In this document: positions 1 through 61,666 of the stretch, in pieces
Position numbering within the stretch: position 1 is the stretch's first letter
Layout of the letters: every line of letters begins with the position of its first letter
Virus record (IMG/VR): IMGVR_UViG_3300031244_000002
Coordinates: 1 to 61,666 of that record
Source: a virus
Lineage: Duplodnaviria > Caudoviricetes
Length of the DNA stretch: 61,666 bases
Strand: one strand, 5' to 3'
Program-made: the position numbers and the translations under genes
The notes under the pieces: generated by a model
Told to the model about the DNA's origin: nothing
What the model saw: the letters and a program-made list of their open reading frames with translations, nothing else
The model's database searches: none

Positions 1-1042
1 TAGGAGTCCAAAGATCAGAAGGAGGTGTAAACGTATTGATTGTCTGGTACGCAACCGTTACAGTAGTCTTTATTCGCATCGTAACAGGAGGCGATTTAAA
101 GACATCAAGCATCGTTCGACCTCCATATGTTTCGGTAAATGCCTTAACTCTTCCTGGGTAAGGGAAGTCAGCAATTGTATCAAAAGAAAAAGATCCAGAA
201 GCAGGGTCACTTCCACTGGCACTCTGCATTGATGTTACTGTATATATTCTATACCCATCAGACTCACGGTACTCGTCTTTTAATACAACACCAGATGGAG
301 TAACTTTATTACCAAATGATATATTAGTAACCTCTCTTAACCCATCCTGCCTTGAGTTTATAACCTGCTCTATTAACCCATCTCCAAGTACAAAACCATA
401 CTTATATACCTGCCTACCATTTATAAAATCAATTCCCTTGTTTATAAGCGTCCACCCACTAGGAGTAGCAGGCTCTACGCCAAGAGACGTTATCGTGCGT
501 AATTGCACCTTACCTCCAAATTTTATTTCATCATCTTGTGATAATTGACCACTACTAATATAAGTCCTACGTATCTTTCTAAGCGTACCATCATTAGTTC
601 GTTCCTCGGTTTTAAGCAGGCAATCTGAGAATGGTGATGGAGCTGGCGTGGTTCCGGGTATCTGGTATGTAGACGTACCAACATTAAGTTGATAATAATC
701 GATTACGATACTTCTGTTATTATACTGATCTATAATAACTCCAGGCTGACCGACCTGCGTTTCATTAAATCCATCTAGCTGCTCATAAGTACGGAGCAAT
801 ACAGGCGGTAATTTGCATGGCTCATAGAAATTTCCCAACTGCCCCTCAATCTTTTGATCTATGAGGTAGCAATTTGTGAATTTTTCATCAACTGTTCCGA
901 GGGGTTTCCAGCATATAGATAAAATATCGGCTGGAGATTTAGGAACCCAGTTTAAAACATCGTATCGACGTTGGACCGTTAGCCGGAAATCCGGGTTACG
1001 CACAACAGTCGGCGCTCGATTTTGGAGATCCAGATTGGACAC
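1..1042 (-). CDS. Probable virion/tail protein, N-terminal part of a 418-aa ORF continuing across the window junction into 61452-61666
   Basis: Hand-translated stop-free frame from GTG at 1042 (MSNLDLQNRAPTVVRNPDFRLTV...) to base 1; absent from the ORF track; beta-rich T/S/G/V composition. Confidence 0.7.
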   Translation of the reverse strand, partial: MSNLDLQNRAPTVVRNPDFRLTVQRRYDVLNWVPKSPADILSICWKPLGTVDEKFTNCYLIDQKIEGQLGNFYEPCKLPPVLLRTYEQLDGFNETQVGQPGVIIDQYNNRSIVIDYYQLNVGTSTYQIPGTTPAPSPFSDCLLKTEERTNDGTLRKIRRTYISSGQLSQDDEIKFGGKVQLRTITSLGVEPATPSGWTLINKGIDFINGRQVYKYGFVLGDGLIEQVINSRQDGLREVTNISFGNKVTPSGVVLKDEYRESDGYRIYTVTSMQSASGSDPASGSFSFDTIADFPYPGRVKAFTETYGGRTMLDVFKSPPVTMRIKTTVTVAYQTINTFTPPSDLWTP

Positions 1043-1162
1043 ATATCCGCATTGGGCTTAATTCAACTAAATGTCACGCCAAGACTAATTCTACCTCGCT
1101 GGATAGATACATCTCCCAACAACTTGTTGACACCGGGTAATTATAATTCCAATCAATCGTTC

Positions 1163-2356
1163 ATGGAAACAAGTCCAGCTCGCGGGACACCCGAGCAATC
1201 AGTAGTAGCACCAGTCGTTAGTACGGAGAAAGCCCCTGTGGCATCCTCCAGTTCTTTGCAGCAACCGGATCTGAACAGTAAGATTCAGAATGCTAAATCT
1301 CCCGCCGAAGTCAGGGCTCTAATTAAAGAGCAACGTTCTGTAATACAGGACACGTTACGAAAACCGGATGGGTGGAAGCCAGGTAGTGAGGCTAAGCCCG
1401 CTACGCCAACTCCATCGCCAGTTGAGGCAACGCCTGAAGCACCCGTAGCCGAGGAAACTCCCACTGGTGAACAGCCCGTAGCTGATGAAGCAGAGACTAC
1501 CGAGGAGACTCCAGTAACACCCGAAGAGACGATTGATCCCGATGAAGATGATGCCGGTGGCGATGGCCCCGTCACACCAATCACAGGAAAACGCGCCCAT
1601 CTTCGACTTGCGGCAGACGATAAGGTAGGACGCTTAGCAGCGTCCCTCATGAAGCGTAACCGCGATATGCCAATGGAGGAAGCAGTCGATAGGGCTAGAA
1701 CCCAACTCGGGATCAAAACCCCTGAATCAACCACAGAAACTCCAGCCGTTAAATCCGATCTACCACAGACAGTCGAGCAGACCACTGCAGAACTTGATCG
1801 TCTTGATATAGAACGCGAAAAAGCGCTGGTTGAGCTTAGATTCGAGGACGTAGCCAAGATTGATCGAAACATGCGCAAGCTGGATCGTCATCAGGTTCAA
1901 CTCGAACGCCAAGCAGAACAGAGCGCCACGGCAGAAGCCGCCGCTTACGACCGAGGATTTACAACCTCACAAACGAAAGCCGCTGATCTCTACGAATTCG
2001 CGGGTAAACCCGAAAGCGATGGAGCAAAGCGTATGATCGAGATCGAGGAAGTCCTCAAAGCGAACGGAGATCCACTATACTTTAGCCCCGACAAACCGCT
2101 GAGAATAGCCCAGATGGTTGCAGCCGAACTTCATATTGCTCCACGTCGGAAGGGAGCATCAGCCGCGCCGGCTAAGGCCGCTGCTCCGGCCCCCGCTACT
2201 ATTCAACCTAAGAAACAGGTACTGCCGGGTGGAGGCAGTCGAACAACCCCACCGCCAACCAATCAACCCTCCGCGGTCGATCAAGCGATTAGAAATGCAC
2301 CGAAAACCTTAGCAGGAATTCGAGATCTCCGTAAGCAGCTTGGGCTGCAGCACTGA
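1163..2356 (+). CDS. Putative capsid scaffolding protein
   Basis: Acidic, P/A/E/T-rich with coiled-coil segments, immediately upstream of the capsid gene; start moved to ATG 1163 (METSPARG). Confidence 0.6.
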   Translation: METSPARGTPEQSVVAPVVSTEKAPVASSSSLQQPDLNSKIQNAKSPAEVRALIKEQRSVIQDTLRKPDGWKPGSEAKPATPTPSPVEATPEAPVAEETPTGEQPVADEAETTEETPVTPEETIDPDEDDAGGDGPVTPITGKRAHLRLAADDKVGRLAASLMKRNRDMPMEEAVDRARTQLGIKTPESTTETPAVKSDLPQTVEQTTAELDRLDIEREKALVELRFEDVAKIDRNMRKLDRHQVQLERQAEQSATAEAAAYDRGFTTSQTKAADLYEFAGKPESDGAKRMIEIEEVLKANGDPLYFSPDKPLRIAQMVAAELHIAPRRKGASAAPAKAAAPAPATIQPKKQVLPGGGSRTTPPPTNQPSAVDQAIRNAPKTLAGIRDLRKQLGLQH

Positions 2357-2430
2357 GATCACCGCCCAACTCATCCTTGCCGCCCGCCATCGCCAGCATG
2401 TCGCTGGTAAACAATCTATAAATTTCCAAC

Positions 2431-3918
2431 ATGAGCTGGGAACCAGGAACAAATAACACCGCTACCGCGCTGGCAGCAATGTCGCCGGAGTCGGTGCGCA
2501 TCCTCTGGCAGAAGACTGTCGATACGTTTGAACAAACGGAAGACTTCTTCTCCAAATTCGAAGGCGAGTCGAAAGACGCGTCTATCATGACCATCAATGA
2601 CACGTCGGTTGATCGCGGCCTCAAATTCCGCATCACCTCGCGTGCAGGTTACTACAACAAAGGCAAGTCCGGTGAAGGTCTCTTCATCGATCAAGACGAT
2701 TTCGCCACAGACGTCATCAACAACAATGAGCTGGATTGCGATTATCTGCGCAATGCGGCCTCTGCTTCGCTCCGTACCGATGAGTACATGGGCATGCAGG
2801 GTGAGCTCGTCGACGGCCAAGCGGAAGAGCTCGGCAAGTGGATGGGCCGTGAGAAATCGGCACGCGCTGGTATGACGTTCGTATTGAAAGGAGGGGCCGA
2901 TAATCTACTGATCGGCGGTGGCAAATCGTCTGAGGCTAATCTGCTTACGGCAGATGGCCTTGTCTACAACGACATCCTCTATATGGGGCAGGCGCTGAAG
3001 CCAATGGGTGGACGTCCTTGTGAAATTGCAACCGTTCGCGGCTCCCCGGTTTACAAGTACTGCATGATCGGTACAACCCCCGGTCTGTTCTCCCTCAAAC
3101 AGGATTCAGACTACAAGCAGGTTCTTCGTGAGGCCGCGCCTCGTGAGGCTGCTTACGATGAGAATCCGCTGTTCCAGGGCGGCTACACCGACATCGACGG
3201 TCATCGTATCGTCGAGTTCAATCCGATCGATCCAGACGGTTACGCTTGGTCCGGTTCGTGGTTCAACGCCAAGGCATTCCTTGGCGAAGCAATCACCGCT
3301 GGCACTGCTGCCTTCGCGATCAAGGGTGGTGGCTCTGCCGCCGCTGCCGCGATCACCAATATCGAGTACTTCCGGTTCTTCCCGAACTTCGCGTTCGAGT
3401 TCCTCCCGAACGATATCTACTCGCCTGGTTCGACCGAGCAGTACCTCCTCATCGTCAACCCGCGCAACGCCGCTGTCGACCCAGGTAAAGTCGGCATGTA
3501 CGCGTACACGACCGGCAATAACGGCAACCAAATCACGATTACCAAGCGTCTCGCCGCTGTCCAGAATGGCCCTGTGGCCCTTGCGACAGTTGGTGATGTC
3601 ACCTGGAATACCGGCGTCTGGGCCAACAAGCACACGCAGACACACCCAATCGGAGCCACGATCGTTCTCTGTAACGCCAAGGGCGTTCCAATCGGTGACA
3701 CCGTTATGATGGGCGCAATGGCGATGCTCCGCGGCTACGGCAAATACCGTAATAAGCGCGATCAGTGGTTTGTCGATGCGTTCGTCACCCGCAAGTACAT
3801 CCTCACAGTCTTCGGTCAGCAACTCCGCAAGAATGTGAATGGCAAGTACCCCGGCTACGTGCGTCTCCGTCACGCTATCAGCTATCCAGAACTAGGTCTC
3901 CCCACCGTTACGTCGTAA
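2431..3918 (+). CDS. Major capsid protein (N4-gp56/DUF4043-like)
   Basis: 495 aa, N-terminal W..T...F..FEG...SI pattern resembling N4-type MCPs; strongly biased codon usage; follows scaffold-like gene. Confidence 0.75.
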   Translation: MSWEPGTNNTATALAAMSPESVRILWQKTVDTFEQTEDFFSKFEGESKDASIMTINDTSVDRGLKFRITSRAGYYNKGKSGEGLFIDQDDFATDVINNNELDCDYLRNAASASLRTDEYMGMQGELVDGQAEELGKWMGREKSARAGMTFVLKGGADNLLIGGGKSSEANLLTADGLVYNDILYMGQALKPMGGRPCEIATVRGSPVYKYCMIGTTPGLFSLKQDSDYKQVLREAAPREAAYDENPLFQGGYTDIDGHRIVEFNPIDPDGYAWSGSWFNAKAFLGEAITAGTAAFAIKGGGSAAAAAITNIEYFRFFPNFAFEFLPNDIYSPGSTEQYLLIVNPRNAAVDPGKVGMYAYTTGNNGNQITITKRLAAVQNGPVALATVGDVTWNTGVWANKHTQTHPIGATIVLCNAKGVPIGDTVMMGAMAMLRGYGKYRNKRDQWFVDAFVTRKYILTVFGQQLRKNVNGKYPGYVRLRHAISYPELGLPTVTS

Positions 3919-3937
3919 CGCATAGTTCGTCCGTATG

Positions 3938-3962
3938 CCTGCCGGGGTTCGCCCCCGGCAGG
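3938..3962 (+). terminator. GC-rich hairpin after capsid gene (terminator/attenuator)
   Basis: CCTGCCGGGG-ttcgc-CCCCGGCAGG followed by ttacacttt. Confidence 0.5.
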
Positions 3963-3971
3963 TTACACTTT

Positions 3972-4334
3972 ATGTCAGCTAAACTAATCATCTGGATATC
4001 GGGTAAACCACTGCTGAATGGCTACAAGCAGCGTGAGTTTATTTGGTCTCCATCCCACAACTGCTATATCTACGGCGGCGAAGAAATCGACGCATCTAAG
4101 TTCAACGAGAGTTACGAAAAGGCTATCCGAAACAATGCGGACATGAACCCGCGCATCCGCGTGGTTAGCGTGCAGCATGTGAAGGTTATCGAGCCAGTGC
4201 CTATTCCTATCTCGACAATTGCAGCCAAAGAAATCACTGCTGAGCAAGCAGAAGAAGTTCTACAGCGCTTAGCACCGGAACGCCTCAAGAAAAAGCCAGG
4301 ACCTAAAACTCAGCCTGCGATCGAGGTCGCGTAA
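3972..4334 (+). CDS. Hypothetical protein in head module
   Basis: ATG 3972 (MSAKLIIW); fills gap between hairpin and next gene. Confidence 0.6.
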   Translation: MSAKLIIWISGKPLLNGYKQREFIWSPSHNCYIYGGEEIDASKFNESYEKAIRNNADMNPRIRVVSVQHVKVIEPVPIPISTIAAKEITAEQAEEVLQRLAPERLKKKPGPKTQPAIEVA

Positions 4335-4338
4335 TGCA

Positions 4339-5058
4339 ATGTCCCTTCAAATCGTCCAAGCCCGCGATGATCTCCTGAGTAAACTCGGGATTGAGGATGC
4401 CACTTTGGCATCCGCGCTGGCTTTGCAGGATGTCATTGTTGCCATCAACGGCGCCATGCAGCTTCTCCAGACTGCTGGACAGGATTACTTCACGCGTGAG
4501 ATACTAACTATCACACTGGCGGCAGGTACGTCTATTTACAATGTTCCTGTATCAGTACAATCCGTGCTCGGGCCTGTTCGTTGGAATAACACAAAACCGC
4601 TCCGCGCGTTAACTAGCGAAGGCGAGCTCGATCAATTTGATAGGGTCTTTCAAGGTGGATCGAGCTATGGCGTAGGTACTGATGGTAATCCAATTGCGTA
4701 TTTTGTGAAGTACCTAAGAAACGGCACAAAGGGCGACATCTGCGCTATATCTATTCGACTCGCACCAGCCCCATCAGCACCCCCTGGCACACTTGTAGCC
4801 GAGGTCGTAAACGATGCACCTGAATATGCGGTCGCAGATCTAACCAGCACCGACTATCTACCGGTAGCCCAAAACTATACCGAGAGCATATTTCTCCCCA
4901 TCGCTCGTCTTCTCATCACCAGGTCCTCGCAATATAGTCGGCCGGATACACTGGCTCAACTTGAAGGCGACGGGCAGCGCGCACTACAGATGATAGGGTT
5001 CTCAGGAGGATTCCCGAACGTCGATGCCCCGGCTCCTGAAAGGAGGGTAGAAGGATGA
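4339..5058 (+). CDS. Putative head-tail adaptor / tail tubular protein
   Basis: TITLAAGTSIYNVP, RLAPAPS and LPV..Y..IFLP patterns typical of podovirus adaptor-like proteins; position. Confidence 0.55.
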   Translation: MSLQIVQARDDLLSKLGIEDATLASALALQDVIVAINGAMQLLQTAGQDYFTREILTITLAAGTSIYNVPVSVQSVLGPVRWNNTKPLRALTSEGELDQFDRVFQGGSSYGVGTDGNPIAYFVKYLRNGTKGDICAISIRLAPAPSAPPGTLVAEVVNDAPEYAVADLTSTDYLPVAQNYTESIFLPIARLLITRSSQYSRPDTLAQLEGDGQRALQMIGFSGGFPNVDAPAPERRVEG

Positions 5059-5936
5059 CAATCGTTCAACTATTCCATCGCATCGGCCGTCGCTCTAAAG
5101 GCGGCGACTTTACAAAGTTGTCGATGACCGAGCAGACAGATATAGCCGAGGCAGCAAATACTGGCCTCCAGGAAGTCTACAACGCGCTCCCGGCGTACTT
5201 TAAAGAGATCACCGAAGGGTTCCTACTCCCCGCGCCACAGCCTATCACACTAGCCGTAATCCAGAATTCGAACGTTCTTTCGTCTGGTGTATTTACTGAA
5301 GAGCAGATCGGCCGTTCTGTTGTACTCGATGGGGACCCATCGTGGAATCAGGTGATCGCCACTGATCGACTGCTTAACCCATACATCGGGGCAACCGGAA
5401 CAGTGAACGGTACACTCTACGGAGATTCCGTCTACTCTCAGCGCTATCCGTTTGATCGGATCATCGGGAACCCGATGTTCGCCAATCAGAATAACGCGTA
5501 TCTCATGCGCCGTGAAATGATGCGAGGGAACCAAGGCTCTGCACTATGGCCATGGCAGCAGAAGGTAGGTGTTCCGATGATCTGGTGGGTACAGATGCTC
5601 GGCAACTCTCAGGGTAACGAACCTCTGATGGTCCTACGGTTCGCGCCAGCGCCAAGCATCGCCTACTCGATAAACATCCGCATGTCCTACTGGCCAAAGC
5701 GTCTCACGCTAGCCGACTACGATGCGGCAACCACATTGCCTGTTCCCGATCAATTTCTAGAGAGTTGCCTAATCCCACTGGCTATCAGGGCATTCATGTC
5801 ATCGCCGTGTTACCAATCAAACAACGATGACGTAGCCGTGAATGCTCGTGCGGAAAACGGGCTACAGTTCATCAAAAACCAACCTGGCCAACCAGCTTCA
5901 CCAAACAATCGAATCTTCACACCCTTCGGGTTTTAA
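5055..5936 (+). CDS. Second adaptor-like virion protein
   Basis: Shares LRFAPAPS / LPVPDQFLESCLIPLA pattern with upstream ORF; ATGA overlap. Confidence 0.5.
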   Translation: MTIVQLFHRIGRRSKGGDFTKLSMTEQTDIAEAANTGLQEVYNALPAYFKEITEGFLLPAPQPITLAVIQNSNVLSSGVFTEEQIGRSVVLDGDPSWNQVIATDRLLNPYIGATGTVNGTLYGDSVYSQRYPFDRIIGNPMFANQNNAYLMRREMMRGNQGSALWPWQQKVGVPMIWWVQMLGNSQGNEPLMVLRFAPAPSIAYSINIRMSYWPKRLTLADYDAATTLPVPDQFLESCLIPLAIRAFMSSPCYQSNNDDVAVNARAENGLQFIKNQPGQPASPNNRIFTPFGF

Positions 5937-5938
5937 TT

Positions 5939-6226
5939 ATGAGCACACGTTTATATCATAGCAGCGCAAAGACTGCATCCCAACTTGTCTACGTAGCTAA
6001 TCTACAAGGAGAAAACGGAACAACCTTTATCAATGATACGTCAGCAAAAACAGGATCATGGAATGCAATTCAGTGCATTGCAAATTGCACCTTCTCTAAG
6101 CTCGTATCACCTGAGAACAATGGTTCCGACATGGCGTCCGTAGTGCTAACCGCTGGCGTGACAATCTATGGCCATTTCACAGACATAACTCTGGCCACTG
6201 GTTCAGTTATAGCATACAACAGCTGA
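5939..6226 (+). CDS. Small virion protein (hypothetical)
   Basis: 95 aa, beta-rich, C-terminal ITLATGSVIAY; in structural operon. Confidence 0.55.
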   Translation: MSTRLYHSSAKTASQLVYVANLQGENGTTFINDTSAKTGSWNAIQCIANCTFSKLVSPENNGSDMASVVLTAGVTIYGHFTDITLATGSVIAYNS

Positions 6227-6345
6227 TGCCAGCCCAAGGCATACAATTAAGTACATCATCTTGTCCGCAATATGGACAACGCATTGATGTGCAAAAAATG
6301 GATTTTAGCATTCCAGCTAATCTAATAAACATAGTTCTAGAATAA
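6226..6345 (+). CDS. Small hypothetical protein (39 aa)
   Basis: Hand-translated MPAQGIQLST...NIVLE; TGATG coupling; fills the gap. Confidence 0.35.
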   Translation: MPAQGIQLSTSSCPQYGQRIDVQKMDFSIPANLINIVLE

Positions 6346-6349
6346 CACC

Positions 6350-7147
6350 ATGGCTACAATTCCAATCAAAGACACAAACGGAAACCCGATTAATTTTACA
6401 CCGGCTTCTGATTGCATAGGTTCTCCAGCAGACGCGGCAGCAGCGTCTGACACCGGATCGGCATCTCTAATCTCTTTATTTAAGAGATTTCTTGCTGCTT
6501 TCACGGCTTTTGTTACCGGATCTTCTACGGGATCAAAACAGGATACCGGCAATACATCGCTAGCTACAATTGCAGGAAAGGACTTTGCAACACAGACAAC
6601 ACTAGCTGCGCTAAGCGCAAAAGTACCTGCTATTGGACAAGCAACTAAGGCCACATCTATCCCCGTTTCTCTCCCAACTGATGTCGGAACTCTAGCGGTT
6701 AGTATCGCAACGGCCCCTGTACTCGTAGCTGGATCTGCCATTATAGGTAAAACAGGTGTCGACCAGACAACTGATGGGACAACAAATAAAGTCGCATCTG
6801 CTGGGCTACCAACAACCGCAGCGATTAATGCTGCTTCAGTTGGACTAGCTACCGGACTTACTGTAGCGAATATCAAGGCAAGCGCCGGTAGCGTTTATGG
6901 TATGGCGATAGCAAATAAAACAGCAGCCACTCTATACATCCAATTCTATAATACGGCAGGAACCCCAACTCTTGGTACTTCAGTAGTTTGGTGGGTTCCT
7001 GTTCTCGCCTCGCAACAGATATTCATTCCTGTAGGAGATATTGCCCTAGCTAATTTTTCGACAGGTATCGGTATTGGCGCTAGCACCACACCAACTTCAA
7101 CTGGTACACCAGGAACTGCCCCTGACGTAGTAATATTCTACAAGTAA
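6350..7147 (+). CDS. Virion structural protein (A/T/G/S-rich)
   Basis: 265 aa; C-terminal beta-sandwich-like IKASAGSVYG...LYIQFYN...FSTGIGI. Confidence 0.55.
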   Translation: MATIPIKDTNGNPINFTPASDCIGSPADAAAASDTGSASLISLFKRFLAAFTAFVTGSSTGSKQDTGNTSLATIAGKDFATQTTLAALSAKVPAIGQATKATSIPVSLPTDVGTLAVSIATAPVLVAGSAIIGKTGVDQTTDGTTNKVASAGLPTTAAINAASVGLATGLTVANIKASAGSVYGMAIANKTAATLYIQFYNTAGTPTLGTSVVWWVPVLASQQIFIPVGDIALANFSTGIGIGASTTPTSTGTPGTAPDVVIFYK

Positions 7148-7148
7148 A

Positions 7149-7433
7149 ATGAAAACCCGACCAGGACGCGCTGTTTATAATCCGCCCGGTGCTCCGGGGG
7201 CTGCTCCGTCTGCGTCGATCGACATCGGGATTACGTCGCTCACCGACCTTGCGGCCGTCGCAACTGTAAACCTAATCGCACCTGCCGTTAGATATTGGGT
7301 TCAGGCATCCGATGGAACTACGCAGGTATGGCAGCTATTGTCTAGTTCGGCGAATACATCTGAAGGCGTTCTAAGACCTAATGACTACAATGATCTTACG
7401 AATCGTAAAGTATGGTTCAAGGCATCATCCTGA
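7149..7433 (+). CDS. Hypothetical virion protein
   Basis: 94-aa ORF tightly packed in operon. Confidence 0.5.
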   Translation: MKTRPGRAVYNPPGAPGAAPSASIDIGITSLTDLAAVATVNLIAPAVRYWVQASDGTTQVWQLLSSSANTSEGVLRPNDYNDLTNRKVWFKASS

Positions 7434-10400
7434 GTGAATGTTGATGACGTAAAAGTTTCACAGGCCACACACGTAAGCCCACATCCGGCCTACGAAGACA
7501 GGTTCATCACTCCAGATGTCGGAACGCTTTGGGGGTTTGATGCGAACAAGCGCCCATTCGCAATTAAACTCGGGGCCAATCTCGCTCTAGTAGGTGATAC
7601 GCTAAACGCAACCGGTGGAGGTGGTGGATCTGGCACGGTCACGTCATTTTCTTCTGGCAATCTATCTCCGCTATTCAGCACCAATGTATCCACACCATCG
7701 ACAACTCCAGCGCTAGCATTCTCGCTTACAGCTCAAGCCCAGAAAACATTTTTAGCTGGCCCATTAACTGGAGCAGATACCGGACCTTCATTTAGGGTTA
7801 TCGCCGCCACTGATATTCCCGATCTAAGCAGCACATACCAACCACTAAACACAAATCTAAGCTCCATTGGTGGACTTTCCAATGCCTCAGGCTGGCTCCA
7901 TAACAATGGCCTTGGCATATTCTCATATTCAACCCCGACCTACACCGACGTAGGCGCAGATCCAGCCGGAGCTGCAGCAGCAATAACGCTTTCTGGTCTA
8001 GGTGGAGTTCCAACAACCAGACAAGTTAATGGTCATGCATTGAGTTCCGATATTACCGTAACAAAAGGAGATGTCGGTCTTGGCAGCGTTACCGATGATG
8101 CACAGGTAAAACGTACCGAGATGGGTGCTGCGCTTGGGGTAGCAACACTAGATTCCAGTTCTAAGCTCCTTACATCACAGCTACCATCGATTGCTATCTC
8201 TGAATACCTCGGGTCTGTAGCAAGTCAGGCTGCGATGCTTTCACTTACTGGAGAACAAGGAGACTGGTGCATACGAACCGATCTTGGAACCACATGGATT
8301 ATAACTGGTACTCCACCATCAGTCATTGGTTCTTGGACTCAGTTGAGCTATCCTACTGCCCCCGTGACTTCAGTGGCAGGACGCACGGGAGCTGTCACAC
8401 TTACAAGTACTGACGTCGGGCTAAACAATTTAACTAATTCGCTTCAGCTTGTCGCTGCTAGCAATCTAAGTGATCTTGTAAGCGCAGCCACGGCACGCGG
8501 AAATCTTGGTGGAACCACAGCCGGTCAATCGTTTTTCACGCTGGCTAATCCAAGCGCTATAACATTTCCGAGGATCAACGCAGATAATACCGTAACTACA
8601 CTGGACTCAGCGAGTTTTCGTACGGCCATTGGCGCTGGTACTGGCGGAGGCACCGTAACCTCCCTATCTGTCGTTACCGCCAATGGCTTTGCCGGTACGG
8701 TTGCTAATGCGACAACTACGCCGGCCATCACGCTTACAACTTCTATCACTGGTATTTTGAAAGGTAACGGTACGTCCATAAGCTCGGCCAGTGCTGGAAC
8801 GGATTTCGTAGCTCCAGGTTCAATCACAACATCTGGGCTCACACAAACTACTAATAAATTACTTGGCCGTGCGACCTCTCTTACTGGAGCTATCGAGGAA
8901 ATATCCCTTGGGTTCGGCATGGTTTTCGCCAGTGGTGAACTACGCACTCCACAAGATCTCAGGACAACTGGTTCACCTACTTTTTCAAATCTGACAGCCG
9001 ATGGTAATTTCCGATTATCGTCCTATTCAAGCGGTCCCCTCTATGTTAATGATACAGGAGATGTTCTGAGGGAAACTTCGTTAAGTGTAGTTAGGGGAGG
9101 GACTGGAAAATCTAGTATTGCGGCTAGCCGTCTACTTTGGAGTACGGGTTCAAATACACTCGGGGAGATTTCCCTTGGTTATGGAATAACTGTAACGTCG
9201 TCCGAATTAAGAACCCCCCAAGACCTTCAGAGTACCGCCTCGCCAACCTTTGGAGGTGCAACTATTGACGCTCGTGGAGTTGGTTATGCCCTCCTAACCC
9301 TTAATGCAGATGTAACAAATAATTCGTCTGGCCTTTATCTACGGTCTAACAATGTACAGGAATGGGCACTTATTAGCCATCTTGGAGGAGCGGATGCTTT
9401 CGGTATTTATAACAATGCACTATCTGCAAATGCACTCTCTATAAACCGATCAAATAATCAAATATCTCTAGGAACGATTGCCGCAGGAGTTTGGCACGGA
9501 ACTGCAATCGCTGATGCTTACATCGCAAGCGCAACAACGTGGAACGCTAAGATGCCAGCATTTACCCTTGGCAATAGCCTGGCGTTTACCGGAAGTGTGC
9601 TGGATACGATTCAGGATATACGGACGAGTGCTAGTCCAGGTTTCTTGGGGGTTACATTAAATAAAACTGGCGCTATCGGGGGTTCGCTGATTGGTCTTGG
9701 GACTAGTGAGGGGTTTCACCTAGAAGCTTCTTCTGGAAACAATGTATTTGAAGTCCAGCAGAAAGGTGCTGGTGTCTGTGGTATCCGGTTCATAGATATA
9801 GACGGTCTTGAAGCAGGGGCTATGGGATATGGAGAAAAAACCGGGACAGTCGGCCTCCCGTTTCGCGATATGATGTATGTGGAGATGGGGGCTGTTGGGG
9901 CAGGGAAAAGCACTAACCATCCATCGGATTTTGCTGTGGTTAATACATCCACAGATAGTGCATGGAGCTATGCCATGTTTCGTTGTTTTTGGAATGGTAG
10001 TATAGAGTTAAAGAGGCAGTACTCCTCTCCGGGTGTTCCTGGATCAGATGTGGCATTTAAGATAGATGGTATTGGTGGGGCATGTAGAGCACCGTTCGGT
10101 ATAAATTCAGACGGGGCGCTGAATGTATTTTCGGGGGAAATACGAATGGCTTCCAGTGGAGCGTCCGACGATGAGAATATGTCTTGGAAGAATGGTACAC
10201 GTCAATGGAATGCGGGAATCGCGGGCAGCATAGGAAGTAGTTCATTCTTCATTAAAAATGTAACGGCAGGCACCTACGACCTAATTATAGATGGGACATC
10301 TGGACTGGCTCAATTTAATAAGGCTATACAGACCGGATCACCATCAGGCGGCACTGCGAAGCCGGTAAAATTTGGCGCAGCAGCAACGGTAACCCCGACA

Positions 10401-10475
10401 TCACCAAATCGCACAATTGAGTTAGAAGTCGATGGGACTACTTACTATTTAGCAGCAAAAACTACTAACAATTAA
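7434..10475 (+). CDS. Tail fibre / receptor-binding protein
   Basis: 1013 aa G/S/T-rich; PVTSVAGRTGAVTL, DVGLGSV, NLSDL..A.TARGNLG and GGTVTS fibre motifs. Confidence 0.8.
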   Translation: MNVDDVKVSQATHVSPHPAYEDRFITPDVGTLWGFDANKRPFAIKLGANLALVGDTLNATGGGGGSGTVTSFSSGNLSPLFSTNVSTPSTTPALAFSLTAQAQKTFLAGPLTGADTGPSFRVIAATDIPDLSSTYQPLNTNLSSIGGLSNASGWLHNNGLGIFSYSTPTYTDVGADPAGAAAAITLSGLGGVPTTRQVNGHALSSDITVTKGDVGLGSVTDDAQVKRTEMGAALGVATLDSSSKLLTSQLPSIAISEYLGSVASQAAMLSLTGEQGDWCIRTDLGTTWIITGTPPSVIGSWTQLSYPTAPVTSVAGRTGAVTLTSTDVGLNNLTNSLQLVAASNLSDLVSAATARGNLGGTTAGQSFFTLANPSAITFPRINADNTVTTLDSASFRTAIGAGTGGGTVTSLSVVTANGFAGTVANATTTPAITLTTSITGILKGNGTSISSASAGTDFVAPGSITTSGLTQTTNKLLGRATSLTGAIEEISLGFGMVFASGELRTPQDLRTTGSPTFSNLTADGNFRLSSYSSGPLYVNDTGDVLRETSLSVVRGGTGKSSIAASRLLWSTGSNTLGEISLGYGITVTSSELRTPQDLQSTASPTFGGATIDARGVGYALLTLNADVTNNSSGLYLRSNNVQEWALISHLGGADAFGIYNNALSANALSINRSNNQISLGTIAAGVWHGTAIADAYIASATTWNAKMPAFTLGNSLAFTGSVLDTIQDIRTSASPGFLGVTLNKTGAIGGSLIGLGTSEGFHLEASSGNNVFEVQQKGAGVCGIRFIDIDGLEAGAMGYGEKTGTVGLPFRDMMYVEMGAVGAGKSTNHPSDFAVVNTSTDSAWSYAMFRCFWNGSIELKRQYSSPGVPGSDVAFKIDGIGGACRAPFGINSDGALNVFSGEIRMASSGASDDENMSWKNGTRQWNAGIAGSIGSSSFFIKNVTAGTYDLIIDGTSGLAQFNKAIQTGSPSGGTAKPVKFGAAATVTPTSPNRTIELEVDGTTYYLAAKTTNN

Positions 10476-10647
10476 CTCTTATGAACCCAGACCCAAAACA
10501 ACTCCTACAGATAATCCATAATCGCGGTGAACAGGCGAAAGTCTGAAGCTAAAATAGAATTGGAATAGATGGATACCTAATTACGATCTATTCTCGCCAC
10601 ACGAGATTCTTCTGGAACTATTCCAAATCTGGTTTCAACCTACGCAC

Positions 10648-10941
10648 ATGAAGTACACGTTAAAGGCACAGACGATAAATCTACTCAGGCAGGTAGTAAC
10701 ATGCCCTGGATGGACTAAGAAAATCGAGGATATATACCGGGGCGGTAAACTATTAGTCGAAAAACTTCCCGAGATAAAAGATGGCATTAATACCGATGAA
10801 CCGACTGAAATTGAACTCGATACCCAAGACCTAGAGATATGCAAGACTGCATTTGAGCATGCCCTATCTAAGGAATTCGTCCCCACCTCAAAGTGGACCA
10901 ATGACCTGATTGAGAAACTTGAGTTCATCTCTAAGAAATGA
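10648..10941 (+). CDS. Hypothetical protein (possible fibre chaperone)
   Basis: 97-aa charged ORF after tail fibre. Confidence 0.5.
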   Translation: MKYTLKAQTINLLRQVVTCPGWTKKIEDIYRGGKLLVEKLPEIKDGINTDEPTEIELDTQDLEICKTAFEHALSKEFVPTSKWTNDLIEKLEFISKK

Positions 10942-11510
10942 ACCCAGACGGCACAGCAGATCTTAATTTGATATCTTTCTGCGGGCCAGAAGATAACTAT
11001 AAAGTCTTCATCACAAAAGAACCGATCGGCTGTAAACTGGCATGCTACACTGCTGCATTAAAATTCACATCCAAGGTCAATGGTATATACGGAAGATTTA
11101 CTGACGTCATTGGTGGTATAGAGTCGACCGTCGATTGCAACAATCAATCATCGTACATAAACCTTTCGGCAGACCTCTGGGATATCTCCCAGACAAAATA
11201 CGGGTTCACCAATAAAGGCAGCTGCAATCACAACTCATTCACCGGTCTTGTTCGAGGTCATGGCAAGGAAGTTGATTTCGATCAGGACAATTGGAGTGAT
11301 CAATGTCACGAGCCATGCAAAGGCACTGTTCTTGCACTTATCAGCGAGGATAAGAAACCAATCCGCGTCCGCTACATCTATAATAAACCAGACTTTAAAC
11401 CGGGAACCGGCCCATATCGCTTCGTCTTTCCATGGCCTTGGCTACCAGTTCCTCGCTCATGGATTGGCATGATCTTCAACCAACTCAGACGTCTCGGGTT
11501 CTTCAAATGA
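10938..11510 (+). CDS. Hypothetical protein
   Basis: 190 aa, ATGA overlaps on both sides. Confidence 0.55.
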   Translation: MNPDGTADLNLISFCGPEDNYKVFITKEPIGCKLACYTAALKFTSKVNGIYGRFTDVIGGIESTVDCNNQSSYINLSADLWDISQTKYGFTNKGSCNHNSFTGLVRGHGKEVDFDQDNWSDQCHEPCKGTVLALISEDKKPIRVRYIYNKPDFKPGTGPYRFVFPWPWLPVPRSWIGMIFNQLRRLGFFK

Positions 11511-12418
11511 AAAAATCAACTCGTGGTGTAGTAGATCCTGTAACATGGGCCGTGATTGGCCTAATCGCCGTTGGAAGCTGGGCCTACGTCAAAGTCTTTG
11601 AACCAGGCCGAAATAAAAAAGTAGCCGATAAGATCGCGGTCGCTACCGAGAAGGCCAACAAAGAAGCAGAAGCAGCCAAGGCTTTATCAATCGAGCTCCA
11701 AAAGTCAGTGCAGGCCATGGCCGACGCACACGCTCAGGAGACAAAAACCGAACAGAAGATGCGCGCTAATGCCGCTGACTTCAATGGTCAGAACAAAGCC
11801 GTCCTAGCTGCTGATCCAAATCCATCGCCATACACTCTGATCGCAATAGGGCTGTGTGATTCCGTAGATCAGTCTCTCGGCATCCAGTCGACAGCTGAAC
11901 AGCGCCTAGAGTGGAGCAAACGTGTTATCCCGCTACTCCAGCACAATGCCGAAATAGAGAAACTCCTTGCCCAAAAGACTGCTGAAGCCGCGGCGCTTTC
12001 CGCCAGTCTTAAGGCCGAGCACGAACATGCCGTTGCATCAGATGCCCACGCTGCCACACTTGCGAAAGCAAACACAGCCAACGTAGCCACGATAGCTACG
12101 ATTACTGCAAAGGCCGAGAAGTTGGCGGGAGAGAACGCTAACTGGGCAGCCGGAACGCTTGACTGGAAAGGACGATTAAAAGCTGCAGTGATTGGCCTTT
12201 GTGTGTTGGGTGTACTACTTTTCATCTTATCATGGAGATACCGAGGGAAGGATAAGACCCTAACCGATTCAGTTGCGCTCGGTGAATTCATAAAGACTCA
12301 GGCCATAGGTGCCGGCCACAAAGCCGAAGAACTAGAGACAAAAATAAAGGACTGGATGCAAGGCGATCACGCTGGCATGGCAGCCATTGACAAAGTAAAA
12401 GAAAAACTTCGGATTTAG
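11507..12418 (+). CDS. Two-TM coiled-coil membrane protein (spanin-like?)
   Basis: N-terminal TM (VTWAVIGLIAVGSWAYV), Ala-rich coiled coil, second TM; start moved to 11507. Confidence 0.5.
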   Translation: MKKSTRGVVDPVTWAVIGLIAVGSWAYVKVFEPGRNKKVADKIAVATEKANKEAEAAKALSIELQKSVQAMADAHAQETKTEQKMRANAADFNGQNKAVLAADPNPSPYTLIAIGLCDSVDQSLGIQSTAEQRLEWSKRVIPLLQHNAEIEKLLAQKTAEAAALSASLKAEHEHAVASDAHAATLAKANTANVATIATITAKAEKLAGENANWAAGTLDWKGRLKAAVIGLCVLGVLLFILSWRYRGKDKTLTDSVALGEFIKTQAIGAGHKAEELETKIKDWMQGDHAGMAAIDKVKEKLRI

Positions 12419-12469
12419 CTATCGATCTTTCCGCCCTCCAGCACAGCATGACCAGCAACCCCAAAAGCA

Positions 12470-12835
12470 ATGTCCGAACAAGAAGAAGTCGATGACTCCG
12501 ATCTTACAACGCCACTTATAAAACCGGAGTCCTTTGAGTTTTCGCCAAGCGTACCGGCGTCAGATATTGCTGACTTCAACAAGCGCGACCAAAAATTACT
12601 CCTCGGATTTTATGTTATCGCTCAAAAGGTCGATCGCCTTATCCAAGCCACGATCGAGACAAATCGCCAACAACGTAAATTCGAAGCCGATCTCATCGAG
12701 GTTCGTCGCTGGAAGAAAACGCTCACAATGCGCTACACACTTTACTCAGGCATTGCTGTGTTTATTGTTACCACGATGGGTAGCGGAATTCTGTCAAAGA
12801 TCGCCGATGCAATCATGTCTAAATTCTTTCCCTAA
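12470..12835 (+). CDS. Membrane protein, possible holin/XhlA-like
   Basis: Coiled coil followed by C-terminal hydrophobic segment. Confidence 0.4.
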   Translation: MSEQEEVDDSDLTTPLIKPESFEFSPSVPASDIADFNKRDQKLLLGFYVIAQKVDRLIQATIETNRQQRKFEADLIEVRRWKKTLTMRYTLYSGIAVFIVTTMGSGILSKIADAIMSKFFP

Positions 12836-12836
12836 T

Positions 12837-13319
12837 ATGGTCCCAACCAACACAGTTCAATTGATCGACGATCTAGTCCGACACTGGATACTTCCACCCG
12901 AGATACTGATCGTTGATGACGACGACATCCTTTGCGATGTTTTGAGAAAGATAATTTCGTCTTTTGGTTTGAGCGTTACGACGGCCACGACCGGAGCACT
13001 TGCGGTCGAGCATTATCAAAAAATGTATGAGCGAAGATTCCAGGATAGCGGGGCTACAACGCACCCCTACGATTTAATCTTCCTCGATATGAGACTGCCG
13101 GATTCCAGTGGGATGGAAGTTCTTCAGAAGATCCGCAAGCTTTGGCCACCGCAACCAGTTGTACTTATCTCAGGTCATTTTACGAATATCACCGGGATAA
13201 CCGAAAATGGTCCGGTATGCATCGATGAGAAACCAATTACCATCGATAGCGTTCGACTGGCCTTAGCCATGCACAACATTCGGATGCCCGCCAACCTTCA
13301 CTCCCCGAGCAAGCTGTGA
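12837..13319 (+). CDS. Single-domain response regulator receiver (CheY-like)
   Basis: ILIVDDD acidic pocket, YDLIFLDMRLP phospho-Asp, VVLISG, EKP; start moved to ATG 12837. Confidence 0.85.
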   Translation: MVPTNTVQLIDDLVRHWILPPEILIVDDDDILCDVLRKIISSFGLSVTTATTGALAVEHYQKMYERRFQDSGATTHPYDLIFLDMRLPDSSGMEVLQKIRKLWPPQPVVLISGHFTNITGITENGPVCIDEKPITIDSVRLALAMHNIRMPANLHSPSKL

Positions 13320-13577
13320 TTTGCAGGTAGTTTCTTCGCGCGACATCATAACAGAGATCTCTTCGTACTCTTTTATAATCCTCCGAAGGATCTCGCGTTC
13401 TTCATGTGAGCACTTATCGGCAGGATCGTTACGGAAGCGCGTCTCATAGGCTCTCATCTTTTCAGATAGCCTGCGCATGAAATACCTAGTAAATGGTTCA
13501 AAGCGCTGCAGCTGACCGATATCAATCAAGTCCTGACGCGCTCGCTCATCTGCCAGTGATTTTTCGTCGACTTCCAT
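13263..13577 (-). CDS. Hypothetical protein
   Basis: 104-aa ORF coupled to upstream minus-strand gene. Confidence 0.55.
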   Translation of the reverse strand: MEVDEKSLADERARQDLIDIGQLQRFEPFTRYFMRRLSEKMRAYETRFRNDPADKCSHEEREILRRIIKEYEEISVMMSREETTCKSQLARGVKVGGHPNVVHG

Positions 13578-13840
13578 TAGATTGGGATACTGCGTGACCG
13601 ATGCTCTGCCATGATCTGTGCGAACTCCTCCTCATTCTTCGCCATCAGTGCACTTCGTTCCTCTGGGCTGAGCTCATCCCAGATCGCCTTGGCTGCATTC
13701 GCGCAGGCCTTACAGGTATTAGGACGACGCTTATGGCCGGTAAAAACATTATTACACGAGGTGCAAACATGCGAATAACACCCATTATCCTCATCTGATA
13801 AATCCTCCGGCCAATCGCGAGCAGATCCAGATTGTATCAT
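13577..13840 (-). CDS. Zn-finger-containing hypothetical protein
   Basis: CTSC...CKAC; ATG 13840 overlaps stop of HTH gene. Confidence 0.55.
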   Translation of the reverse strand: MIQSGSARDWPEDLSDEDNGCYSHVCTSCNNVFTGHKRRPNTCKACANAAKAIWDELSPEERSALMAKNEEEFAQIMAEHRSRSIPI

Positions 13841-14049
13841 GTTATCAGTGGGATATCGAAATACCCAAGATTCCGGCACAACGTGATATATACTGGCATC
13901 GACGGCCAGTTATTCCCGGCTTCGATATTTGCCAGTGTTTTGTTTGAAATTTTCAGGTCTTCAGCGAAATCGATCTGAGTAATCCCAAGATTCGCACGTC
14001 GTTTCTTTACCTGATTGGCTAGTGCTTTCAGTTCGGTATTTCGGCGCAT
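13837..14049 (-). CDS. XRE/Cro-family HTH regulator (start codon now supplied by IS end)
   Basis: VKKRRANLGITQIDFAEDLKISNKTLANIEAG HTH_3 pattern. Confidence 0.85.
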   Translation of the reverse strand: MRRNTELKALANQVKKRRANLGITQIDFAEDLKISNKTLANIEAGNNWPSMPVYITLCRNLGYFDIPLIT

Positions 14050-14082
14050 TGGGTTGATACGTCAGATTTCTGGGTTGATCGG

Positions 14083-14910
14083 TCATGTGGTATGATCATG
14101 TCCAACTTCGGTTGTTTGGGTTGATGGCTGATATTCGACGGAGCAACCGCAGCCGCCCCATTCGAGTTCGTCATAGGTTTTACCGGCTTCGATCTTCTCT
14201 CTGAGTTGGCGAAGCGTGAGTGTTGATGTGATGCCGCCTGAACGGTCTTTCATTATCGAAACGTCTTTGCCGATTCGGTCACGAAAGGCCTGCTCACGAA
14301 GCTCGTGATATTTGAATCGGCCCGGCATCTTTCTGAGGAGGTGCGCAAAGTGAGCCTGACCTGCCTTTACGCAGAATCCTCCGCAGTTGTTATGGGGGAA
14401 GCCCATGGCATAGAGCCGAGGGAGCGTGATCCCGGTTTTAGCCAGCTCACACATCATGCGCCCCTTGTCCCATATCGGCTCCCACATCATTGGTGCCTCA
14501 ATCCTCCAGCCAGGCAAAGCGGCTCGCATCCTTTCCAGCCGATGGCCCTCAGTCCAGTCTAGGCCAACGAAGATGGTTGTGGACATCTCATAACAGTTTG
14601 CCCTCCGCCATTTATCCATCAGCTCTTGTTTTAGAACCTTTGAACAGCGAGAGACTCGGCTATTGCCCATCATGTCCTCATCTTCAAAAAGCTGCCACGG
14701 ATCGCGCCCGTCGCTGATCACGGTAAGCGGGACGCCATGATACCTTGTCGATTCGTTTAGGAACTCGTAAAGGCCCTCATCCTCCATCAGTGTATCGGCA
14801 AATAGCCGAGTGACGTTGGACTTTCCGTATCGTTCGATGACGCGGTGCAAAGTCCAGAAAGAGCATAGCCCTCCGCTGTCATTTACGATAAGCTGTTGTT
14901 CAAAATCCAT
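14083..14910 (-). CDS. PAPS-reductase / adenine nucleotide alpha-hydrolase family protein (IS passenger)
   Basis: N-terminal SGG..S PP-loop, FADT..ED, GF.HNNCGGFCVK and GGCGC Cys motifs. Confidence 0.75.
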   Translation of the reverse strand: MDFEQQLIVNDSGGLCSFWTLHRVIERYGKSNVTRLFADTLMEDEGLYEFLNESTRYHGVPLTVISDGRDPWQLFEDEDMMGNSRVSRCSKVLKQELMDKWRRANCYEMSTTIFVGLDWTEGHRLERMRAALPGWRIEAPMMWEPIWDKGRMMCELAKTGITLPRLYAMGFPHNNCGGFCVKAGQAHFAHLLRKMPGRFKYHELREQAFRDRIGKDVSIMKDRSGGITSTLTLRQLREKIEAGKTYDELEWGGCGCSVEYQPSTQTTEVGHDHTT

Positions 14911-16213
14911 GTTAAATCTCGAAGGAATTACGGTTGAGAACCGCGCCGAGACCCCGACGCAGTATGACTACATTGTGCGAGCGACTACCCAGCCGCCGCC
15001 CTGTTGCCTGACGCCTCCCGTCCGCAATGGGACGAAGCGCGTGAAATACCTCGACCTGCCCATGCATGGCCGCCACGTCGTCATCTGGGCCGACCGGCAA
15101 CGCTTCAAGTGCAAGAGTTGCGGGAAGACGCTGTATCAGCCGATCCCGAACATGAATGACACGAACATGATGACCCAGCGCCTGGTTGACTACGTCATCA
15201 AGCGTTCGATGGAGACTCAGTTCACGGCCATGGCTCGCGAGCTGGGCGTCAACGAATCGACCGTCCGCCGTATCTTCCGACGCTTCGCCAAGGTGCAATT
15301 GGAGCGCCTGAACATCGAGACACCGGAGTGGATGGGCTTGGACGAGATCCACATCCTGTCGAAGTTCCGTGGCGTCGTGACCAACGTGAAGGAACGCACG
15401 CTGGTTGAAATGCTGCCCGGCCGCAGCAAGAAGAACATCATCGCCTACCTCGCAGGCATCAAAGACAAGGAGCGAATCAAGGTGGTTACCATGGACATGT
15501 GGACGCCCTACAAGGACGCTGTCCACGAGGTGTTGCCCCATGCGAAGATCGTCGTGGACAAGTTCCACGTTGTGCGGATGGCCAACGAGGCCATGGAGCG
15601 CATCCGTAAAGCTCACCGACTCACACTGCCGACCAAGAGTCGGCTGCAACTGAAGGATGATCGCTGGATCTTGCTGCACAACGAAGAGGACATCCCGGCT
15701 TTCAAGCGGATGATCATGGAGACGTGGTTTGACCGATTCCCGGACCTCAAGGACGGGCACGCGGCCAAGGAGTCCTTCCGTGCGATCTGGACCGCTGCCA
15801 CCGTAGACGACGCAAAGGCACGCTACGATAAGTGGAATGACCAACTGCCCGACTCGTGTGCCGATGCCTTCATTGACCTCAGAATCGCCATGCGCAACTG
15901 GCGTGAGGAGATCTTTAACCACTTCGAGTTCCGAATCACGAACGCCTACACTGAGGCAATCAACGGCATTGCTCGCATCGTGAATCGTGCTGGTCGCGGC
16001 TACAGCTTCGAGGTGCTTCGTGCCAAGATGCTTCTTAACCACGCCAACCACAAAATTGAGCACGGTGGCGGCATGACTATGAAGAAGCCGATGAAGCTCG
16101 GCATAACGCTGCCAATAGCCTTTGGCATACCCTTCTGGAAGCTCACGGACCCCCGCAGGATGAAGCTGAATCAACCTTATATACTGCCCGACTGGTGGCT
16201 GTTGGAAGTTTAA
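14909..16213 (+). CDS. ISL3-family transposase
   Basis: Zn finger (QRFKCKSC), ARELGV.ESTVRRIF HTH, GLDE, TMDMW.PY, VVDKFHVV, TNAYTEAIN motifs; GC-richer than flanks. Confidence 0.92.
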   Translation: MLNLEGITVENRAETPTQYDYIVRATTQPPPCCLTPPVRNGTKRVKYLDLPMHGRHVVIWADRQRFKCKSCGKTLYQPIPNMNDTNMMTQRLVDYVIKRSMETQFTAMARELGVNESTVRRIFRRFAKVQLERLNIETPEWMGLDEIHILSKFRGVVTNVKERTLVEMLPGRSKKNIIAYLAGIKDKERIKVVTMDMWTPYKDAVHEVLPHAKIVVDKFHVVRMANEAMERIRKAHRLTLPTKSRLQLKDDRWILLHNEEDIPAFKRMIMETWFDRFPDLKDGHAAKESFRAIWTAATVDDAKARYDKWNDQLPDSCADAFIDLRIAMRNWREEIFNHFEFRITNAYTEAINGIARIVNRAGRGYSFEVLRAKMLLNHANHKIEHGGGMTMKKPMKLGITLPIAFGIPFWKLTDPRRMKLNQPYILPDWWLLEV

Positions 16214-16240
16214 CATATCAACCCTTTTTGCCGATTAGCC

Positions 16241-16269
16241 TTCAGTTCTTCTTTACCTGCTTTTGGCAT
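16241..16269 (-). pseudogene. Original 5' end (MPKAGKEEL) of the IS-interrupted HTH gene
   Basis: Removing the IS and one TSD copy gives in-frame MPKAGKEELKALANQVKKRR... Confidence 0.75.
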
Positions 16270-16295
16270 GTCGTTACGATGGTGCATTAAAAAAG

Positions 16296-16313
16296 ATTCC
16301 CGTCAAACGAGAA
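16296..16313 (-). promoter_or_regulatory. 18-bp repeated promoter/operator motif, copy 1
   Basis: TTCTCGTTTGACGGGAAT (17/18 to other copies), contains -35-like TTGACG, just upstream of original HTH start. Confidence 0.6.
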
Positions 16314-16606
16314 TATTTTAACAAATGCGGCGATTAAGCTTGTCTCGTGTGGCGAGAACCTATGCGATTCCGCAATCAGGCTGCGACGCCCGTGATTTTG
16401 TCTATCATGCATTTTCTAGTCCCAACTATCAGAAAAACCACTACCCTACGTGTAGAGGTTTCCATTACTTCCCGGTCCCGTGTATCAACGCCTAGCGTTG
16501 AGGCTTACCGAAATCAGGTAGGCCGTTGTGCGTCGCAGCCCTACACGGGGCTGGGCCGATTTTCCAAGCAACACTAACGTTAAATGAACTTCCAGCCTAT
16601 CTTCTA

Positions 16607-18334
16607 ATGAGTGGGATACCCTCAGACCTTGAAGTAGATTTTGGAGACGATACTCCGCCCCAAGCCCCACAACCAAGCGTAAGATTTGAAGATCTTCCGC
16701 CATTGGCTAAGCCTCCTCGCGTGCCCAGGTCGGCCGGTAAAAACGGTACAACCGAACCAGGCCGATCACTACCACATAGCGTAGAGGCCGAAGAGTACTT
16801 GCTTTCGTGCATCCTACTAGACGGATCGGACACGATGAAGAAATGTCTCGATGAGCGGTTAACCGAGGAGATGTATTACAGTCCAGCTAACCGTCTTGTC
16901 TATGAGGTATACCAAGGTCTTTACAATAAAAAGTCCCCGATTGATCTGGCAATAGTTTACGAGGAATTGAAACAAGCCGGGACGCTAGACGAGATTGGTG
17001 GGCTAGCTTTTCTAACCCAGATAAGTCAATGTGTTCCTACGATCGCCCAGACAGGCTACTTCATAAAAAAGGTTAAAGATCTGCATGTGATGAGGCGGGC
17101 GATCAAAGAGGCGACATCGACTGTCGAACGTGCCTACCAATTTAGCGGAGATTCAGATGAATTTATCGAGGACGCTCAGCTTAGGTTTAAAAGCATTGCT
17201 GATAGTTCGTTATCTCCAGCTCGATTAAAAAATCGAGGACTATTCGATTTTCCACTGGCAAAAGATAAAGACGATTCGATATTGCTCGGGAATCGGTATC
17301 TTAATCGTGGTGATGGCGCAATTCTCGTATCCACATCGGGAATGGGGAAGTCATCGATGACCATCCAGATGGCTACCGAGCTAGCGCTAAATTTAGGGCC
17401 ATTTGGTATCTACGGTAACGGTCCGCTACGCAGCCTGATCATTCAATCTGAAGACTCTGATGGTGACGTTGCAGAGGTAGCCTACTCGATGCGTCAGGTC
17501 CTACAGCTGACATCAGAACAAGTCGACCAGGTGAACTCAATGGTCAGGATAGTCACCGATCGCGTGAACCGTGGCACAAGATTCCTCACCGAGCTCAAGA
17601 AACAGATCGCCCAATTTAAACCAGATATAGTATTCATAAATCCACTACAGGCATTCATGGATGGCGACGTAACAGACGGGAGAGATCTTGGTACATTCTT
17701 GCGTGAGGGATTAAATAGCCTCAACGAACCGCCGACATTCGGCTACATCGTAGTCCATCACACAACAAAACCAGCTACTGGGAAAGAGAAGTCAGAGCGA
17801 CTTTGGCATGAGGTAATGTACGACATGGCTGGAGGAGCAGAACTGATCAACTGGGCTCGGGCAATTATTTCATTACGGGCATCGGAGACAGAGGGGGATT
17901 ACAATCTCGTACTAGCCAAGCGTGGCCGGAGGGCAGGGGTTACAAAAGCAGTACCGCACGGCATGGGTACACGACTAGAACCAATAACCACGATTCCATT
18001 AAAGCATGCCACTGGACGCTACGAAATCGACGGAATCTCAAAGGGAATTCCACAGATATTCTGGGAACCACGCACACCACTTCCAGAAGAATCGAAACCA
18101 ACATCCCAGAAGGCACCACCAGACAAATATTTATTCAAGGACTTCCAGCTGGCATTCCCTAAGGCCAATGAACCAGGCCGATCGGTAAACGAAATCGGGC
18201 GCATTTTTGCTACCAATGGACTTCCATCACGTTACGAAAAAATCCTACCGATTCTATCTAAATTTTCAGAAGAAGGTTTCATCACCGAAACCATAACTAA
18301 CCAACGGAAAGTATATAACCTACGATCAATATGA
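16607..18334 (+). CDS. Replicative helicase-like protein: DnaB N-terminal domain + RepA/AAA_25-like ATPase + C-terminal winged helix
   Basis: LPHSVEAEEYLLSCILLD...PIDLAIVYEEL...GGLAFL (DnaB_N); Walker A STSGMGKSS; VVHHTTK; start moved to 16607. Confidence 0.8.
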   Translation: MSGIPSDLEVDFGDDTPPQAPQPSVRFEDLPPLAKPPRVPRSAGKNGTTEPGRSLPHSVEAEEYLLSCILLDGSDTMKKCLDERLTEEMYYSPANRLVYEVYQGLYNKKSPIDLAIVYEELKQAGTLDEIGGLAFLTQISQCVPTIAQTGYFIKKVKDLHVMRRAIKEATSTVERAYQFSGDSDEFIEDAQLRFKSIADSSLSPARLKNRGLFDFPLAKDKDDSILLGNRYLNRGDGAILVSTSGMGKSSMTIQMATELALNLGPFGIYGNGPLRSLIIQSEDSDGDVAEVAYSMRQVLQLTSEQVDQVNSMVRIVTDRVNRGTRFLTELKKQIAQFKPDIVFINPLQAFMDGDVTDGRDLGTFLREGLNSLNEPPTFGYIVVHHTTKPATGKEKSERLWHEVMYDMAGGAELINWARAIISLRASETEGDYNLVLAKRGRRAGVTKAVPHGMGTRLEPITTIPLKHATGRYEIDGISKGIPQIFWEPRTPLPEESKPTSQKAPPDKYLFKDFQLAFPKANEPGRSVNEIGRIFATNGLPSRYEKILPILSKFSEEGFITETITNQRKVYNLRSI

Positions 18335-18549
18335 GTGGCCCTAATCCAGGCAGCGCCACTAGTGCTGCTAAAATGAACCTACGATCTGGTGTAACAGATC
18401 CAGGAATCAAGATCTACGTCGAACATGGGCGTAAGGTCTCCTCCAACGAACTGAAGCGAGATGCAGAAAATGGCTCTAACTATTTCTGGAATAATCCAGA
18501 AAAACCATGGCGCTATGCCAATCGTCCGATTGAAATGAGGCGCTACTAA
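18331..18549 (+). CDS. Hypothetical protein
   Basis: ATGA-coupled to helicase. Confidence 0.45.
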   Translation: MSGPNPGSATSAAKMNLRSGVTDPGIKIYVEHGRKVSSNELKRDAENGSNYFWNNPEKPWRYANRPIEMRRY

Positions 18550-18836
18550 TGAACTACAACAAGGCTAAGATTATCACAGACGCGGCCGCAGATATCGGCA
18601 TGGCGCTCATCGGTAAAAAGACTGACGTAGATCTCGGATCAATCACGATCATTCGCAGTGTGTCGCTAGGCCAGATGGAGACGGCTGCTGATCAGATGAC
18701 GGCGGAGAATGTTGCATCCATCGCATCTGCGTCAGATCACCCGATCCACACCGTGTGCGATTCAAAGCTCCTTCAAAATGTGAAGCGCTACGCTGACAGC
18801 ATTAAAACCCCTCCCACCCAAAAGGGAGGGGCGTAA
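18549..18836 (+). CDS. Hypothetical protein
   Basis: TAATG-coupled. Confidence 0.5.
   Translation: MNYNKAKIITDAAADIGMALIGKKTDVDLGSITIIRSVSLGQMETAADQMTAENVASIASASDHPIHTVCDSKLLQNVKRYADSIKTPPTQKGGA
18804..18831 (-). terminator. Intrinsic terminator between convergent genes
   Basis: CCCCTCCC/GGGAGGGG stem with T-run on minus strand. Confidence 0.55.
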
Positions 18837-18838
18837 GA

Positions 18839-19246
18839 TTACGCTGCAGGTGGAGCAGGCGGCGTTAGCGCATCGAGCGCAGTTAGCTTGTCTGCGATTG
18901 CTTTGGTGCGAGCTTCAATGCCATCAAGCAACGCTTGATCAGCAGCGGTAATGGTTCCGGCTGAATTTTGCAGGGCTGTGATTTGGGAAGCGAGGTTTTT
19001 GACGTCATCGGATAATCCGGTGACAGCGGTATCGATTTGATCGTTGTGTGCATTTTGAGCAGTGGCGAAGTCTGATATGGCACTCATGAGTTTAGTTCCT
19101 ATTTCCTGCAGGTCTTGTTTTGAAGCAGCATCGGATCTAGACCTGTGAAATAATCCAGCTGCTGTTATGATTTTATCACCAAGCCTGTCTAGAGACTCTG
19201 CCAGTATATGGAGCGAATCTTTCTGGTGATGGTTGTGATCGGGCAT
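18839..19246 (-). CDS. Coiled-coil hypothetical protein
   Basis: Amphipathic Ala-rich C-terminal half ending PPAPPAA. Confidence 0.55.
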   Translation of the reverse strand: MPDHNHHQKDSLHILAESLDRLGDKIITAAGLFHRSRSDAASKQDLQEIGTKLMSAISDFATAQNAHNDQIDTAVTGLSDDVKNLASQITALQNSAGTITAADQALLDGIEARTKAIADKLTALDALTPPAPPAA

Positions 19247-19350
19247 GCGGCATAGTACGCCGGTTGACCATTTTGTTCGATGGGGTATAACCCGCCTTGA
19301 GTGGTACTACACCCTATGGCGATACCAAGCTACTCCTGATATCTTGCGCC

Positions 19351-19548
19351 ATGTCCATCATATCGCTTATCATCATCTTGGTCGTTATCGGGGTCATAAT
19401 GTGGCTCGTGAACACCAAGATCCCTATGGAAAATACGATCAAGCAGATCATCAACGTCGTCGTGATCATCGCTGTGTTAGTTTGGCTTTTATCAGTTTTC
19501 GGAGTCCTCGGTAACGTCAATGCCATCCGCGTGCCGCGCGCCAATTAA
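19351..19548 (+). CDS. Small two-TM membrane protein (Thivi_2564-like)
   Basis: MSIISLIIILVVIGVIMWLVNTKIPM...IINVVVIIAVLVWLLSVFG; start moved to 19351. Confidence 0.7.
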   Translation: MSIISLIIILVVIGVIMWLVNTKIPMENTIKQIINVVVIIAVLVWLLSVFGVLGNVNAIRVPRAN

Positions 19549-19582
19549 AAACTGAAACCCTGCCCCAGTTAAGAGGCAGGGT
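19547..19582 (-). terminator. Intrinsic terminator for PEP-CTERM/protease transcript
   Basis: ACCCTGCC/GGCAGGGT stem followed by TTTCAGTTTTT on minus strand. Confidence 0.55.
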
Positions 19583-19605
19583 CCTTCAGATAACCTGACC
19601 GTTCA

Positions 19606-20328
19606 CTAGGCGGTCCGGCTAAACCTTAGTTTACGCACAGCAACTAACAAGATCAACGCCGCGGCGCCGTATAGCGCGTAGGCCGATGGCTCCGGGACAG
19701 GATCGAATCCTATTTGGCTCGTATTCGTACGGACCAGAAAAATACCATCGTTAAAATCGATTGTATGGCTATCTGATGCCCGATCATCAATGAACGCCAC
19801 GTAGTAGTTGAAACTTGGATCATCAGTCGACAGAAACCAGTGGAAGATCGAGGTATTAAACTGATCTCCTGCGATACCCATCGTCGCATCCTGATGTTTG
19901 AATGTAATCGTATTTGCAGGCAACGTGCTCAGCCCTGTGCCATCTATACGCCATGTCGCCGTTGAGGATGCATTGTACGAGGCAAACAACGTGGTATCTC
20001 CGTTGGCGATCCCAAACGACTTGAAGTTATTACTGTCGTTCGAACTCTTGGCGAGATATGAGACCTCAGCGAATTGCGTGAATGACCCATTGAACCCAAC
20101 TGTGAATTCATTGGTAGCAAGTGTTCCGGTGATATCGCTGAACGTCAGTCCAGGGAGCGATCCTAGAGTGAAACTTGATGCCGACCCGAGATTGAGCAGT
20201 GTGTTAATATCTGAAGCGTTGGCACGGATAACCGATGGAGGAGCGGTGACGCCTTCATTGGTGTAGACGAGCTGCGCGGAAGCCGAACTGGTGATCGCCA
20301 GTACGAGTGCGATGAGCGTGTTTTTCAT
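19606..20328 (-). CDS. Secreted PEP-CTERM sorting-domain protein
   Basis: Signal peptide MKNTLIALVLAITSSASA; C-terminal VPEPSAYALYGAAALILLVAVRKLR (VPEP + TM + basic tail). Confidence 0.9.
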   Translation of the reverse strand: MKNTLIALVLAITSSASAQLVYTNEGVTAPPSVIRANASDINTLLNLGSASSFTLGSLPGLTFSDITGTLATNEFTVGFNGSFTQFAEVSYLAKSSNDSNNFKSFGIANGDTTLFASYNASSTATWRIDGTGLSTLPANTITFKHQDATMGIAGDQFNTSIFHWFLSTDDPSFNYYVAFIDDRASDSHTIDFNDGIFLVRTNTSQIGFDPVPEPSAYALYGAAALILLVAVRKLRFSRTA

Positions 20329-21146
20329 AGGGAAATTATCTTGTTAGCCCACGGATGGATCATATTAACTTCAAAGGTTGATCCGAGTTTACGAGCCGAC
20401 CCGAGGTAGTACGGCTGGTCGTTGAACATAAAATAATGAGGGGCGCCGCTATCTCCGGGCTCTAGGTAAGAACCATCGACCGATACTCCGGTACAGGTGA
20501 CTACGCCTGATGTCCCCGATATTGCGCGCAGGATCTTCATCCGTGTGGCCGCTGGCTTCCAGTCATATGGTCCAAGTCGACTACCGATCAACCCGAATGA
20601 TACAGTTGGAAGCCCTGCATACTGGGAGAGCATCAGAGCGCTGGTCAGCTTCGCCGGCTTTATGCTCTGGACCTGATCGATCTCATAGATCTCTAGATCT
20701 CCGTATACCGCCACTGAGCCTTTTATGCTGGCCTTCACGATACCCTGTTGATTGTAGAACCAGACTTCACCGGAAATCGGATAGTGGTGGGCTGCGGCAA
20801 CCAGCCTTGATGTGATCAACGCGCACAGCCTCGGCGGCTCACCTTGCACGACACCCATCGATTCATATGGATCGACCACCGCTCCTGGCTTTACGATATC
20901 GCGGATTATCGGAGGAGGAACAACCGTCACCATTTCATCGATCGCCGGGAATGTCTGTGTCACTAGCTGACCACCTACGTCCTGGGTAATCGGTGGTGGC
21001 TGCACATGAACAGGGACCAAAATAGCTGGTGGCTGGAAAACTACATGCTCGACCATCTGACCATCCGATGTCGCGGCGAAAAAATTAGGGTTCAGCGCCT
21101 GATCGAAGACAGGCAGGTTCGCCGGAGTGAAATTGGTTATCTGCAT
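20325..21146 (-). CDS. Trypsin-like serine protease
   Basis: LITSRLVAAAHH (His), GDLEIY (Asp), GDSGAP (Ser) triad motifs. Confidence 0.75.
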   Translation of the reverse strand: MQITNFTPANLPVFDQALNPNFFAATSDGQMVEHVVFQPPAILVPVHVQPPPITQDVGGQLVTQTFPAIDEMVTVVPPPIIRDIVKPGAVVDPYESMGVVQGEPPRLCALITSRLVAAAHHYPISGEVWFYNQQGIVKASIKGSVAVYGDLEIYEIDQVQSIKPAKLTSALMLSQYAGLPTVSFGLIGSRLGPYDWKPAATRMKILRAISGTSGVVTCTGVSVDGSYLEPGDSGAPHYFMFNDQPYYLGSARKLGSTFEVNMIHPWANKIISL

Positions 21147-21229
21147 TATGTGAGCCTAACCGACTTCAATCCGGCTGGATATAGGGGTATCCCTTAACGT
21201 AGTGTAAGGACGAAGACGATACGCCGTAA

Positions 21230-21853
21230 TCACTCTACCTCAAATACCGTTGTCTTTGGCGTCTTTCGGTCAACCTGCCATGCGGTGGATGGGCCGACAC
21301 CCCCAAGCAACTTACCAAGCTCTTTATAGGTGCGTCGTGGTTTCTGCCTCCACTGCATCACGATCGCCTGTCGCTCATCTAGAGATCGAGGCATTATCGG
21401 TGATACTCGGCCAAGCTGCTTACCCTCTGCACGTGCAACCTGAAGCCCAGCGATCGTACGCTCTCGAATCAGATCGCGCTCTAGTTCGGCAACGCTTCCA
21501 AGAATTGATATCAGAAATCTCGACGCAGGATTCGATTCCGACGTATCGATATTCTGCCCAGGTACAACTAATGCTACTTTTAGTTTATTGAGTTCGGCGA
21601 TCAGCGAAGCGAAATGTGCCAGCGATCTTGCCAGTCGGTCGAGCTTGACCGTCATGATCATCTTTACCTGTCCAGCGCGTACCATCGTCATCAGCCGATC
21701 AAGCCCTGCGCGCGATGACTTTGACCCTGAAATGATGTCGGTAATCTCCTCATCTATGGTGATACCACGAGCTGTCGCGTAGGTCCGTAGCTCACGCAGC
21801 TGTGGCTCTAGCGTCTGGCTAGCCGTAGATACCCGGCAGTAGATTATGTTCAT
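21230..21853 (-). CDS. Small serine recombinase (resolvase/invertase family)
   Basis: YCRVST..Q, SG...R.GL, KLDRLARS, ELERDLIRERT..GL..AR..GK.LGR; C-terminal HTH. Confidence 0.92.
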   Translation of the reverse strand: MNIIYCRVSTASQTLEPQLRELRTYATARGITIDEEITDIISGSKSSRAGLDRLMTMVRAGQVKMIMTVKLDRLARSLAHFASLIAELNKLKVALVVPGQNIDTSESNPASRFLISILGSVAELERDLIRERTIAGLQVARAEGKQLGRVSPIMPRSLDERQAIVMQWRQKPRRTYKELGKLLGGVGPSTAWQVDRKTPKTTVFEVE

Positions 21854-21997
21854 TTTCTTTTCCTTCTAAATCTAATGTTATTTCGGCATCCTATCTGGCA
21901 CACATACGCTCCAGATACTAGGTGGTTATAGGCGATGAGTTTTGGTTGATACCTACGCGTCATAAGATCAGCGAGGATCGCACGAGCCAGCGCAGTA

Positions 21998-22318
21998 TTA
22001 CGACTTCCGATCATTGAACACTAGTTTTCGCATATCCTCTAGGTGCCGTACTGTTGCAGCCATAGCGCCTGCACTTCCTGCGCCTTCGGTTGGGCGAATA
22101 CCGACGCGCCAGAGTTCATCCATGAATTGCTGAGCATCATCAGGGGTTATCCGTATGGCCGGTGGCAGCTCGATATTTCCACCATCGGATTCGAGCGACC
22201 TAAACATCAATGGGTTTGCGACTATGACCACACCAATGTTTGATATATCTGCTATCCTTATCGAGATCGTATCGTTAATAAACGGTTCTCTCGTGGCGAT
22301 TACTTTTAATCCATTCAT
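21998..22318 (-). CDS. Hypothetical protein
   Basis: AQQFMDELWRVGIRP...HLEDMRKL; in minus-strand operon. Confidence 0.6.
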   Translation of the reverse strand: MNGLKVIATREPFINDTISIRIADISNIGVVIVANPLMFRSLESDGGNIELPPAIRITPDDAQQFMDELWRVGIRPTEGAGSAGAMAATVRHLEDMRKLVFNDRKS

Positions 22319-22358
22319 ATTATAAATATACTGCTTCTAGTTCGTTGATTATATATTT

Positions 22359-22604
22359 TTATTCCTTCCTTATTCGTTTCTTTTTCGACTTAACGGCCGC
22401 ACGCTTTGCCTGCATTTCCTTGGTTATAACTGTCCTTGCAACCCCATCTAAGCAGATCACGTAAAGATCCTCGGATTGTAGATGGTAGGTTCCGTTCTTC
22501 ATTCCAACTGGTGCGCACGACGCGATGTGAGATCGCACCTCCTCGACTTCAAGCCCGAGATAGCGTTCGTCATACCGCAAGATCGCGTGGTCGGTGACGT
22601 TCAT
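22359..22604 (-). CDS. Hypothetical protein
   Basis: VTDHAILRY.ER N-terminus; coupled to upstream gene. Confidence 0.55.
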   Translation of the reverse strand: MNVTDHAILRYDERYLGLEVEEVRSHIASCAPVGMKNGTYHLQSEDLYVICLDGVARTVITKEMQAKRAAVKSKKKRIRKE

Positions 22605-22966
22605 AACTTATTCCAAACCTTGATTCGTTTTTCTGTGCAGAGTTTATAGACGTTCTGGGTGATCCAGCCAGCGAGGTACGCATATGGTTCTTGGTTGGAG
22701 AGCGTGAACTTATCGCCAAGGTAGCCCATAATATGATGCGTGATATGGAACACCTCATGAGCGATATCCCCGTGGCATATATGTTTCCGATCAAAGAACA
22801 GCGCCGCGCGTCCATGACGGAATGACGCCAGCCCATTGAACGGTCCACCGTTGTACATCCCTAGCCACGACGAGTGCGATCTACGCTCAGAAGCAGGATT
22901 ATCGGCCACGCAGATCAACAGCTTCACGTTGTAGACCGGGATATCGGTGATGTGCGTGTGGGTCAT
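22601..22966 (-). CDS. HEXXH-motif (zincin-like) hypothetical protein
   Basis: IAHEVFH...QEPYAY. Confidence 0.55.
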   Translation of the reverse strand: MTHTHITDIPVYNVKLLICVADNPASERRSHSSWLGMYNGGPFNGLASFRHGRAALFFDRKHICHGDIAHEVFHITHHIMGYLGDKFTLSNQEPYAYLAGWITQNVYKLCTEKRIKVWNKL

Positions 22967-23099
22967 GGCGACACCGCCGATCGTTTGAGCCCGGTGAGCG
23001 GAAGTATCAGCGGACGTCGACTCCTAACTACACCGAGGCCAATCTTCTTTGGAAAGCTACGGCGCAGGACTGCTCCGACGGAGAGGAATTTCTTGTGGT

Positions 23100-23537
23100 T
23101 CATTCGACCTCCACGGCGGCGAGATTGTAGAGACGGCGCTGGTTGACGATCGTGCAGGTGATAAGCCCTTCATCTTCGAAGCCACCGAGTATACCGATTA
23201 ATTTGTCATACCTACTCGGAAGACCGTTAGTTTTCATTATTCTTGCGATCTCATTGATTGACCTACCTGGTTTACCATATGGTGGGAACGCAATCCGAGC
23301 ATTCTTAAACGTTACTCCATTAGTAACAGGTTTATTCTGTGCTGGTATATTAGTTAATATTCCATGCCATTTATTTGATATAGGATCATAATCTATTGCA
23401 TCTGATTTTATGATCACCTCATTTGTGAATAGCTCCAAGGCGGACTCAATAAGTCTGGGTTGCTTTGATACCCATTTCTCCATTTCACCAAAGGACATAG
23501 CTGGCATCAACGTAAGTATTTTTATATATGGTTTCAC
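23100..23537 (-). CDS. Protein carrying a copy of the helicase C-terminal winged-helix domain
   Basis: PGRSINEIARIMKTNGLPSRYDKL matches helicase PGRSVNEIGRIFATNGLPSRYEKI. Confidence 0.65.
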   Translation of the reverse strand: MKPYIKILTLMPAMSFGEMEKWVSKQPRLIESALELFTNEVIIKSDAIDYDPISNKWHGILTNIPAQNKPVTNGVTFKNARIAFPPYGKPGRSINEIARIMKTNGLPSRYDKLIGILGGFEDEGLITCTIVNQRRLYNLAAVEVE

Positions 23538-23539
23538 AA

Positions 23540-24253
23540 TTATTCGATTTCTAGTTTATCTACGGGTGCGTAGTACCGGTTATCGCAGCGCACGATCAGC
23601 CCACGCTTGAGAAGTGCTGTGAATTTATTGTGTGCTGTCGTCATTGAGATCCGTACGGTCGCAAGCACATGCTTATACATCTTACGGAAGCTCGTGGCCT
23701 GAGCCGCCGTGGGCGCAAGTTCCTGAACAAGCCGAAGGAACTCTTCCTCGGTGATCACCAAATTGAATGCCGGTGGTGCCTCTGTGTAGGTAGCCGCATG
23801 CTCAGTGGGCCACACGTAGAGAACCCCCGGGTCTTCGGGTACCAAGGGATCTGGATTTGGGTGCTGCCCTTGCTCGATGAGATTACGGCGCAGCATCGTC
23901 TTGAGTCTCGATATCGCGGCGGTCTCGCTCAGGTTATACGGGGGCTTCCCAAGAATTTCTTTTACCAAATACGATCTCGTCATGATCCTTCCATCGGTCT
24001 CCACCAAGGATTTTCTGAGGATCTCCAGGATCGCCATATCACTTGCCCGCGGCTCCTTCCCGCCCCCGGTGATCGTCCGATTACTATGCTGCGCACACCA
24101 GTCTTCCTCACACGTGATCGGCCACGCTGTGATCGGCGGATTCAGTCGGCACTCACCTCGGCCGTCTTCGGTTGCGTTCCACGCTCGGCATGTTTTGCAG
24201 CTAAGTAAACTCATCGTGTTTATACCTAAAAAGTGTTTTTGTCGTCCTGTCAA
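23540..24253 (-). CDS. Cys-rich N-terminus plus probable winged-helix domains
   Basis: CKTC..W....GECR.NPP...C...WC then helix-rich segments; true start probably MSLLSC. Confidence 0.5.
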   Translation of the reverse strand: MTGRQKHFLGINTMSLLSCKTCRAWNATEDGRGECRLNPPITAWPITCEEDWCAQHSNRTITGGGKEPRASDMAILEILRKSLVETDGRIMTRSYLVKEILGKPPYNLSETAAISRLKTMLRRNLIEQGQHPNPDPLVPEDPGVLYVWPTEHAATYTEAPPAFNLVITEEEFLRLVQELAPTAAQATSFRKMYKHVLATVRISMTTAHNKFTALLKRGLIVRCDNRYYAPVDKLEIE

Positions 24254-24821
24254 GTTAGTTAGTGAAACTAGCAGTAAAAGCGTTCAGTCTCTATTATTAC
24301 AATTGAAGCGTCCAGAGGTATTGTTGCAGTGGGGAAAATAGCGTAAGCTCTATTTTCTCCCACTGCACAAAACTAATACCTCTCGGACCGCATCACTTCA
24401 AGGAGCATTTTTGAACACATAAAACACCCGTTTTATATCCTACCAAAAGAATGACCTGTTCGCAGATTTTATTTTTTAAAAATTTTTACCCACCCAAAGC
24501 TTCCTTGCCTAAATCCTTCTTTGCTTACGGACCAGAAATTTTTAAACACATGGATAGCTCTATGTCTACGGACGGATGCCGAGCCACGTAGCCGCTCTCA
24601 ATCGGTGCATAGGGTGGGTCGCTATTTTAAAACGCCTAGGGCGAAGGTAGGCCCAGACCCGCGCACCAGCTCGATCGAAGCGTCTACGCGTGCTGTGTGG
24701 CCTGCGTTGTGGCCTGTAGCGATGCGTCAAAGCACTTGTTTACCCTCGTAGAACGACGTTTATGGCCATATTTAAACGACCGTCACAGTATAATCACGCT
24801 GTGCAGCCCGTCACAAAACGC

Positions 24822-25283
24822 CTAATCCACCTCGACAGCGAGCTCTGCGACTCTGCGCGCCTCAGCGGCCTTCCTATTCCGCGTGCCATCGCGGTATTCA
24901 CTTTTGTCGAGTAGTCGTTGTGCAGCATCACGCAATGCCGGGGATTCTTGTAGGGCTGCCAAAGGATCTATTGTGGGACCGTTTAGGTGTTGATGGACAA
25001 TCCTCTTAATAGGCTCACCCTCCATGTGGGCAAGGAGCCCGAAGAGTGTCTGTACGCGGATTCTCATGTCGGGCTCACTCTCTAGGTGGCCGCCTCCCCT
25101 GGGGTCATCCTTAACCCAAAAGCTCCGCTCAGCTCGTAAGCCGTCTTTGGCTGCGTTGATCAGGAGCGGCAAGAACTCCTTATCTGAGGTAAGCGAGTCG
25201 GCTAGGACCTTACCTATCCCGTTTCCGGCCGCCGGCGCCAGCAAGGCAACTTGTGCTGCTATGGTGTTTAAATCAGAAGACAT
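24822..25283 (-). CDS. Hypothetical protein, candidate terminase small subunit
   Basis: PDMRIRVQTLFGLLAHMEGEP helical pattern; flanked by long non-coding stretches; function inferred only. Confidence 0.35.
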   Translation of the reverse strand: MSSDLNTIAAQVALLAPAAGNGIGKVLADSLTSDKEFLPLLINAAKDGLRAERSFWVKDDPRGGGHLESEPDMRIRVQTLFGLLAHMEGEPIKRIVHQHLNGPTIDPLAALQESPALRDAAQRLLDKSEYRDGTRNRKAAEARRVAELAVEVD

Positions 25284-25682
25284 AGATTTTTCGCGCTCGG
25301 ACGCACGCGAGATAATGTGTGTTCTTGTCACATTTCCGTCAACCACCTTCTCGTGCGATTTGCATGATAGTTGCGAAAAGGAGTGTAAAAACTCACGAGA
25401 GGGAAGAGCTGTAAAGTGCAGTTGGAGTCTTGCGTGGCGAGAATAGATGTTTTTGGTGGTTATGGTGAGGGATATAAAATAGAGGCTCTGTACCTAGTGT
25501 ATGGTTATGACGGTAAACGTGGCAAGAAACTAAGTAAGCGCCGAAACTATTTTATGTTTTAAGATACGATACAGCAAAGTCATACGATTATTCAAAAATC
25601 CCAGTCTTGTGTAGCGAGAATATGCGCCGTTGTATAAGTGCACAAAGGAAGCAATCAAGCGGCCGACAAAACCAAAAACAAA

Positions 25683-25955
25683 ATGAATACCTACGACATC
25701 CACTTCTTCAAAACCTCCAACCTCTCGGCCGACGAGAAAAACGCGATGCGGCGCAATGCTTCTGGAATCTGGCTCTGCGGTGGTCGCATCGAAGCCAAGT
25801 CTGCCCGCGCCGCCTGCGCGGCCTACCGCAAAAGCGGCGAACTCGGCAGCAAAGCGGCCAAGCTCCGCGCGAAACTGCATTTGGGAGTGGTTGCGATTAC
25901 CCCGTCCATTGTAGCCAACCAGCACGCGGTAGGCGCTAGCATTACTGTAATGTAA
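25683..25955 (+). CDS. Hypothetical protein, first of rightward early-like cluster
   Basis: ATG after A-rich leader aaaacaaa. Confidence 0.5.
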   Translation: MNTYDIHFFKTSNLSADEKNAMRRNASGIWLCGGRIEAKSARAACAAYRKSGELGSKAAKLRAKLHLGVVAITPSIVANQHAVGASITVM

Positions 25956-26024
25956 TGTACGGCGCGCTATCGATCGATCTGGCGAATTACAACCCAAGGA
26001 CACTTTCGGGCTTCAGGAACTCAT

Positions 26025-26309
26025 ATGGTGCGTCGAATAACACCTACGAAGCCAACGCAACGCTCTGCACAAGGTTTTAAAATGATTCACGTCTCTTTTT
26101 ACCGTAAGCCCCTCCTTGATGGAATGCCTCGAAAGGCCCTGATCAATCAATGCACTAATCATGGAGCATGGTATCAAGATCTAGTCGGCAAGATCGTGCT
26201 GATCGAATTGATCGACAGTGAAGGCTATTGGGGAAGAGAAGGCGGAGAATACAACTGCATTAACGTCATCCGCGTAGAAGACGCGACACTGCTACCATTG
26301 GAGAACTAA
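26025..26309 (+). CDS. Hypothetical protein
   Basis: ORF in tightly packed cluster; start uncertain. Confidence 0.45.
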   Translation: MVRRITPTKPTQRSAQGFKMIHVSFYRKPLLDGMPRKALINQCTNHGAWYQDLVGKIVLIELIDSEGYWGREGGEYNCINVIRVEDATLLPLEN

Positions 26310-26311
26310 TT

Positions 26312-26617
26312 ATGTTCGAATACATCAAAGACAACTACCATGTACCGGCACAAATAGGCCGGCGTGTCATCGTCTATGGTAAGCCCGGTATAATTATAGA
26401 AGACCGTGGACATCATCTAGGCGTAAATTTCGACGAGGATAGGCCAGGTGTAGTGAAGAGTGCGCATCCTACATGCGAGGTGGAATACCTAGATAGAATA
26501 GGAATTATCCGCAAGATGACGCGATCTCAGCGAAACTATCAGACCTATCTTAAATCGGAATGTAGTGAAAGCTTTGGTGAATGGCTGAAGATCACGCAGA
26601 GCAAGGGTAATCTATGA
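26312..26617 (+). CDS. Conserved-looking phage hypothetical protein
   Basis: YIKDNYHVPAQIGRRV...HPT...MTRSQRNY...SFGEWL. Confidence 0.6.
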   Translation: MFEYIKDNYHVPAQIGRRVIVYGKPGIIIEDRGHHLGVNFDEDRPGVVKSAHPTCEVEYLDRIGIIRKMTRSQRNYQTYLKSECSESFGEWLKITQSKGNL

Positions 26618-26964
26618 AAACCCAGCCTGCACTTTCCGAAACCGAACTTCAGATCCTAGGCTACTGCCAAACGTTCCCTAGTTCGCCTGTGGTATCTGAT
26701 GAGCTGCTCGAACTCATCCACCCGCACCCACTTTACTCGTCGTGCAAAAACTTAGTGGAGTTTCATGAAGCTGAAGAAAAGTGGAAGGTGCTGACATTCG
26801 GTGGGGCTACTATGCCAGCCAGTGAAAGCTACTCCAGTATATGCCGACAAGCTTGTGAGCATCTGGTAAAACTCGGGTATATGCTGGAAAACAATTGCGG
26901 TTACGGTCGGTTCAAATATTTCATCACTCAACAGGGGCTCAAATATGAAGTTAACTTTAAATAA
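26614..26964 (+). CDS. Winged-helix-like protein, paralog A
   Basis: Shares ELLELIHP, ESYS..C..LV..G and Y.IT..G with next ORF. Confidence 0.55.
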   Translation: MKTQPALSETELQILGYCQTFPSSPVVSDELLELIHPHPLYSSCKNLVEFHEAEEKWKVLTFGGATMPASESYSSICRQACEHLVKLGYMLENNCGYGRFKYFITQQGLKYEVNFK

Positions 26965-27286
26965 TCTTGATGACATCGACGTGAAATTCATGCGCCACTG
27001 CGCGGAGACATGCGACTATGCCAGCGAGATGGAGCTACTCGAACTTATCCATCCATATCCCAAATACAGCGGCAGTGCGATTGAAACATTGCTCGAAAAG
27101 CGTGAGTGGGGGCGTCAGGCATTCGGATACGGAGATCATGGCCTACCATTTATTGAAAGCTACTCAGCGTTAAGCAAGGAAGCGTGCACAAGACTGGTCG
27201 ATGCAGGTCTGTTTGAACGCCAGCGATACGGAGTAAGCTACAAATATGCTATCACATCAAAAGGAATGAGGCTGATCGACGCATGA
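26945..27286 (+). CDS. Winged-helix-like protein, paralog B
   Basis: Tandem paralog of 26614-26964. Confidence 0.55.
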   Translation: MKLTLNNLDDIDVKFMRHCAETCDYASEMELLELIHPYPKYSGSAIETLLEKREWGRQAFGYGDHGLPFIESYSALSKEACTRLVDAGLFERQRYGVSYKYAITSKGMRLIDA

Positions 27287-27380
27287 AAACGCTTCTCCTG
27301 CTCCTAGCGCTCTATCCATTCGCTATCTGGAGTATTCACCATAGCAAGCGCTGCAAATTTAGAGAAACCCCAACCTATTT

Positions 27381-27611
27381 ATGTCACTCGAAGAATACAA
27401 AAAACTGTTAGAAGCACATGACTGGTACTACATGATGTCAGATGACAATCGTGTTTACCGTGAAGGAACTACGGCTGAGGCCAATCTAAAAGCTAAAGCG
27501 TTAGGTAGCGACGAATTCAAGCGCGCCTATAACGAGGCATATGCTAAGCGATTCCATAATAATCCGTTCACAACGCCTCACCACTGGCCGTTTAAGGAGG
27601 TGGCGCCATGA
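27381..27611 (+). CDS. Hypothetical protein
   Basis: LEAHDWYYMMSDD..VY..G motif. Confidence 0.6.
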   Translation: MSLEEYKKLLEAHDWYYMMSDDNRVYREGTTAEANLKAKALGSDEFKRAYNEAYAKRFHNNPFTTPHHWPFKEVAP

Positions 27612-27689
27612 ATGACATAACCATAGGGCAACTAGCTATAGCTGCACTAATTGCTATCATCTCATTTATAGTCGGCTACATCTCCCACG

Positions 27690-27995
27690 ATGAATAAACC
27701 AACACCAGGCTGCTTACGCGCAGCCGATCAACTAATGAGCGACCGTAAGCACGTCGCTGAACTGATCTCACGCGAGACCAATGCAGGCGATATGCTTGAG
27801 GCACTCAAGAATTTGGTGCATGCCGAGGACGATGCCAAGAAGGGGCTTGGACCTAGTCAAGTTATCGCCCTTGAGCAGGCTATAGATCGAGCGCGCCGTG
27901 TCATCGCCCGTGAATGCCCAAACGACACTGACGGTGACGGCAACTGCCATCTGTGCTTCGGTAAAGGCGCCTGCATCTGGGCGGCATCCATATGA
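27690..27995 (+). CDS. Hypothetical protein with CPNDTDGDGNCHLC tail
   Basis: ORF translation. Confidence 0.5.
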   Translation: MNKPTPGCLRAADQLMSDRKHVAELISRETNAGDMLEALKNLVHAEDDAKKGLGPSQVIALEQAIDRARRVIARECPNDTDGDGNCHLCFGKGACIWAASI

Positions 27996-28198
27996 TTTCA
28001 CTCCGAATACCTGTGCAGCTAGTCAACGGACTAGGTGAAACTAAGACCGTTTTTGCGGTTGCTGAGGTCGATAAGCGGCCGGCGACGACGCTGTTTTCAC
28101 CACAGGTATGCGTCGACCGTGACAACAAACTAATAGGAGCAAAGGAACTGCCAGAAGACTTCTGGTTGAACGTCAGAAAATATATTTTAAAATCATGA
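27992..28198 (+). CDS. Hypothetical protein
   Basis: ATGA-coupled on both sides. Confidence 0.45.
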   Translation: MISLRIPVQLVNGLGETKTVFAVAEVDKRPATTLFSPQVCVDRDNKLIGAKELPEDFWLNVRKYILKS

Positions 28199-28965
28199 TC
28201 GCATCTGATATCATAAAACTCCTAAAAGCCAAACATAGCGAAGATGTATTCGTCTCTGAATGTAAAGATGGCCCAACACAGAGCGTACGAAATTATCTTC
28301 GTATGGATGCATGGGTAATGCCGCGGAGCTGGACTCGCCAAGCGATCACAGCCTATGAGGTAAAGGTCAGCCGGTCCGACTTTCTTGGCGATGAGAAGTG
28401 GAGAAATTATCTGCCGCTATGTAACTACTTCTACTTCGCAACAGCACCGGGATTGATTCAGCTCAATGAGCTTCCTACAGAGGTTGGGCTAATAGAGGCA
28501 TCGAAATCGGGCAGCAGGCTGTTCATAAAGCGCAAGGCGGTGCATCACGAGGCTACGAATATAGAAGGCGTTTTACGCTACGTCCTAATGTGTCGATCGA
28601 CAATCCGAGGCGAGACTACAGAAAGTGGTAAGCGAGAATTCTGGAAGACATGGCTTGAGACACGCCAGATAGACGCAACGTTTGGCCATAACCTTTCAAA
28701 AAAGCTAAGAGAAACTATTGATAAGGAAATAATTCTAGCGCGCCATGAGAATGAAAACCTACTTCGAAAGATGGAGACCTACGATTCCCACAGGCAGATC
28801 CTAGATAGACTAAAACTTGATCACAATGTTAGTTCGTGGAGATTCGAGAATAAGCTTAATGAACTCAGGGCTGGGATCTCAGATCAAGAAATCAGGAATA
28901 TGGAGGACCTATCACTTTCACTCTCGCGGATTGCCTCAAAACTCAAAAATCCCATTCTCGCTTGA
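28195..28965 (+). CDS. MmcB-like PD-(D/E)XK nuclease-fold protein
   Basis: MDAW...AYEVKVSRSDF..D.KW..YL..CN.FYF..A.GLI...ELP..VGLI. Confidence 0.7.
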   Translation: MIASDIIKLLKAKHSEDVFVSECKDGPTQSVRNYLRMDAWVMPRSWTRQAITAYEVKVSRSDFLGDEKWRNYLPLCNYFYFATAPGLIQLNELPTEVGLIEASKSGSRLFIKRKAVHHEATNIEGVLRYVLMCRSTIRGETTESGKREFWKTWLETRQIDATFGHNLSKKLRETIDKEIILARHENENLLRKMETYDSHRQILDRLKLDHNVSSWRFENKLNELRAGISDQEIRNMEDLSLSLSRIASKLKNPILA

Positions 28966-28972
28966 CGGGAAT
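28955..28972 (+). promoter_or_regulatory. 18-bp repeated promoter/operator motif, copy 2
   Basis: TTCTCGCTTGACGGGAAT, identical to 52967-52984; upstream of GT9 gene and cassette array. Confidence 0.6.
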
Positions 28973-28998
28973 CTATTTTCAAAACACCCTCACTTTAC

Positions 28999-30090
28999 AT
29001 GCATATACTCACACTAGAAGACACGGTAGATCTCGGTTCAAAGCAGGTAATTAAACCAGATAGCTACCTCATTGACGACATAAACGCAGCCCACCTACTT
29101 GTCCTCGCAAGCCGAGGAACGATGAATAAACTGGCTACTATTCGTACTCTAGACGAAACACAAGATTGGAACAATAAGCGCATCCTTGTTATGCGTGCAG
29201 GTGGGTTTGGTGATCTTGTTTTGTTAACCCCGGTGCTCCGAGAAATTAAGCGCCGATGGCCATCCTGCTATATCGCCGTTTCTACGATGGCCACATACGC
29301 CCAGGTTATCTCTAACCTGCCATACGTTGACCACATATCTGAATATCCTATTCAAATCGATAACGCCAATACATTTGACGCATGGGTCTTTCTTGAAAAC
29401 GCGATCGAGAGAAACCCGCGCGCCGAAGAAGTTCATATGACCGAATTATTCGGTGAGATAGCCGGAATAAGCTCGATAGAAGATATTAAACCTGACTACA
29501 AGGTCAAAGCCACAGAGGCTATCTGGGCAAATGAAGCTTACCCCCGTGTTGAGGGCACACGCCGATGCTGCATCCAGATCGGCACATCAGCACTCTGCCG
29601 AACTTATCCTCGTCCTAAGCTCGGTGAAGTCTGCACTGCACTAATCCAAAAAGGCTGGGAAGTATTTTTACTTGGAGCTAATGGGGAAATCCGGGTAGAT
29701 AAGATGCCTCACAATATGCGTAACCTTGCCGATGCCGATCTTACGCTTCGGCAGTCTGCAGCGGTTATGAATAACGCTGATGTATTTCTTGGTAGCGATT
29801 CGGCACTGCTCCATATTGCTGGAGCATTAGCAGTACCAGCTGTTGGTCTCTACGGACCATTCCCATGGTTCCTACGCACAAAGCACTGCCCAACGACCGT
29901 AGCGATTTCAGGAACGGGTGCATGCGCGCCGTGTTTCCATCACGTTAACTCTGCGCGTCGTAATCATTTCCCGGATTACTGCCCATCAAAGAGCAAGGGG
30001 ATATGCCAGGTGCTTGAGGATATATCACCAGCACGCATCGTCACAAAGCTTGAATCGATAGCGCGTAACCAAATTGATATGATCCAATAA
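28999..30090 (+). CDS. Glycosyltransferase family 9 (heptosyltransferase-like)
   Basis: RILVMRAGGFGDLVLLTPVLREIKRRWP; GSDSALLHIAGAL..PAVGLYGP. Confidence 0.85.
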   Translation: MHILTLEDTVDLGSKQVIKPDSYLIDDINAAHLLVLASRGTMNKLATIRTLDETQDWNNKRILVMRAGGFGDLVLLTPVLREIKRRWPSCYIAVSTMATYAQVISNLPYVDHISEYPIQIDNANTFDAWVFLENAIERNPRAEEVHMTELFGEIAGISSIEDIKPDYKVKATEAIWANEAYPRVEGTRRCCIQIGTSALCRTYPRPKLGEVCTALIQKGWEVFLLGANGEIRVDKMPHNMRNLADADLTLRQSAAVMNNADVFLGSDSALLHIAGALAVPAVGLYGPFPWFLRTKHCPTTVAISGTGACAPCFHHVNSARRNHFPDYCPSKSKGICQVLEDISPARIVTKLESIARNQIDMIQ

Positions 30091-30103
30091 ACGCCATCTT
30101 CAA

Positions 30104-30148
30104 GAGTGAGCCATTACAAAGGTATTATCTGTAATACCATGGTTAGAG
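30104..30148. repeat. Degenerate attC-like site 0
   Basis: GTGAGCCAT left-arm motif; right arm GGTATTATCTGTAATACCATGGTT is 21/24 identical to that of site 2. Confidence 0.45.
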
Positions 30149-30154
30149 AAATCT

Positions 30155-30343
30155 ATGAAAACTGAAAAAGACCAAACACAGGAACAGATAAAGAACTAAC
30201 GCGACGTGCTCTTAAGCATCGAAGGCCAGGCTCAAAAACGACACGAAGAATCCGAGCGCGTAATCAAGCTCCTCGTGTCCGCTGGCCTCGTAAGCGATGA
30301 CAAGGTAGCGCAGGCCCGCGCACTGGCAAACCCTCTCTGCTGA
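30155..30343 (+). pseudogene. Cassette 0 ORF with internal stop
   Basis: MKTEKDQTQEQIKN*RDVLLSIEG...ANPLC*; in-frame TAA at 30197-30199. Confidence 0.5.
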
Positions 30344-30458
30344 ACATCCCAGTGAGCCACGGATCTGCCGCGAACACCTAAAAACCATGAACTCCACTGA
30401 CAACCCATCGAAAACCAAGGAACCGGCAGAGACGTTGCGCTCTAGTGGCTGGTTGGCC
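30339..30458. repeat. attC-like site 1
   Basis: GCTGAAC..GTGAGCCACGGATCTGCCG...CGGCAGAGACGTTGCGCTCTAGTGGCTG-GTTGGCC; ATG 30387 in loop. Confidence 0.8.
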
Positions 30459-30719
30459 GCTCTGACGGAAACCGCCGATGACCGCGAGCACGATGCGGCC
30501 CTGGTAATGCTGGACGATCTTCGTGCCGCCCTGCGATACATCGACAAGCTGGAATGCGCGAGCCGCGAAAACCTAATCTCTGCGCGAATAATCGACGCAG
30601 AGAACAACCAACGGGGACACATCTACGCTATCACGAGAGACGCTAAATTTATCCTCGCCAGAACCGAAGCGGCTCTTTATTCGGCCAACAAACCCGACTC
30701 AGCTAAACCCAACCTGTAA
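30387..30719 (+). CDS. Cassette 1 hypothetical protein
   Basis: Starts in site 1 loop, ends in site 2. Confidence 0.6.
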   Translation: MNSTDNPSKTKEPAETLRSSGWLAALTETADDREHDAALVMLDDLRAALRYIDKLECASRENLISARIIDAENNQRGHIYAITRDAKFILARTEAALYSANKPDSAKPNL

Positions 30720-30752
30720 TTACCGGCATTGTCTGTAATGCCATGGTTCTCC
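30683..30752. repeat. attC-like site 2 (poorly paired arms)
   Basis: GGCCAAC..CTCAGC...GGCATTGTCTGTAATGCCATG-GTTCTCC. Confidence 0.6.
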
Positions 30753-30780
30753 ATCCGATTTTAACCTCAATCAAAACGAT

Positions 30781-31155
30781 ATGGGATACATACGACATGA
30801 CGCAATAATTGTAACCGCTTGGGACTCCGAGCGGCTCGCCAGATGCGTGGCTAAAGCCGCCGAACTCGGGCTATGCCACACGGAAATAGTCGGCTCTAAA
30901 AGCAACGGATATGCCTCTTTTATGATCGTGCCGGACGGCTCGAAAGAGGGATGGCCTGCATCTGATGAGGGTAAAACAGCGCGGGAGGCATGGATCTTTT
31001 GGGCGCGAAACACCGAGGAGCTTTGGGCTGACTGGGTGCTCGTGAACTACGGCGGAGATGAGCCGGAATATACAAGCATTGCAGACCACAACGGCAAAGA
31101 GGCCGGAGCATTGGAGAACAACCGCGCTTCAGCCACGCCGGAGAAAATGCTATGA
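30781..31155 (+). CDS. Cassette 2 hypothetical protein
   Basis: MGYIRHDAIIVT...NGYASFMIVPDGSKEGW. Confidence 0.7.
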   Translation: MGYIRHDAIIVTAWDSERLARCVAKAAELGLCHTEIVGSKSNGYASFMIVPDGSKEGWPASDEGKTAREAWIFWARNTEELWADWVLVNYGGDEPEYTSIADHNGKEAGALENNRASATPEKML

Positions 31156-31206
31156 AAACAGAAACGAACAAAGCTCCGGCGTTGCGCTGTGAGGCAATAG
31201 TTAGGC
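31113..31206. repeat. attC-like site 3
   Basis: GGAGAAC..TCAGCCACGCCGGAG...CTCCGGCGTTGCGCTGTGAGGCAATA-GTTAGGC; ATGA stop/start overlap in loop. Confidence 0.85.
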
Positions 31207-31418
31207 TCTCGTGGAGACAATGGCTAGACATCAAACACGGCCTAGAAAATGGCGTAGCGATGTGGAAGACACATGCCGAGCGATACAAGACCGATCCGAT
31301 TTACAACGATACGCCACGCAAAACCATACATCCGGTACACCGCAGGATCATCGCACAGTATGCGCGCGCGCTGAAAACGATAGAGCGTATCGAGCCGAAC
31401 ACCCGCAGTGAGCCATGA
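31152..31418 (+). CDS. Cassette 3 hypothetical protein
   Basis: Starts in site 3 loop. Confidence 0.55.
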   Translation: MKTETNKAPALRCEAIVRLSWRQWLDIKHGLENGVAMWKTHAERYKTDPIYNDTPRKTIHPVHRRIIAQYARALKTIERIEPNTRSEP

Positions 31419-31453
31419 CGCGCAGCGGCATTGGCTCTGATGCATGGTTGGAC
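31394..31453. repeat. attC-like site 4 (60 bp)
   Basis: GCCGAACACCCGCAGTGAGCCATGACGCGCAGCGGCATTGGCTCTGATGCATG-GTTGGAC. Confidence 0.9.
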
Positions 31454-31480
31454 TCCGAACTTAAACCTTAAAACTACTAA

Positions 31481-32221
31481 ATGAATGAGCTGGCTCTTTT
31501 CGCAGCAACTGGTGGCGGACTACTTGGTGGAAAACTCTGTGGATTCACCACTCGCTGCGCTGTTGAAATCAACCCCTTCCGAGCTAGCGTACTGCTCGCA
31601 CGGCAACGCGACGGTTTACTCCCACACTTCCCAATCTGGGACAACGTGTGCACGTTTGACGGCGTACCATGGCGAGGAATTATTAGGGTGGTATCTGGCG
31701 GGTTTCCGTGCCCAGACATCGCCTCTGGCGGACCAGGCACGGGAATCTTCGGAACCCGATCCGGCCTCGCATTTGAAATGCTCAGAATCATTGGTGAGGT
31801 TCGACCTGCAATCGGACTGTTTGAAAATAGCCCACTGCTCACTCGCCGCGGTCTCGAATACATCCTTTTTGCTCTGGCCCGCATGGGGTACGATGCGCAA
31901 TGGGGAGTGCTGGGGGCGAACCAAGCCGGTGCTTCCCACGGAAGAAAAAGGGCATGGGTTCTGGCATCCGACCCCAACCAAAAGCGACCATCAAGGGGCA
32001 ACGACAAACGCTCTAATCAGGAAGGATGGAAGGACGCGGACCTGTCAGCTGAGATACTGGCTGCAAGACCGTTCCCGACGAACGGGAACGACATACCCGC
32101 ACCCCACGTTTTTGGAGGCAGTGATGGGATGGCCAATGGGCTGGAGCGGGTTGCAGCCTGTGGAGACGGTCAAGTACCAGCAGTGGTGGCGCTCGCATGG
32201 CATCTTCTTTCAAATGAATAA
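31481..32221 (+). CDS. C5-cytosine DNA methyltransferase, alpha-type polypeptide (cassette 4)
   Basis: Motif I LFAATGG, IV GGFPC, VI ENSP, VIII HGRKR, X GDGQVP; motif IX not seen. Confidence 0.8.
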   Translation: MNELALFAATGGGLLGGKLCGFTTRCAVEINPFRASVLLARQRDGLLPHFPIWDNVCTFDGVPWRGIIRVVSGGFPCPDIASGGPGTGIFGTRSGLAFEMLRIIGEVRPAIGLFENSPLLTRRGLEYILFALARMGYDAQWGVLGANQAGASHGRKRAWVLASDPNQKRPSRGNDKRSNQEGWKDADLSAEILAARPFPTNGNDIPAPHVFGGSDGMANGLERVAACGDGQVPAVVALAWHLLSNE

Positions 32222-32282
32222 CCAACCAACACGCTCCGCAGAGGAGTCCAACATCCCAGCTCAGCCACGCCCGCGTGCGTGA
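31485..32282 (+). CDS. Alternative-frame beta-type polypeptide of the C5-MTase
   Basis: 265-codon +1-frame overlap with HPTP and motif-IX-like HPTFLEAVMGWPMGWS; reads into site 5 with AAC=Asn. Confidence 0.6.
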   Translation: MSWLFSQQLVADYLVENSVDSPLAALLKSTPSELAYCSHGNATVYSHTSQSGTTCARLTAYHGEELLGWYLAGFRAQTSPLADQARESSEPDPASHLKCSESLVRFDLQSDCLKIAHCSLAAVSNTSFLLWPAWGTMRNGECWGRTKPVLPTEEKGHGFWHPTPTKSDHQGATTNALIRKDGRTRTCQLRYWLQDRSRRTGTTYPHPTFLEAVMGWPMGWSGLQPVETVKYQQWWRSHGIFFQMNNQPTRSAEESNIPAQPRPRA

Positions 32283-32377
32283 ATCAATCTCATGGAAACA
32301 AAAAATAAACAGAGCGTCGGACAGACGCCAGAACAAGGACAGAGCAAGGGCGTTGCTGCTGTGGCGAATGGTTCGGT
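32246..32377. repeat. attC-like site 5
   Basis: GTCCAAC..CTCAGCCACGCCC...GGGCGTTGCTGCTGTGGCGAATG-GTTCGGT; ATG 32292 in loop. Confidence 0.85.
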
Positions 32378-32624
32378 ACTCCGACAGATGGACCCTCAGC
32401 CAAACTGGCACGAGGAGCCCATCTTCGACGGTGATTCATGGGGCGCGAGATATGTCGGCGCAACGTGTAGCGCGTACGGTGAACCCGAGCAGACTGTTGG
32501 CGAAGACTGGCACAAAGCTCCGGACGACATGCGCGGCGCGAAGCCAGTCGAGCACCTTGGGTACTGGTACTGGTCCTTACCGAACAAAACAGGTGACCAA
32601 TTCCGGGGCCAGTCGGCTCCGTGA
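32292..32624 (+). CDS. Cassette 5 hypothetical protein
   Basis: Starts in site 5 loop, ends in site 6. Confidence 0.55.
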   Translation: METKNKQSVGQTPEQGQSKGVAAVANGSVLRQMDPQPNWHEEPIFDGDSWGARYVGATCSAYGEPEQTVGEDWHKAPDDMRGAKPVEHLGYWYWSLPNKTGDQFRGQSAP

Positions 32625-32710
32625 CACTAAAACCCAGTATTTCATTTTATGGACAACATCGAAGCAACAACGGATAGCGCCCCGGAATTGGGTCTAGTGC
32701 ATGGTTCTTC
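32579..32710. repeat. attC-like site 6
   Basis: ACCGAAC..GTGACCAATTCCGGGGC...GCCCCGGAATTGGGTCTAGTGCATG-GTTCTTC; ATG 32649 in loop. Confidence 0.85.
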
Positions 32711-33038
32711 GGTTTGGCAGATAGTCAGCATTATTTCAGACTCAGAATACGAGGAAGTGAACTGCAATGGTGGGGATCGCCGACGCATCACGAAATCACG
32801 CTGCGTTTGCGGTCAACCCGTATTGATCGAGCATGACGCTAATCGTGGTGGCGTGCGCCGAACATGCCGAGCGGATGGAAAGCGCGTATTCTACCCCAAC
32901 CAGCCGGACGTGGGCTGGTGCGTGTTTCGCTGTAAAGGATGCGGAGAGCCCATCGACCTGACGTGTCCAGACGCGTCATATTCTTTGCAGAACACCAACC
33001 GTCAGACAACCCCGCACTCGACCCATGCCAACGAATAA
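32649..33038 (+). CDS. Cassette 6 Cys-rich (Zn-binding-like) protein
   Basis: CVCG...FRCKGCG. Confidence 0.55.
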   Translation: MDNIEATTDSAPELGLVHGSSVWQIVSIISDSEYEEVNCNGGDRRRITKSRCVCGQPVLIEHDANRGGVRRTCRADGKRVFYPNQPDVGWCVFRCKGCGEPIDLTCPDASYSLQNTNRQTTPHSTHANE

Positions 33039-33092
33039 TCCTCAAGTCCCACCCCTGGCGCCATCGGGGTTGTCTGTACGAGCTGGTTCTGC
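32987..33092. repeat. attC-like site 7
   Basis: GCAGAAC..TCAGACAACCCCG...CGGGGTTGTCTGTACGAGCTG-GTTCTGC; ATG 33025 in loop. Confidence 0.85.
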
Positions 33093-33411
33093 GATTCTTT
33101 GTGAATCATGCGGATACTCAGGCGTGATCGATAGCTATCTCCCGTCGATGTCGGCTTACGCCGATTGCCGATGCCCAAAATGCGGAAGCACGAAAAACCA
33201 GCACAACGCCGACTATTCCGACCGACTCCGCAAGGCGTGGAGCTGTAAACATGTCGAGACACTGGTGGATGCGGGGCGCGCAAATGGGCACCTGATCCTT
33301 AAGTGCACCGAATGCGGATGCGTGGGGCTTGATTGGGCGATGCGCGGCGAACGGCCTCCTTTGCAGAACATCGCTGTGAGCCAACCCGGCACCCGGCCCG
33401 AAACTACCTAA
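33025..33411 (+). CDS. Cassette 7 Zn-ribbon protein
   Basis: CESCG, CPKCG, CTECG. Confidence 0.6.
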   Translation: MPTNNPQVPPLAPSGLSVRAGSAILCESCGYSGVIDSYLPSMSAYADCRCPKCGSTKNQHNADYSDRLRKAWSCKHVETLVDAGRANGHLILKCTECGCVGLDWAMRGERPPLQNIAVSQPGTRPETT

Positions 33412-33465
33412 ACGCAACGGCCTACCTGTGGCAGCATACGGGTTGGCTCTAAAAACTGGTTCGCA
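33363..33465. repeat. attC-like site 8
   Basis: GCAGAAC..GTGAGCCAACCCG...CGGGTTGGCTCTAAAAACTG-GTTCGCA. Confidence 0.85.
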
Positions 33466-33477
33466 CTTCTTTTCTCC

Positions 33478-33741
33478 ATGAAACTATACACCGTAGAAGT
33501 AACATTCAAAACCGTGATCCTCGCCGAAGACGCGAGGGACGCTGAAAATCAGGCCGAGAGCATCGTGAAGCGCGAAGATGATACCGCCGAAACCGTATCC
33601 GCTTTCGAACTGACTAACATCGACGAGCTTCCCGCACCCTGGGAGCCGAAATGCAGACCGTGGGGTAGAGCCCGCGACCCGTACGACCGCACAATCGGCG
33701 GCATTCTTGCGAACAACCAAGGTGACACACGCCATGAATGA
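33478..33741 (+). CDS. Cassette 8 hypothetical protein
   Basis: MKLYTVEVTF..VILAED...A; own start after site 8. Confidence 0.65.
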   Translation: MKLYTVEVTFKTVILAEDARDAENQAESIVKREDDTAETVSAFELTNIDELPAPWEPKCRPWGRARDPYDRTIGGILANNQGDTRHE

Positions 33742-33797
33742 CTCCGCTCAACAGAAAGGTGCCAGCAATGGCGTTGTGCCTAGCGCACTGGTTAGGC
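33708..33797. repeat. attC-like site 9
   Basis: TGCGAAC..GTGACACACGCCAT...ATGGCGTTGTGCCTAGCGCACTG-GTTAGGC; ATG 33734 inside. Confidence 0.8.
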
Positions 33798-34057
33798 CGA
33801 GAGTAGGACAGTGTTGGGCCTTTGGAGGCAGGAATGGGCGACTCGTAACAATTACCAGAGTATCTCATGGAATATGCGGATGCTGGGGCACTAGCACAAA
33901 GGGAAAGCTAGTGCCGGTTGGCGATAATCCGCATACTTGTTTTTACGTTCACGCAACGCCGTCTTGCTCGGCTCAATCGGTAAAATCATGGCTCTACAAC
34001 TGGCACTTTGTCAGTGGGACTAACGCCAGTGATGACCAACGAGCACAGCGAGAATAA
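33734..34057 (+). CDS. Cassette 9 hypothetical protein
   Basis: Start moved to ATG 33734 (MNDSAQQK) within site 9. Confidence 0.5.
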   Translation: MNDSAQQKGASNGVVPSALVRPRVGQCWAFGGRNGRLVTITRVSHGICGCWGTSTKGKLVPVGDNPHTCFYVHATPSCSAQSVKSWLYNWHFVSGTNASDDQRAQRE

Positions 34058-34136
34058 CTTTATGGACCAAAATACAACTCAACCTCAAGCCAACCAAGGA
34101 GCCGCTGTGCTCGTTGGGTCTGGCACTTTGTTAGGC
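34018..34136. repeat. attC-like site 10
   Basis: GACTAAC..ATGACCAACGAGCACAGCG...CGCTGTGCTCGTTGGGTCTGGCACTTT-GTTAGGC; ATG 34062 in loop. Confidence 0.85.
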
Positions 34137-34427
34137 GTCGGTTCTTCCGTGACATGGTGCCACTCGTCATCGAATGGCCGATCAATCGGATTCACGACAC
34201 GGCGCGGCAAGATCGTTCAAATCAACCACGAGAACGGCATGGCATTCGTGAAGTTCAGGGGAACGCACCTATGGATACGGCTCACGCGGCTGCGCTCGGC
34301 AAGCGCACGTACAGAACTCACCGAAATGGTCATGGAGGATGCTTCGCCTAAAGCGAGCCCGGCAAGCGACGATCCGCACGCCGCTGCAATATTCAACCTG
34401 CACCGCAGTAGGCAGGGACTCGCCTAA
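34062..34427 (+). CDS. Cassette 10 hypothetical protein (SH3/KOW-like)
   Basis: VGSSVTW...RRGKIVQI...AFVKFRG; stop TAA is part of core GCCTAAC. Confidence 0.5.
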   Translation: MDQNTTQPQANQGAAVLVGSGTLLGVGSSVTWCHSSSNGRSIGFTTRRGKIVQINHENGMAFVKFRGTHLWIRLTRLRSASARTELTEMVMEDASPKASPASDDPHAAAIFNLHRSRQGLA

Positions 34428-34521
34428 CGCCGGGGGTGAGACATGACCTGCGCCACAACCAACTCCCGAATTAACCTCAAAACGTCCAGCGCAGGGCATT
34501 GTCTCTAATCGCTGGTTCGCA
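34422..34521. repeat. attC-like site 11
   Basis: GCCTAAC..GTGAGACATGACCTGCGC...GCGCAGGGCATTGTCTCTAATCGCTG-GTTCGCA. Confidence 0.85.
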
Positions 34522-34528
34522 TCTTTTT

Positions 34529-34783
34529 ATGACCGACTTACACGCAATGAAACGAGAAATCGAGGGTGGCGACAATATGCGCGACCTCTCAGAGCTGCAC
34601 GCTTCCGATCTGGGCGAAATCGTCTGGCAGCATCGGAGTGGCGCAACCGACATCTACATCGCCAAGCGCCTGCGGGCAAAGCTCTGGCAGGTGAAAAACT
34701 ACATCCGCGATGTGGAGAAACGCTTTTCTGCGAACGTTACAGGTCAGCCACTCGGCAGAACAACCAATCAACATGAGCAATAA
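34529..34783 (+). CDS. Cassette 11 small HTH-like protein
   Basis: SGATDIYIAKRLRAKLWQVKNYI; start moved to ATG 34529. Confidence 0.5.
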   Translation: MTDLHAMKREIEGGDNMRDLSELHASDLGEIVWQHRSGATDIYIAKRLRAKLWQVKNYIRDVEKRFSANVTGQPLGRTTNQHEQ

Positions 34784-34840
34784 ACAAAATCGTAAGAAAA
34801 AGGACGGACAGCCGAGTTGCGCTGTAGCGACTGGTTCGGC
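34729..34840. repeat. attC-like site 12
   Basis: TGCGAAC..GTCAGCCACTCGGC...GCCGAGTTGCGCTGTAGCGACTG-GTTCGGC; ATG 34773 in loop. Confidence 0.85.
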
Positions 34841-35042
34841 TCAGTCCTTCAATAGTCGTATAACATTCTTCGGGTGTTTGATACTTGAAGAACCAACTGG
34901 ACAATGGGCCGTTGTCGAAACCCATGCGTTCAGAACGCGCGAAGAAGCTCAGTCTTTCGGAGAAGCAAAACTGCTGCTCACGCATGAAAGTGTGAAGCCG
35001 TCGCGTCTCGTGTGGAGGATAAAATCTCATGTCGCCCTTTGA
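34773..35042 (+). CDS. Cassette 12 hypothetical protein
   Basis: Start moved to ATG 34773 (MSNKQNRK). Confidence 0.5.
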   Translation: MSNKQNRKKKDGQPSCAVATGSAQSFNSRITFFGCLILEEPTGQWAVVETHAFRTREEAQSFGEAKLLLTHESVKPSRLVWRIKSHVAL

Positions 35043-35045
35043 TCT

Positions 35046-35105
35046 GCCGAACACCCGCAGTGAGCCATGACGCGCAGCGTCATTGGCTCTGATGCATGGT
35101 TCTGC
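35046..35105. repeat. attC-like site 13 (near-copy of site 4)
   Basis: 55/56 identical to site 4 up to GTT; ends GTTCTGC. Confidence 0.9.
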
Positions 35106-35122
35106 CCCTAAATCTCAAACTT

Positions 35123-35653
35123 ATGAAAACACCTAGAACAAACGCACAGATAATTCTTTTGACCGACGCTGAATCGGAAATGCTCCATCTTTTGAGTGGA
35201 GAACGCAGGCTGGTTCCTGCTGCGCTGGCTGAATCGCTAGAAACGCAGCTCACCCAATGGGTCGAAGCGGCGGACGCCTCGCAACAATCGCAGGCTTTCT
35301 ACGATGGATATGGAGAGGCGCAAATGCGGGCGATGCAGGCAATGATGACCAACGCCAAAACAGACGCCGACGATCAGGCGAAATGGGCAAAGCACTACTC
35401 CGACCGCTGCGACAAGCTGGTAGAACAGCTCGCGGAGTGCGCAGGCGTGCTGGCAAGCGTGGATACGGAACGCCGGTTTCGTGATATGCACGGAAACATT
35501 TGGATAAGCCAGACACTAGACTGGTGCAAGGGCGCGAAGGCCATCGGCGAGAAAGCAAACGCTCTACTGGAAGAGCACGACGATCTTTCCGCGCAGAACG
35601 CCGTCCATGAGCCAACCGCGCAACCCGGCCCATCGAAGCCCCTGGCGTCATAG
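35123..35653 (+). CDS. Cassette 13 coiled-coil hypothetical protein
   Basis: MKTPRTNA...VPAALAESLETQL; ends in site 14. Confidence 0.6.
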   Translation: MKTPRTNAQIILLTDAESEMLHLLSGERRLVPAALAESLETQLTQWVEAADASQQSQAFYDGYGEAQMRAMQAMMTNAKTDADDQAKWAKHYSDRCDKLVEQLAECAGVLASVDTERRFRDMHGNIWISQTLDWCKGAKAIGEKANALLEEHDDLSAQNAVHEPTAQPGPSKPLAS

Positions 35654-35680
35654 CGGTTGGCTCTGGGGACATGGTTAGGA
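35593..35680. repeat. attC-like site 14
   Basis: GCAGAAC..ATGAGCCAACCGC...GCGGTTGGCTCTGGGGACATG-GTTAGGA. Confidence 0.85.
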
Positions 35681-35690
35681 CTCCGAATTT

Positions 35691-35987
35691 ATGACACCAG
35701 AAAAACTAGATAAACTAATCGACAACATGAAACTTCCGCTTGGCGGCCCAGCATGGCTGCGCGCTAAGGCTGACGAAAAAGACGAGCTATTTCACCTAAT
35801 CACGTCGCCTGACCCAATAAATCGGCGCGAAGATGAGAGAGAAATCATTGGACTTAGGGATGCCGCAACGCGAATGGAGTACCTAGAACTGACGCTTGAG
35901 ATGCTCGATAAGCGCGTCCACTCAAACTACGACTTCAACGCCGACCCAGACAAGATGACGCTGCGCGTGTCGCGTGCTTTGTCCTAA
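35691..35987 (+). CDS. Cassette 14 hypothetical protein
   Basis: Stop TAA is part of core TCCTAAC. Confidence 0.6.
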   Translation: MTPEKLDKLIDNMKLPLGGPAWLRAKADEKDELFHLITSPDPINRREDEREIIGLRDAATRMEYLELTLEMLDKRVHSNYDFNADPDKMTLRVSRALS

Positions 35988-36079
35988 CAACCCAGCTCAG
36001 CCATGACCATGCCACTACCGACTCCAGCTCTCGCAGAAACGACCGCGCATGGTCATTGCGCTGTGGCGACTGGTTCTGC
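35982..36079. repeat. attC-like site 15
   Basis: TCCTAAC..CTCAGCCATGACCATGC...GCATGGTCATTGCGCTGTGGCGACTG-GTTCTGC; ATG 36003 inside. Confidence 0.85.
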
Positions 36080-36563
36080 CTCCGTCTTGGATGCGTGCTG
36101 CGGAAGTCGCATGTTCTGGTTCGACCGCGCTGACCCTCGTGCAATCTTCATCGACAAACGAAGCGAGCGGCACGAGCTGCCAGATAAATCAAGCAAGGGC
36201 GGAAAGCGGTCTCTGATCGTCGCGCCGGACATCGTCGCCGACTTCACGGCGCTTCCGTTCGCGGATGAGACGTTCGCGCTCGTGAGCTTCGATCCGCCGC
36301 ACTTCGAGCGCAATGGCGCGAAGGGCTGGGTCGGGCTGAAATACGGCACGCTCACGGGCGACTGGCGCGAGATGCTGCGCAAAGGCTTTGCCGAGTGCTT
36401 CCGAGTGCTCAAGCACGAGGGCACGCTCGTTTTCAAATGGTGCGAGGATGAAATCCCGGTCTCGCAGATCCTACAACTCACGCCGGAGCGGCCGCTGTTC
36501 GGCAACCGCTGTGGCAAAACCGCGAAAACGCACTGGGTCGTTTTCTTAAAGCAGAACAAGTAG
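36003..36563 (+). CDS. SAM-dependent (amino-type DNA) methyltransferase, cassette 15
   Basis: VLDACCGSRMFWFD (SAM binding), DFTALPF.D.TF.LV.FDPPH (DPPY-like), GTLVFKW. Confidence 0.8.
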   Translation: MTMPLPTPALAETTAHGHCAVATGSASVLDACCGSRMFWFDRADPRAIFIDKRSERHELPDKSSKGGKRSLIVAPDIVADFTALPFADETFALVSFDPPHFERNGAKGWVGLKYGTLTGDWREMLRKGFAECFRVLKHEGTLVFKWCEDEIPVSQILQLTPERPLFGNRCGKTAKTHWVVFLKQNK

Positions 36564-36600
36564 GTCGTACGATCTGCCAAGTCTAAACAATAAGTCATGA
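36551..36600. other. Terminal half-site (core only), candidate attI-like insertion point
   Basis: GCAGAAC complementary to the cassette-15 start GTTCTGC, but no palindromic partner arm follows. Confidence 0.45.
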
Positions 36601-36878
36601 GACTATCTAAACAAGGAATCGAACGCATTAGAAATGGCTTAATTCGCTCTTGGCAGACAGGCGGAACTCATCACCAGCGCGTGCAGACACAAGTAATCGA
36701 CGCAGATACACTGCGTAGGCGTGCTTTAAATGACCGAAAAGGAAAATTCGTTGGATCGTTCGATCTATACCACTCCACGCATCGCAGTGATCAGTTTGAT
36801 CTATTTTTTGAGAGTGAACTTGTTGCAACCGGTGGTCCTAGAGTGATAGCAAAATTTATGGCCAAAATCACACATTGA
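36597..36878 (+). CDS. Hypothetical protein
   Basis: 93-aa ORF right of array. Confidence 0.5.
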   Translation: MRLSKQGIERIRNGLIRSWQTGGTHHQRVQTQVIDADTLRRRALNDRKGKFVGSFDLYHSTHRSDQFDLFFESELVATGGPRVIAKFMAKITH

Positions 36879-36881
36879 CCA

Positions 36882-37217
36882 ATGCCTTATCGATCTAAAG
36901 TAAAACGCCTCCAGTATGCTGCACGATGGCGCCGACAGTATCCGGGATATATGTCTACCTATGGTAAGGAGTATTATAACCGTAAAAGAGAAAAACGCCG
37001 ATCACTTCTAGTTTTATGCATAATTTCACTATTTAAAAATTATCGTTTGGTTAGATCTGCATTTAAATCGGCTAAAATATATACACAGGAATCTAAATTA
37101 TTTAGATATTGGGTAAAAACAGTACCATGCCAAGATATACAAAACCAAATTGATAGACTGAAGAAGGACTTATCACCTACAGCAATACATACATTGGAGA
37201 TTACACTAGAAATTTAA
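36882..37217 (+). CDS. Basic hypothetical protein
   Basis: MPYRSK..R.QYAARWRR pattern; AT-rich. Confidence 0.45.
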   Translation: MPYRSKVKRLQYAARWRRQYPGYMSTYGKEYYNRKREKRRSLLVLCIISLFKNYRLVRSAFKSAKIYTQESKLFRYWVKTVPCQDIQNQIDRLKKDLSPTAIHTLEITLEI

Positions 37218-37218
37218 T

Positions 37219-39480
37219 ATGACTATTCAGAATCAGCTAAAAAACTTGGCGCATAGGGATCAGATTGGGGATTTCCTTAATTCACTTGGCCTAACTGGTA
37301 AAGGGGTAGAAGTCGGAACTCTTTACGGTGCCTATGCATCTGCGATACTTAGTAAGTGGAATGGGAATCTTAATTGCATTGACCCGTGGATAAACCAATC
37401 AGAAAAGGTTTATTTTGATCAGGCTAACGAGCTAGACATGGACCAGGTATTTGATCAATGCAGTGACGGGGTAGGCCGTCACCCACGCTGCACGCTGCAT
37501 CGAACAATGAGCCTTAATGGAGTAGGAAAATTCGATGACTACGAGTTGGATTTCGTTTACCTTGACGGTAATCACTCAGTTGAAGCGATACGTGAAGATA
37601 TATCAGCATGGTGGCCGAAAGTAAAGATAGGTGGTATATTTTCAGGCCATGATTTCTTTACTCGATACGATAGCACGGGGAACTGCGATGCGCTAACGGC
37701 AGTAATGGAACTATCCGAAGCTATCGGTATTCGACCTCATGTAACGTGGTGTTCAAGCTGGTGGTTTATTAAGACAGAGGAGGCGGATTTGAGCTTTCAA
37801 GGAGCTTGCGTAGAAGATCGCCTTTCACGTCCTGTATATACCACAAATCCAGATGAACTGGTTGTAGTTATTCCAGTTGCCAAGTTCGATTGGAATCTCG
37901 CTGTTAAGATGCTCACGTGGTGGTCAAATATGCTCAATGGAAAGCCTAACTACTATCCGACAATAGCACTTTGCTCAACAGAGCTCACCGCTGAACAGCG
38001 TGACGCCATAGGCGACTCAAGATTACCAAATCTATCAATCGTTGTAGCCAACGACGTTAAAGAACTTGGATATTTTGGCTCTCCTAATCAGATGATACGC
38101 CTAGCGCTTGAATACTGTGAAGTAAATTTCTGCGACCGTGCTATGCTTTGGGTCGAGGCAGATACAGTTCCAATGCGCCCATCATGGGTAAGCGATATAG
38201 CCGTTGAGTACTATAATTTCGGACGTCCATTCATGGGCGCTCTTCAACGTGAAGGGCCGGTCCCGCATCTCAGCGGTAACGCAGTGTACCATCCACAATG
38301 GCGCACACTCGCACCATCACTCGCTAAGCTCGGGCAAGAAGCCTGTGGATGGGATAGCCTGTGCGCACACGATATTGTCCCTCGATGCCATGTGGCTAAA
38401 ACTATTCAGCAAATATGGCGCCCACAGCTACCGATAACAGAGCAATTCCTAGAAAGCAGTATTCGACCTGAGACTGCGCTATTCCATCAATGCAAGGATG
38501 GTTCTCTGATCGATGTGTTGTGCAGGCGTGACGGCCTACAAGATATACCGTTAGGCAAAGCGCTATGTGAATCCACATATGAGACAGATAAAATTAAGAT
38601 CATAAACGAACCAGGTCACAAAGTGTTTAAACCAAAACCAAGGTATCAACCGGTAATAAAAACTACATCGATAAGCGTCGAGATATTGATCGTAACACAC
38701 GCAAAAGATATTCCATTCTTAAGGTTTTGCCTAGCATCTATCCACAAAAACACTGCTGGGTTTACAGGCACCACGCTTGTTGTACCTTCATCCGAAAGAG
38801 AGCAGTTCAAAAATATACCTAAGTGGGTTAAAATAGTCTATTTCGATCAAATCGAAGGTAAGGGCGTGATGCATCATGTACTCATGAAATGTAGGGCTGA
38901 TGAACTATGCCCAAATGCTGATGCAATTCTTCACGTAGATGCAGATTGCATGTTCTGGACGCCAACTACACCTGTTCATTATGCTCCTGGAGCTAAGCCA
39001 ATAATTCTCCGTGAGAAGTTCTCTAAAATAGGATCAAGAAATACGACCAGAATGTTATGGCAGAAAAATGTCGAAAGGGCACTAGGATTTCTACCGGAAT
39101 ACGAAACGATGGTTGCCCACCCAAATATCTACCTGAGGAGCCTATATCCAAAGATGAGATCGATAGTTCAAGATATCCATGGGATTCCGTTTGATCAATT
39201 TGCGCTATCTGGTAGGAATGAATTCCCGCAATCGTTCCAGGAATTTACAACGCTTGGTGCAACCGCCATAAAGTACTTTAACGAGTACTACAATTTTGTA
39301 GACTACGACCACGACCGAGACGGCCAGGAATGCGGTGTTGTTGGGTCGGACTACCAATATATTTACCGTCGAGACCGCGATCATCTAGTCGAAGCATGGA
39401 GCCATGGTGGTATCGATCGCTATAAATCAGACTGGACTGCATTCCTAGACGGTAAAGTACCTGCATACTATTTAAAATGA
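37219..39480 (+). CDS. Class I SAM methyltransferase (Methyltransf_24-like) fused to two glycosyltransferase-like domains
   Basis: GVEVGTLYG, IDPW, LDFVYLDGNH, WWPKVKIGG..SGHDF; later WVEADTVP and LHVDADC DxD-like motifs. Confidence 0.7.
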   Translation: MTIQNQLKNLAHRDQIGDFLNSLGLTGKGVEVGTLYGAYASAILSKWNGNLNCIDPWINQSEKVYFDQANELDMDQVFDQCSDGVGRHPRCTLHRTMSLNGVGKFDDYELDFVYLDGNHSVEAIREDISAWWPKVKIGGIFSGHDFFTRYDSTGNCDALTAVMELSEAIGIRPHVTWCSSWWFIKTEEADLSFQGACVEDRLSRPVYTTNPDELVVVIPVAKFDWNLAVKMLTWWSNMLNGKPNYYPTIALCSTELTAEQRDAIGDSRLPNLSIVVANDVKELGYFGSPNQMIRLALEYCEVNFCDRAMLWVEADTVPMRPSWVSDIAVEYYNFGRPFMGALQREGPVPHLSGNAVYHPQWRTLAPSLAKLGQEACGWDSLCAHDIVPRCHVAKTIQQIWRPQLPITEQFLESSIRPETALFHQCKDGSLIDVLCRRDGLQDIPLGKALCESTYETDKIKIINEPGHKVFKPKPRYQPVIKTTSISVEILIVTHAKDIPFLRFCLASIHKNTAGFTGTTLVVPSSEREQFKNIPKWVKIVYFDQIEGKGVMHHVLMKCRADELCPNADAILHVDADCMFWTPTTPVHYAPGAKPIILREKFSKIGSRNTTRMLWQKNVERALGFLPEYETMVAHPNIYLRSLYPKMRSIVQDIHGIPFDQFALSGRNEFPQSFQEFTTLGATAIKYFNEYYNFVDYDHDRDGQECGVVGSDYQYIYRRDRDHLVEAWSHGGIDRYKSDWTAFLDGKVPAYYLK

Positions 39481-40208
39481 GCCAATTTATAATAGCACTT
39501 CAATGCTACGAATCAGATAAGCCACAGGCTATGCAGCTCGCTCGGATGATTGCCGACATAGAGCCAGTCTACCGGCCAGATATAAAGTTCGTATTCGTCT
39601 ACCGGTTCGATTGTGAACCAGATCAAGAGACCATAATGTACGTCTCGCATAAATTCCAGACCGAGACATTTAAGTCCCATTTGAAATGGGAAGGCTGGCC
39701 GGCTGGTCCTAATGGCATGGCTGTTGATATCCTTCGAGCGCTCGACGGCCGCACAAAGACTGGAGAATGGAAGGACATTACCGGAATGCTATTGATCGAG
39801 CCAGACTGTGTTCCGCTTACCACGGCATGGCTATATCTAATCATGCACGAATGGGAGCAGGCTCGTGCTCAAGGCAAGTGGATCATGGGTGCATGGCGTG
39901 ATAGCGGTACTCAATGGGGACACATAAACGGCAATTGCGTTGTTCGTCCTGACTTTGCAAAGCTAGTCGATCTTGACTGCGTGTCCCAGCACTTCGCTTG
40001 GGATTGTGCTGTATCATACTTCACACACGATCACTGGCATATCACGAGCCTTATCCTCAACTGCTTTCAATCGGTAGAAGCACAGGCCGATCAGCTGTTC
40101 ATCGGTGAACTCCACGCGCTAGTTCACGGATTCAAAGACCAATCGGCATTCAACCTAGCGCAGGAAATCATGTTCCCAGAAAAACGTTATGACTGGACCA
40201 AAATTTAG
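39477..40208 (+). CDS. Glycosyltransferase-like protein
   Basis: GWPAGPN, LIEPDCVP, HINGN, WD motifs parallel the middle domain of the upstream gene. Confidence 0.55.
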   Translation: MSQFIIALQCYESDKPQAMQLARMIADIEPVYRPDIKFVFVYRFDCEPDQETIMYVSHKFQTETFKSHLKWEGWPAGPNGMAVDILRALDGRTKTGEWKDITGMLLIEPDCVPLTTAWLYLIMHEWEQARAQGKWIMGAWRDSGTQWGHINGNCVVRPDFAKLVDLDCVSQHFAWDCAVSYFTHDHWHITSLILNCFQSVEAQADQLFIGELHALVHGFKDQSAFNLAQEIMFPEKRYDWTKI

Positions 40209-40893
40209 TATCATTCACGCGAGCTATGGACGGCCTTATAAGGCTATAGCAGCTATGCAGTCTGTATTCAAAAATGCAGTACATCCAGAAAACATTGAGT
40301 ATATTTTCGCCTTCAACGAAAAGGATTCTACTAGGTTCGATTTTGAACTACATCCAGTATTTGACAAATGTAAACAGGTAGTCGGTAGCTTCAAGGGTTC
40401 CGCACCTGCATGGGATGCAGGCGCAAAAGAATCAACTGGAGACATCCTGATCCAGATGCAGGACGATGTAGTACCACCACTTAACTGGGATGAATCACTA
40501 CTAAATACACTCCACTCGGCTATGGCAGAGCCACCAGATTCTGGAGTATACTTCACGAGAATTCCAATATTTGTGGCAATTTCAGATGGCTACCGCCTAG
40601 ACGGATTCTGCTTTATGGCTATCATGAACCGAGCTTACTACAAAATGCGCGGTGAGTTTATCCATCCTGGATACATGTCGGTCTACAGCGATGATGATGT
40701 TTATTTCCAGGCGAAGAAGGCTTCGTCCGAAGGAAAGGCTATTTTAATTGAAGCTCGTGATATCGTTTGGAAGCATGAACACCATTACCATAATCCAGAT
40801 GTCGAACTGGATTCAACCTACCTACGGGAGAACAGCGATGTAGCGTATGCACATGGCCAAGCACTGTTCGCTAAAAGGTGTAATGAATACTAA
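40189..40893 (+). CDS. GT-A fold (GT2-like) glycosyltransferase
   Basis: FSIIHASYGRP, TGDILIQMQDD, YSDDD. Confidence 0.75.
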   Translation: MTGPKFSIIHASYGRPYKAIAAMQSVFKNAVHPENIEYIFAFNEKDSTRFDFELHPVFDKCKQVVGSFKGSAPAWDAGAKESTGDILIQMQDDVVPPLNWDESLLNTLHSAMAEPPDSGVYFTRIPIFVAISDGYRLDGFCFMAIMNRAYYKMRGEFIHPGYMSVYSDDDVYFQAKKASSEGKAILIEARDIVWKHEHHYHNPDVELDSTYLRENSDVAYAHGQALFAKRCNEY

Positions 40894-41623
40894 AATTATA
40901 GTATATATTCCATGCTTAAACCGCAAGCGCATCGTCGAGCAATGCCTCCCAACCGTTGAGTCTGGGCTAGAGCCACAAGACTTGCTATCAATCTGGAACG
41001 ACGGATCTACAGAATACGATGATTATTGGTTAAGACAATTCGGTGACGAGGTAAGACATCCTAGGAATCCAGACGGAGAACAGATATTAATATCTGTAGG
41101 TATAGAAAAACAGCGACGCGCTCATTTCATGGACTTTATGTGCAAAAAAAATGATCATACGCATATGTACCTTACTGATAGCGATGCTATCCATGATCCT
41201 AACTGGAGAGCTAAAGCTCTTGAGATCCAAGATAAATATTTCGGCGTACCGATCTGCCTCTACGACACGAAAGCGCACTCGTCCCTGATTGGTAACACAC
41301 TTGAAGACGACCCATCAAAAGACGTCATCTGGCGCCGTGTTGCCCCTGGGATATCATACTTTCTAACACGATCGCACGTAGAAAAGATAGTACAGACTAT
41401 AACGCACCTTCCAGACCCACTTAACTGGGACTGGGTTGTGCCGAATATCCTTGGTAACTGGTTCGCAATCTCACGTACAAGCTACGTGGATCACGTTGGG
41501 GTACAGGGAATTCACCACCCAGAATCAGAAGGTTTGAATGGTGGTGATCGTGCTACAAACCCAACAGATTGGCTTGTTGCTAAGCGAGCGGAAATAACAC
41601 AAAAGCTATCCAATGCTATCTGA
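40883..41623 (+). CDS. GT-A fold (GT2-like) glycosyltransferase
   Basis: IVYIPCLNR, IWNDGST, YLTDSD, SYVDHVG..G. Confidence 0.75.
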   Translation: MNTKIIVYIPCLNRKRIVEQCLPTVESGLEPQDLLSIWNDGSTEYDDYWLRQFGDEVRHPRNPDGEQILISVGIEKQRRAHFMDFMCKKNDHTHMYLTDSDAIHDPNWRAKALEIQDKYFGVPICLYDTKAHSSLIGNTLEDDPSKDVIWRRVAPGISYFLTRSHVEKIVQTITHLPDPLNWDWVVPNILGNWFAISRTSYVDHVGVQGIHHPESEGLNGGDRATNPTDWLVAKRAEITQKLSNAI

Positions 41624-42020
41624 CGTCTTCGTATCAACCGACCCATCGCTACTTGATCGAGACTGGATTGTCAGTGCGATCCACGCGAGTTACTGGGGCG
41701 AACGGTTCACTGAGGACCAGCTGCTTAGTGCTATCAATGCAACACTGTGCTTTGGTGTGTATATGCGAACAGGCAACAAACAGCAACTAGGATTTGCACG
41801 CGTGCTTACAGACGGAATAACGCTTTCATCCGTAACAGATCTGGTAATTCGTGAAGGCCACCGTAGATCGGGACTTGGCACGCTGCTAATGAAATCCGTG
41901 CTCGCACATCCACGCGTGAGCCAGACAATCTGCGTCCTACAGTCTCGTGACGCCGTGGAGTTTTACCAGAAGCTTGGATTTAACAGTGTAACAAATGTAC
42001 TAACCCACGACCCAGCGTGA
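41613..42020 (+). CDS. GNAT acetyltransferase
   Basis: QLGFARVLTD, DLVI...HRRSGLGTLLM, FYQKLGF. Confidence 0.9.
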   Translation: MLSDVFVSTDPSLLDRDWIVSAIHASYWGERFTEDQLLSAINATLCFGVYMRTGNKQQLGFARVLTDGITLSSVTDLVIREGHRRSGLGTLLMKSVLAHPRVSQTICVLQSRDAVEFYQKLGFNSVTNVLTHDPA

Positions 42021-43846
42021 CCGAACAAGACTTCATCAAAACAGCACTACAAACCCATTCAGGTGCGTGGTTCGAATCACCTTACTGTAAGATCTTCGGT
42101 AAAGACCGATCGAAAGGCGTTTTCACACCCAAGCAGAATTACCTTCAGCATAAGATCCAGATGGTGATCGATAAGATGGAGGACCTTGGCCTTCCAGTTC
42201 GTATCATCGGTTTAAAGCCCCGCCAAAAGGGATCTACCACGTACTTCGCCGCAACCGTCTACCACACCCTAAGGCGCCGCTCTGCATCTGCGATCCTTAT
42301 AGGGGGCCAATTATCACAGGTTGCCGAGGCGTGGGGCATGATGCAGACATATTCAAAGAACGATAAGTTAGACTGGAAGAACGACGGAGATATAAACACC
42401 AAGGAAGGTCGATGGACGCATGGATCTAAACTGATAGGTGAAACCGCAAAGGACGTACTAGCTGGTGTTGGTGGTACGCATCAAGTCCTACACGCATTCG
42501 AGGTAGCACGCTGGGGAGAGCACGGCGTAGCCAATACAGCAGAGGTCTTGGCGAACATACTTAAATCGGTTCCAACGATTCCAGATACTATGATTATACT
42601 GGAGTCGACAGCTGAAGGAAGTGCTGGGGAATTTCCCGAACGTTATTGGGATGCGACTCCAGCCGAACAGTTTTTATCAGGTGAGGTTGATGTAAGTCCT
42701 GGCGCATATGTGAGAGTATTTGCACCCTGGTTTGAATTCGAAGACTCTGCACAGCGTCTCACCGAAGAACAGCAGCGCTACATTCAAGAGACGCTTGATG
42801 CCGACGATGAATACGAAGGAGAAAAGGAACTGATAGAGAATTACCTCACAGAGGAAGAAGGAATACAGCGGCTTGGTAGCTCTATAAAGAATTTCAACGT
42901 GTGGGAGCAATTAGCGTGGCGCAGATACGCAATCCGCCATGAGTGTAAGCGCGACAAGAATATATTCGATCGAGATTTCCCAAAGGACGAGCGTACGGCC
43001 TTTCAGAAGTCAGGCAAGATGCGGTTCAATTACACCGGCATAAGTGTAATGAGGAAACGTGCTTCACTTATCACACCGATCTACGGTATATTTGAAGACC
43101 TGAGCAATCGACGATATGGATTTAGGAAGGTCCAGGCAAACGAGGCTAAGGTAACTATCTTCGAGAAACCAACGCCTAACTTTAGATACATAGTACCGGT
43201 AGATCCTATGACAGGCATAACTCAGACTGGAGGGAAAGATCCAGACTACCATGCGGTGTTTGTACTCCGCGCTGGATATTGGAACGCCAAAGGCCAGTGG
43301 ATTCGTCCATGCACGGCAGCCAGAATAGTACCGTGTCGATGGGATATAGATGTGCTTGAGGATTCGATATGGAAACTAGCTCGCTATTACGGCCCACCAG
43401 GAAGTAATGCTAAAATTGCTATTGAGATGAATCAAGATCGAGGAATTACAGAGCTCCTAAAACTTCGTGGGGCTAATCTCTATCAACGAGAGGTTTTCAA
43501 TAAGATGGAGTTTAAGACGACGAAGGCGCTTGGATTTCAAACAAACGTAAAAACACGCGAGCAACTTATCGATACCCTTGCCAAGGGTATCCGTGAATGG
43601 GATACTCCAGGTGAAGGTATTGATATTTACTGTTCAAACGCACTCGATCAGCTTGAAAACTTCGTTACTAAGGACAATGGTCGATCAGAAGCAGCGGAAG
43701 GAAATCACGACGACGATGTGTTCTCAATTTCACTCGGTCTTGAGCTCATCGACCAGGCCACCATATATATCCCAGAACGAAGCATATTTAGTCCGCCTCC
43801 ATTGGGCGCGGAACAGCATACGGGAACTGGGTCTGCCTACTCCTAG
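42017..43846 (+). CDS. terL: Terminase large subunit
   Basis: LKPRQKGSTT Walker A, LHAFEVA Walker B, ILESTAEG, nuclease VDP...IEMN...HDDDVFS. Confidence 0.9.
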   Translation: MTEQDFIKTALQTHSGAWFESPYCKIFGKDRSKGVFTPKQNYLQHKIQMVIDKMEDLGLPVRIIGLKPRQKGSTTYFAATVYHTLRRRSASAILIGGQLSQVAEAWGMMQTYSKNDKLDWKNDGDINTKEGRWTHGSKLIGETAKDVLAGVGGTHQVLHAFEVARWGEHGVANTAEVLANILKSVPTIPDTMIILESTAEGSAGEFPERYWDATPAEQFLSGEVDVSPGAYVRVFAPWFEFEDSAQRLTEEQQRYIQETLDADDEYEGEKELIENYLTEEEGIQRLGSSIKNFNVWEQLAWRRYAIRHECKRDKNIFDRDFPKDERTAFQKSGKMRFNYTGISVMRKRASLITPIYGIFEDLSNRRYGFRKVQANEAKVTIFEKPTPNFRYIVPVDPMTGITQTGGKDPDYHAVFVLRAGYWNAKGQWIRPCTAARIVPCRWDIDVLEDSIWKLARYYGPPGSNAKIAIEMNQDRGITELLKLRGANLYQREVFNKMEFKTTKALGFQTNVKTREQLIDTLAKGIREWDTPGEGIDIYCSNALDQLENFVTKDNGRSEAAEGNHDDDVFSISLGLELIDQATIYIPERSIFSPPPLGAEQHTGTGSAYS

Positions 43847-43887
43847 TAAATTGACATTTACCAAGTCTGAAGTTAGCCAGCGTTCTA

Positions 43888-46800
43888 ATGCCAACAGCGC
43901 CAGCTAACAAAACTGTCGACGATGAAGAGGATTCCCCTGCCTTAATCGAAGGTGATCCGAATAGGCCAATTTCGCGCAGCCGTCTTGATACCGCTGTCCG
44001 CGCCACGTCTGCGCCTAAACCGTATGAACAGACCGACCAAGAATTAGGCCAGCAACAGCCAGAGCAAAAGGTAATTGGAACGACAGGTGGAGAGATTCCA
44101 ACGTTCGAGAGTGATCGTCCACAGCAACCCGTGCAATGGTCTGCAGACCCAATTAAACGCCAGCAACAGGTACAGCAGGAAATCACGCGCAGACGCCAAG
44201 CACAGGGCTCTGCCGAGCATCCATTCCTTCCTACGGCATGGGCGCCAGACATGTCATCGATAAGCAATCCACACGATGATCGAAAGTTCGAGGCTCAAGC
44301 TGAAGACCAATTCCAGTACCAGCGTCAGCAGGAGGTCGCGCAGCGCCGCCAAGCTGCCCAACAGGCCAAGGCCGACGTTGCCGAGTACAATTCTCAGCAG
44401 CTGCAGAAGTTTACTGCTAATGGTCAGAAACATTACGTTGATCCAGCTACTGGAAAGATCACTCCGGTCGTCGACGAACAAGGTCGTGCACAATTCACAC
44501 CTACAAAATGGGAATTAACAAAGCACCCGAAGACTGGCGATACCATGCTGATGATGCGTGACCGCTATGGCCAACGCCAGTTCAAGGAGCCACAGGTCGT
44601 CGCTGGACTCGATCCAACAGATGAGAACATGTACCACCAGCTTCCAGATGGTACGCTTTCTGAAGAGCCGGCCGGATCGATCGAGGAATTAACCAAGTCA
44701 CCAAACTACCGGGTCGCAAAGGTAGCCCTAGCCGCTCAGAAACGAAATGTTCACGCGAAGCACCAAGAGGCATTGGCCGGAGTGAAGTCACTACTCGATG
44801 ATGCCACGGAGTCACTGAATACTGTAAAGACCCAGCGCGATGATCTTGATGCGCAGATCGCAGATACCGAAAAGCTATCAGCAACAACAACTGATCCGAC
44901 TAAACTTGATGCCCTAACCGCTACGCTCCAGCAGCAGATGGCACAGCGAGATGCGCTCAGCGAGCGTCTAAAACCCAATGGCGACCTAGGCAATATGGTG
45001 AGTCGTCACCGCGCCGCCTATGTTGCGGCTAAAGCATCTCAGGCGGTTGACACTTACAAAGCCCAAGAGGCAGAGATTGCCGCCGCAGTACGCGCACGAG
45101 GTGGTAAACTTGAAGATGACCCTGCCTACAAAGACAACCTTAGGAATCTGCAACTAAACGAGCAGTTGCGCAAGAATGCTGAAAGCGAGTTCAACAAAGC
45201 TAGCGCACTAAGCAAGCCAACGGCCGACATGACCGGTCAAGAAAAGATTGATGATGCGCTCGCGAGCGCCGAACCTTATATCCGAGCTGGCAAGGGCGAG
45301 AAGATGATCGGCAGCACTCCGATCAAAGCATTCGCAGAAGAATTCGGTGATGGTCGTGGCCCGGTCGATCCAAACTCAGTACTTAAACTCCATGATCGGA
45401 GTAAAGAACTGGAAGACCTTCTCAAAAATGACTCAACCACGAGGGTCACACCCATCGTATTAGAACACCTTCAGCAGGAAAAAAATTACGTAGATACCCT
45501 ACTCAAGCAAAGGTTCGCACGACTACCCCAGGATCAGCAGCAGAAAATCACGGATATCACGCGCGATCCAACATTAGGGGAAAAGGGTCTTGAGATGTTC
45601 GCCGGCGCCACCCGCGGCGCGCTCAAAGGAATGTCTGAGGCGGTCAAGGGCACGACTAGTTTCTTCTCCCGTCGATTGATCGACAAGTCGGTGATCAACC
45701 CTGACGACAACGCTGTCACTCGCGCACTCGATCAATTCGAGAAGAATGTTGACACACAGATAGGCGTCAAAGGAATCACCCCCGATGTACGCAAGAAGCT
45801 CCGTGATAGTTTCGTGACCGGTACTGCGCCCGAGATGGCAGGTCAAATGGCATCACTATTTGTACCAGGTGGAGTTGCTGGAAAGATCGGTAAAGCCGCT
45901 GGGCTGGGCGAAACCTCGATCGCTACAATTGGCAAAATTTTAACAGCGGCTACGGGCGCTGCGCAGGGATCGAACTCTTTACGTCAACAGGCCGTCGCTG
46001 TTCTAAAGCCTAAGCTAGACGCCGGTCAGATAACCCAAGACGAATATACTCGGTCGGTCGGAATGGCAGAACTTGCTGGCGGTGCGATAGGTGGATCTGC
46101 ATTCGTGCCGATCAGCCGTATGCTCAACCGTGTGTCGAGCCTACCAACCGGATCTACGCTTATTACTTCGTTACTAGAGCGCGCGGCCAAGGGCGGAAAG
46201 AACTCCGCTGCGCAATGGCTTATCGGCGGCGCCGGTCGCAAGGCCGTGGCTAATGTTGTTTCAGAAGGCGTTGAGATGGGTGGGCTGGGGTTCGCACAGC
46301 AAATGGCCAATGACATTGCCGCGAAGACTATCTTTGACCCTAATCGCAAGCTGAGTATGACCGATGCCTCGAAAGCAGGATCAGACATGGCTGTCATTGC
46401 CGCGCTGATGTCGGCATTTACCCATGCCCTTCCAAAAGGTAAAGGTCCTTCAACACCAGAAATACCTGAGGCTCCAGGATCAACTGCCCCAAAAGAACCA
46501 ACGCAGCCGCCTTCTGCGCCAGAGCCAGTTAAACAATCGGAGCCCGCGGCTAAAGCACCCGAAGCTACGATCCCAGCAGAACATCAGACGGTAATTGATC
46601 GGCTAGCAGATGCAGCTGAAAAAGCTCACACTGGTACTCCCGAGGAACAGGCTGCAGCACAGGTAGAACTTGAAAAGATATTCACGGAGTCAGAGCCAAT
46701 TGTTAAAGGCAAACTCGCTGAGGAGCAGGCTGCTGACAAAGAAGCGCGATCCAAGCCAATAGCCAAAGAGGGTGCTAGCCCAAAGGAAACCGCGAAGGCC

Positions 46801-49800
46801 GTGCTCGATATGTCCCCAGATGACTATTTCGAGTGGACCCGAAAACAACCTCAAGGGCAGACTGGAGAGAGTTATCGCATTGGTACGGCGGCAATCGGAG
46901 ATGCTGAGGCAATCAGTTCCCTCAAAGAGAGTGTAGATATTGCTAAGCAACAATGTCAAGAGGCACGCGATAATATGCGCAAGGGAACTCCAGCAGAAAA
47001 ATCTCAAGCCGCAAATGATGCCCATCTTCTTGGGTTCAAACTACAGTTCTTCAATGAGGCTATACAAGCAGCCGAAAATACTGGCAGCGCAGTAGGCCAC
47101 CCAGAAGTTGCTGCCGCACACGAACGATTTACCTCATCTAAAGCACCTTTCGTAGAAACCACCAAAACGGAGAACCCATCCAATGCCGCTAATGAAGGGC
47201 AACAGCCCGAAGAAAATATCGTACAACATACGCGAGCTCCATCAGGGGCCGCAGTTCCAGAGAACCGAGCAGAAGTTCGGGAAGGACAAAGCGAACAAGC
47301 AGGCAGTAGCGATCGCCCTATCGAAAGCCCGAGAAAGCAGCCACGAAGCAGCCGAAAGCCCAAGCTGGGAACGCCGCGAGAAGAAACTCGGACTACCGGA
47401 GTCGAAGGAAAACAAAATGCCCAAGAAACAAGTCCGGCGCCTGTTCGAAAAGAAAGCGTAAAGCCAATCGAAGAGGTTAAGGTTATCGAACCTGCGAAGG
47501 AAGATATTCCGCCATCGATGATGAAGCGTGAGGATCGAATTGCCGAGCTTAAGGCTGGTGGTATCGCTACGATCAAAGGTAAAGCACTAGAGGATGCTAT
47601 GGCCGGTGAGACGATGACTGCGTTGAGTCGCCTTCGTGCAAGCAAACTAGGTAATCAACCGATCGCGGAGACATCTAAGCCCGACATCATTGATCGCCTA
47701 AAGTCGATGAAGCGTGAGACCGCTGGCAAGCTCTACTCAGCACCCGAGGCACTTTATGATGTGGCACACAATGCAGCTATCGATGTGGCGATCCTTGCTA
47801 TCCGCGCCGGTCGCGCGGTCAACGATGTCGTAAAACTAGCGATCGATCGATTCAAGGCCAAGTTCCCTGATTACCATGATGAGCATCTGGCCAAGGTCGA
47901 AGAAGCCGTTCGTGGTGCCATTAAGCTTGGCGAGGAGCGCCGCGCCGCAAAGGGCAAGGAGACCGCACAGAGCCGCGTACCCGAGAGCCTACGTGAAGTC
48001 GGAGTACCGGCCAAAGATATCACCCACGATGTCCGCGCTCAGAATGACCGGATGGCCGAAGCGCGTGATCTCATTGCTAAAGGTGGAGACGCGAAGGCAG
48101 AGAAATTGATCTCAGATCGTAAGCTACCCGCCGATACGCGCGTCGCACTTGGAGGCGTATTGATCCAGCAAAAGATGGATGCGCTCCGTACGGCAAAGCC
48201 AGAAGATGTCGAACGTCTTACTCAAGATATTCAACGTATCACCGCGGCCACACGTGCAGGCGTATCCACAGAGTCTGGCCAAGGCGTTGCGATGCACTCA
48301 AAGATTTACGAGAATTTAGCAGTAGGGTCGGCAATGGAATATACAAAGGAGGCTACTCGTCAACGTGAGCAAAATATGGGTGGTAAAGATATCGATAAAG
48401 CCGCAACCGAGGCCGCAGAAGAACTCAACAAGGCAAAGACTAAAGAAGAGCGCGATGCCGCAATAGAAAAGCTTAAGAAAAAGTACGACACTAAACCGGC
48501 GCATAAGATGCTCGATGCACTCAAAAACATCGACATAGCCAAGGAACTCAACCGCCTCGGGGTGCTTACCCGTGACGACATAATAAATCTCGCTGGTAAC
48601 GCGCTCGGGATTCCCGGAATCTCTCAGGTTAAGCTTAAGCATATCGCCGAACTCGCTGATGCCGTCGACAAAGCTAAGTCTCATTCTGAGAGAGCTCGCG
48701 CTGAAATCGAATTAGCCGATACACTCCATATCTATAAAGGTGTTAACCCTCTAGATCTTGAGGCATCTAATCTCACGCTCAATATTCTTTCCGGTCCAAC
48801 AACGCAGGCGGCGAATCTTGAAGGCAATGCGCTTAACCTCGTAGCACAACTCGGCACCACCGCAGCTGTAAATCCATCGAAGATCGGCGCGATCATGCAG
48901 GGGCTCAAAGACGGTATTCCACTCGGATGGGACCAGGCGAAGTCGATTATGGCAACCGGCCGAGGAACCCGTGACTTCCAGGATAAAACTCTTGGCGCTG
49001 GTAATGCACTAGCTAAGGTCGACTACGCTCGTGACTTTCCTAGGCTAAATAAAACGGTTGGATATATACTTACCGTACGAGCCCGATTACTAGATAAGAT
49101 CTCACGATTCATGAAAGCGGCTGATGCCGTGTTCTATTATCCAGCGCGTGAAGCTTATGCTCGACTGGTGGCCACTAAATTACTCGAAGGTGAATTCACT
49201 GGGGCCGAACTAAACAAGCGCGTGAGCGAAGCCCTGCATACCACGCCCGAGGCATTCCATAGCGCCCGCGTGCAGGCAATGCAAGAAGGCTATACAGGTA
49301 TCGATCTAGGTCGACGCGTGGCCGACATCATTGAGGAGCGCCGAGCCGCAAATGAAGCTGGAGGTAAAACCGTGAAAGAATCCGAGCAGTTTGCCGCTGA
49401 AGCTACATATAACAATGAGCCAGTAGGTCTGGCTGGCGTTATCTATCGAAACCTTGCACACACTGTACGTGATGCAGATATCGCAGGCGTACCTGTTCTG
49501 AAGCCATGGGCAATGTTTCTTCGCGTCCCGGCAAACGTATTCAACGCGACGACCAACTTTACGCCACTGGGCGCTTCTAGGGCATTATTCGGTATGAAGG
49601 GTGAGCGCTACCGCCGCGGTGGAACGGGCGAAAACCAGTGGCGTAACTTTACAAAAGACGAACAGCACCGGCTATATCTGCAGAGTGTGATAGGCACCAC
49701 GTTGATGGCCGGACTCGTCGGACATATCGTGAATGGAGGACAGATAAATATATCGGCCTCTGGTCCAGATGACCCACAGAAGCGCAATCAGCTAAGAGCA

Positions 49801-50547
49801 TCAGGTTGGAACCCCTACTCAATAAAGGTTGGGAATAAATGGATCTCCTATCGCGATTCACCACTGATCGTGCCATTAGCAATCATCGGTCATACCGCTG
49901 ATTCGATGAAATATCAGAAGGCTAAATCCGACATGATTCTAGGAAGTCAGGTAGCCGACTCGCTTGCACATTCTCCACAGATCATATTCCAAACCTCTAT
50001 GCTAAGTGGTCTATCCGACCTCATGGGGAGTCTGAGCGGGAAAGGCGATGTCACTGGCAACGTCGTGCGTACGCTCGGAAGCATACCAGCAAATTTACTT
50101 ATCCCTTACAACCGGTTGCTTCAGCAGGTTGACCAGAGTTTCGACAACACAGCCTACGATAATAACCCGCTTATAAGCGGCGTACCATTTATACGTAGAA
50201 CGGGTAATCCGCAGGTTGATGCGCAAGGTCGTACCCGAGGATATCCCCCGGCCAGCCGTTTCGTCTCTACAGAAAATAACGATCCGGTTGATAATGTTCT
50301 TCGCGAAAAAAATGTATTCGTACCAGAACCAAGCAAGAGCACAAAGATCGGTAACAACATAATGACCGAGGAGCAGTACTATCTTTATCACAAGCTCTCT
50401 GGTCAGCGTATTCGGAATCGACTTATCACGATAGCTCCGCAGCTCCGAATCCTCAATCAAGAGAAAGCCCAAGATCGTATCGATGAGATCGCACGTCAGG
50501 AACACCAGAATGTGAAGCAGATGATCTCAGCTGGAGTAAAGCGTTGA
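43888..50547 (+). CDS. Very large helical protein, probable internal virion / DNA-ejection protein
   Basis: 2219 aa, Ala/Gly-rich helical blocks, low-complexity linker, between terL and portal. Confidence 0.55.
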   Translation: MPTAPANKTVDDEEDSPALIEGDPNRPISRSRLDTAVRATSAPKPYEQTDQELGQQQPEQKVIGTTGGEIPTFESDRPQQPVQWSADPIKRQQQVQQEITRRRQAQGSAEHPFLPTAWAPDMSSISNPHDDRKFEAQAEDQFQYQRQQEVAQRRQAAQQAKADVAEYNSQQLQKFTANGQKHYVDPATGKITPVVDEQGRAQFTPTKWELTKHPKTGDTMLMMRDRYGQRQFKEPQVVAGLDPTDENMYHQLPDGTLSEEPAGSIEELTKSPNYRVAKVALAAQKRNVHAKHQEALAGVKSLLDDATESLNTVKTQRDDLDAQIADTEKLSATTTDPTKLDALTATLQQQMAQRDALSERLKPNGDLGNMVSRHRAAYVAAKASQAVDTYKAQEAEIAAAVRARGGKLEDDPAYKDNLRNLQLNEQLRKNAESEFNKASALSKPTADMTGQEKIDDALASAEPYIRAGKGEKMIGSTPIKAFAEEFGDGRGPVDPNSVLKLHDRSKELEDLLKNDSTTRVTPIVLEHLQQEKNYVDTLLKQRFARLPQDQQQKITDITRDPTLGEKGLEMFAGATRGALKGMSEAVKGTTSFFSRRLIDKSVINPDDNAVTRALDQFEKNVDTQIGVKGITPDVRKKLRDSFVTGTAPEMAGQMASLFVPGGVAGKIGKAAGLGETSIATIGKILTAATGAAQGSNSLRQQAVAVLKPKLDAGQITQDEYTRSVGMAELAGGAIGGSAFVPISRMLNRVSSLPTGSTLITSLLERAAKGGKNSAAQWLIGGAGRKAVANVVSEGVEMGGLGFAQQMANDIAAKTIFDPNRKLSMTDASKAGSDMAVIAALMSAFTHALPKGKGPSTPEIPEAPGSTAPKEPTQPPSAPEPVKQSEPAAKAPEATIPAEHQTVIDRLADAAEKAHTGTPEEQAAAQVELEKIFTESEPIVKGKLAEEQAADKEARSKPIAKEGASPKETAKAVLDMSPDDYFEWTRKQPQGQTGESYRIGTAAIGDAEAISSLKESVDIAKQQCQEARDNMRKGTPAEKSQAANDAHLLGFKLQFFNEAIQAAENTGSAVGHPEVAAAHERFTSSKAPFVETTKTENPSNAANEGQQPEENIVQHTRAPSGAAVPENRAEVREGQSEQAGSSDRPIESPRKQPRSSRKPKLGTPREETRTTGVEGKQNAQETSPAPVRKESVKPIEEVKVIEPAKEDIPPSMMKREDRIAELKAGGIATIKGKALEDAMAGETMTALSRLRASKLGNQPIAETSKPDIIDRLKSMKRETAGKLYSAPEALYDVAHNAAIDVAILAIRAGRAVNDVVKLAIDRFKAKFPDYHDEHLAKVEEAVRGAIKLGEERRAAKGKETAQSRVPESLREVGVPAKDITHDVRAQNDRMAEARDLIAKGGDAKAEKLISDRKLPADTRVALGGVLIQQKMDALRTAKPEDVERLTQDIQRITAATRAGVSTESGQGVAMHSKIYENLAVGSAMEYTKEATRQREQNMGGKDIDKAATEAAEELNKAKTKEERDAAIEKLKKKYDTKPAHKMLDALKNIDIAKELNRLGVLTRDDIINLAGNALGIPGISQVKLKHIAELADAVDKAKSHSERARAEIELADTLHIYKGVNPLDLEASNLTLNILSGPTTQAANLEGNALNLVAQLGTTAAVNPSKIGAIMQGLKDGIPLGWDQAKSIMATGRGTRDFQDKTLGAGNALAKVDYARDFPRLNKTVGYILTVRARLLDKISRFMKAADAVFYYPAREAYARLVATKLLEGEFTGAELNKRVSEALHTTPEAFHSARVQAMQEGYTGIDLGRRVADIIEERRAANEAGGKTVKESEQFAAEATYNNEPVGLAGVIYRNLAHTVRDADIAGVPVLKPWAMFLRVPANVFNATTNFTPLGASRALFGMKGERYRRGGTGENQWRNFTKDEQHRLYLQSVIGTTLMAGLVGHIVNGGQINISASGPDDPQKRNQLRASGWNPYSIKVGNKWISYRDSPLIVPLAIIGHTADSMKYQKAKSDMILGSQVADSLAHSPQIIFQTSMLSGLSDLMGSLSGKGDVTGNVVRTLGSIPANLLIPYNRLLQQVDQSFDNTAYDNNPLISGVPFIRRTGNPQVDAQGRTRGYPPASRFVSTENNDPVDNVLREKNVFVPEPSKSTKIGNNIMTEEQYYLYHKLSGQRIRNRLITIAPQLRILNQEKAQDRIDEIARQEHQNVKQMISAGVKR

Positions 50548-50581
50548 ACGTTTATCAATAGTAGCCTAACCAATCTAACTA

Positions 50582-52960
50582 ATGAGCGCCAATAATTCCC
50601 AGGTATCCACTTTCATCCATAAGGCAGATGAAGCGCTACGAAACGTTGAGGCACCAGCTATCGCCAGAGAAGAGCCTAAAGTTCCATTTCAATCTGCCCT
50701 CAAGCTAACAGCCGAACAGGAAAAGAAGATGATCGAGCATGCGTTCAAGCGACTTGAAACGCTATCGAATGAGACGGGACGCAATCAGACGAATAGCCCC
50801 ACGTGGTGGACCGGGCAAGTAGCTGCTGGCGCAAATACCGCGCTCGCATCCCAAGGTCTGGTTACGGCTGCGGATACATTCATGGGTAAACGCTCGCGCT
50901 ACGATGCGACATTCTTAAACGATGTCTCGTGGCGCCCATTCACAATGGGGCCAGAAAGCATATTCAACTCTTCGAATATCACTGTTCCTCTTGTCCGTCG
51001 CATCTGCCGCCAGATGCAGGCCAAGGCGATCAATGCATTTTTTGGGTCTGATCCATGGTTCTCAGTAGATCCTGCTCCAGTCCCTGAGTTCGATCCACAG
51101 GATGACGAGGGACGCGCACTACGTATCGAGCGATTCTGCCGATTCAAGCTTCATGAATCAGGGTCCCGCGATGACAAGGAACGTGCCATTAAGCGTGCGT
51201 TAATTCTTGGAGAATGCGCAGTGAAGACATCCTATGTCGTGCGTGACCAGATGTTCAACGTGGAGGCGCGCGTACTCACCGATGTAGATGGCCAGCCAAT
51301 CCGTGCACAGGACGGTAATCACATCATCGAAGGAGAGGAGTTTATTGACGCCGAAGATGGAACTGGAAATCAGGTTTTAGCTCGCGATAAAACAACTCAA
51401 AAACCAGCAGCCCCGATCTACACTCAGGTTCCGCTCAATCGTCGCCAGATACTATTCGAGGGTGCGCGCTCTGAGCCGATTTTCTTTAAAGACTTCCTTT
51501 GCCCAATTACAGCGACCGACGTACAGACGGCAGATACTATTGTTCACCTCTATGATAAGCCAGTGATGGAATTCGTGGATCTTGTGGTGAAACGCGGCAT
51601 GGTCGACGATAGCACGGACGAGCGTATTGGAGCTACTCAGAAGATGCTGGCTCTAATTAAGAAACTATCTAACAACTCGCCACTGCCAAAGTCTGCGATC
51701 GATAGCCAGAATCGACCTAACGATAATTTCCAGGCAGCTCCTACCGTAGAGACCGGTGGGCCTATCAGCGAGTTTGCAGAGTTCTACATGTGGTATGATG
51801 CCAATGAAGACGGAGTGGCGGAGAACATCATGCTGATCGCTGATCGTAATTCAAAGGCCCCTATCTTTTACGACCACGTTGCAAATATCACAACCGATGG
51901 ACTGCGTCCGATCGAGATCGTACGCATAAATCCAGTCGAGGGCCGCTGGTATGGGCTCGGTATAATGGAGCTCTTTGAGTCATATGGCACGATTACCGAT
52001 CTACTGGTTAATCGGTGGAATTTCAGCCAATCTAGATCTGGCCGGGTGGACTTTTGGAATCCAACTAACACACTTGAGGGTGATCGTGATCCAAGTCTCA
52101 AGATGAACTGGGGTGGAAGTTATTCTCTCAAGCCTGGGATGAAACCAGAAGAGACATGCAAACCGGTCTACCTAACAGACACAAAGTTCGATGCTATCCA
52201 CACGATGATCCAGTTCTTCATGCAACTGGCGATGAATGAATCCGGTGTCACCAACGCAAATGATGATCAGGCTGCTGGCATGCAGTCAGCGAAACTCGCG
52301 ACTGGAATTATTGAGGTAAGCAAGTCAGGGGACGAGCTATTTCAGCCGATCATCCAAGATCTCAAAGGGCCACTAGAAAAGCTGCTTACCCGTGAGATAG
52401 ATGTGACGCTAGCCAATCTTAATCCCAAGGAGGTCTACACGTATCTTGAAGGCGACACGCTTGGTGTGGACACATTAACACCAGACGACGTTAGGAATCT
52501 AAAGTTCAAAACCAAGATAGAGCTCACGTCGATGCGCGATAATCAATCGCTCCAGATGTCGGCCCAGGCATCTGCGCTTGTAGAGAAATTCTACATGCTT
52601 ACTCCCGCAGTGCAGGAAAAGGTTGCCAGTTTCTATAGGCAGCAGCTTCGCGTGCTCGATCCTAAGGCAGATGCTGATCGTGCGATACAGCCGCTGGATC
52701 CACCTACCGAACCACCAAATGAAACCAAGACCGGAGTAAATGTATCGGCTAAAATCGAGATGCTCACACCTGAAGAGCGAGCGAAGGTCATGCAAAAGCT
52801 CGACGTTCAAGAAACACCAGAAGATTTATCGAGCGCCCCTAAGCCTTTAGCACATAAGAACGGAGCTAATGGATCTACACATAAGTTAGGTGACGGCGGG
52901 GCAGCTGGATCTACTAGGTTCCCGACTCAGCTCACACAGGCAGGCAATAGGAAGACGTAA
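50582..52960 (+). CDS. Portal protein (podovirus-type)
   Basis: 792 aa; ALILGECAVK, PVEGRWYGLGI.E, SGV....AG....KLATGI patterns. Confidence 0.75.
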   Translation: MSANNSQVSTFIHKADEALRNVEAPAIAREEPKVPFQSALKLTAEQEKKMIEHAFKRLETLSNETGRNQTNSPTWWTGQVAAGANTALASQGLVTAADTFMGKRSRYDATFLNDVSWRPFTMGPESIFNSSNITVPLVRRICRQMQAKAINAFFGSDPWFSVDPAPVPEFDPQDDEGRALRIERFCRFKLHESGSRDDKERAIKRALILGECAVKTSYVVRDQMFNVEARVLTDVDGQPIRAQDGNHIIEGEEFIDAEDGTGNQVLARDKTTQKPAAPIYTQVPLNRRQILFEGARSEPIFFKDFLCPITATDVQTADTIVHLYDKPVMEFVDLVVKRGMVDDSTDERIGATQKMLALIKKLSNNSPLPKSAIDSQNRPNDNFQAAPTVETGGPISEFAEFYMWYDANEDGVAENIMLIADRNSKAPIFYDHVANITTDGLRPIEIVRINPVEGRWYGLGIMELFESYGTITDLLVNRWNFSQSRSGRVDFWNPTNTLEGDRDPSLKMNWGGSYSLKPGMKPEETCKPVYLTDTKFDAIHTMIQFFMQLAMNESGVTNANDDQAAGMQSAKLATGIIEVSKSGDELFQPIIQDLKGPLEKLLTREIDVTLANLNPKEVYTYLEGDTLGVDTLTPDDVRNLKFKTKIELTSMRDNQSLQMSAQASALVEKFYMLTPAVQEKVASFYRQQLRVLDPKADADRAIQPLDPPTEPPNETKTGVNVSAKIEMLTPEERAKVMQKLDVQETPEDLSSAPKPLAHKNGANGSTHKLGDGGAAGSTRFPTQLTQAGNRKT

Positions 52961-52966
52961 ATATAT

Positions 52967-52984
52967 TTCTCGCTTGACGGGAAT
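52967..52984 (+). promoter_or_regulatory. 18-bp repeated promoter/operator motif, copy 3
   Basis: TTCTCGCTTGACGGGAAT upstream of RHH-recT operon. Confidence 0.6.
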
Positions 52985-53010
52985 ATGCCGACCTGCCATC
53001 GGTATGTCTT

Positions 53011-53181
53011 ATGCCGAAACAAAAGAAACGTTATGGGTTCTACGTGGAACTTCCACGCTGGACAATCCACCTCATTAAACTAGCTGCCAAGCGTACTGAA
53101 TCCGGTACCCAGTGGGAGGCGATTCAGGATGCCTTCAATACTTCAGCTAAGAAACAAAAATCCAATAAAGCAAAATCCTAA
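53011..53181 (+). CDS. Ribbon-helix-helix (Arc/MetJ-like) regulator, 56 aa
   Basis: Hand-translated MPKQKKRYGFYVELPRWTIHLIKLAAKRTESGTQWEAIQDAF...; strand-helix-helix pattern; absent from ORF track. Confidence 0.5.
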   Translation: MPKQKKRYGFYVELPRWTIHLIKLAAKRTESGTQWEAIQDAFNTSAKKQKSNKAKS

Positions 53182-53184
53182 GCC

Positions 53185-54495
53185 ATGTCTGACTCACAAC
53201 TAGCGGAGCGCCCACAGTCTGTTAAGGACTATCTCGCACTTCCATCATACCGAGATCGTTTCCATGAAGTGATGGGAAAACGTGCGAATCAATTCATGGC
53301 CTCTATTGTCGCATCAGCGCAGATGCCCGCACTGAAAGATGCCGAACCACGCTCAGTAATCGCTGCCGCAATGGTCGCAGCTACACTCGACCTACCAGTA
53401 AACCCCACACTTGGTATGGCGCACATCGTTGCCTACGGTGATAAAACTGGTGCAAAGATAGCACAGTTCCAGTGTGGCTATAAGGGATTCATCCAACTCG
53501 CACTACGGTCCGGCCAGTACAAAAGACTGAATGCTGGACCATTAAATTCAGAAGCCTTCGCTGGCTATGATCTCGTTGGTGAGCCAAAGCTAGATTGGTC
53601 TGAATATGACCCAGTCAAACCAGTGGGCGGATATTTCTGCGCTTTTGAGTTACTCAATGGATTCACGAAAGTAGTTTATTGGCCCAAGAAGCAAGTTGAA
53701 GAACACGCAAAGCGATTCAGTAAGGCCTATCAAAAGGGCTACCAGTCTTCACCGTGGTTTTCTGATTTTGACGGTATGGCTACCAAGACGGTGATAAAGA
53801 ATGCCCTGACGAAATGGGGAATTCTTTCTGTTGAGATGCAGAAAGCAGCTACCCACGACCAGGGCGTTCAAGTGGATGTCGATTCGGACGTTAAATATGT
53901 CGATGCCGAGCCATTGAATACTACTTCTGAAAATGAAGCTGAAACAACCGGCGCCACTCAACAGCCTACCCGTCCAGCACCTCCGCCGCGCGCCAAGAAA
54001 GGTGCCGCTGCAGCTGAAGCTGCAATCGACGTCACGGCTACCCCGGTTAAGAATCCAGAGAAAACTGTCGAACTAGAGAAGCCCGTGGTCAAAGAACAAG
54101 AGCCGGCACAAGCACCCAAGACCGAAGAAAAGAAGCCAGAGCCCCCCAAGAATCAGACACCTCGGCAATCTCTCCAAGACAAGGAAGAGCTGGTTACTGT
54201 ATGCGTGCCTGACAAGCTTTTCGCGCTCAATATCAAGCTTGCTGGCGTGGATACACCATCAGTACGTGCTACACTTAAGGGCGGATACATTGGTGATGTC
54301 TACCACTTCGGCGGTGCAATCAAGAACCCTTCTGGTGATGGGCTGATCCCAACCAAAGAATGGGAGATCGGAACTCCTGTCTCGCTCCTGCTGAGTGGCC
54401 GACTCAATAGTAAATCAGGAACACTGCTCACCGAGGTAAAGAAAATAACTCCAGTTGAGGCTGCGTCCGACACGGCGCAGATGGCGATTGAGTGA
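53185..54495 (+). CDS. recT: RecT-family ssDNA annealing protein
   Basis: AATLDLP.NP.LG.AHIV.Y, AQFQ.GYKGFIQLALRSGQY, W..DFD.MA.KTVIK. Confidence 0.9.
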   Translation: MSDSQLAERPQSVKDYLALPSYRDRFHEVMGKRANQFMASIVASAQMPALKDAEPRSVIAAAMVAATLDLPVNPTLGMAHIVAYGDKTGAKIAQFQCGYKGFIQLALRSGQYKRLNAGPLNSEAFAGYDLVGEPKLDWSEYDPVKPVGGYFCAFELLNGFTKVVYWPKKQVEEHAKRFSKAYQKGYQSSPWFSDFDGMATKTVIKNALTKWGILSVEMQKAATHDQGVQVDVDSDVKYVDAEPLNTTSENEAETTGATQQPTRPAPPPRAKKGAAAAEAAIDVTATPVKNPEKTVELEKPVVKEQEPAQAPKTEEKKPEPPKNQTPRQSLQDKEELVTVCVPDKLFALNIKLAGVDTPSVRATLKGGYIGDVYHFGGAIKNPSGDGLIPTKEWEIGTPVSLLLSGRLNSKSGTLLTEVKKITPVEAASDTAQMAIE

Positions 54496-55285
54496 GGCTA
54501 TCGTACTCGAAGCGATCACACCGGCTACCCAGCTGGTGTTGGTCGACTCTAAATTCGTCTCTGCGCTAACAGCCGTAGAGGCACAGGTTGCTACGCTAAA
54601 GATCACTGATTCTAATTCAGCGCAACTGGCCGCGGACCTACAGATCCGCCTTACTACGGCCGGCCGTAAGCTGGAAGAAGCACGGAAGATCATCAAGCAA
54701 CCATTCCTAGACAAATGCGCTGAGATCGAGAATGCAGCGCGCGGACCAGCCCAGCGCATCATACGCGCAAAAGATTCAATCAAGAAGGCGCTAACTGACT
54801 TCGAAGTAGAACAGACGCGCATAGCTGAAGAGAAAGAATCCGAGCGCCTTCGTGAGCTTGATCGACTGGAGAAACTACGCCAAACAGAGGAAGCTGAAGC
54901 ACAACGTAAGGCAGCAGAACTGGCCAAGCTTGCCGCTGAAGAAGCAGCCAAATCAGCTACACCTACGATCGAGATCGAGTTCGATGATGAGCCTGCACCA
55001 CAAGCGCAAAAGACCGAGACAGAGAAAAAGATTGAGGCGATTAAATACGCCCCAGTGGTGTATGCACCTATAGTAGAAGGCGTTAGGTTCAAGACCGTGC
55101 TCATTCCGACCGTCGAGGATATATCTAAAGTCCCCGACTGCTTTGTTATCAAGACCGTGAACTATCAGGCTATCAAGACGACGTTCTGTACCGGCTACAA
55201 AGAAGGCCAACCATTACCCGTCTGTAATGGAGTGAAGTTCGAGGCCAAGCGTGAAGTAGATTCAACTGGTAGGAGAGTATTTTGA
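54488..55285 (+). CDS. Coiled-coil hypothetical protein of recombination module
   Basis: LEEARKIIKQPF..., E/K/A-rich; likely TTG start at 54488. Confidence 0.55.
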   Translation: MSEAIVLEAITPATQLVLVDSKFVSALTAVEAQVATLKITDSNSAQLAADLQIRLTTAGRKLEEARKIIKQPFLDKCAEIENAARGPAQRIIRAKDSIKKALTDFEVEQTRIAEEKESERLRELDRLEKLRQTEEAEAQRKAAELAKLAAEEAAKSATPTIEIEFDDEPAPQAQKTETEKKIEAIKYAPVVYAPIVEGVRFKTVLIPTVEDISKVPDCFVIKTVNYQAIKTTFCTGYKEGQPLPVCNGVKFEAKREVDSTGRRVF

Positions 55286-55418
55286 AAGAAACTATGAAAA
55301 CAAAACTCAAAAAACGTTGGATAGTGACAAAAGATGGTGTCGATTGCGGGTTAGCCAAAGCCACAGAACTAGGCTTATGACACGAAATCTTGTCTAGTGT
55401 GGTAGTGCGTCAACACTT

Positions 55419-55613
55419 ATGGGTAAGCGCGGTGTTCTGGTTAAGAAACCTGAAGATCCAGCTGACTTTGCCACCGAAAAGTCGGCGTTGAAATATATCG
55501 GTATCGCCGAACGATGCGCCAATAAGTTCCGTGGTACGCTCGTCGATGAGATGCCCAAGCTTAGGCCACTCATTGAAGGCGGAGTATTCGGTGTAAGGAT
55601 GATGCATCGATGA
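55419..55613 (+). CDS. Hypothetical protein
   Basis: ATGA-coupled to nuclease; start uncertain. Confidence 0.35.
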   Translation: MGKRGVLVKKPEDPADFATEKSALKYIGIAERCANKFRGTLVDEMPKLRPLIEGGVFGVRMMHR

Positions 55614-56749
55614 AGCCATCAATCCGCTGCAGTGAACTTGACCGCGTGTTGTCCTGTAATGGGTCACTTACACTCACTCGCATAGTAGCCCCTCGCAAGG
55701 GTGACGAGGGCGATGAGGGTACGGATATCCACGCCAATATAGCATGGCGACTAGTTCATGAGCTCGGAGCCACTGATAATGGATTCCCAAATGGATTCAG
55801 CTATGAACCAGGAAAACATATTACCGATTGGATCGTAAACTTCTGCTTTAGGACCGTGCAGGAAGGAACTCCAAGCGACTGGTCTATGGAATGTGAAGTA
55901 CCACTCGAATGTGAGTTCGGTCGGTTCATTCTCACAGGGCATCCAGATCTCGTCGCAATAAATCCCGATGTAACTGAATTCAACATCGACGATTACAAGA
56001 CCGGTTATAATCCGGTAGATATCGCCGAATCTAACTGGCAACTACTCGGATATGCGGCGTTACTAAAGAGCGCTTATCCTACGCTAAAACGCGGGAGAAT
56101 TCGAATCATCCAGCCACGTAATTACGAGGATGAAGGATTCCCGCGTGTCAGCGAATATACGATCGAGAACATAGACGCAGCTATCGCCGGGCTAGAACAG
56201 TTCGTAAACAAGGCCATCGATAACTCGATGGAGCTAAACTCAGGAAATAAACAATGCGCGTGGTGTATCGGCTGCCAATGCCCGGCACTCAAAGAAGAAC
56301 AACGACTCATGAAACTCAAACTCACACCAGAACTACTCGCCAATATCAAGCGTGAGCCAGATGACGCCGCTCTTGCCGACTGGGTTATAACAGCGCGCAC
56401 GCTCAATCGACCAACCGAAGATGCAGAAAAAATGCTGCACGAGCGTTTAGACACAGTGGCATCAATCCAATCCGGTACGGGTGTAACAATCACACGCAAG
56501 ATCACCAAGGGTAGCTACTCGTTCCCGGACATGCTAAAGTTTATACAGGAATTTCGCGATCTAGTCCCAGGTGACGACGCGCTAGCTAGCGTCGTCACTC
56601 CTTCTGTAACCATAGTAAAGGACCAGATCGCCGAAAAGCTTGGCGTTCCAAAAACAGGTAAAGCAGCCGTAACTGCTGAAACACTTTTCGATGCCAAATT
56701 ACGCCCATTCGTAACCCAAGGAGAACGTAAGATTTTACAATTCACATGA
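55610..56749 (+). CDS. PD-(D/E)XK / Cas4-like exonuclease (probable RecT partner)
   Basis: GT.IH, E..L, GHPD, DDYKTG, QLLGYA, C..C..C. Confidence 0.8.
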   Translation: MKPSIRCSELDRVLSCNGSLTLTRIVAPRKGDEGDEGTDIHANIAWRLVHELGATDNGFPNGFSYEPGKHITDWIVNFCFRTVQEGTPSDWSMECEVPLECEFGRFILTGHPDLVAINPDVTEFNIDDYKTGYNPVDIAESNWQLLGYAALLKSAYPTLKRGRIRIIQPRNYEDEGFPRVSEYTIENIDAAIAGLEQFVNKAIDNSMELNSGNKQCAWCIGCQCPALKEEQRLMKLKLTPELLANIKREPDDAALADWVITARTLNRPTEDAEKMLHERLDTVASIQSGTGVTITRKITKGSYSFPDMLKFIQEFRDLVPGDDALASVVTPSVTIVKDQIAEKLGVPKTGKAAVTAETLFDAKLRPFVTQGERKILQFT

Positions 56750-56893
56750 AGATCGTTGAACGTCCGTATAGAAAATCCAAATATCGCCGTCGTACTATGT
56801 CTCGCCTACCCCAGCTCAATAAGGCCAACCAGCTTTATCGTCGACTTATAGGTGGACACAAACCAGCGGCTCAAAATCATACCCCAATCTTAC

Positions 56894-57367
56894 ATGCCCC
56901 GGAGACTGACTGATGCAGATCTGGCTGCGATACTTGAACGGCAGGGCAAGCCAGTAGATTTCAAGTTCCGAAAGAACTCCGTACGATCTTCCGGCCCATC
57001 AGAGTCACAGATTCAGCAGGCTGTGATTCAATGGTGGCACCATGCGTGTGGCGCCTATGGAATACCAGAACGCTTACTCATGGCATTCCCTCTACAGGCT
57101 GCGCGCTCCCCGCGCAATGGCGCCAGAATGAAAGCCGAGGGCTGTCGAGCTGGCACACTAGATCTCCAGCTAGCTGTCGGCCGTGGTCGGTTCAATAGCC
57201 TATGGATAGAGATGAAAACACCTACAGGAAGGGTATCAGATGAGCAGACAGAAATGATCATCGCCTTACAGCACCAGCGAAACATGACCGCAGTTTGCAG
57301 ATCGTCTGAAGAAGCCATAAAAGAAATTCAAGAATACCTCGCTCTCGACGGAGGCTGCGATGAATGA
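56894..57367 (+). CDS. VRR-NUC domain nuclease
   Basis: ESQIQQAVI, MKAEG..AG..DL, WIEMKTPTGRVSDEQ. Confidence 0.85.
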   Translation: MPRRLTDADLAAILERQGKPVDFKFRKNSVRSSGPSESQIQQAVIQWWHHACGAYGIPERLLMAFPLQAARSPRNGARMKAEGCRAGTLDLQLAVGRGRFNSLWIEMKTPTGRVSDEQTEMIIALQHQRNMTAVCRSSEEAIKEIQEYLALDGGCDE

Positions 57368-59060
57368 GGTCTTCGAGGTAGAGTTTGAAGAGCCGTTAAA
57401 GTTTAGCCTACGCGATTACCAGATTGCAGCTCAGAACGCTACAACTGAAGGCTGGAAAACGTTTCAACGCCAGCTTTTGGCGATGGCTACTGGAACTGGT
57501 AAGTCTACAATATTCGCGTCACTAGCTGCCAATGAGTGGATCAATAATCACGGACGCACACTCATCCTTGAGAACCGCGATGCGCTCGTGCGCCAGACGG
57601 CCAAGCGTATTAAAGACGAGACAGGCATGGAGTGCGAGATCGAGATGGCCGATCTTCATGCAAGCATAACAGCGCCAGTGGTTATCGCATCGGTTCCAAC
57701 GCTCTGTCGGGATCGGCGCTTAACGGGTTTCCCGGATACCCACTTTTCGCAAGTCGTTGTCGATGAATGTCATCACAATTTATCAGCATCCTTTTCTAAG
57801 ATAACGAGTTACTTCCACTATGGCGCTGAATCATCTGCGGAAGGATGGACTCCACCGCCAGATGGAACATACCAGCCTAAGGCAAAGATCCTTGGCGTTA
57901 CCGCAACACCTGAGCTTTCTTCGAAGCGTACTCTCGGTGAAATGTATCAGACAATTGCATACACGTATTCGCTTATAGACGCCGTTCGTGATGGCTGGCT
58001 TGTTCCTCCAATAACCAAGAATATACCACTCAAGATCGATATCCGCGGATTACGTCCAGGACGCACACCAAATGGTAGTGACTTCAAACTAGAGGATCTT
58101 AGCGCTAGGCTTGAGCCTGTACTTGAAGCACTGGCAGAACAGATATGCGAGATCGCAGCAAACGAGAAGACGATAGCATTCGTTCCATCCGTCGAGTGCG
58201 CACGGATACTAGCCGATGCAATTTGTCGCCACGGCCTTAACGGAATCTTCGTCTCTGGCGACTGCCTTGATGTCGATGAAAAGACTGAGGCGTATAGACG
58301 AGCAGGACGCGGGACCGTATTGGTAAATTGTGCACTTTACGTCGAGGGAGCGGATTTCCCCGATACGTCCTGCGTTGTCATCGCTCGTGCTACAAAATCA
58401 ACCGGGTTCTATCGCCAAATGATAGGACGTGGTACTCGCGTTTTAGCTGGCGTAGTAGACGGGCTTAATACTCCAGAGAAGAGACGTGCCGCAATTGCAA
58501 CGAGTGCCAAACCAACGTTACTCATTCTCGATCCACTCTGGGTATCAGATCGCATCGATCTCTGTGATGCCTATGATCTTTTTACAGATAAACCTGAGGT
58601 TAAAGAGCGGATGAAAAAGCTTGGCCAGCCAAGTGAAGAGGCAGCCCGACAAGCAGAGCGCGACATGATTAAAGCGCTAGAGAAGGAAGCACGTAAACAT
58701 ACACGCAAGAAATCACGTGTTATAGACCCGCTTGCATGGTCGGTTATGGTCGGCGATGAAGCGCTCGCAGAATTTACTCCAGGAGATAACTGGGAATCAG
58801 TAGCGCCAACAGAAGGCCAAATCAAATTTCTCCAGCAACAAGGAATAGATACTTCAAAAATAAAATACAAGGGGCATGCTCACAAGATCATCGGACGTGT
58901 GATGTCTCGACTTAATCTAGGTTTGGCCACTGGCCGTCAACTTTCACTCATGCGCCAGCTAGGTCTCGATGAACAGACGTGCGCTACCCTCACGGTCAAG
59001 GAAGCATCACTAGCGATCGATCATGCGATGGCAGAACGCAAGCGCTACGCTCACACCTGA
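57360..59060 (+). CDS. Superfamily 2 DEAD/DEAH-box helicase
   Basis: LRDYQ, ATGTGKS, VVDECHH, GVTATP, EGADFP, QMIGRGTR. Confidence 0.92.
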   Translation: MNEVFEVEFEEPLKFSLRDYQIAAQNATTEGWKTFQRQLLAMATGTGKSTIFASLAANEWINNHGRTLILENRDALVRQTAKRIKDETGMECEIEMADLHASITAPVVIASVPTLCRDRRLTGFPDTHFSQVVVDECHHNLSASFSKITSYFHYGAESSAEGWTPPPDGTYQPKAKILGVTATPELSSKRTLGEMYQTIAYTYSLIDAVRDGWLVPPITKNIPLKIDIRGLRPGRTPNGSDFKLEDLSARLEPVLEALAEQICEIAANEKTIAFVPSVECARILADAICRHGLNGIFVSGDCLDVDEKTEAYRRAGRGTVLVNCALYVEGADFPDTSCVVIARATKSTGFYRQMIGRGTRVLAGVVDGLNTPEKRRAAIATSAKPTLLILDPLWVSDRIDLCDAYDLFTDKPEVKERMKKLGQPSEEAARQAERDMIKALEKEARKHTRKKSRVIDPLAWSVMVGDEALAEFTPGDNWESVAPTEGQIKFLQQQGIDTSKIKYKGHAHKIIGRVMSRLNLGLATGRQLSLMRQLGLDEQTCATLTVKEASLAIDHAMAERKRYAHT

Positions 59061-59728
59061 TTATCACCGAAGAGTTTCTTCACATAACTGCCATAAAGAT
59101 CAGCCGATCTAGGGTTAGAGAACTTCTTGGCATATAATCCAGTTCCTCCCATATGTCCCTCTCCACTAGAATCTATTCCACTAGGGATAGAAGATCCCTT
59201 ACGACTAAACCCAAGCGCATTCGCGGGATCTATTTCTTCCTGTTCTCCGGGTAGCGCATCAGATCCAGTATCGTTTGTTAACGGATCATTCTTTGCCGGT
59301 TGATCAGCAGTCGGCTTAGGCTGGGAAACAGGAGATGGAGCAACATCTGTTGTAACCCCATCCTTGGTTAAGGTGCCACCGCTATTCATATCTGGATCAC
59401 TTACAGGACTCGGTGCAACGATACGCGTGATACCGCCACGAGTAAGCGTACCTCCGCTATTTTGAGTAGGAGAGAGATTCGATGAGCCAAATGCACTTGG
59501 AGCTACTGTCCTGGTAATTCCATCCCTAGTCATAGTTCCACCAGAATTTGGAGTAGCCCTAGATGGAGCACGCTGAAGTACCGATGGAGCTTGGCTCGTA
59601 GCCATCGTTCGCGGGCTCTGTGGCATCGCTTTCGGGCTCGGCACATAACTGGTAGAACCGACTTGCTGTTGCGGAAAGAGTGGCTGTGGTTTGCCACGAA
59701 AGGCGCGGGATAGAGGTACAGATGGCAT
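59051..59728 (-). CDS. Low-complexity protein with three NSGGT.T..G.T..VAPS repeats
   Basis: ORF translation. Confidence 0.55.
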   Translation of the reverse strand: MPSVPLSRAFRGKPQPLFPQQQVGSTSYVPSPKAMPQSPRTMATSQAPSVLQRAPSRATPNSGGTMTRDGITRTVAPSAFGSSNLSPTQNSGGTLTRGGITRIVAPSPVSDPDMNSGGTLTKDGVTTDVAPSPVSQPKPTADQPAKNDPLTNDTGSDALPGEQEEIDPANALGFSRKGSSIPSGIDSSGEGHMGGTGLYAKKFSNPRSADLYGSYVKKLFGDNQV

Positions 59729-59761
59729 AAGATTTACGGGTTAACTTCTAATTGTTGATTT

Positions 59762-60037
59762 TCACGATTTATTCAAATCAATATCTGTCCATTTAGATCC
59801 GTCTGGGTGTGGGCATTTAGCTGTGGCAAGCCACCACTTAAAACGCGTGCAACCACAACCCGGAGCAGTACACTCACCAAGCCACATATTTCCGCGTCGG
59901 TTATAATAGTCACATGCTTCGCAAGCTGTACTACGGGCATTCAATTGATTTTCGTCGACAACAGGGAATCCCTTCCTAGCCCATACGCGCAGTTCACGTT
60001 GTAGATTCCAAGCCTTTAGCGCAATTGATGGGTTCAC
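59762..60037 (-). CDS. Cys-rich hypothetical protein
   Basis: R...CEAC...C...GCGC...K.......CP...KW. Confidence 0.6.
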   Translation of the reverse strand: MNPSIALKAWNLQRELRVWARKGFPVVDENQLNARSTACEACDYYNRRGNMWLGECTAPGCGCTRFKWWLATAKCPHPDGSKWTDIDLNKS

Positions 60038-61170
60038 GGCTTAATTGCGATTACAGCGGTTTCATTTATACACGCACTATCCCAGTCAAAATCTACCCCG
60101 ATCTGCATCGGTGCATAGACTACAAAGTCTCCAGATCCGCTCCCGTTTTGACCATAAGTATTAACCCCCCAGAACCAGATCGTTCCGTCGGACTTTAATC
60201 CCAGTGCTCCTACGGAATTATTTAGAGATATTGCTGCCCAATCGGAATCCGATCCGATCTGCATCGGTGCGTGGACTAATAAATCCGCAGCGCCACTTCC
60301 GTTGCCTCCCCAAGAATTAGTCCCCCAGAACCAAATCGTTCCGTCGGACTTTAGTCCTATTACTCCTCCGACATCGTTTATTGATATATAAACCCAATCC
60401 ACACCAAAACCTATTTGTGTTGGTACGTATATAACGGAACTACTAACACCGCTACCATCCTGCCCCCTAAAATTACCACCCCAGAACCAAATCGTTCCGT
60501 CTGATTTTAATCCCATTGCTCCCGCAAAAGGGCCTAGAGATATTGTTGCCCAATCGGAATCCGATCCGATCTGCATCGGTGCATAAATTAATCCGTCTGC
60601 AACGCCATTCCCATTTTGACCATAATAATTAGTTCCCCAAAACCATATCGTTCCATCGGATTTTAGTCCCAGTGCTCCTATGTTATCACCAAGTGATATC
60701 GCTACCCAATCTGAGTCTGTTCCTATCTGCGTAGGTGTGTAAATACCGCCGCCTCCAGATCCTCTCCCATCTTGTCCGCAATCACTAGCACCCCAAAACC
60801 AGATCGTTCCATCGGACTTTAGTCCTATTACTCCTCCGAAATTATTTAGAGATATCGCTGCCCAATCGGAATCCGATCCGATCTGCATCGGTGCATAAAT
60901 TAATCCGTCTGCAACGCCATTCCCATTTTGACCGCTAAAATTCTTCCCCCAGAACCAGATCGTTCCATCTGATTTAATTCCAATTGCCCCTCCAAAAGCA
61001 CCTACTAGTATAGAGGTCCAATCAGAATCCGAACCGATCTGAGTAGGAATATATGTTACTCCATCACCTACTCCGCTTCCGTTTTGACCATCAAAATTTC
61101 TACCCCAGTACCACGCCTTAAACCCTACACTGCAACAGCTGCATGGCCCGGTAAACGAAATAGAACTCAT
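60034..61170 (-). CDS. RCC1/BLIP-II-like beta-propeller repeat protein
   Basis: Seven ~52-aa repeats GLKSDGTIWFWG.N..GQ.G.G......P.QIG.DSDW. Confidence 0.9.
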   Translation of the reverse strand: MSSISFTGPCSCCSVGFKAWYWGRNFDGQNGSGVGDGVTYIPTQIGSDSDWTSILVGAFGGAIGIKSDGTIWFWGKNFSGQNGNGVADGLIYAPMQIGSDSDWAAISLNNFGGVIGLKSDGTIWFWGASDCGQDGRGSGGGGIYTPTQIGTDSDWVAISLGDNIGALGLKSDGTIWFWGTNYYGQNGNGVADGLIYAPMQIGSDSDWATISLGPFAGAMGLKSDGTIWFWGGNFRGQDGSGVSSSVIYVPTQIGFGVDWVYISINDVGGVIGLKSDGTIWFWGTNSWGGNGSGAADLLVHAPMQIGSDSDWAAISLNNSVGALGLKSDGTIWFWGVNTYGQNGSGSGDFVVYAPMQIGVDFDWDSACINETAVIAIKP

Positions 61171-61171
61171 A

Positions 61172-61450
61172 TCATGCCCCCCAAGTAAGCGTTACGGTTA
61201 TTGTACTCCCGCTACAAACGGCCGAAATTGAAGCCCCTTCTATCATTCTTGTTAATCTGCGTATATCGGCTAGCATTAAGTTAAGATTTTTATCTCCCTG
61301 TGGTAATGTTTCACGTGATAGCGATTGGTGAAAATCCCTAGATCTTCTAGCCTGTGCCTTAACAGCACGATCTACTGGATTATTATCCGGCACTACAAGC
61401 TTCTGCTTTGTAGTCCATGGTTCTCTAGATTCATCAATTTCTTCTGGCAT
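61172..61450 (-). CDS. Hypothetical protein
   Basis: 92 aa, tightly packed in minus-strand module. Confidence 0.5.
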   Translation of the reverse strand: MPEEIDESREPWTTKQKLVVPDNNPVDRAVKAQARRSRDFHQSLSRETLPQGDKNLNLMLADIRRLTRMIEGASISAVCSGSTITVTLTWGA

Positions 61451-61451
61451 A

Positions 61452-61666
61452 TTATACTGGTAGCGTAGGTGGCGTTGGGATGTCTGCTACTACCGTTGTC
61501 TTCCTATAATAATTAGTCCCGGTTATCGATGTGAATGCCGGTCTCTCATCAATATGAACGTCGAGTGTAACAGTCGTACCAGCAGGATTTGAAGGTCCAC
61601 CCGTGGTAGTTATAACAGCTGTTGTACCGCCATATATAGGATTCCCGAATATAGCTGCGTCAATTG
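61452..61666 (-). CDS. C-terminal part of the junction-spanning 418-aa ORF
   Basis: ...TIDAAIFGNPIYGG...PTLPV*; frame continuous with 1-1042 when ends are joined. Confidence 0.65.
   Translation of the reverse strand, partial: IDAAIFGNPIYGGTTAVITTTGGPSNPAGTTVTLDVHIDERPAFTSITGTNYYRKTTVVADIPTPPTLPV

What the first reader, a model, noticed from the sequence alone, without database searches (positions are those of the whole stretch)
30090..36600. Phage-borne integron-like cassette array with recombination footprints and no integrase
Seen: 15 imperfect palindromes of 60-132 bp (NNNNAAC, 5-7 nt, NNT[G/C]A..stem/loop/stem..T, 8-9 nt, GTTNNNN) separate single-gene units. The core opening each unit is the reverse complement of the core closing that same unit: GTTGGCC/GGCCAAC, GTTCTCC/GGAGAAC, GTTAGGC/GCCGAAC, GTTGGACTCC/GGAGTCCAAC, GTTCGGT/ACCGAAC, GTTCTTC/GCAGAAC, GTTCTGC/GCAGAAC, GTTCGCA/TGCGAAC, GTTAGGC/GACTAAC, GTTAGGC/GCCTAAC, GTTCGCA/TGCGAAC, GTTCGGC/GCCGAAC, GTTCTGC/GCAGAAC, GTTAGGA/TCCTAAC, GTTCTGC/GCAGAAC. 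That is 12 perfect and 3 with one mismatch, whereas the two cores within one palindrome match perfectly only once (site 7). Known: this offset complementarity results when circular cassettes are inserted by IntI crossover at the GTT triplet, and integrase-less attC clusters (CALINs) exist in bacteria. Inference: this phage builds its accessory region by site-specific cassette capture. The cargo is phage-like (DNA MTases, Zn-ribbon/HTH miniproteins), suggesting a phage-specific cassette pool.
Basis: partly seen in the sequence, partly recalled or inferred. Interest (0 to 1): 0.95.

Follow-up and report, generated by a model that had tools for sequence, protein, structure and literature searches.

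The report
Phage attC cassette array, genes inverted
A 61.7-kb phage genome carries sixteen small gene cassettes separated by genuine integron-type attC recombination sites, but each site sits in front of its gene and on the opposite strand from the bacterial arrangement, a layout that recurs in other uncultivated phages that share some of the same cassettes.

Summary
There are 16 imperfect palindromes (57-132 nt) plus a lone terminal core between 30092 and 36557. The 4 nt after each GTT are the reverse complement of the 4 nt before the next AAC in 12 of 16 units, 3 more with one mismatch. Every other pairing offset gives at most 1 perfect match, and 0 of 500,000 permutations reach 12.

The sites are real attC sites. 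Covariance models built from them, or only from sites in other viral contigs, pick out the aadA1, aac(6')-IIc and blaIMP-1 attCs and three phage TJE1 sites.

They match the canonical bottom strand, while here that strand is the coding strand. Extra-helical bases lie on the opposite arm from canonical cassettes. A ~94% identical methyltransferase unit in four viral contigs ends exactly at ...GCCTAAC, followed by four unrelated sites.

No tyrosine recombinase is encoded. A small serine invertase is. A host IntI acting in trans is inferred.

Phage-borne integrase-less attC clusters are already published (Qi et al. 2023). The array size, inverted polarity, start codons inside attC loops and cassette sharing among phages appear new.

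The parts
30098..36556 (+). Whole array: 16 cassettes, from the C of the first site (AT|C) to the AA of the terminal GCAGAA|C; 6459 bp
   Evidence: Site coordinates. Boundaries are inferred from model polarity and from breakpoints in related loci. G+C is 53-56% against 46-48% in the flanks.
30092..30148 (+). S0, first attC. It has ATC in place of the left AAC. Read on the - strand the junction is G|AT, a GWT-type secondary target. The following unit (30142-30345) holds only broken small ORFs, and its cores do not match (GTTAGAG / GCTGAAC).
   Evidence: 17.3 bits. GWT consensus from passages of bioRxiv 10.1101/2022.09.11.507474. The stop codon of the upstream glycosyltransferase gene is at 30088-30090.
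30339..30458 (+). S1 attC (120 nt). The ATG of ORF 30387-30719 lies in its loop.
   Evidence: 64.3 bits.
30683..30752 (+). S2 attC (70 nt), followed by ORF 30781-31155 (124 aa, phrog_11375).
   Evidence: A homologue in L007 has its own upstream site and the matching cores GTTCACC/GGTGAAC.
31113..31206 (+). S3 attC (94 nt). The ATG of ORF 31152-31418 lies in its loop.
31394..31453 (+). S4 attC (60 nt), followed by a C5 cytosine DNA methyltransferase, ORF 31481-32221. Cores GTTGGACTCC/GGAGTCCAAC.
   Evidence: PF00145, E 3.9e-18; phrog_363.
32246..32377 (+). S5 attC (132 nt). The ATG of ORF 32292-32624 lies in its loop.
32579..32710 (+). S6 attC (132 nt). The ATG of ORF 32649-33038 (phrog_19024) lies in its loop.
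32987..33092 (+). S7 attC (106 nt). The ATG of ORF 33025-33411 (Cys-rich; only weak zinc-ribbon hits) lies in its loop.
33363..33465 (+). S8 attC (103 nt), followed by ORF 33478-33741.
33708..33797 (+). S9 attC (90 nt). ATG 33734 of the ORF ending at 34057 lies in its loop.
34018..34136 (+). S10 attC (119 nt). ATG 34062 of the ORF ending at 34427 lies in its loop.
34422..34521 (+). S11 attC (100 nt), followed by the ORF ending at 34783.
34729..34840 (+). S12 attC (112 nt). ATG 34773 of the ORF ending at 35042 lies in its loop.
35046..35105 (+). S13 attC (60 nt), nearly identical to S4 from GCCGAAC to GTT; followed by ORF 35096/35123-35653.
35593..35680 (+). S14 attC (88 nt), followed by ORF 35691-35987.
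35982..36079 (+). S15 attC (98 nt). ATG 36003 of the DNA methyltransferase ORF 36003-36563 lies in its loop. Most homologues align only from residue 27-28, just after the GTTCTGC core.
   Evidence: (phrog_954, E 1e-69, from residue 23).
36551..36557 (+). Terminal closing core GCAGAAC, the perfect complement of GTTCTGC at 36073-36079, with no stem-loop after it.
21230..21853 (-). Serine recombinase (DNA-invertase type, 207 aa), 8.2 kb upstream of the array. Probably unrelated to it; it is the only recombinase of the families searched that was found in the window.
   Evidence: PF00239, 137 bits; phrog_125.

Best explanation
Positions 30098-36556 are a cluster of 16 integron-type gene cassettes without an integrase (a CALIN) in a tailed-phage genome.

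Each site is an attC: a 7-bp R box (NNNNAAC / GTTNNNN), an unpaired spacer, an L box with a bulged T, a stem with a second bulged T, and a variable loop. The strand that looks like the recombining 'bottom' strand of bacterial attC sites is here the coding (+) strand.

By analogy with IntI chemistry, cleavage falls between A and C of the left core (AA|C). Each cassette then runs C, attC, GTTnnnn, gene, n'n'n'n'AA. As a circle, its two ends pair to form the R box. In the array, the four bases before every AAC belong to the cassette upstream. That produces the offset complementarity.

In 9 of 16 cassettes the start codon lies in the attC loop, and the reading frame runs through the L and R boxes into the gene.

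The array as a whole sits in what reads as one GAT trinucleotide, 6 nt after the stop codon of a family-9 glycosyltransferase gene. That fits insertion at a GWT secondary site.

The phage encodes no tyrosine recombinase, so the recombinase is inferred to be an integron integrase supplied by the host.

Shown: the sites, their statistics, their likeness to attC, their polarity, the breakpoints and the core covariation. Inferred: the cleavage point, the circular intermediate, the GAT target and the host IntI.
For: (1) Core statistics. Of 16 units, 12 are perfect and 3 have one mismatch at offset +1. Every other offset gives at most 1 perfect match, and 0 of 500,000 permutations reach 12.

(2) attC identity.
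- Model R1, built from the 16 window sites, gave exactly one hit in 99,219 bp of plasmid R100 plus phage TJE1: the aadA1 attC (30.8 bits, E 4e-7).
- Model R2, built only from 22 sites of 7 other viral loci, found 13 of the 16 window sites and scored the aadA1 attC highest (52.3 bits).
- R2 also found the aadA1 (pESI), aac(6')-IIc (two plasmids) and blaIMP-1 attCs, which were 4 of 4 hits in 39 kb.
- R2 found three sites in TJE1. Qi et al. report 3 attC sites there.

(3) Polarity.
- All those control hits, and 6 sites in MAG contig G006:C119, lie on the strand antisense to the adjacent gene.
- All 16 window sites lie on the gene-sense strand. So do the sites next to the methyltransferase or ORF-30781 homologue in 13 further loci: L007, L009, L010, L012, L014, L016, L017, L018, L032, L047, L053, L060 and L061.
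- In L012, a second cluster on the - strand goes with ATG-ORFs on the - strand.

(4) Extra bases, read in the gene-sense orientation. The right arm carries more in 10 of 15 window sites (left 1, equal 4) and in 10 of 12 sites of other viral arrays. The left arm carries more in 9 of 12 canonical controls (right 0).

(5) Breakpoints.
- L010, L012, L014 and L032 share a 93-94% identical methyltransferase unit over locus positions 5957-6478. It ends at ...GGGGGCCTAAC and is followed by four unrelated sites.
- L012 and L032 share one unit that starts right after the AAC of the upstream site.
- Window and L060 share the upstream site, including its loop, plus the gene, and diverge after GCAGAAC.

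(6) Covariation. In the homologous methyltransferase cassette of 10 loci, opening and closing cores are perfect complements in 8, using 4 different core pairs. The ORF-30781 cassette has GTTCTCC/GGAGAAC here and GTTCACC/GGTGAAC in L007.

(7) Reading frames. All 9 long sites have a loop ATG in frame with the downstream ORF.

(8) Array ends. The array begins with a site whose AAC reads ATC and ends with a bare AAC core. IntI1 inserts cassettes at 5'-GWT-3' genomic sites (passages of 10.1101/2022.09.11.507474).
Against: - No recombination was observed. Read-level tests for circles or deletions could not be run.
- No integron integrase is in the phage, and its host is unknown.
- S4 and S13 are nearly identical from GCCGAAC to GTT, including the four bases before AAC. 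Under this model those bases belong to two different upstream cassettes. A gene-plus-downstream-site unit would explain that more simply. I can only invoke conversion between the two sites, and the unit before S4 is indeed one of the three with a mismatch.
- In 11 of 15 units the stop codon lies 6-54 nt beyond the AAC (positions). The last codons would therefore be supplied by the next cassette.
- Only 4 of 16 right cores fit the textbook GTTRRRY (one search list).
- The 8 nt after the terminal AAC (AAGTAGGT) resemble the usual spacer (...AGGT). The last site may be a truncated attC rather than an untouched target.
- Strand assignment of genes in the other arrays by open-frame length or codon-position G+C was inconclusive. 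There it rests on the homologous genes only.
- R2 was selected with R1, so the two models are not fully independent.
Confidence: 0.75

Rival explanations
1. This is an ordinary-handed CALIN. Each cassette is a gene plus the attC downstream of it, the crossover is at G|TT on the + strand, and the array was copied from a bacterial integron.
For: The offset complementarity is equally expected under this model. S4 and S13 are identical from GCCGAAC to GTT and differ right after GTT. Most ORFs end inside the downstream site, as often seen in bacterial cassettes. In L010 the methyltransferase has a site after it but none before it.
Against: Both models match canonical attCs only on the strand antisense to the cassette gene, but match the window on the sense strand. 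Extra bases sit on the opposite arm. The same methyltransferase gene is followed by four different sites with the break at AAC, whereas the upstream site is co-inherited. Nine start codons would be separated from their genes at every exchange.
Confidence: 0.1
2. The palindromes are regulatory or RNA-structure repeats (terminators, processing sites, or promoter-stem-loop modules like the PeSL elements of T4-type phages, recalled). Genes are shuffled between them by homologous recombination, for example by the phage's own RecT/exonuclease pair.
For: The phage encodes a RecT-like annealing protein and an exonuclease (53185-56749). The sites lie between all genes of one transcription direction. 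Related sites show mosaic similarity.
Against: Homologous exchange does not explain why the variable four bases flanking each gene are complementary and covary between phages. Breaks fall at one triplet, not across the repeat. Promoter-like and terminator-like matches are not enriched (5 against 5.6 +/- 3.1, and 13 against 10.1 +/- 3.3) and do not coincide with the sites. The sites match attC models, including clinical attCs.
Confidence: 0.07
3. The sites are substrates of a phage-encoded recombinase, namely the serine recombinase at 21230-21853. Similar genes occur in 3 of 3 near-complete array-bearing viral records.
For: PF00239 hits in G000, G001 and G004. In the window and in G001 the gene lies 6-8 kb from an array, on the opposite strand.
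Against: Small serine recombinases act on double-stranded sites with a 2-bp crossover (established knowledge), not on hairpins with bulged bases. The three proteins differ widely in size (207-, 237- and 549-aa frames). Two other array-bearing records gave no hit, though these are incomplete. The sites are indistinguishable in plan from IntI substrates.
Confidence: 0.04

Closest known systems
CALINs (clusters of attC sites lacking an integron integrase) in phage genomes (Qi, Rajabal, Ghaly, Tetu, Gillings 2023, PMC9892861; abstract and sections 2.1 and 3.4 read; tables and legends seen as passages; supplements not seen)
   Same: attC sites between single genes in a phage, no intI, and DNA methyltransferase cassettes. 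My model R2 finds three sites in their phage TJE1.
   Different: The arrays they describe in the text are small (a minimum of 2 attC sites; TJE1 has 3 attC sites and 4 ORFs). The window has 16. In TJE1 the sites lie after their genes with canonical polarity. Here they lie before their genes with inverted polarity, and 9 of 16 contain the start codon. Their supplementary tables, which I could not open, may list larger or inverted arrays.
Bacterial integron cassettes and attC sites (for example aadA1, aac(6')-IIc and blaIMP-1 of class 1 integrons)
   Same: R box with AAC/GTT, spacing from R box to stem, an L box and stem each with a bulged base, a variable loop, a 57-132 nt size, 7-bp complementarity between the two ends of a cassette, and cross-detection by covariance models.
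   Different: No intI, attI or Pc promoter. The gene lies on the strand that corresponds to the attC bottom strand. The L-box bulge is T rather than G in the window. In the other viral arrays the two extra bases on the right arm read G and T, as in aadA1. Only 4 of 16 right cores fit GTTRRRY. Cassettes are short (247-852 bp).
IntI-mediated insertion of cassettes at genomic attG sites (Loot et al., bioRxiv 10.1101/2022.09.11.507474; passages read)
   Same: The outer junctions of the array read as one G|AT target, which fits the 5'-GWT-3' consensus.
   Different: That work concerns single cassettes in the E. coli chromosome. Here 16 cassettes lie in a phage, and no empty site is available for comparison.
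PeSL mobile regulatory cassettes of T4-type phages
   Same: Single accessory genes of phages flanked by repeated stem-loops in a hyperplastic region.
   Different: PeSLs combine an early promoter with a stem-loop and shuffle by homology. Here there is no promoter signal, there is a site-specific footprint, and the sites have attC architecture.

Membership tests
integron attC site | Imperfect palindrome bounded by inverse core ...AAC and core GTT... | tested here: met
   GTT in 16 of 16 sites and AAC in 15 of 16 (S0 has ATC).
integron attC site | Core consensus GTTRRRY / RYYYAAC (recalled consensus) | tested here: inconclusive
   Only 4 of 16 right cores are RRRY (AGGC three times, GGAC once; list). 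The consensus is known to be loose, and the sites of the related viral arrays fit it better (GTTAGGC, GTTGGGC).
integron attC site | L box and stem with extra-helical bases on one arm only (the basis of strand choice) | tested here: met
   An invariant bulge-column T and an invariant T after the L-box stem. The right arm is longer in 10 of 15 sites, the left in 1. In the model-to-aadA1 alignment the bulged T of the window sites falls at the bulged T of the aadA1 attC.
integron attC site | Detected by an attC covariance model | tested here: met
   The IntegronFinder and HattCI models were not available. As a proxy, models built from these sites (R1) and from sites of other viral loci (R2) cross-detect aadA1, aac(6')-IIc, blaIMP-1 and TJE1 sites with no other hits in the control sequence. 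Rfam holds no matching family.
integron attC site | Recombined by an integron integrase as a folded single strand | not testable with these tools
   Needs an attC x attI conjugation assay.
integron gene cassette | The two ends of a cassette are complementary over the 7-bp core, so array sites are chimeric | tested here: met
   12 of 16 perfect, 3 with one mismatch, 0 of 500,000 permutations reach 12. Covariation across 10 loci.
integron gene cassette | Usual layout: promoterless gene followed by its attC, with the gene on the attC top strand | tested here: not met
   Sites lie on the gene-sense strand as bottom-strand look-alikes. Breakpoints lie at AAC. This is the usual layout, not a definition (reverse-oriented cassettes exist in bacteria, recalled), so I file it as a variant.
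CALIN | Two or more attC sites close together with no integron integrase nearby (definition recalled from the IntegronFinder papers) | tested here: met
   16 sites in 6.5 kb. No TIGR02249 or PF00589 match anywhere in the 61.7-kb record, which CheckV rates 98% complete.
complete integron | An intI gene with attI and a promoter next to the array | tested here: not met
   No tyrosine recombinase. The genes next to the array are a glycosyltransferase, small ORFs and a 753-aa protein with a methyltransferase domain.
PeSL-type regulatory cassette | A promoter plus stem-loop module between genes | tested here: not met
   Promoter-like matches number 5 against 5.6 expected, and none lies in a site.

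The most novel reading that the evidence does not exclude
Tailed phages maintain their own pool of integron-type cassettes, built the other way round from bacterial ones. The attC precedes the gene, lies with its recombining strand on the coding strand, and often encodes the start codon and the first 20-30 residues. Such cassettes would be silent from the promoter of a bacterial integron, but are expressed when strung into a phage operon. They are exchanged among unrelated phages by host integron integrases, giving phages a modular store of methyltransferases and small, possibly anti-defence, proteins.
Probability: 0.45. Interest if true: 0.8.

Novelty: new variant of a known kind. Interest (0 to 1): 0.68.

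Why it matters
Integrons are regarded as bacterial devices, and phage-borne attC clusters as small stray pieces of them. Here a near-complete phage genome devotes a tenth of its length to 16 cassettes. Homologues of two of them, with the same reversed layout, recur in at least a dozen other viral or phage-like contigs, with exchange breakpoints at the recombination core.

If host integrases really move these units, phages have a site-specific route to gain and swap accessory genes. Here these include two DNA methyltransferases that would protect against restriction. Integron integrases would then act on infecting phage DNA.

The reversed polarity gives a clear, cheap test: which strand recombines. 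It also bears on how cassettes are born and expressed.

Annotation pipelines that assume gene-then-attC would assign these cassettes wrongly.

Tried and rejected
Close relatives for an empty-site or gain/loss comparison.
- Megablast of 26000-41000 against 50,697 phage records found nothing.
- The upstream glycosyltransferase had no relative in viral contigs.
- The downstream 753-aa protein gave one viral locus (L001, 57% identity) and three metagenome loci (35-44%). None has sites.
- G001 (the record of L007) is a 45-70% aa relative, but its gene order is rearranged. Its glycosyltransferase gene is followed by other sequence, so no empty site could be read.

Other negative or inconclusive steps.
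- Rfam: no family matched. tRNA: none.
- IUPAC patterns for collection scans were too insensitive because loop lengths vary (2 and 4 of 16 sites). I used protein-seeded loci instead.
- Strand of genes in other arrays from open-frame length (35 against 27) or codon-position G+C (35 / 23 / 7) was inconclusive in 60-70% G+C DNA. One interval known to be + was called -. I dropped this and rely on homologous genes.
- Phage P12002L gave no R2 hit at E <= 1.
- arr, aac(3)-IIg, ereA2 and the NTF2 cassette of plasmid L057 gave no R2 hit, so the models miss many attCs.
- A candidate IntI-like gene in the Omnitrophota MAG (208 bits, below the 265 cut-off) has no R2 site in the 2 kb left on its contig.
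- The small tyrosine recombinase in G002 is Xer-like and far below family cut-offs.
- Y1 transposase (PF01797): none in 5 viral records.
- R2 in 61 Cellvibrionaceae genomes hit 20, but only 93 candidates per genome were scored. This says nothing about the window's host.
- Pfam and PHROGs leave 12 of 16 cassette ORFs without a significant family match.

Not used: protein structure, complex and atlas tools, and the large protein homology searches. The question was about DNA sites.

Literature searches for phage attC arrays and for inverted cassette polarity returned only Qi et al. 2023 as directly relevant. I read listings only for the other papers.

Full report
WHAT THE WINDOW IS

The 61,666-bp window is a whole IMG/VR virus record that CheckV rates 98% complete. 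It encodes:
- a major head protein, tail proteins and a terminase-like protein;
- DnaB and other helicases;
- a RecT-like annealing protein with an exonuclease;
- a family-9 glycosyltransferase;
- a DNA-invertase-type serine recombinase.

It has no tRNA genes and no Rfam match. From about 25 kb to 59 kb the long reading frames run on the + strand.

THE OBSERVATION

Reading 29800-36900 and a pattern scan show 16 imperfect palindromes of 57-132 nt between single small ORFs, plus a lone GCAGAAC at 36551-36557.
- The four bases after each GTT are the reverse complement of the four bases before the next AAC in 12 of 16 units. Three more have one mismatch. The first unit has no match.
- Pairing each GTT core with any other AAC core (offsets -3 to +4) gives at most one perfect match.
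- None of 500,000 permutations reaches 12 (maximum 9).
- The perfect match extends 7-10 nt in the 12 perfectly matching units.

The array has 53-56% G+C against 46-48% on both sides.

ARE THE SITES attC SITES?

An alignment of the 16 sites (A1) has invariant AAC and GTT, a conserved T(G/C)AGCC left arm and a (G/A)TTG..GCT(C/G)T right arm. A 12-pair structure is paired in 87% of cells against 75% in shuffles. It has 21 double-sided changes against 7 expected, and it collapses when slid by one column.

Model R1, built from this alignment:
- finds only the 16 sites in the window, all on the + strand;
- finds nothing in four loci of distant relatives;
- gives exactly one hit in 99 kb of plasmid R100 and phage TJE1, the aadA1 attC (sequence read).

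Model R2 was built from 22 sites in seven other viral loci, without any window sequence.
- Its best score is on the aadA1 attC.
- It recovers 13 of 16 window sites.
- It finds the aadA1, aac(6')-IIc and blaIMP-1 attCs on three further plasmids, which were 4 of 4 hits in 39 kb.
- It finds three sites in TJE1. That number agrees with Qi et al. 2023.

The spacing from the R box to the stem, and the position of the bulged T, match aadA1 in the model alignment. I conclude that these are attC sites of the integron type. The official IntegronFinder model could not be run.

POLARITY

Every control hit lies on the strand antisense to the neighbouring cassette gene, just past its 3' end. That is the textbook arrangement: the gene is on the attC top strand and the models match the bottom strand. 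The controls are aadA1 in two records, aac(6')-IIc in two records, blaIMP-1, three TJE1 sites, and six sites in the MAG contig G006:C119 whose ATG-ORFs are on the other strand.

In the window all 16 hits are on the sense strand.

A direct count of unpaired extra bases, read in the gene-sense orientation, agrees:
- canonical controls carry them on the left arm (9 of 12, none on the right);
- window sites carry them on the right arm (10 of 15, left 1);
- other viral arrays also carry them on the right arm (10 of 12).

In those other viral arrays the two extra bases on the right arm read G and T, at the positions of the C and A that are extra in the left arm of aadA1 on its gene-sense strand.

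RELATED ARRAYS AND BREAKPOINTS

The last cassette's methyltransferase has 46 relatives in viral contigs and 8 in genomes. ORF 30781-31155 has 2 relatives in viral contigs.

R2 finds three or more sites in L007, L010, L012, L014, L016, L017, L018, L032, L053, L060 and L061. The sites adjacent to the homologous gene are always on its strand. In L012, a second cluster on the - strand goes with ATG-ORFs on the - strand.

L010, L012, L014 and L032 share a 93-94% identical segment that ends at ...GGGGGCCTAAC. Four unrelated sites follow it. Upstream, L012, L014 and L032 keep related sites ending CGCCCGGTTAGGC, the complement of the closing GCCTAAC. The four bases before those sites' AAC differ.

Window and L060 (75% aa identity) share the upstream site, including its loop, and diverge after GCAGAAC.

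The exchanged unit therefore runs from one AAC to the next: site plus downstream gene. That is what cleavage at AA|C of a bottom-strand-like + strand predicts.

Across 10 loci the opening and closing cores of this cassette are perfect complements in 8, with four different core pairs. The ORF-30781 cassette shows the same compensation.

CODING OVERLAP

In all nine sites longer than 89 nt, an ATG in the loop is in frame with the downstream ORF. Most methyltransferase homologues align only from residue 27-28, just past the core. The loop therefore encodes a cassette-specific leader. L009 and L060 have comparable in-frame loop ATGs.

In 11 of 15 units the stop codon lies a few codons beyond the AAC, so the tails are supplied by the next cassette. 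In two units, and in the L010-group methyltransferase, the stop is the TAA of the core itself.

ARRAY ENDS

The first site has ATC where AAC is expected, 6 nt after the glycosyltransferase stop codon. The array ends with a bare GCAGAAC. On the - strand this reads ...CTACTTG|TTCTGC at one end and ...G|ATGGCG at the other. That is one GAT target split by the array, which fits the 5'-GWT-3' secondary sites of IntI1-3. This is inference only. No empty site was found, and the 8 nt after the last AAC look somewhat like a site spacer.

RECOMBINASE

Neither TIGR02249 nor PF00589 matches anywhere in the window. Two other near-complete array-bearing records (G001 and G004) also lack a PF00589 match.

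A serine recombinase is present in all three. The three proteins are of very different sizes, and the site architecture is that of a tyrosine-recombinase hairpin substrate. I give this rival little weight. A host integron integrase acting in trans is the most economical inference and is untested.

CARGO

- A C5 cytosine methyltransferase.
- A second DNA methyltransferase.
- Two ORFs in phage families of unknown function.
- Twelve ORFs with no significant family match.

Promoter-like and terminator-like matches are at chance level.

KNOWN OR NEW

Qi et al. (PMC9892861) scanned 10,705 phage genomes and reported 17 integrase-less attC clusters, including some in virulent phages. Methyltransferase cassettes were among the cargo, and 5 of 6 tested sites were recombined by IntI1. 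The kind is therefore known.

Compared with what I could read there, four things differ here: the size (16 sites against 3 attC sites in TJE1, the one array whose count I read), the inverted gene polarity, the start codons inside attC loops, and the sharing of cassettes among many uncultivated phages with breaks at the core. Four literature searches found nothing on inverted phage cassettes.

OPEN POINTS

The near-identity of S4 and S13, including the four bases before AAC, does not fit the model neatly. No recombination was observed.

Noticed in passing
window 21230-21853 (-): A 207-aa serine recombinase of the DNA-invertase type (PF00239 137 bits; phrog_125). Similar genes occur in two other near-complete array-bearing viral records. 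I looked for neither an invertible segment nor its target.
   Followed up: partly
window, columns 110-117 of alignment A1 (loops of S1, S3, S5, S6, S9, S10, S11, S12, S15): A purine-rich motif (CAAGGA/AAACGA) sits just 5' of the right arm in all nine long loops. It is read in different frames, so it looks like a DNA- or RNA-level signal rather than a coding one. Its role is unknown.
   Followed up: no
window 31394-31453 and 35046-35105: S4 and S13 differ at one base over 60 nt, and this includes the four bases before AAC. The leaders after S4 and S14 also share GGACTCCGAA.TT. This suggests conversion or homologous exchange between sites on top of site-specific exchange.
   Followed up: partly
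L009 188-226 and 746-784: A 39-nt direct repeat (the left arm plus loop start of a site, including the ATG) flanks the methyltransferase gene. The second copy runs into a different, AAC-less site. It looks like an aberrant or homology-driven event.
   Followed up: partly
L055 1074-1121 (-) and 1453-2046 (-): In the record of L010, an R2 site (40.7 bits) lies about 330 nt downstream of a 197-aa Xer-like tyrosine recombinase gene, a few kb from the array. It could be a recombinase carried as a cassette or a minimal array-associated recombinase.
   Followed up: partly
G001 (L007, L081-L083): A 59-kb relative of the window phage (45-70% aa identity over most genes) has a rearranged module order and two separate clusters of sites (L007 5718-7879, and L083 540-2503 on the - strand).
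   Followed up: partly
window 30781, 31481, 33478, 34529, 35123, 35691, 36597 (start codons): Most start codons in and around the array lack a Shine-Dalgarno-like sequence and are preceded by A/T-rich stretches. The related higher-G+C arrays have AGGAG before ATG. This may be a hint about the host.
   Followed up: no
window 43888-50547 (+) and 60034-61170 (-): A 2219-aa protein has only marginal domain hits. An RCC1-repeat protein is encoded on the - strand at the right end.
   Followed up: no
window 37219-39480 (+): A 753-aa protein with an N-terminal methyltransferase domain lies just downstream of the array. Together with the two cassette methyltransferases and the glycosyltransferase, this region looks devoted to DNA or surface modification.
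   Followed up: no
L090 (G006:C119 1-7605): The same MAG that holds the phage-type inverted array (L060) also holds a 7.6-kb contig with six sites in the canonical arrangement (genes on the opposite strand).
   Followed up: partly

What the first reader, a model, noticed from the sequence alone, without database searches (positions are those of the whole stretch)
30339..36563. attC-like sites are inverted relative to the genes and double as translational-coupling modules
Seen: (1) where arms are unequal, the unpaired bases lie in the right arm on the + strand (GAGCCA-TG vs CA-T-TGGCTC; CAGC-CA-CG vs CG-T-TG-C-GCTG; GACC-AA vs TTGG-G-TC). (2) Nine ORFs start inside the upstream site (ATG 30387, 31152, 32292, 32649, 33025, 33734, 34062, 34773, 36003) and cross GTT in all three phases. 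(3) All 12 ORFs that read through a downstream core use its AAC as an in-frame Asn (SAN, LEN, EPN, ESN, LPN, LQN, LQN, LAN, GTN, SAN, AQN, KQN); three others stop within the core (TGAAC, TAAC) and one just before it. Stops fall close to or overlap the next ATG. Known (from memory): the recombinogenic bottom strand of canonical attC carries extrahelical bases on the arm preceding GTT, and attC normally lies 3' of its gene. Inference: here the coding strand equals the canonical bottom strand, crossover is at AA/C, and each cassette carries its site and start codon at its 5' end. Any predecessor would gain a short tail, a stop and coupling to the next ATG, keeping any cassette order translatable. 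The L-box extrahelical base looks like T rather than the usual G.
Basis: partly seen in the sequence, partly recalled or inferred. Interest (0 to 1): 0.9.

Follow-up and report, generated by a model that had tools for sequence, protein, structure and literature searches.

The report
Phage integron cassettes with flipped genes
A bacteriophage carries sixteen integron-style gene cassettes whose genes lie on the opposite strand from the usual one, so each recombination hairpin sits in front of its gene and supplies the stop codon for the previous gene and often the start codon for the next.

Summary
Window 30090-36557 holds 16 complete attC-type sites plus one terminal AAC core, all on the + strand. 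The window is a whole ~62-kb phage record with no tyrosine recombinase, so this is a CALIN.

The same site family fills chromosomal integrons of Verrucomicrobiota (mostly Opitutaceae). A covariance model built only from IntI-linked bacterial sites finds 9 window sites at E<=0.003, all on the + strand.

Three tests make the phage coding strand the attC bottom strand:
- Bulged bases lie only on the 3' arm.
- Site-bearing arrays lie 5' of intI on intI's strand in 3 phage integrons and 16 of 18 bacterial loci.
- Bacterial arrays code on the other strand (62 intervals against 1).

In phage arrays, 32 of 32 ORFs that read through the AAC core use it in frame. All phage sites tested carry a stop in that frame, against 71 of 160 bacterial sites. 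Start codons inside the hairpin loop are enriched (15 of 22 long sites against 7 of 69).

Translational coupling and cleavage at AA/C are inferred, not shown. Which neighbouring gene a site travels with is unresolved.

CALINs in phages are published. I found the flipped polarity and the frame-locked junction in no paper.

The parts
30090..30144 (+). site S0, first complete attC-type site. Its AAC overlaps the stop of the flanking glycosyltransferase gene (TAAAC).
   Evidence: Missed by the regex; read by eye. The right half is 88% like that of site b, with compensatory changes (D18).
30343..30454 (+). site a. The loop holds ATG 30387.
   Evidence: 2 bulges on the right arm; E 0.001, + strand
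30687..30748 (+). site b, short, with a poor inner stem
   Evidence: Not found by model R1.
31117..31202 (+). site c (AGTT instead of GGTT). The loop holds ATG 31152, in an ATGA overlap with the upstream stop.
   Evidence: About 88% identical to a site in L199. Weak model hit, E 9.8.
31398..31449 (+). site d, 52 nt, near-identical to site m
   Evidence: D3, 56 nt, 98%; 47 bits, E 6e-11
32250..32373 (+). site e. The loop holds ATG 32292.
   Evidence: Partial model hit 32328-32377, E 0.46. Missed by the regex.
32583..32706 (+). site f, 15-bp stem with one bulged G. The loop holds ATG 32649.
32991..33088 (+). site g, 12-bp perfect inner stem. The loop holds ATG 33025.
   Evidence: (z -3.56)
33367..33461 (+). 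site h. The next ATG (33478) lies after GTT.
33712..33793 (+). site i. The loop holds ATG 33734.
   Evidence: E 0.0002
34022..34132 (+). site j (TGTT). 15-bp stem plus a bulged G. The loop holds ATG 34062.
   Evidence: I21; z -4.06; E 0.003
34426..34517 (+). site k. The upstream ORF ends TAAC.
   Evidence: E 0.00016
34733..34836 (+). site l. The loop holds ATG 34773.
   Evidence: 31.9 bits, E 1e-06
35050..35101 (+). site m, a twin of site d
   Evidence: 43.8 bits, E 4.8e-10
35597..35676 (+). site n
   Evidence: E 0.0014
35986..36075 (+). site o. The upstream ORF ends TAAC. The loop holds ATG 36003 of the methyltransferase.
   Evidence: E 0.00014. Contigs of other runs carry this site with other flanks.
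36555..36557 (+). terminal bare AAC core with no stem or GTT partner. This is the right end of the array, where attI and intI sit in related arrays.
   Evidence: Compare the bare AAC 57 nt before the intI start codon in L023.
30156..30343 (+). first cassette body: a 14-codon ORF (30156-30200) followed by a GTG ORF in another frame (30206-30343). Possibly one broken gene.
30387..30719 (+). ORF of 110 aa, starts in the loop of site a, reads through the AAC of site b in frame
   Evidence: No family hit.
30781..31155 (+). ORF of 124 aa, starts after the GTT of site b
   Evidence: phrog_11375, E 1.6e-27
31152..31418 (+). ORF of 88 aa, starts in the loop of site c
31481..32282 (+). C5 DNA methyltransferase split over two frames (31481-32221 and 31485-32282)
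   Evidence: PF00145, E 3.9e-18, on the first frame. PHROG hits on the second frame. Translations.
32292..32624 (+). ORF of 110 aa, starts in the loop of site e
32649..33038 (+). ORF of 129 aa, starts in the loop of site f
   Evidence: phrog_19024 from residue 45
33025..33411 (+). ORF of 128 aa, starts in the loop of site g
33478..33741 (+). ORF of 87 aa, starts after the GTT of site h
33734..34057 (+). ORF of 107 aa, starts in the loop of site i
34062..34427 (+). ORF of 121 aa, starts in the loop of site j
34529..34783 (+). ORF of 84 aa, starts after the GTT of site k
34773..35042 (+). ORF of 89 aa, starts in the loop of site l, stops before site m
35123..35653 (+). ORF of 176 aa, starts after the GTT of site m
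35691..35987 (+). ORF of 98 aa, starts after the GTT of site n
36003..36563 (+). DNA methyltransferase of 186 aa. The ATG lies in the loop of site o. Family similarity begins at residue 23-28, just after GTT.
   Evidence: phrog_954, E 1.1e-69; 46 homologous loci

Best explanation
Window 30090-36557 is an integron-type cassette array without an integrase (a CALIN). It sits inside a complete, integrase-less phage genome whose host is probably an Opitutaceae bacterium (Verrucomicrobiota). Its 16 sites belong to the attC family used by chromosomal integrons of that clade.

Unlike the bacterial arrays, the phage genes lie on the recombinogenic bottom strand of the sites. Reading along the genes, each site runs 5'-AAC, left arm, loop, right arm with bulged T/C/G, GTT-3' and precedes its gene.

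If an integron integrase cuts as in known integrons (AA/C on the bottom strand; inferred), the array tiles exactly into 16 units of 'site plus downstream gene'. A complete site stands at the far end and a bare AAC at the end where attI and intI sit in related phages.

Most genes have no stop of their own. They run through AAC as an Asn codon into the next site, which always has a stop 2-18 codons on. That site often carries the next ATG in its loop. So the site works as a standard joint: it ends one protein and begins the next in any order of cassettes. This part is inferred and has comparative support; translational coupling is not shown.

In this phage the integrase would have to come from the host or a co-infecting phage.
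For: Family membership.
- A pattern taken from the window's sites finds 8 real sites among 15 hits in viral contigs.
By my count of titles, about 52 of the 80 rows printed are Verrucomicrobiota.
- My regex finds 175 sites in those bacterial loci.
- Model R1, built only from 22 bacterial sites next to IntI homologues, finds 9 window sites at E<=0.003 and 4 more weakly. All are on the + strand. There is no minus-strand hit inside the array and no hit below E 0.01 elsewhere in the window.

Integrase link.
- L016 ORF 1102-2160 scores 279.9 bits on TIGR02249 (cut-off 265). The L017 ORF scores 212.7, below the cut-off, but this is its best family.

Polarity.
- Extra bases on right arm versus left arm: window 12 vs 0, other viral 15 vs 0, bacterial 181 vs 2. 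Nivina 2016 places the extrahelical bases near L'' and cleavage in the AAC of R' on the bottom strand (passages read).
- Of 18 bacterial loci with an IntI homologue, 16 have regex sites upstream of intI on intI's strand and 0 have sites on the other strand.
- The same geometry holds in three independent viral records: G002; G003, which is identical to G005 over the shared 19,275 nt; and L210.
- In L023 a bare AAC lies 57 nt before the intI start codon.

Gene strand, by intervals between consecutive sites.
- Window: 8 longer on the site strand, 0 on the opposite, 5 ambiguous.
- Other viral: 3, 0 and 6.
- Bacterial: 1, 62 and 26, of 89.
- Family hits in the window are on the + strand. In L023 the + strand ORFs tile the array.

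Joint.
- Read-through ORFs in frame 0: 12 of 12, 9 of 9, 11 of 11.
- On the same strand of bacterial sites, frames 0/1/2 are 23/9/20.
- Frame-0 stop inside the site: 17 of 17 window cores, 16 of 16 and 15 of 15 viral sites, against 71 of 160 bacterial sites.
- Loop ATG open for 50 or more codons past GTT: 8 of 11 and 7 of 11 long viral sites, against 7 of 69 bacterial.

Unit.
- L008 and L014 share a backbone with 1 mismatch in 3106 nt and 0 in the 109 nt up to and including AAC+1.
- They differ from 2 nt after the left AAC to a terminal TAAC, with four cassettes in one phage and one in the other.
Against: No integrase is present in the window, and no excision or rearrangement joint was seen in contigs of 4 runs. 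So activity here is not shown.

Sites do not clearly travel with the downstream gene:
- Sites d and m are 98% identical between unrelated genes on both sides.
- Site c is about 88% identical to a site in L199, with similarity starting 4 nt before AAC and ending after GTTAGGC.
- Contigs from other runs keep site o but diverge before TAAC and after GTTCT.
- The methyltransferase homologue of L145 (86% identity) follows a different site.

The loop ATGs may not be the real starts:
- Most of the 46 methyltransferase homologues start 3-10 codons before the conserved VLD motif and have no site.
- In-frame GTG or TTG codons exist nearer the gene body.

Limits of method:
- Single-site folds are mostly no better than shuffles.
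- The site regex came from the window. It requires TT at the start of the right arm, which may favour finding a T bulge.
- The bacterial IntI hits are tblastn matches that were not checked against TIGR02249.
- In viral record G001 the only tyrosine recombinase lies about 7 kb on the other side of the site.
Confidence: 0.7

Rival explanations
1. Fossil array used as RNA. The sites came from integron cassettes but are no longer recombined in this integrase-less phage. They persist because, as hairpins in the mRNA, they organise translation (stop, restart, start-codon display) or RNA processing and stability.
For: - There is no integrase in the window and no joints in 4 runs.
- The phage-specific features are translational ones: the frame-0 stop and loop ATG are enriched against bacterial sites.
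- G-T pairs next to the AAC/GTT cores are tolerated on the + strand (AACG with TGGTT in 5 of 17 cores, read).
Against: - The recombination features are kept intact: AAC/GTT cores, bulges on one arm, and strong stem covariation between sites.
- Related phages carry integron integrases right beside such arrays.
- One phage pair differs by whole cassettes.
- No Rfam family matches; the best hit is E 0.07 to an unrelated lncRNA model.
Confidence: 0.25
2. Shuffling by homologous recombination. The conserved arms of the sites serve as short homology for the phage's own RecT/exonuclease system. Genes and sites then reassort at both cores, with no integrase involved.
For: - The phage encodes a RecT-like annealing protein (E 1.2e-62) and an exonuclease (E 1.1e-22).
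- Near-identical sites sit between unrelated genes on both sides.
- In L145 a 41-nt left half plus loop is repeated on both sides of the methyltransferase.
Against: - Breakpoints fall at the AAC or GTT cores rather than spread through the conserved arms.
- The arrays keep integron polarity, with a complete site at the far end and a bare AAC at the intI end, in the window, L023, L008 and L014.
- High similarity among sites flanked by unrelated genes is, from memory, also usual in large chromosomal integrons such as those of Vibrio.
Confidence: 0.2
3. Canonical polarity. The + strand is the top strand, each site belongs to the gene upstream of it, and the loop ATGs are accidental.
For: - Seven ORFs start 11-35 nt after GTT (61 nt for the first cassette's GTG ORF), as in ordinary cassettes.
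- Several comparisons break right after GTT.
Against: - Bulges lie on the wrong arm for a top strand.
- intI lies on the wrong side in 16 of 18 bacterial loci and 3 viral records.
- Bacterial arrays of the same family code on the other strand.
- Model R1 hits only the + strand.
- The last gene (36003-36563) would have no site, and the flanking glycosyltransferase would own site S0.
Confidence: 0.05

Closest known systems
Clusters of attC sites lacking an integrase (CALINs) in virulent and temperate phages (Qi et al. 2023, PMC9892861; abstract, section 3.4 and passages read)
   Same: Both are arrays of attC sites without intI inside phage genomes. Methyltransferase cassettes are among the cargo. 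Phage attC sites were recombined by IntI1 in their assay.
   Different: In the parts I read, that paper says nothing about genes lying on the bottom strand, start codons inside the sites or a fixed reading frame at the core. It describes two phage arrays as having the arrangement most typical of bacterial arrays.
Sedentary chromosomal integrons of Verrucomicrobiota (Opitutaceae), as seen in loci L025-L144
   Same: They share the attC family (cores, arms, bulged T) and the same position relative to intI.
   Different: Their genes are on the other strand, pointing away from intI (62 intervals against 1). Only 44% of their sites carry a frame-0 stop and 10% of long sites a loop ATG.
Reverse or inverted-integrase integrons of Treponema (Tansirichaiya et al. 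2016, PMC4909258, passages; Cury et al. 2016, PMC4889954, passages)
   Same: The integrase and the cassette genes point the same way.
   Different: There the integrase gene is flipped relative to the attC sites. Here intI keeps the canonical strand and side relative to the sites, and it is the cassette genes that are flipped. The array lies upstream of the intI start.
Promoter-plus-stem-loop mobile cassettes (PeSL) of T4-type phages (recalled, not looked up)
   Same: Repeated structured elements lie between small accessory genes in a plastic phage region and are thought to aid shuffling.
   Different: No promoter signal is enriched here (4 found against 3.2 expected). The sites belong to an integrase-linked attC family.
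Integrase-driven insertion of cassettes at genomic sites outside att sites (bioRxiv 10.1101/2022.09.11.507474; search listing and abstract start only)
   Same: It would explain an array that sits between AAC cores in an otherwise ordinary phage backbone.
   Different: It was shown for bacterial genomes. No evidence here shows how the array entered the phage.

Membership tests
integron attC recombination site | Outer inverted cores: AAC in R' and GTT in R'' on the bottom strand (RYYYAAC / GTTRRRY) | tested here: met
   16 of 16 complete sites have AAC and GTT (c has AGTT and j TGTT before it). The flanks fit RYYY/RRRY only loosely in the window and well in the bacterial set.
integron attC recombination site | Inner repeats (L boxes) forming a stem with extrahelical bases on one arm only | tested here: met
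   12 extra bases on the right arm and 0 on the left in 14 window sites; 181 against 2 in 160 bacterial sites.
integron attC recombination site | Unpaired central spacer between the R and L boxes | tested here: inconclusive
   There are spacers of about 8-10 nt on each side, with partial and varying pairing in the folds.
integron attC recombination site | Variable terminal loop; structure conserved more than sequence | tested here: met
   Site lengths are 52-124 nt. Stems differ in sequence but stay complementary.
integron attC recombination site | Match to a covariance model of attC sites | tested here: met
   IntegronFinder's model was not at hand. My own model R1, from 22 IntI-linked bacterial sites, finds 9 window sites at E<=0.003.
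integron attC recombination site | Recombined by an integron integrase as folded single strand | not testable with these tools
   This needs a strand-specific conjugation assay.
CALIN (cluster of attC sites lacking integron integrase) | Two or more attC sites on one strand and no intI nearby | tested here: met
   There are 16 sites on the + strand. TIGR02249 and PF00589 find nothing in the whole 61,666-base record.
complete integron | intI with attI next to the array | tested here: not met
   Absent in the window. Present in related viral records G002, G003/G005 and L210.
canonical integron cassette | Gene on the top strand with its attC downstream of it | tested here: not met
   The genes are on the bottom strand.
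reverse (inverted-integrase) integron | intI on the same strand as the attC top strands | tested here: not met
   In related arrays intI is on the bottom-strand side, as in canonical integrons.
intrinsic terminators / sigma-70 promoters | Hairpin with a T run; -35/-10 hexamers | tested here: not met
   12 terminator-like sites against 8.1 +/- 2.9 in shuffles; 4 promoter-like sites against 3.2 +/- 1.8. None coincides with the site cores.

The most novel reading that the evidence does not exclude
Phages of this clade keep their own pool of integron cassettes of opposite polarity, with the gene on the recombinogenic strand.

These cassettes have a standard joint. The gene ends open at an in-frame AAC. 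The next cassette's attC supplies the tail and the stop, and in most long sites the next start codon in its loop. Integrase-driven shuffling therefore always leaves a translatable operon.

The polarity also puts the folding strand on the non-template strand. Transcription and replication during infection would then expose it, which would speed cassette turnover in the arms race with host defences.
Probability: 0.35. Interest if true: 0.85.

Novelty: new variant of a known kind. Interest (0 to 1): 0.72.

Why it matters
Integrons are the textbook system for capturing and expressing promoterless genes. Their logic rests on one polarity: the gene is read away from the integrase and the attC follows the gene.

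Here the same site family is used with the opposite gene polarity in at least ten phage contigs. The junction rule held in all 32 cases examined. If real, three things follow:
- Phages have their own cassette format and gene pool, which includes DNA methyltransferases and many small unknown proteins, possibly counter-defence genes.
- An attC can double as a coding and translational joint.
- Gene finders and integron finders will misplace starts, stops and cassette borders in such arrays.

It also offers a natural test of how strand choice, transcription and cassette turnover are linked.

Tried and rejected
Searches and scans that led nowhere:
- Relatives of the flanking glycosyltransferase: none in viral contigs.
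- The one relative of the 753-aa flanking gene (L191, 57% identity) has no such sites in the 8 kb upstream of that gene, so it says nothing about how the array entered.
- tblastn of the window's array proteins against the first 15 loci and then all 144 loci: no hit. No shared cassette could be traced that way.
- A generic AAC/stem/GTT scan was far too noisy: 111 and 161 hits on the two strands. I dropped it for a specific regex.
- Counting bulges from minimum-energy folds was noisy because loops fold on themselves. I replaced it with an anchored arm alignment.
- Rfam at E<=1: one chance-level hit, to a lncRNA model, E 0.07.
- Promoter and terminator scans: not enriched.
- Sequencing runs: 24 peat metagenome runs hold the stretch; no RNA holder is listed.
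- Laying contigs of 4 runs gave no joints, only loose ends.
- All-against-all blastn of viral loci gave only the L008/L014 pair.
- Two metagenome scans with 30-nt backbone strings found nothing.

Not used: protein structure, complex, atlas and the large protein-homology searches. The question was about DNA sites.

Literature:
- Seven searches turned up no description of phage arrays with genes on the bottom strand or of a frame-locked AAC junction.
- Supplementary tables of Qi et al. 2023, which list their phage CALINs, could bear on this and were closed.

Full report
**What is there.**
- The window is a whole IMG/VR virus record of 61,666 bases, rated 98% complete.
- It encodes head, virion, internal-virion, RecT, exonuclease and helicase proteins. 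It has no tyrosine recombinase: TIGR02249 and PF00589 find nothing.
- Between 30090 and 36557, on the + strand only, lie 16 imperfect palindromes plus one bare AAC core.
- Each palindrome has the form AAC, an 8-10 nt spacer, a left arm (GAGCCA or CAGCCA type), a loop that brings the whole site to 52-124 nt, a right arm, a 9-10 nt spacer, then (T)GGTT.
- The segment is richer in G+C (0.53-0.56) than the 2-kb windows on either side (0.47).
- Sixteen gene slots on the + strand fill the spaces. Two are DNA methyltransferases, one of them split over two frames. The rest are small proteins with no known function.

- An anchored alignment of the inner arms puts all 12 unpaired bases of the 14 regex-caught window sites on the right arm.
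- The nine listed ATGs lie inside the upstream site. Their frames cross GTT in phases 2,0,1,1,1,0,2,1,1.
- Twelve of 12 ORFs that read through a downstream AAC use it as an in-frame Asn.
- Five more genes, counting the flanking glycosyltransferase, stop on or just before the core (TAAAC, TGAAC, TAAC twice, and one with 7 nt between its stop and the AAC).
- In all 17 cores the AAC frame meets a stop 2-18 codons on, before the right arm.
- Folding energies of single sites are weak evidence. Z-scores run from +0.24 to -4.06, and only 2 of 16 sites beat all 200 shuffles. The case rests on covariation and comparison instead.

**The sites are attC sites of a known clade.**
- A pattern taken from sites d, m and n found 15 viral loci. 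Eight of these have the AAC core at the right distance, and several hold arrays.
By my count of the titles, about 52 of the 80 rows printed are Verrucomicrobiota, mostly Opitutaceae. My regex finds 175 sites there.
- Next to such arrays lie integron integrases. L016 ORF 1102-2160 scores 279.9 bits on TIGR02249 (cut-off 265). The L017 ORF scores 212.7, below the cut-off, but this is far above its next family.
- I built covariance model R1 from 22 short bacterial sites that lie beside IntI homologues, in the orientation of intI.
- R1 finds 9 window sites at E<=0.003 and four more weakly, all on the + strand. Nothing scores below E 0.01 outside the array, and there is no minus-strand hit within it.
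- The host is therefore probably an Opitutaceae bacterium. The phage occurs in 24 peat metagenome runs.

**Polarity.**
- Nivina et al. 2016 (passages read) state that the bottom strand reads R' (RYYYAAC), L', loop, L'' with the extrahelical bases, then R'' (GTTRRRY). It is cleaved in the AAC of R'.
- First test, bulges. Extra bases lie on the arm before GTT in the window (12 vs 0), in other viral sites (15 vs 0) and in bacterial sites (181 vs 2, mostly T). One caution: my regex asks for TT at the start of the right arm.
- Second test, the integrase.
  - Of 18 bacterial loci with an IntI homologue, 16 have regex sites upstream of intI on intI's coding strand, none has a site on the other strand, and one also has a site downstream.
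  - The two without regex sites have their pattern match in the same position.
  - Three independent viral records show the same: G002; G003, which is identical to G005 over 19,275 nt; and L210.
  - In L023 the array ends in a bare AAC 57 nt before the intI start codon.
  - This is the canonical integron layout read along its bottom strand.
  - One viral record (G001) does not fit. Its only recombinase lies about 7 kb on the other side, and I did not test whether it is an IntI.
- Third test, gene strand. For intervals between consecutive sites I compared stop-free lengths on the two strands.
  - Bacterial arrays: 62 intervals longer on the opposite strand, 1 on the site strand, 26 ambiguous, of 89.
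  - Window: 8 on the site strand, 0 opposite, 5 ambiguous.
  - Other viral arrays: 3, 0 and 6.
- So the bacterial arrays are ordinary, with genes pointing away from intI and the attC after the gene. In the phage arrays the genes are flipped relative to the same sites.

**The joint.**
- The in-frame AAC is a rule of the phage arrays. It held in 9 of 9 read-through ORFs in the first batch of viral loci. It held in 11 of 11 in a second batch found with a different pattern.
- With the window's 12 of 12, that makes 32 of 32.
- On the same strand of bacterial sites, open stretches cross AAC in frames 0/1/2 at 23/9/20.
- A frame-0 stop inside the site is present in 14 of 14, 16 of 16 and 15 of 15 viral sites (17 of 17 window cores). 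Only 71 of 160 bacterial sites have one.
- An ATG in the loop, open for 50 or more codons beyond GTT, occurs in 8 of 11 and 7 of 11 long viral sites. Only 7 of 69 long bacterial sites have one.
- The loop-encoded leaders are related between phages. Compare, for example, the leader of site l with that of the L023 site at 6109.
- Stops lie from 14 nt inside the next gene to 44 nt before its ATG for the nine loop starts. They lie 38-102 nt before the seven ATG starts after GTT (together with the 30156 ATG read).
They do not show coupling.

**What is the mobile unit?**
- If cleavage is at AA/C, the window tiles exactly into 16 units of site plus downstream gene. A complete site stands at the left end and a bare AAC at the right.
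- L023, L008 and L014 have the same polarity.
- The best natural experiment is L008 against L014.
  - The backbone has 1 mismatch in 3106 nt, and none in the 109 nt up to AAC+1.
  - The first difference comes 2 nt after the left AAC.
  - Identity returns at a terminal CTAAC.
  - Four cassettes stand against one.
- Against a fixed site-gene bond:
  - Sites d and m are 98% alike between unrelated genes.
  - Site c is about 88% like a site of L199, with similarity bounded by AAC and GTTAGGC.
  - Contigs of other runs carry site o with other flanks on both sides.
  - The 86%-identical methyltransferase of L145 follows a different site, which also has an ATG in its loop and the same GGT-TC phase.
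- Such sameness of sites between unrelated cassettes is, from memory, usual in large chromosomal integrons. Even so, exchange at the GTT core, or by the phage's RecT system, is not excluded.

**Are the loop ATGs real starts?**
- Family similarity of the methyltransferase begins at residue 23-28, just after GTT.
- Most homologues start 3-10 codons before the conserved motif and have no site.
- In the window no ATG lies between GTT and that motif. An in-frame GTG in the right arm and a TTG at the motif do exist.
- The enrichment of open loop ATGs over the bacterial control argues that many are used. Only expression data can settle it.

**Comparison with what is known.**
- CALINs and integrons in phages, with methyltransferase cassettes, are published (Qi et al. 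2023; abstract, section 3.4 and passages).
- Reverse integrons of Treponema have the integrase flipped relative to the sites. Here it is the genes that are flipped.
- Seven literature searches found no account of this polarity or of the frame rule. Supplements were closed.

**Verdict.**
- This is a real attC array in a phage. It is a new variant of a known kind because of its flipped gene polarity and its frame-locked joint.
- The inversion is well supported. The translational role is plausible. Integrase action on this array and the exact mobile unit remain to be shown.

Noticed in passing
window 31481-32282: The C5 cytosine methyltransferase is split over two overlapping long frames. PF00145 matches residues 4-179 of the 31481-32221 frame. 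The C-terminal motif and the PHROG hits lie in the 31485-32282 frame. This could be a frameshift, a sequencing error or programmed slippage.
   Followed up: partly
window 30156-30343: The first cassette holds a 14-codon ORF followed by a 45-codon GTG ORF in another frame, so it looks like a broken small gene. Its leader resembles the leader in the loop of site c (D10).
   Followed up: no
window 31394-31449 and 35046-35101: Sites d and m are 98% identical over 56 nt. The identity starts 3 nt before AAC and ends exactly at GGTT. The genes on all four sides are unrelated.
   Followed up: partly
window 51042-51060: A lone sequence very like a site's right half, ending in ATGGTT, sits inside the 792-aa ORF. 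It has no AAC or left arm upstream and is probably chance.
   Followed up: partly
window 53185-54495 and 55610-56749: The phage encodes a RecT-like annealing protein and an exonuclease. Together they could recombine the repeated site arms.
   Followed up: no
L145:186-780: A methyltransferase 86% identical to the window's is flanked by a 41-nt direct repeat (AAC, left arm and start of the loop, including an ATG). The downstream copy lacks the matching right arm.
   Followed up: partly
window sites e, f, g, l, o; L023 sites: Loop-start ORFs favour one phase at GTT (GGT TCN, Gly-Ser): 9 of the 15 caught, plus site e. Many predicted N-termini therefore end in ...ATGS or ...AGS.
   Followed up: partly
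window 29000-38000: The array is richer in G+C (0.53-0.56) than the phage flanks (0.47), as expected for imported DNA.
   Followed up: no
L046:444-1295 and 3275-4126: This bacterial locus gives two separate tblastn matches to the integron integrase, with a site just before the second.
   Followed up: no
window array and flanks: The ATGs of the array lack Shine-Dalgarno-like purine runs. They sit in A/T-rich or loop sequence, which fits a host that starts translation without that signal.
   Followed up: no
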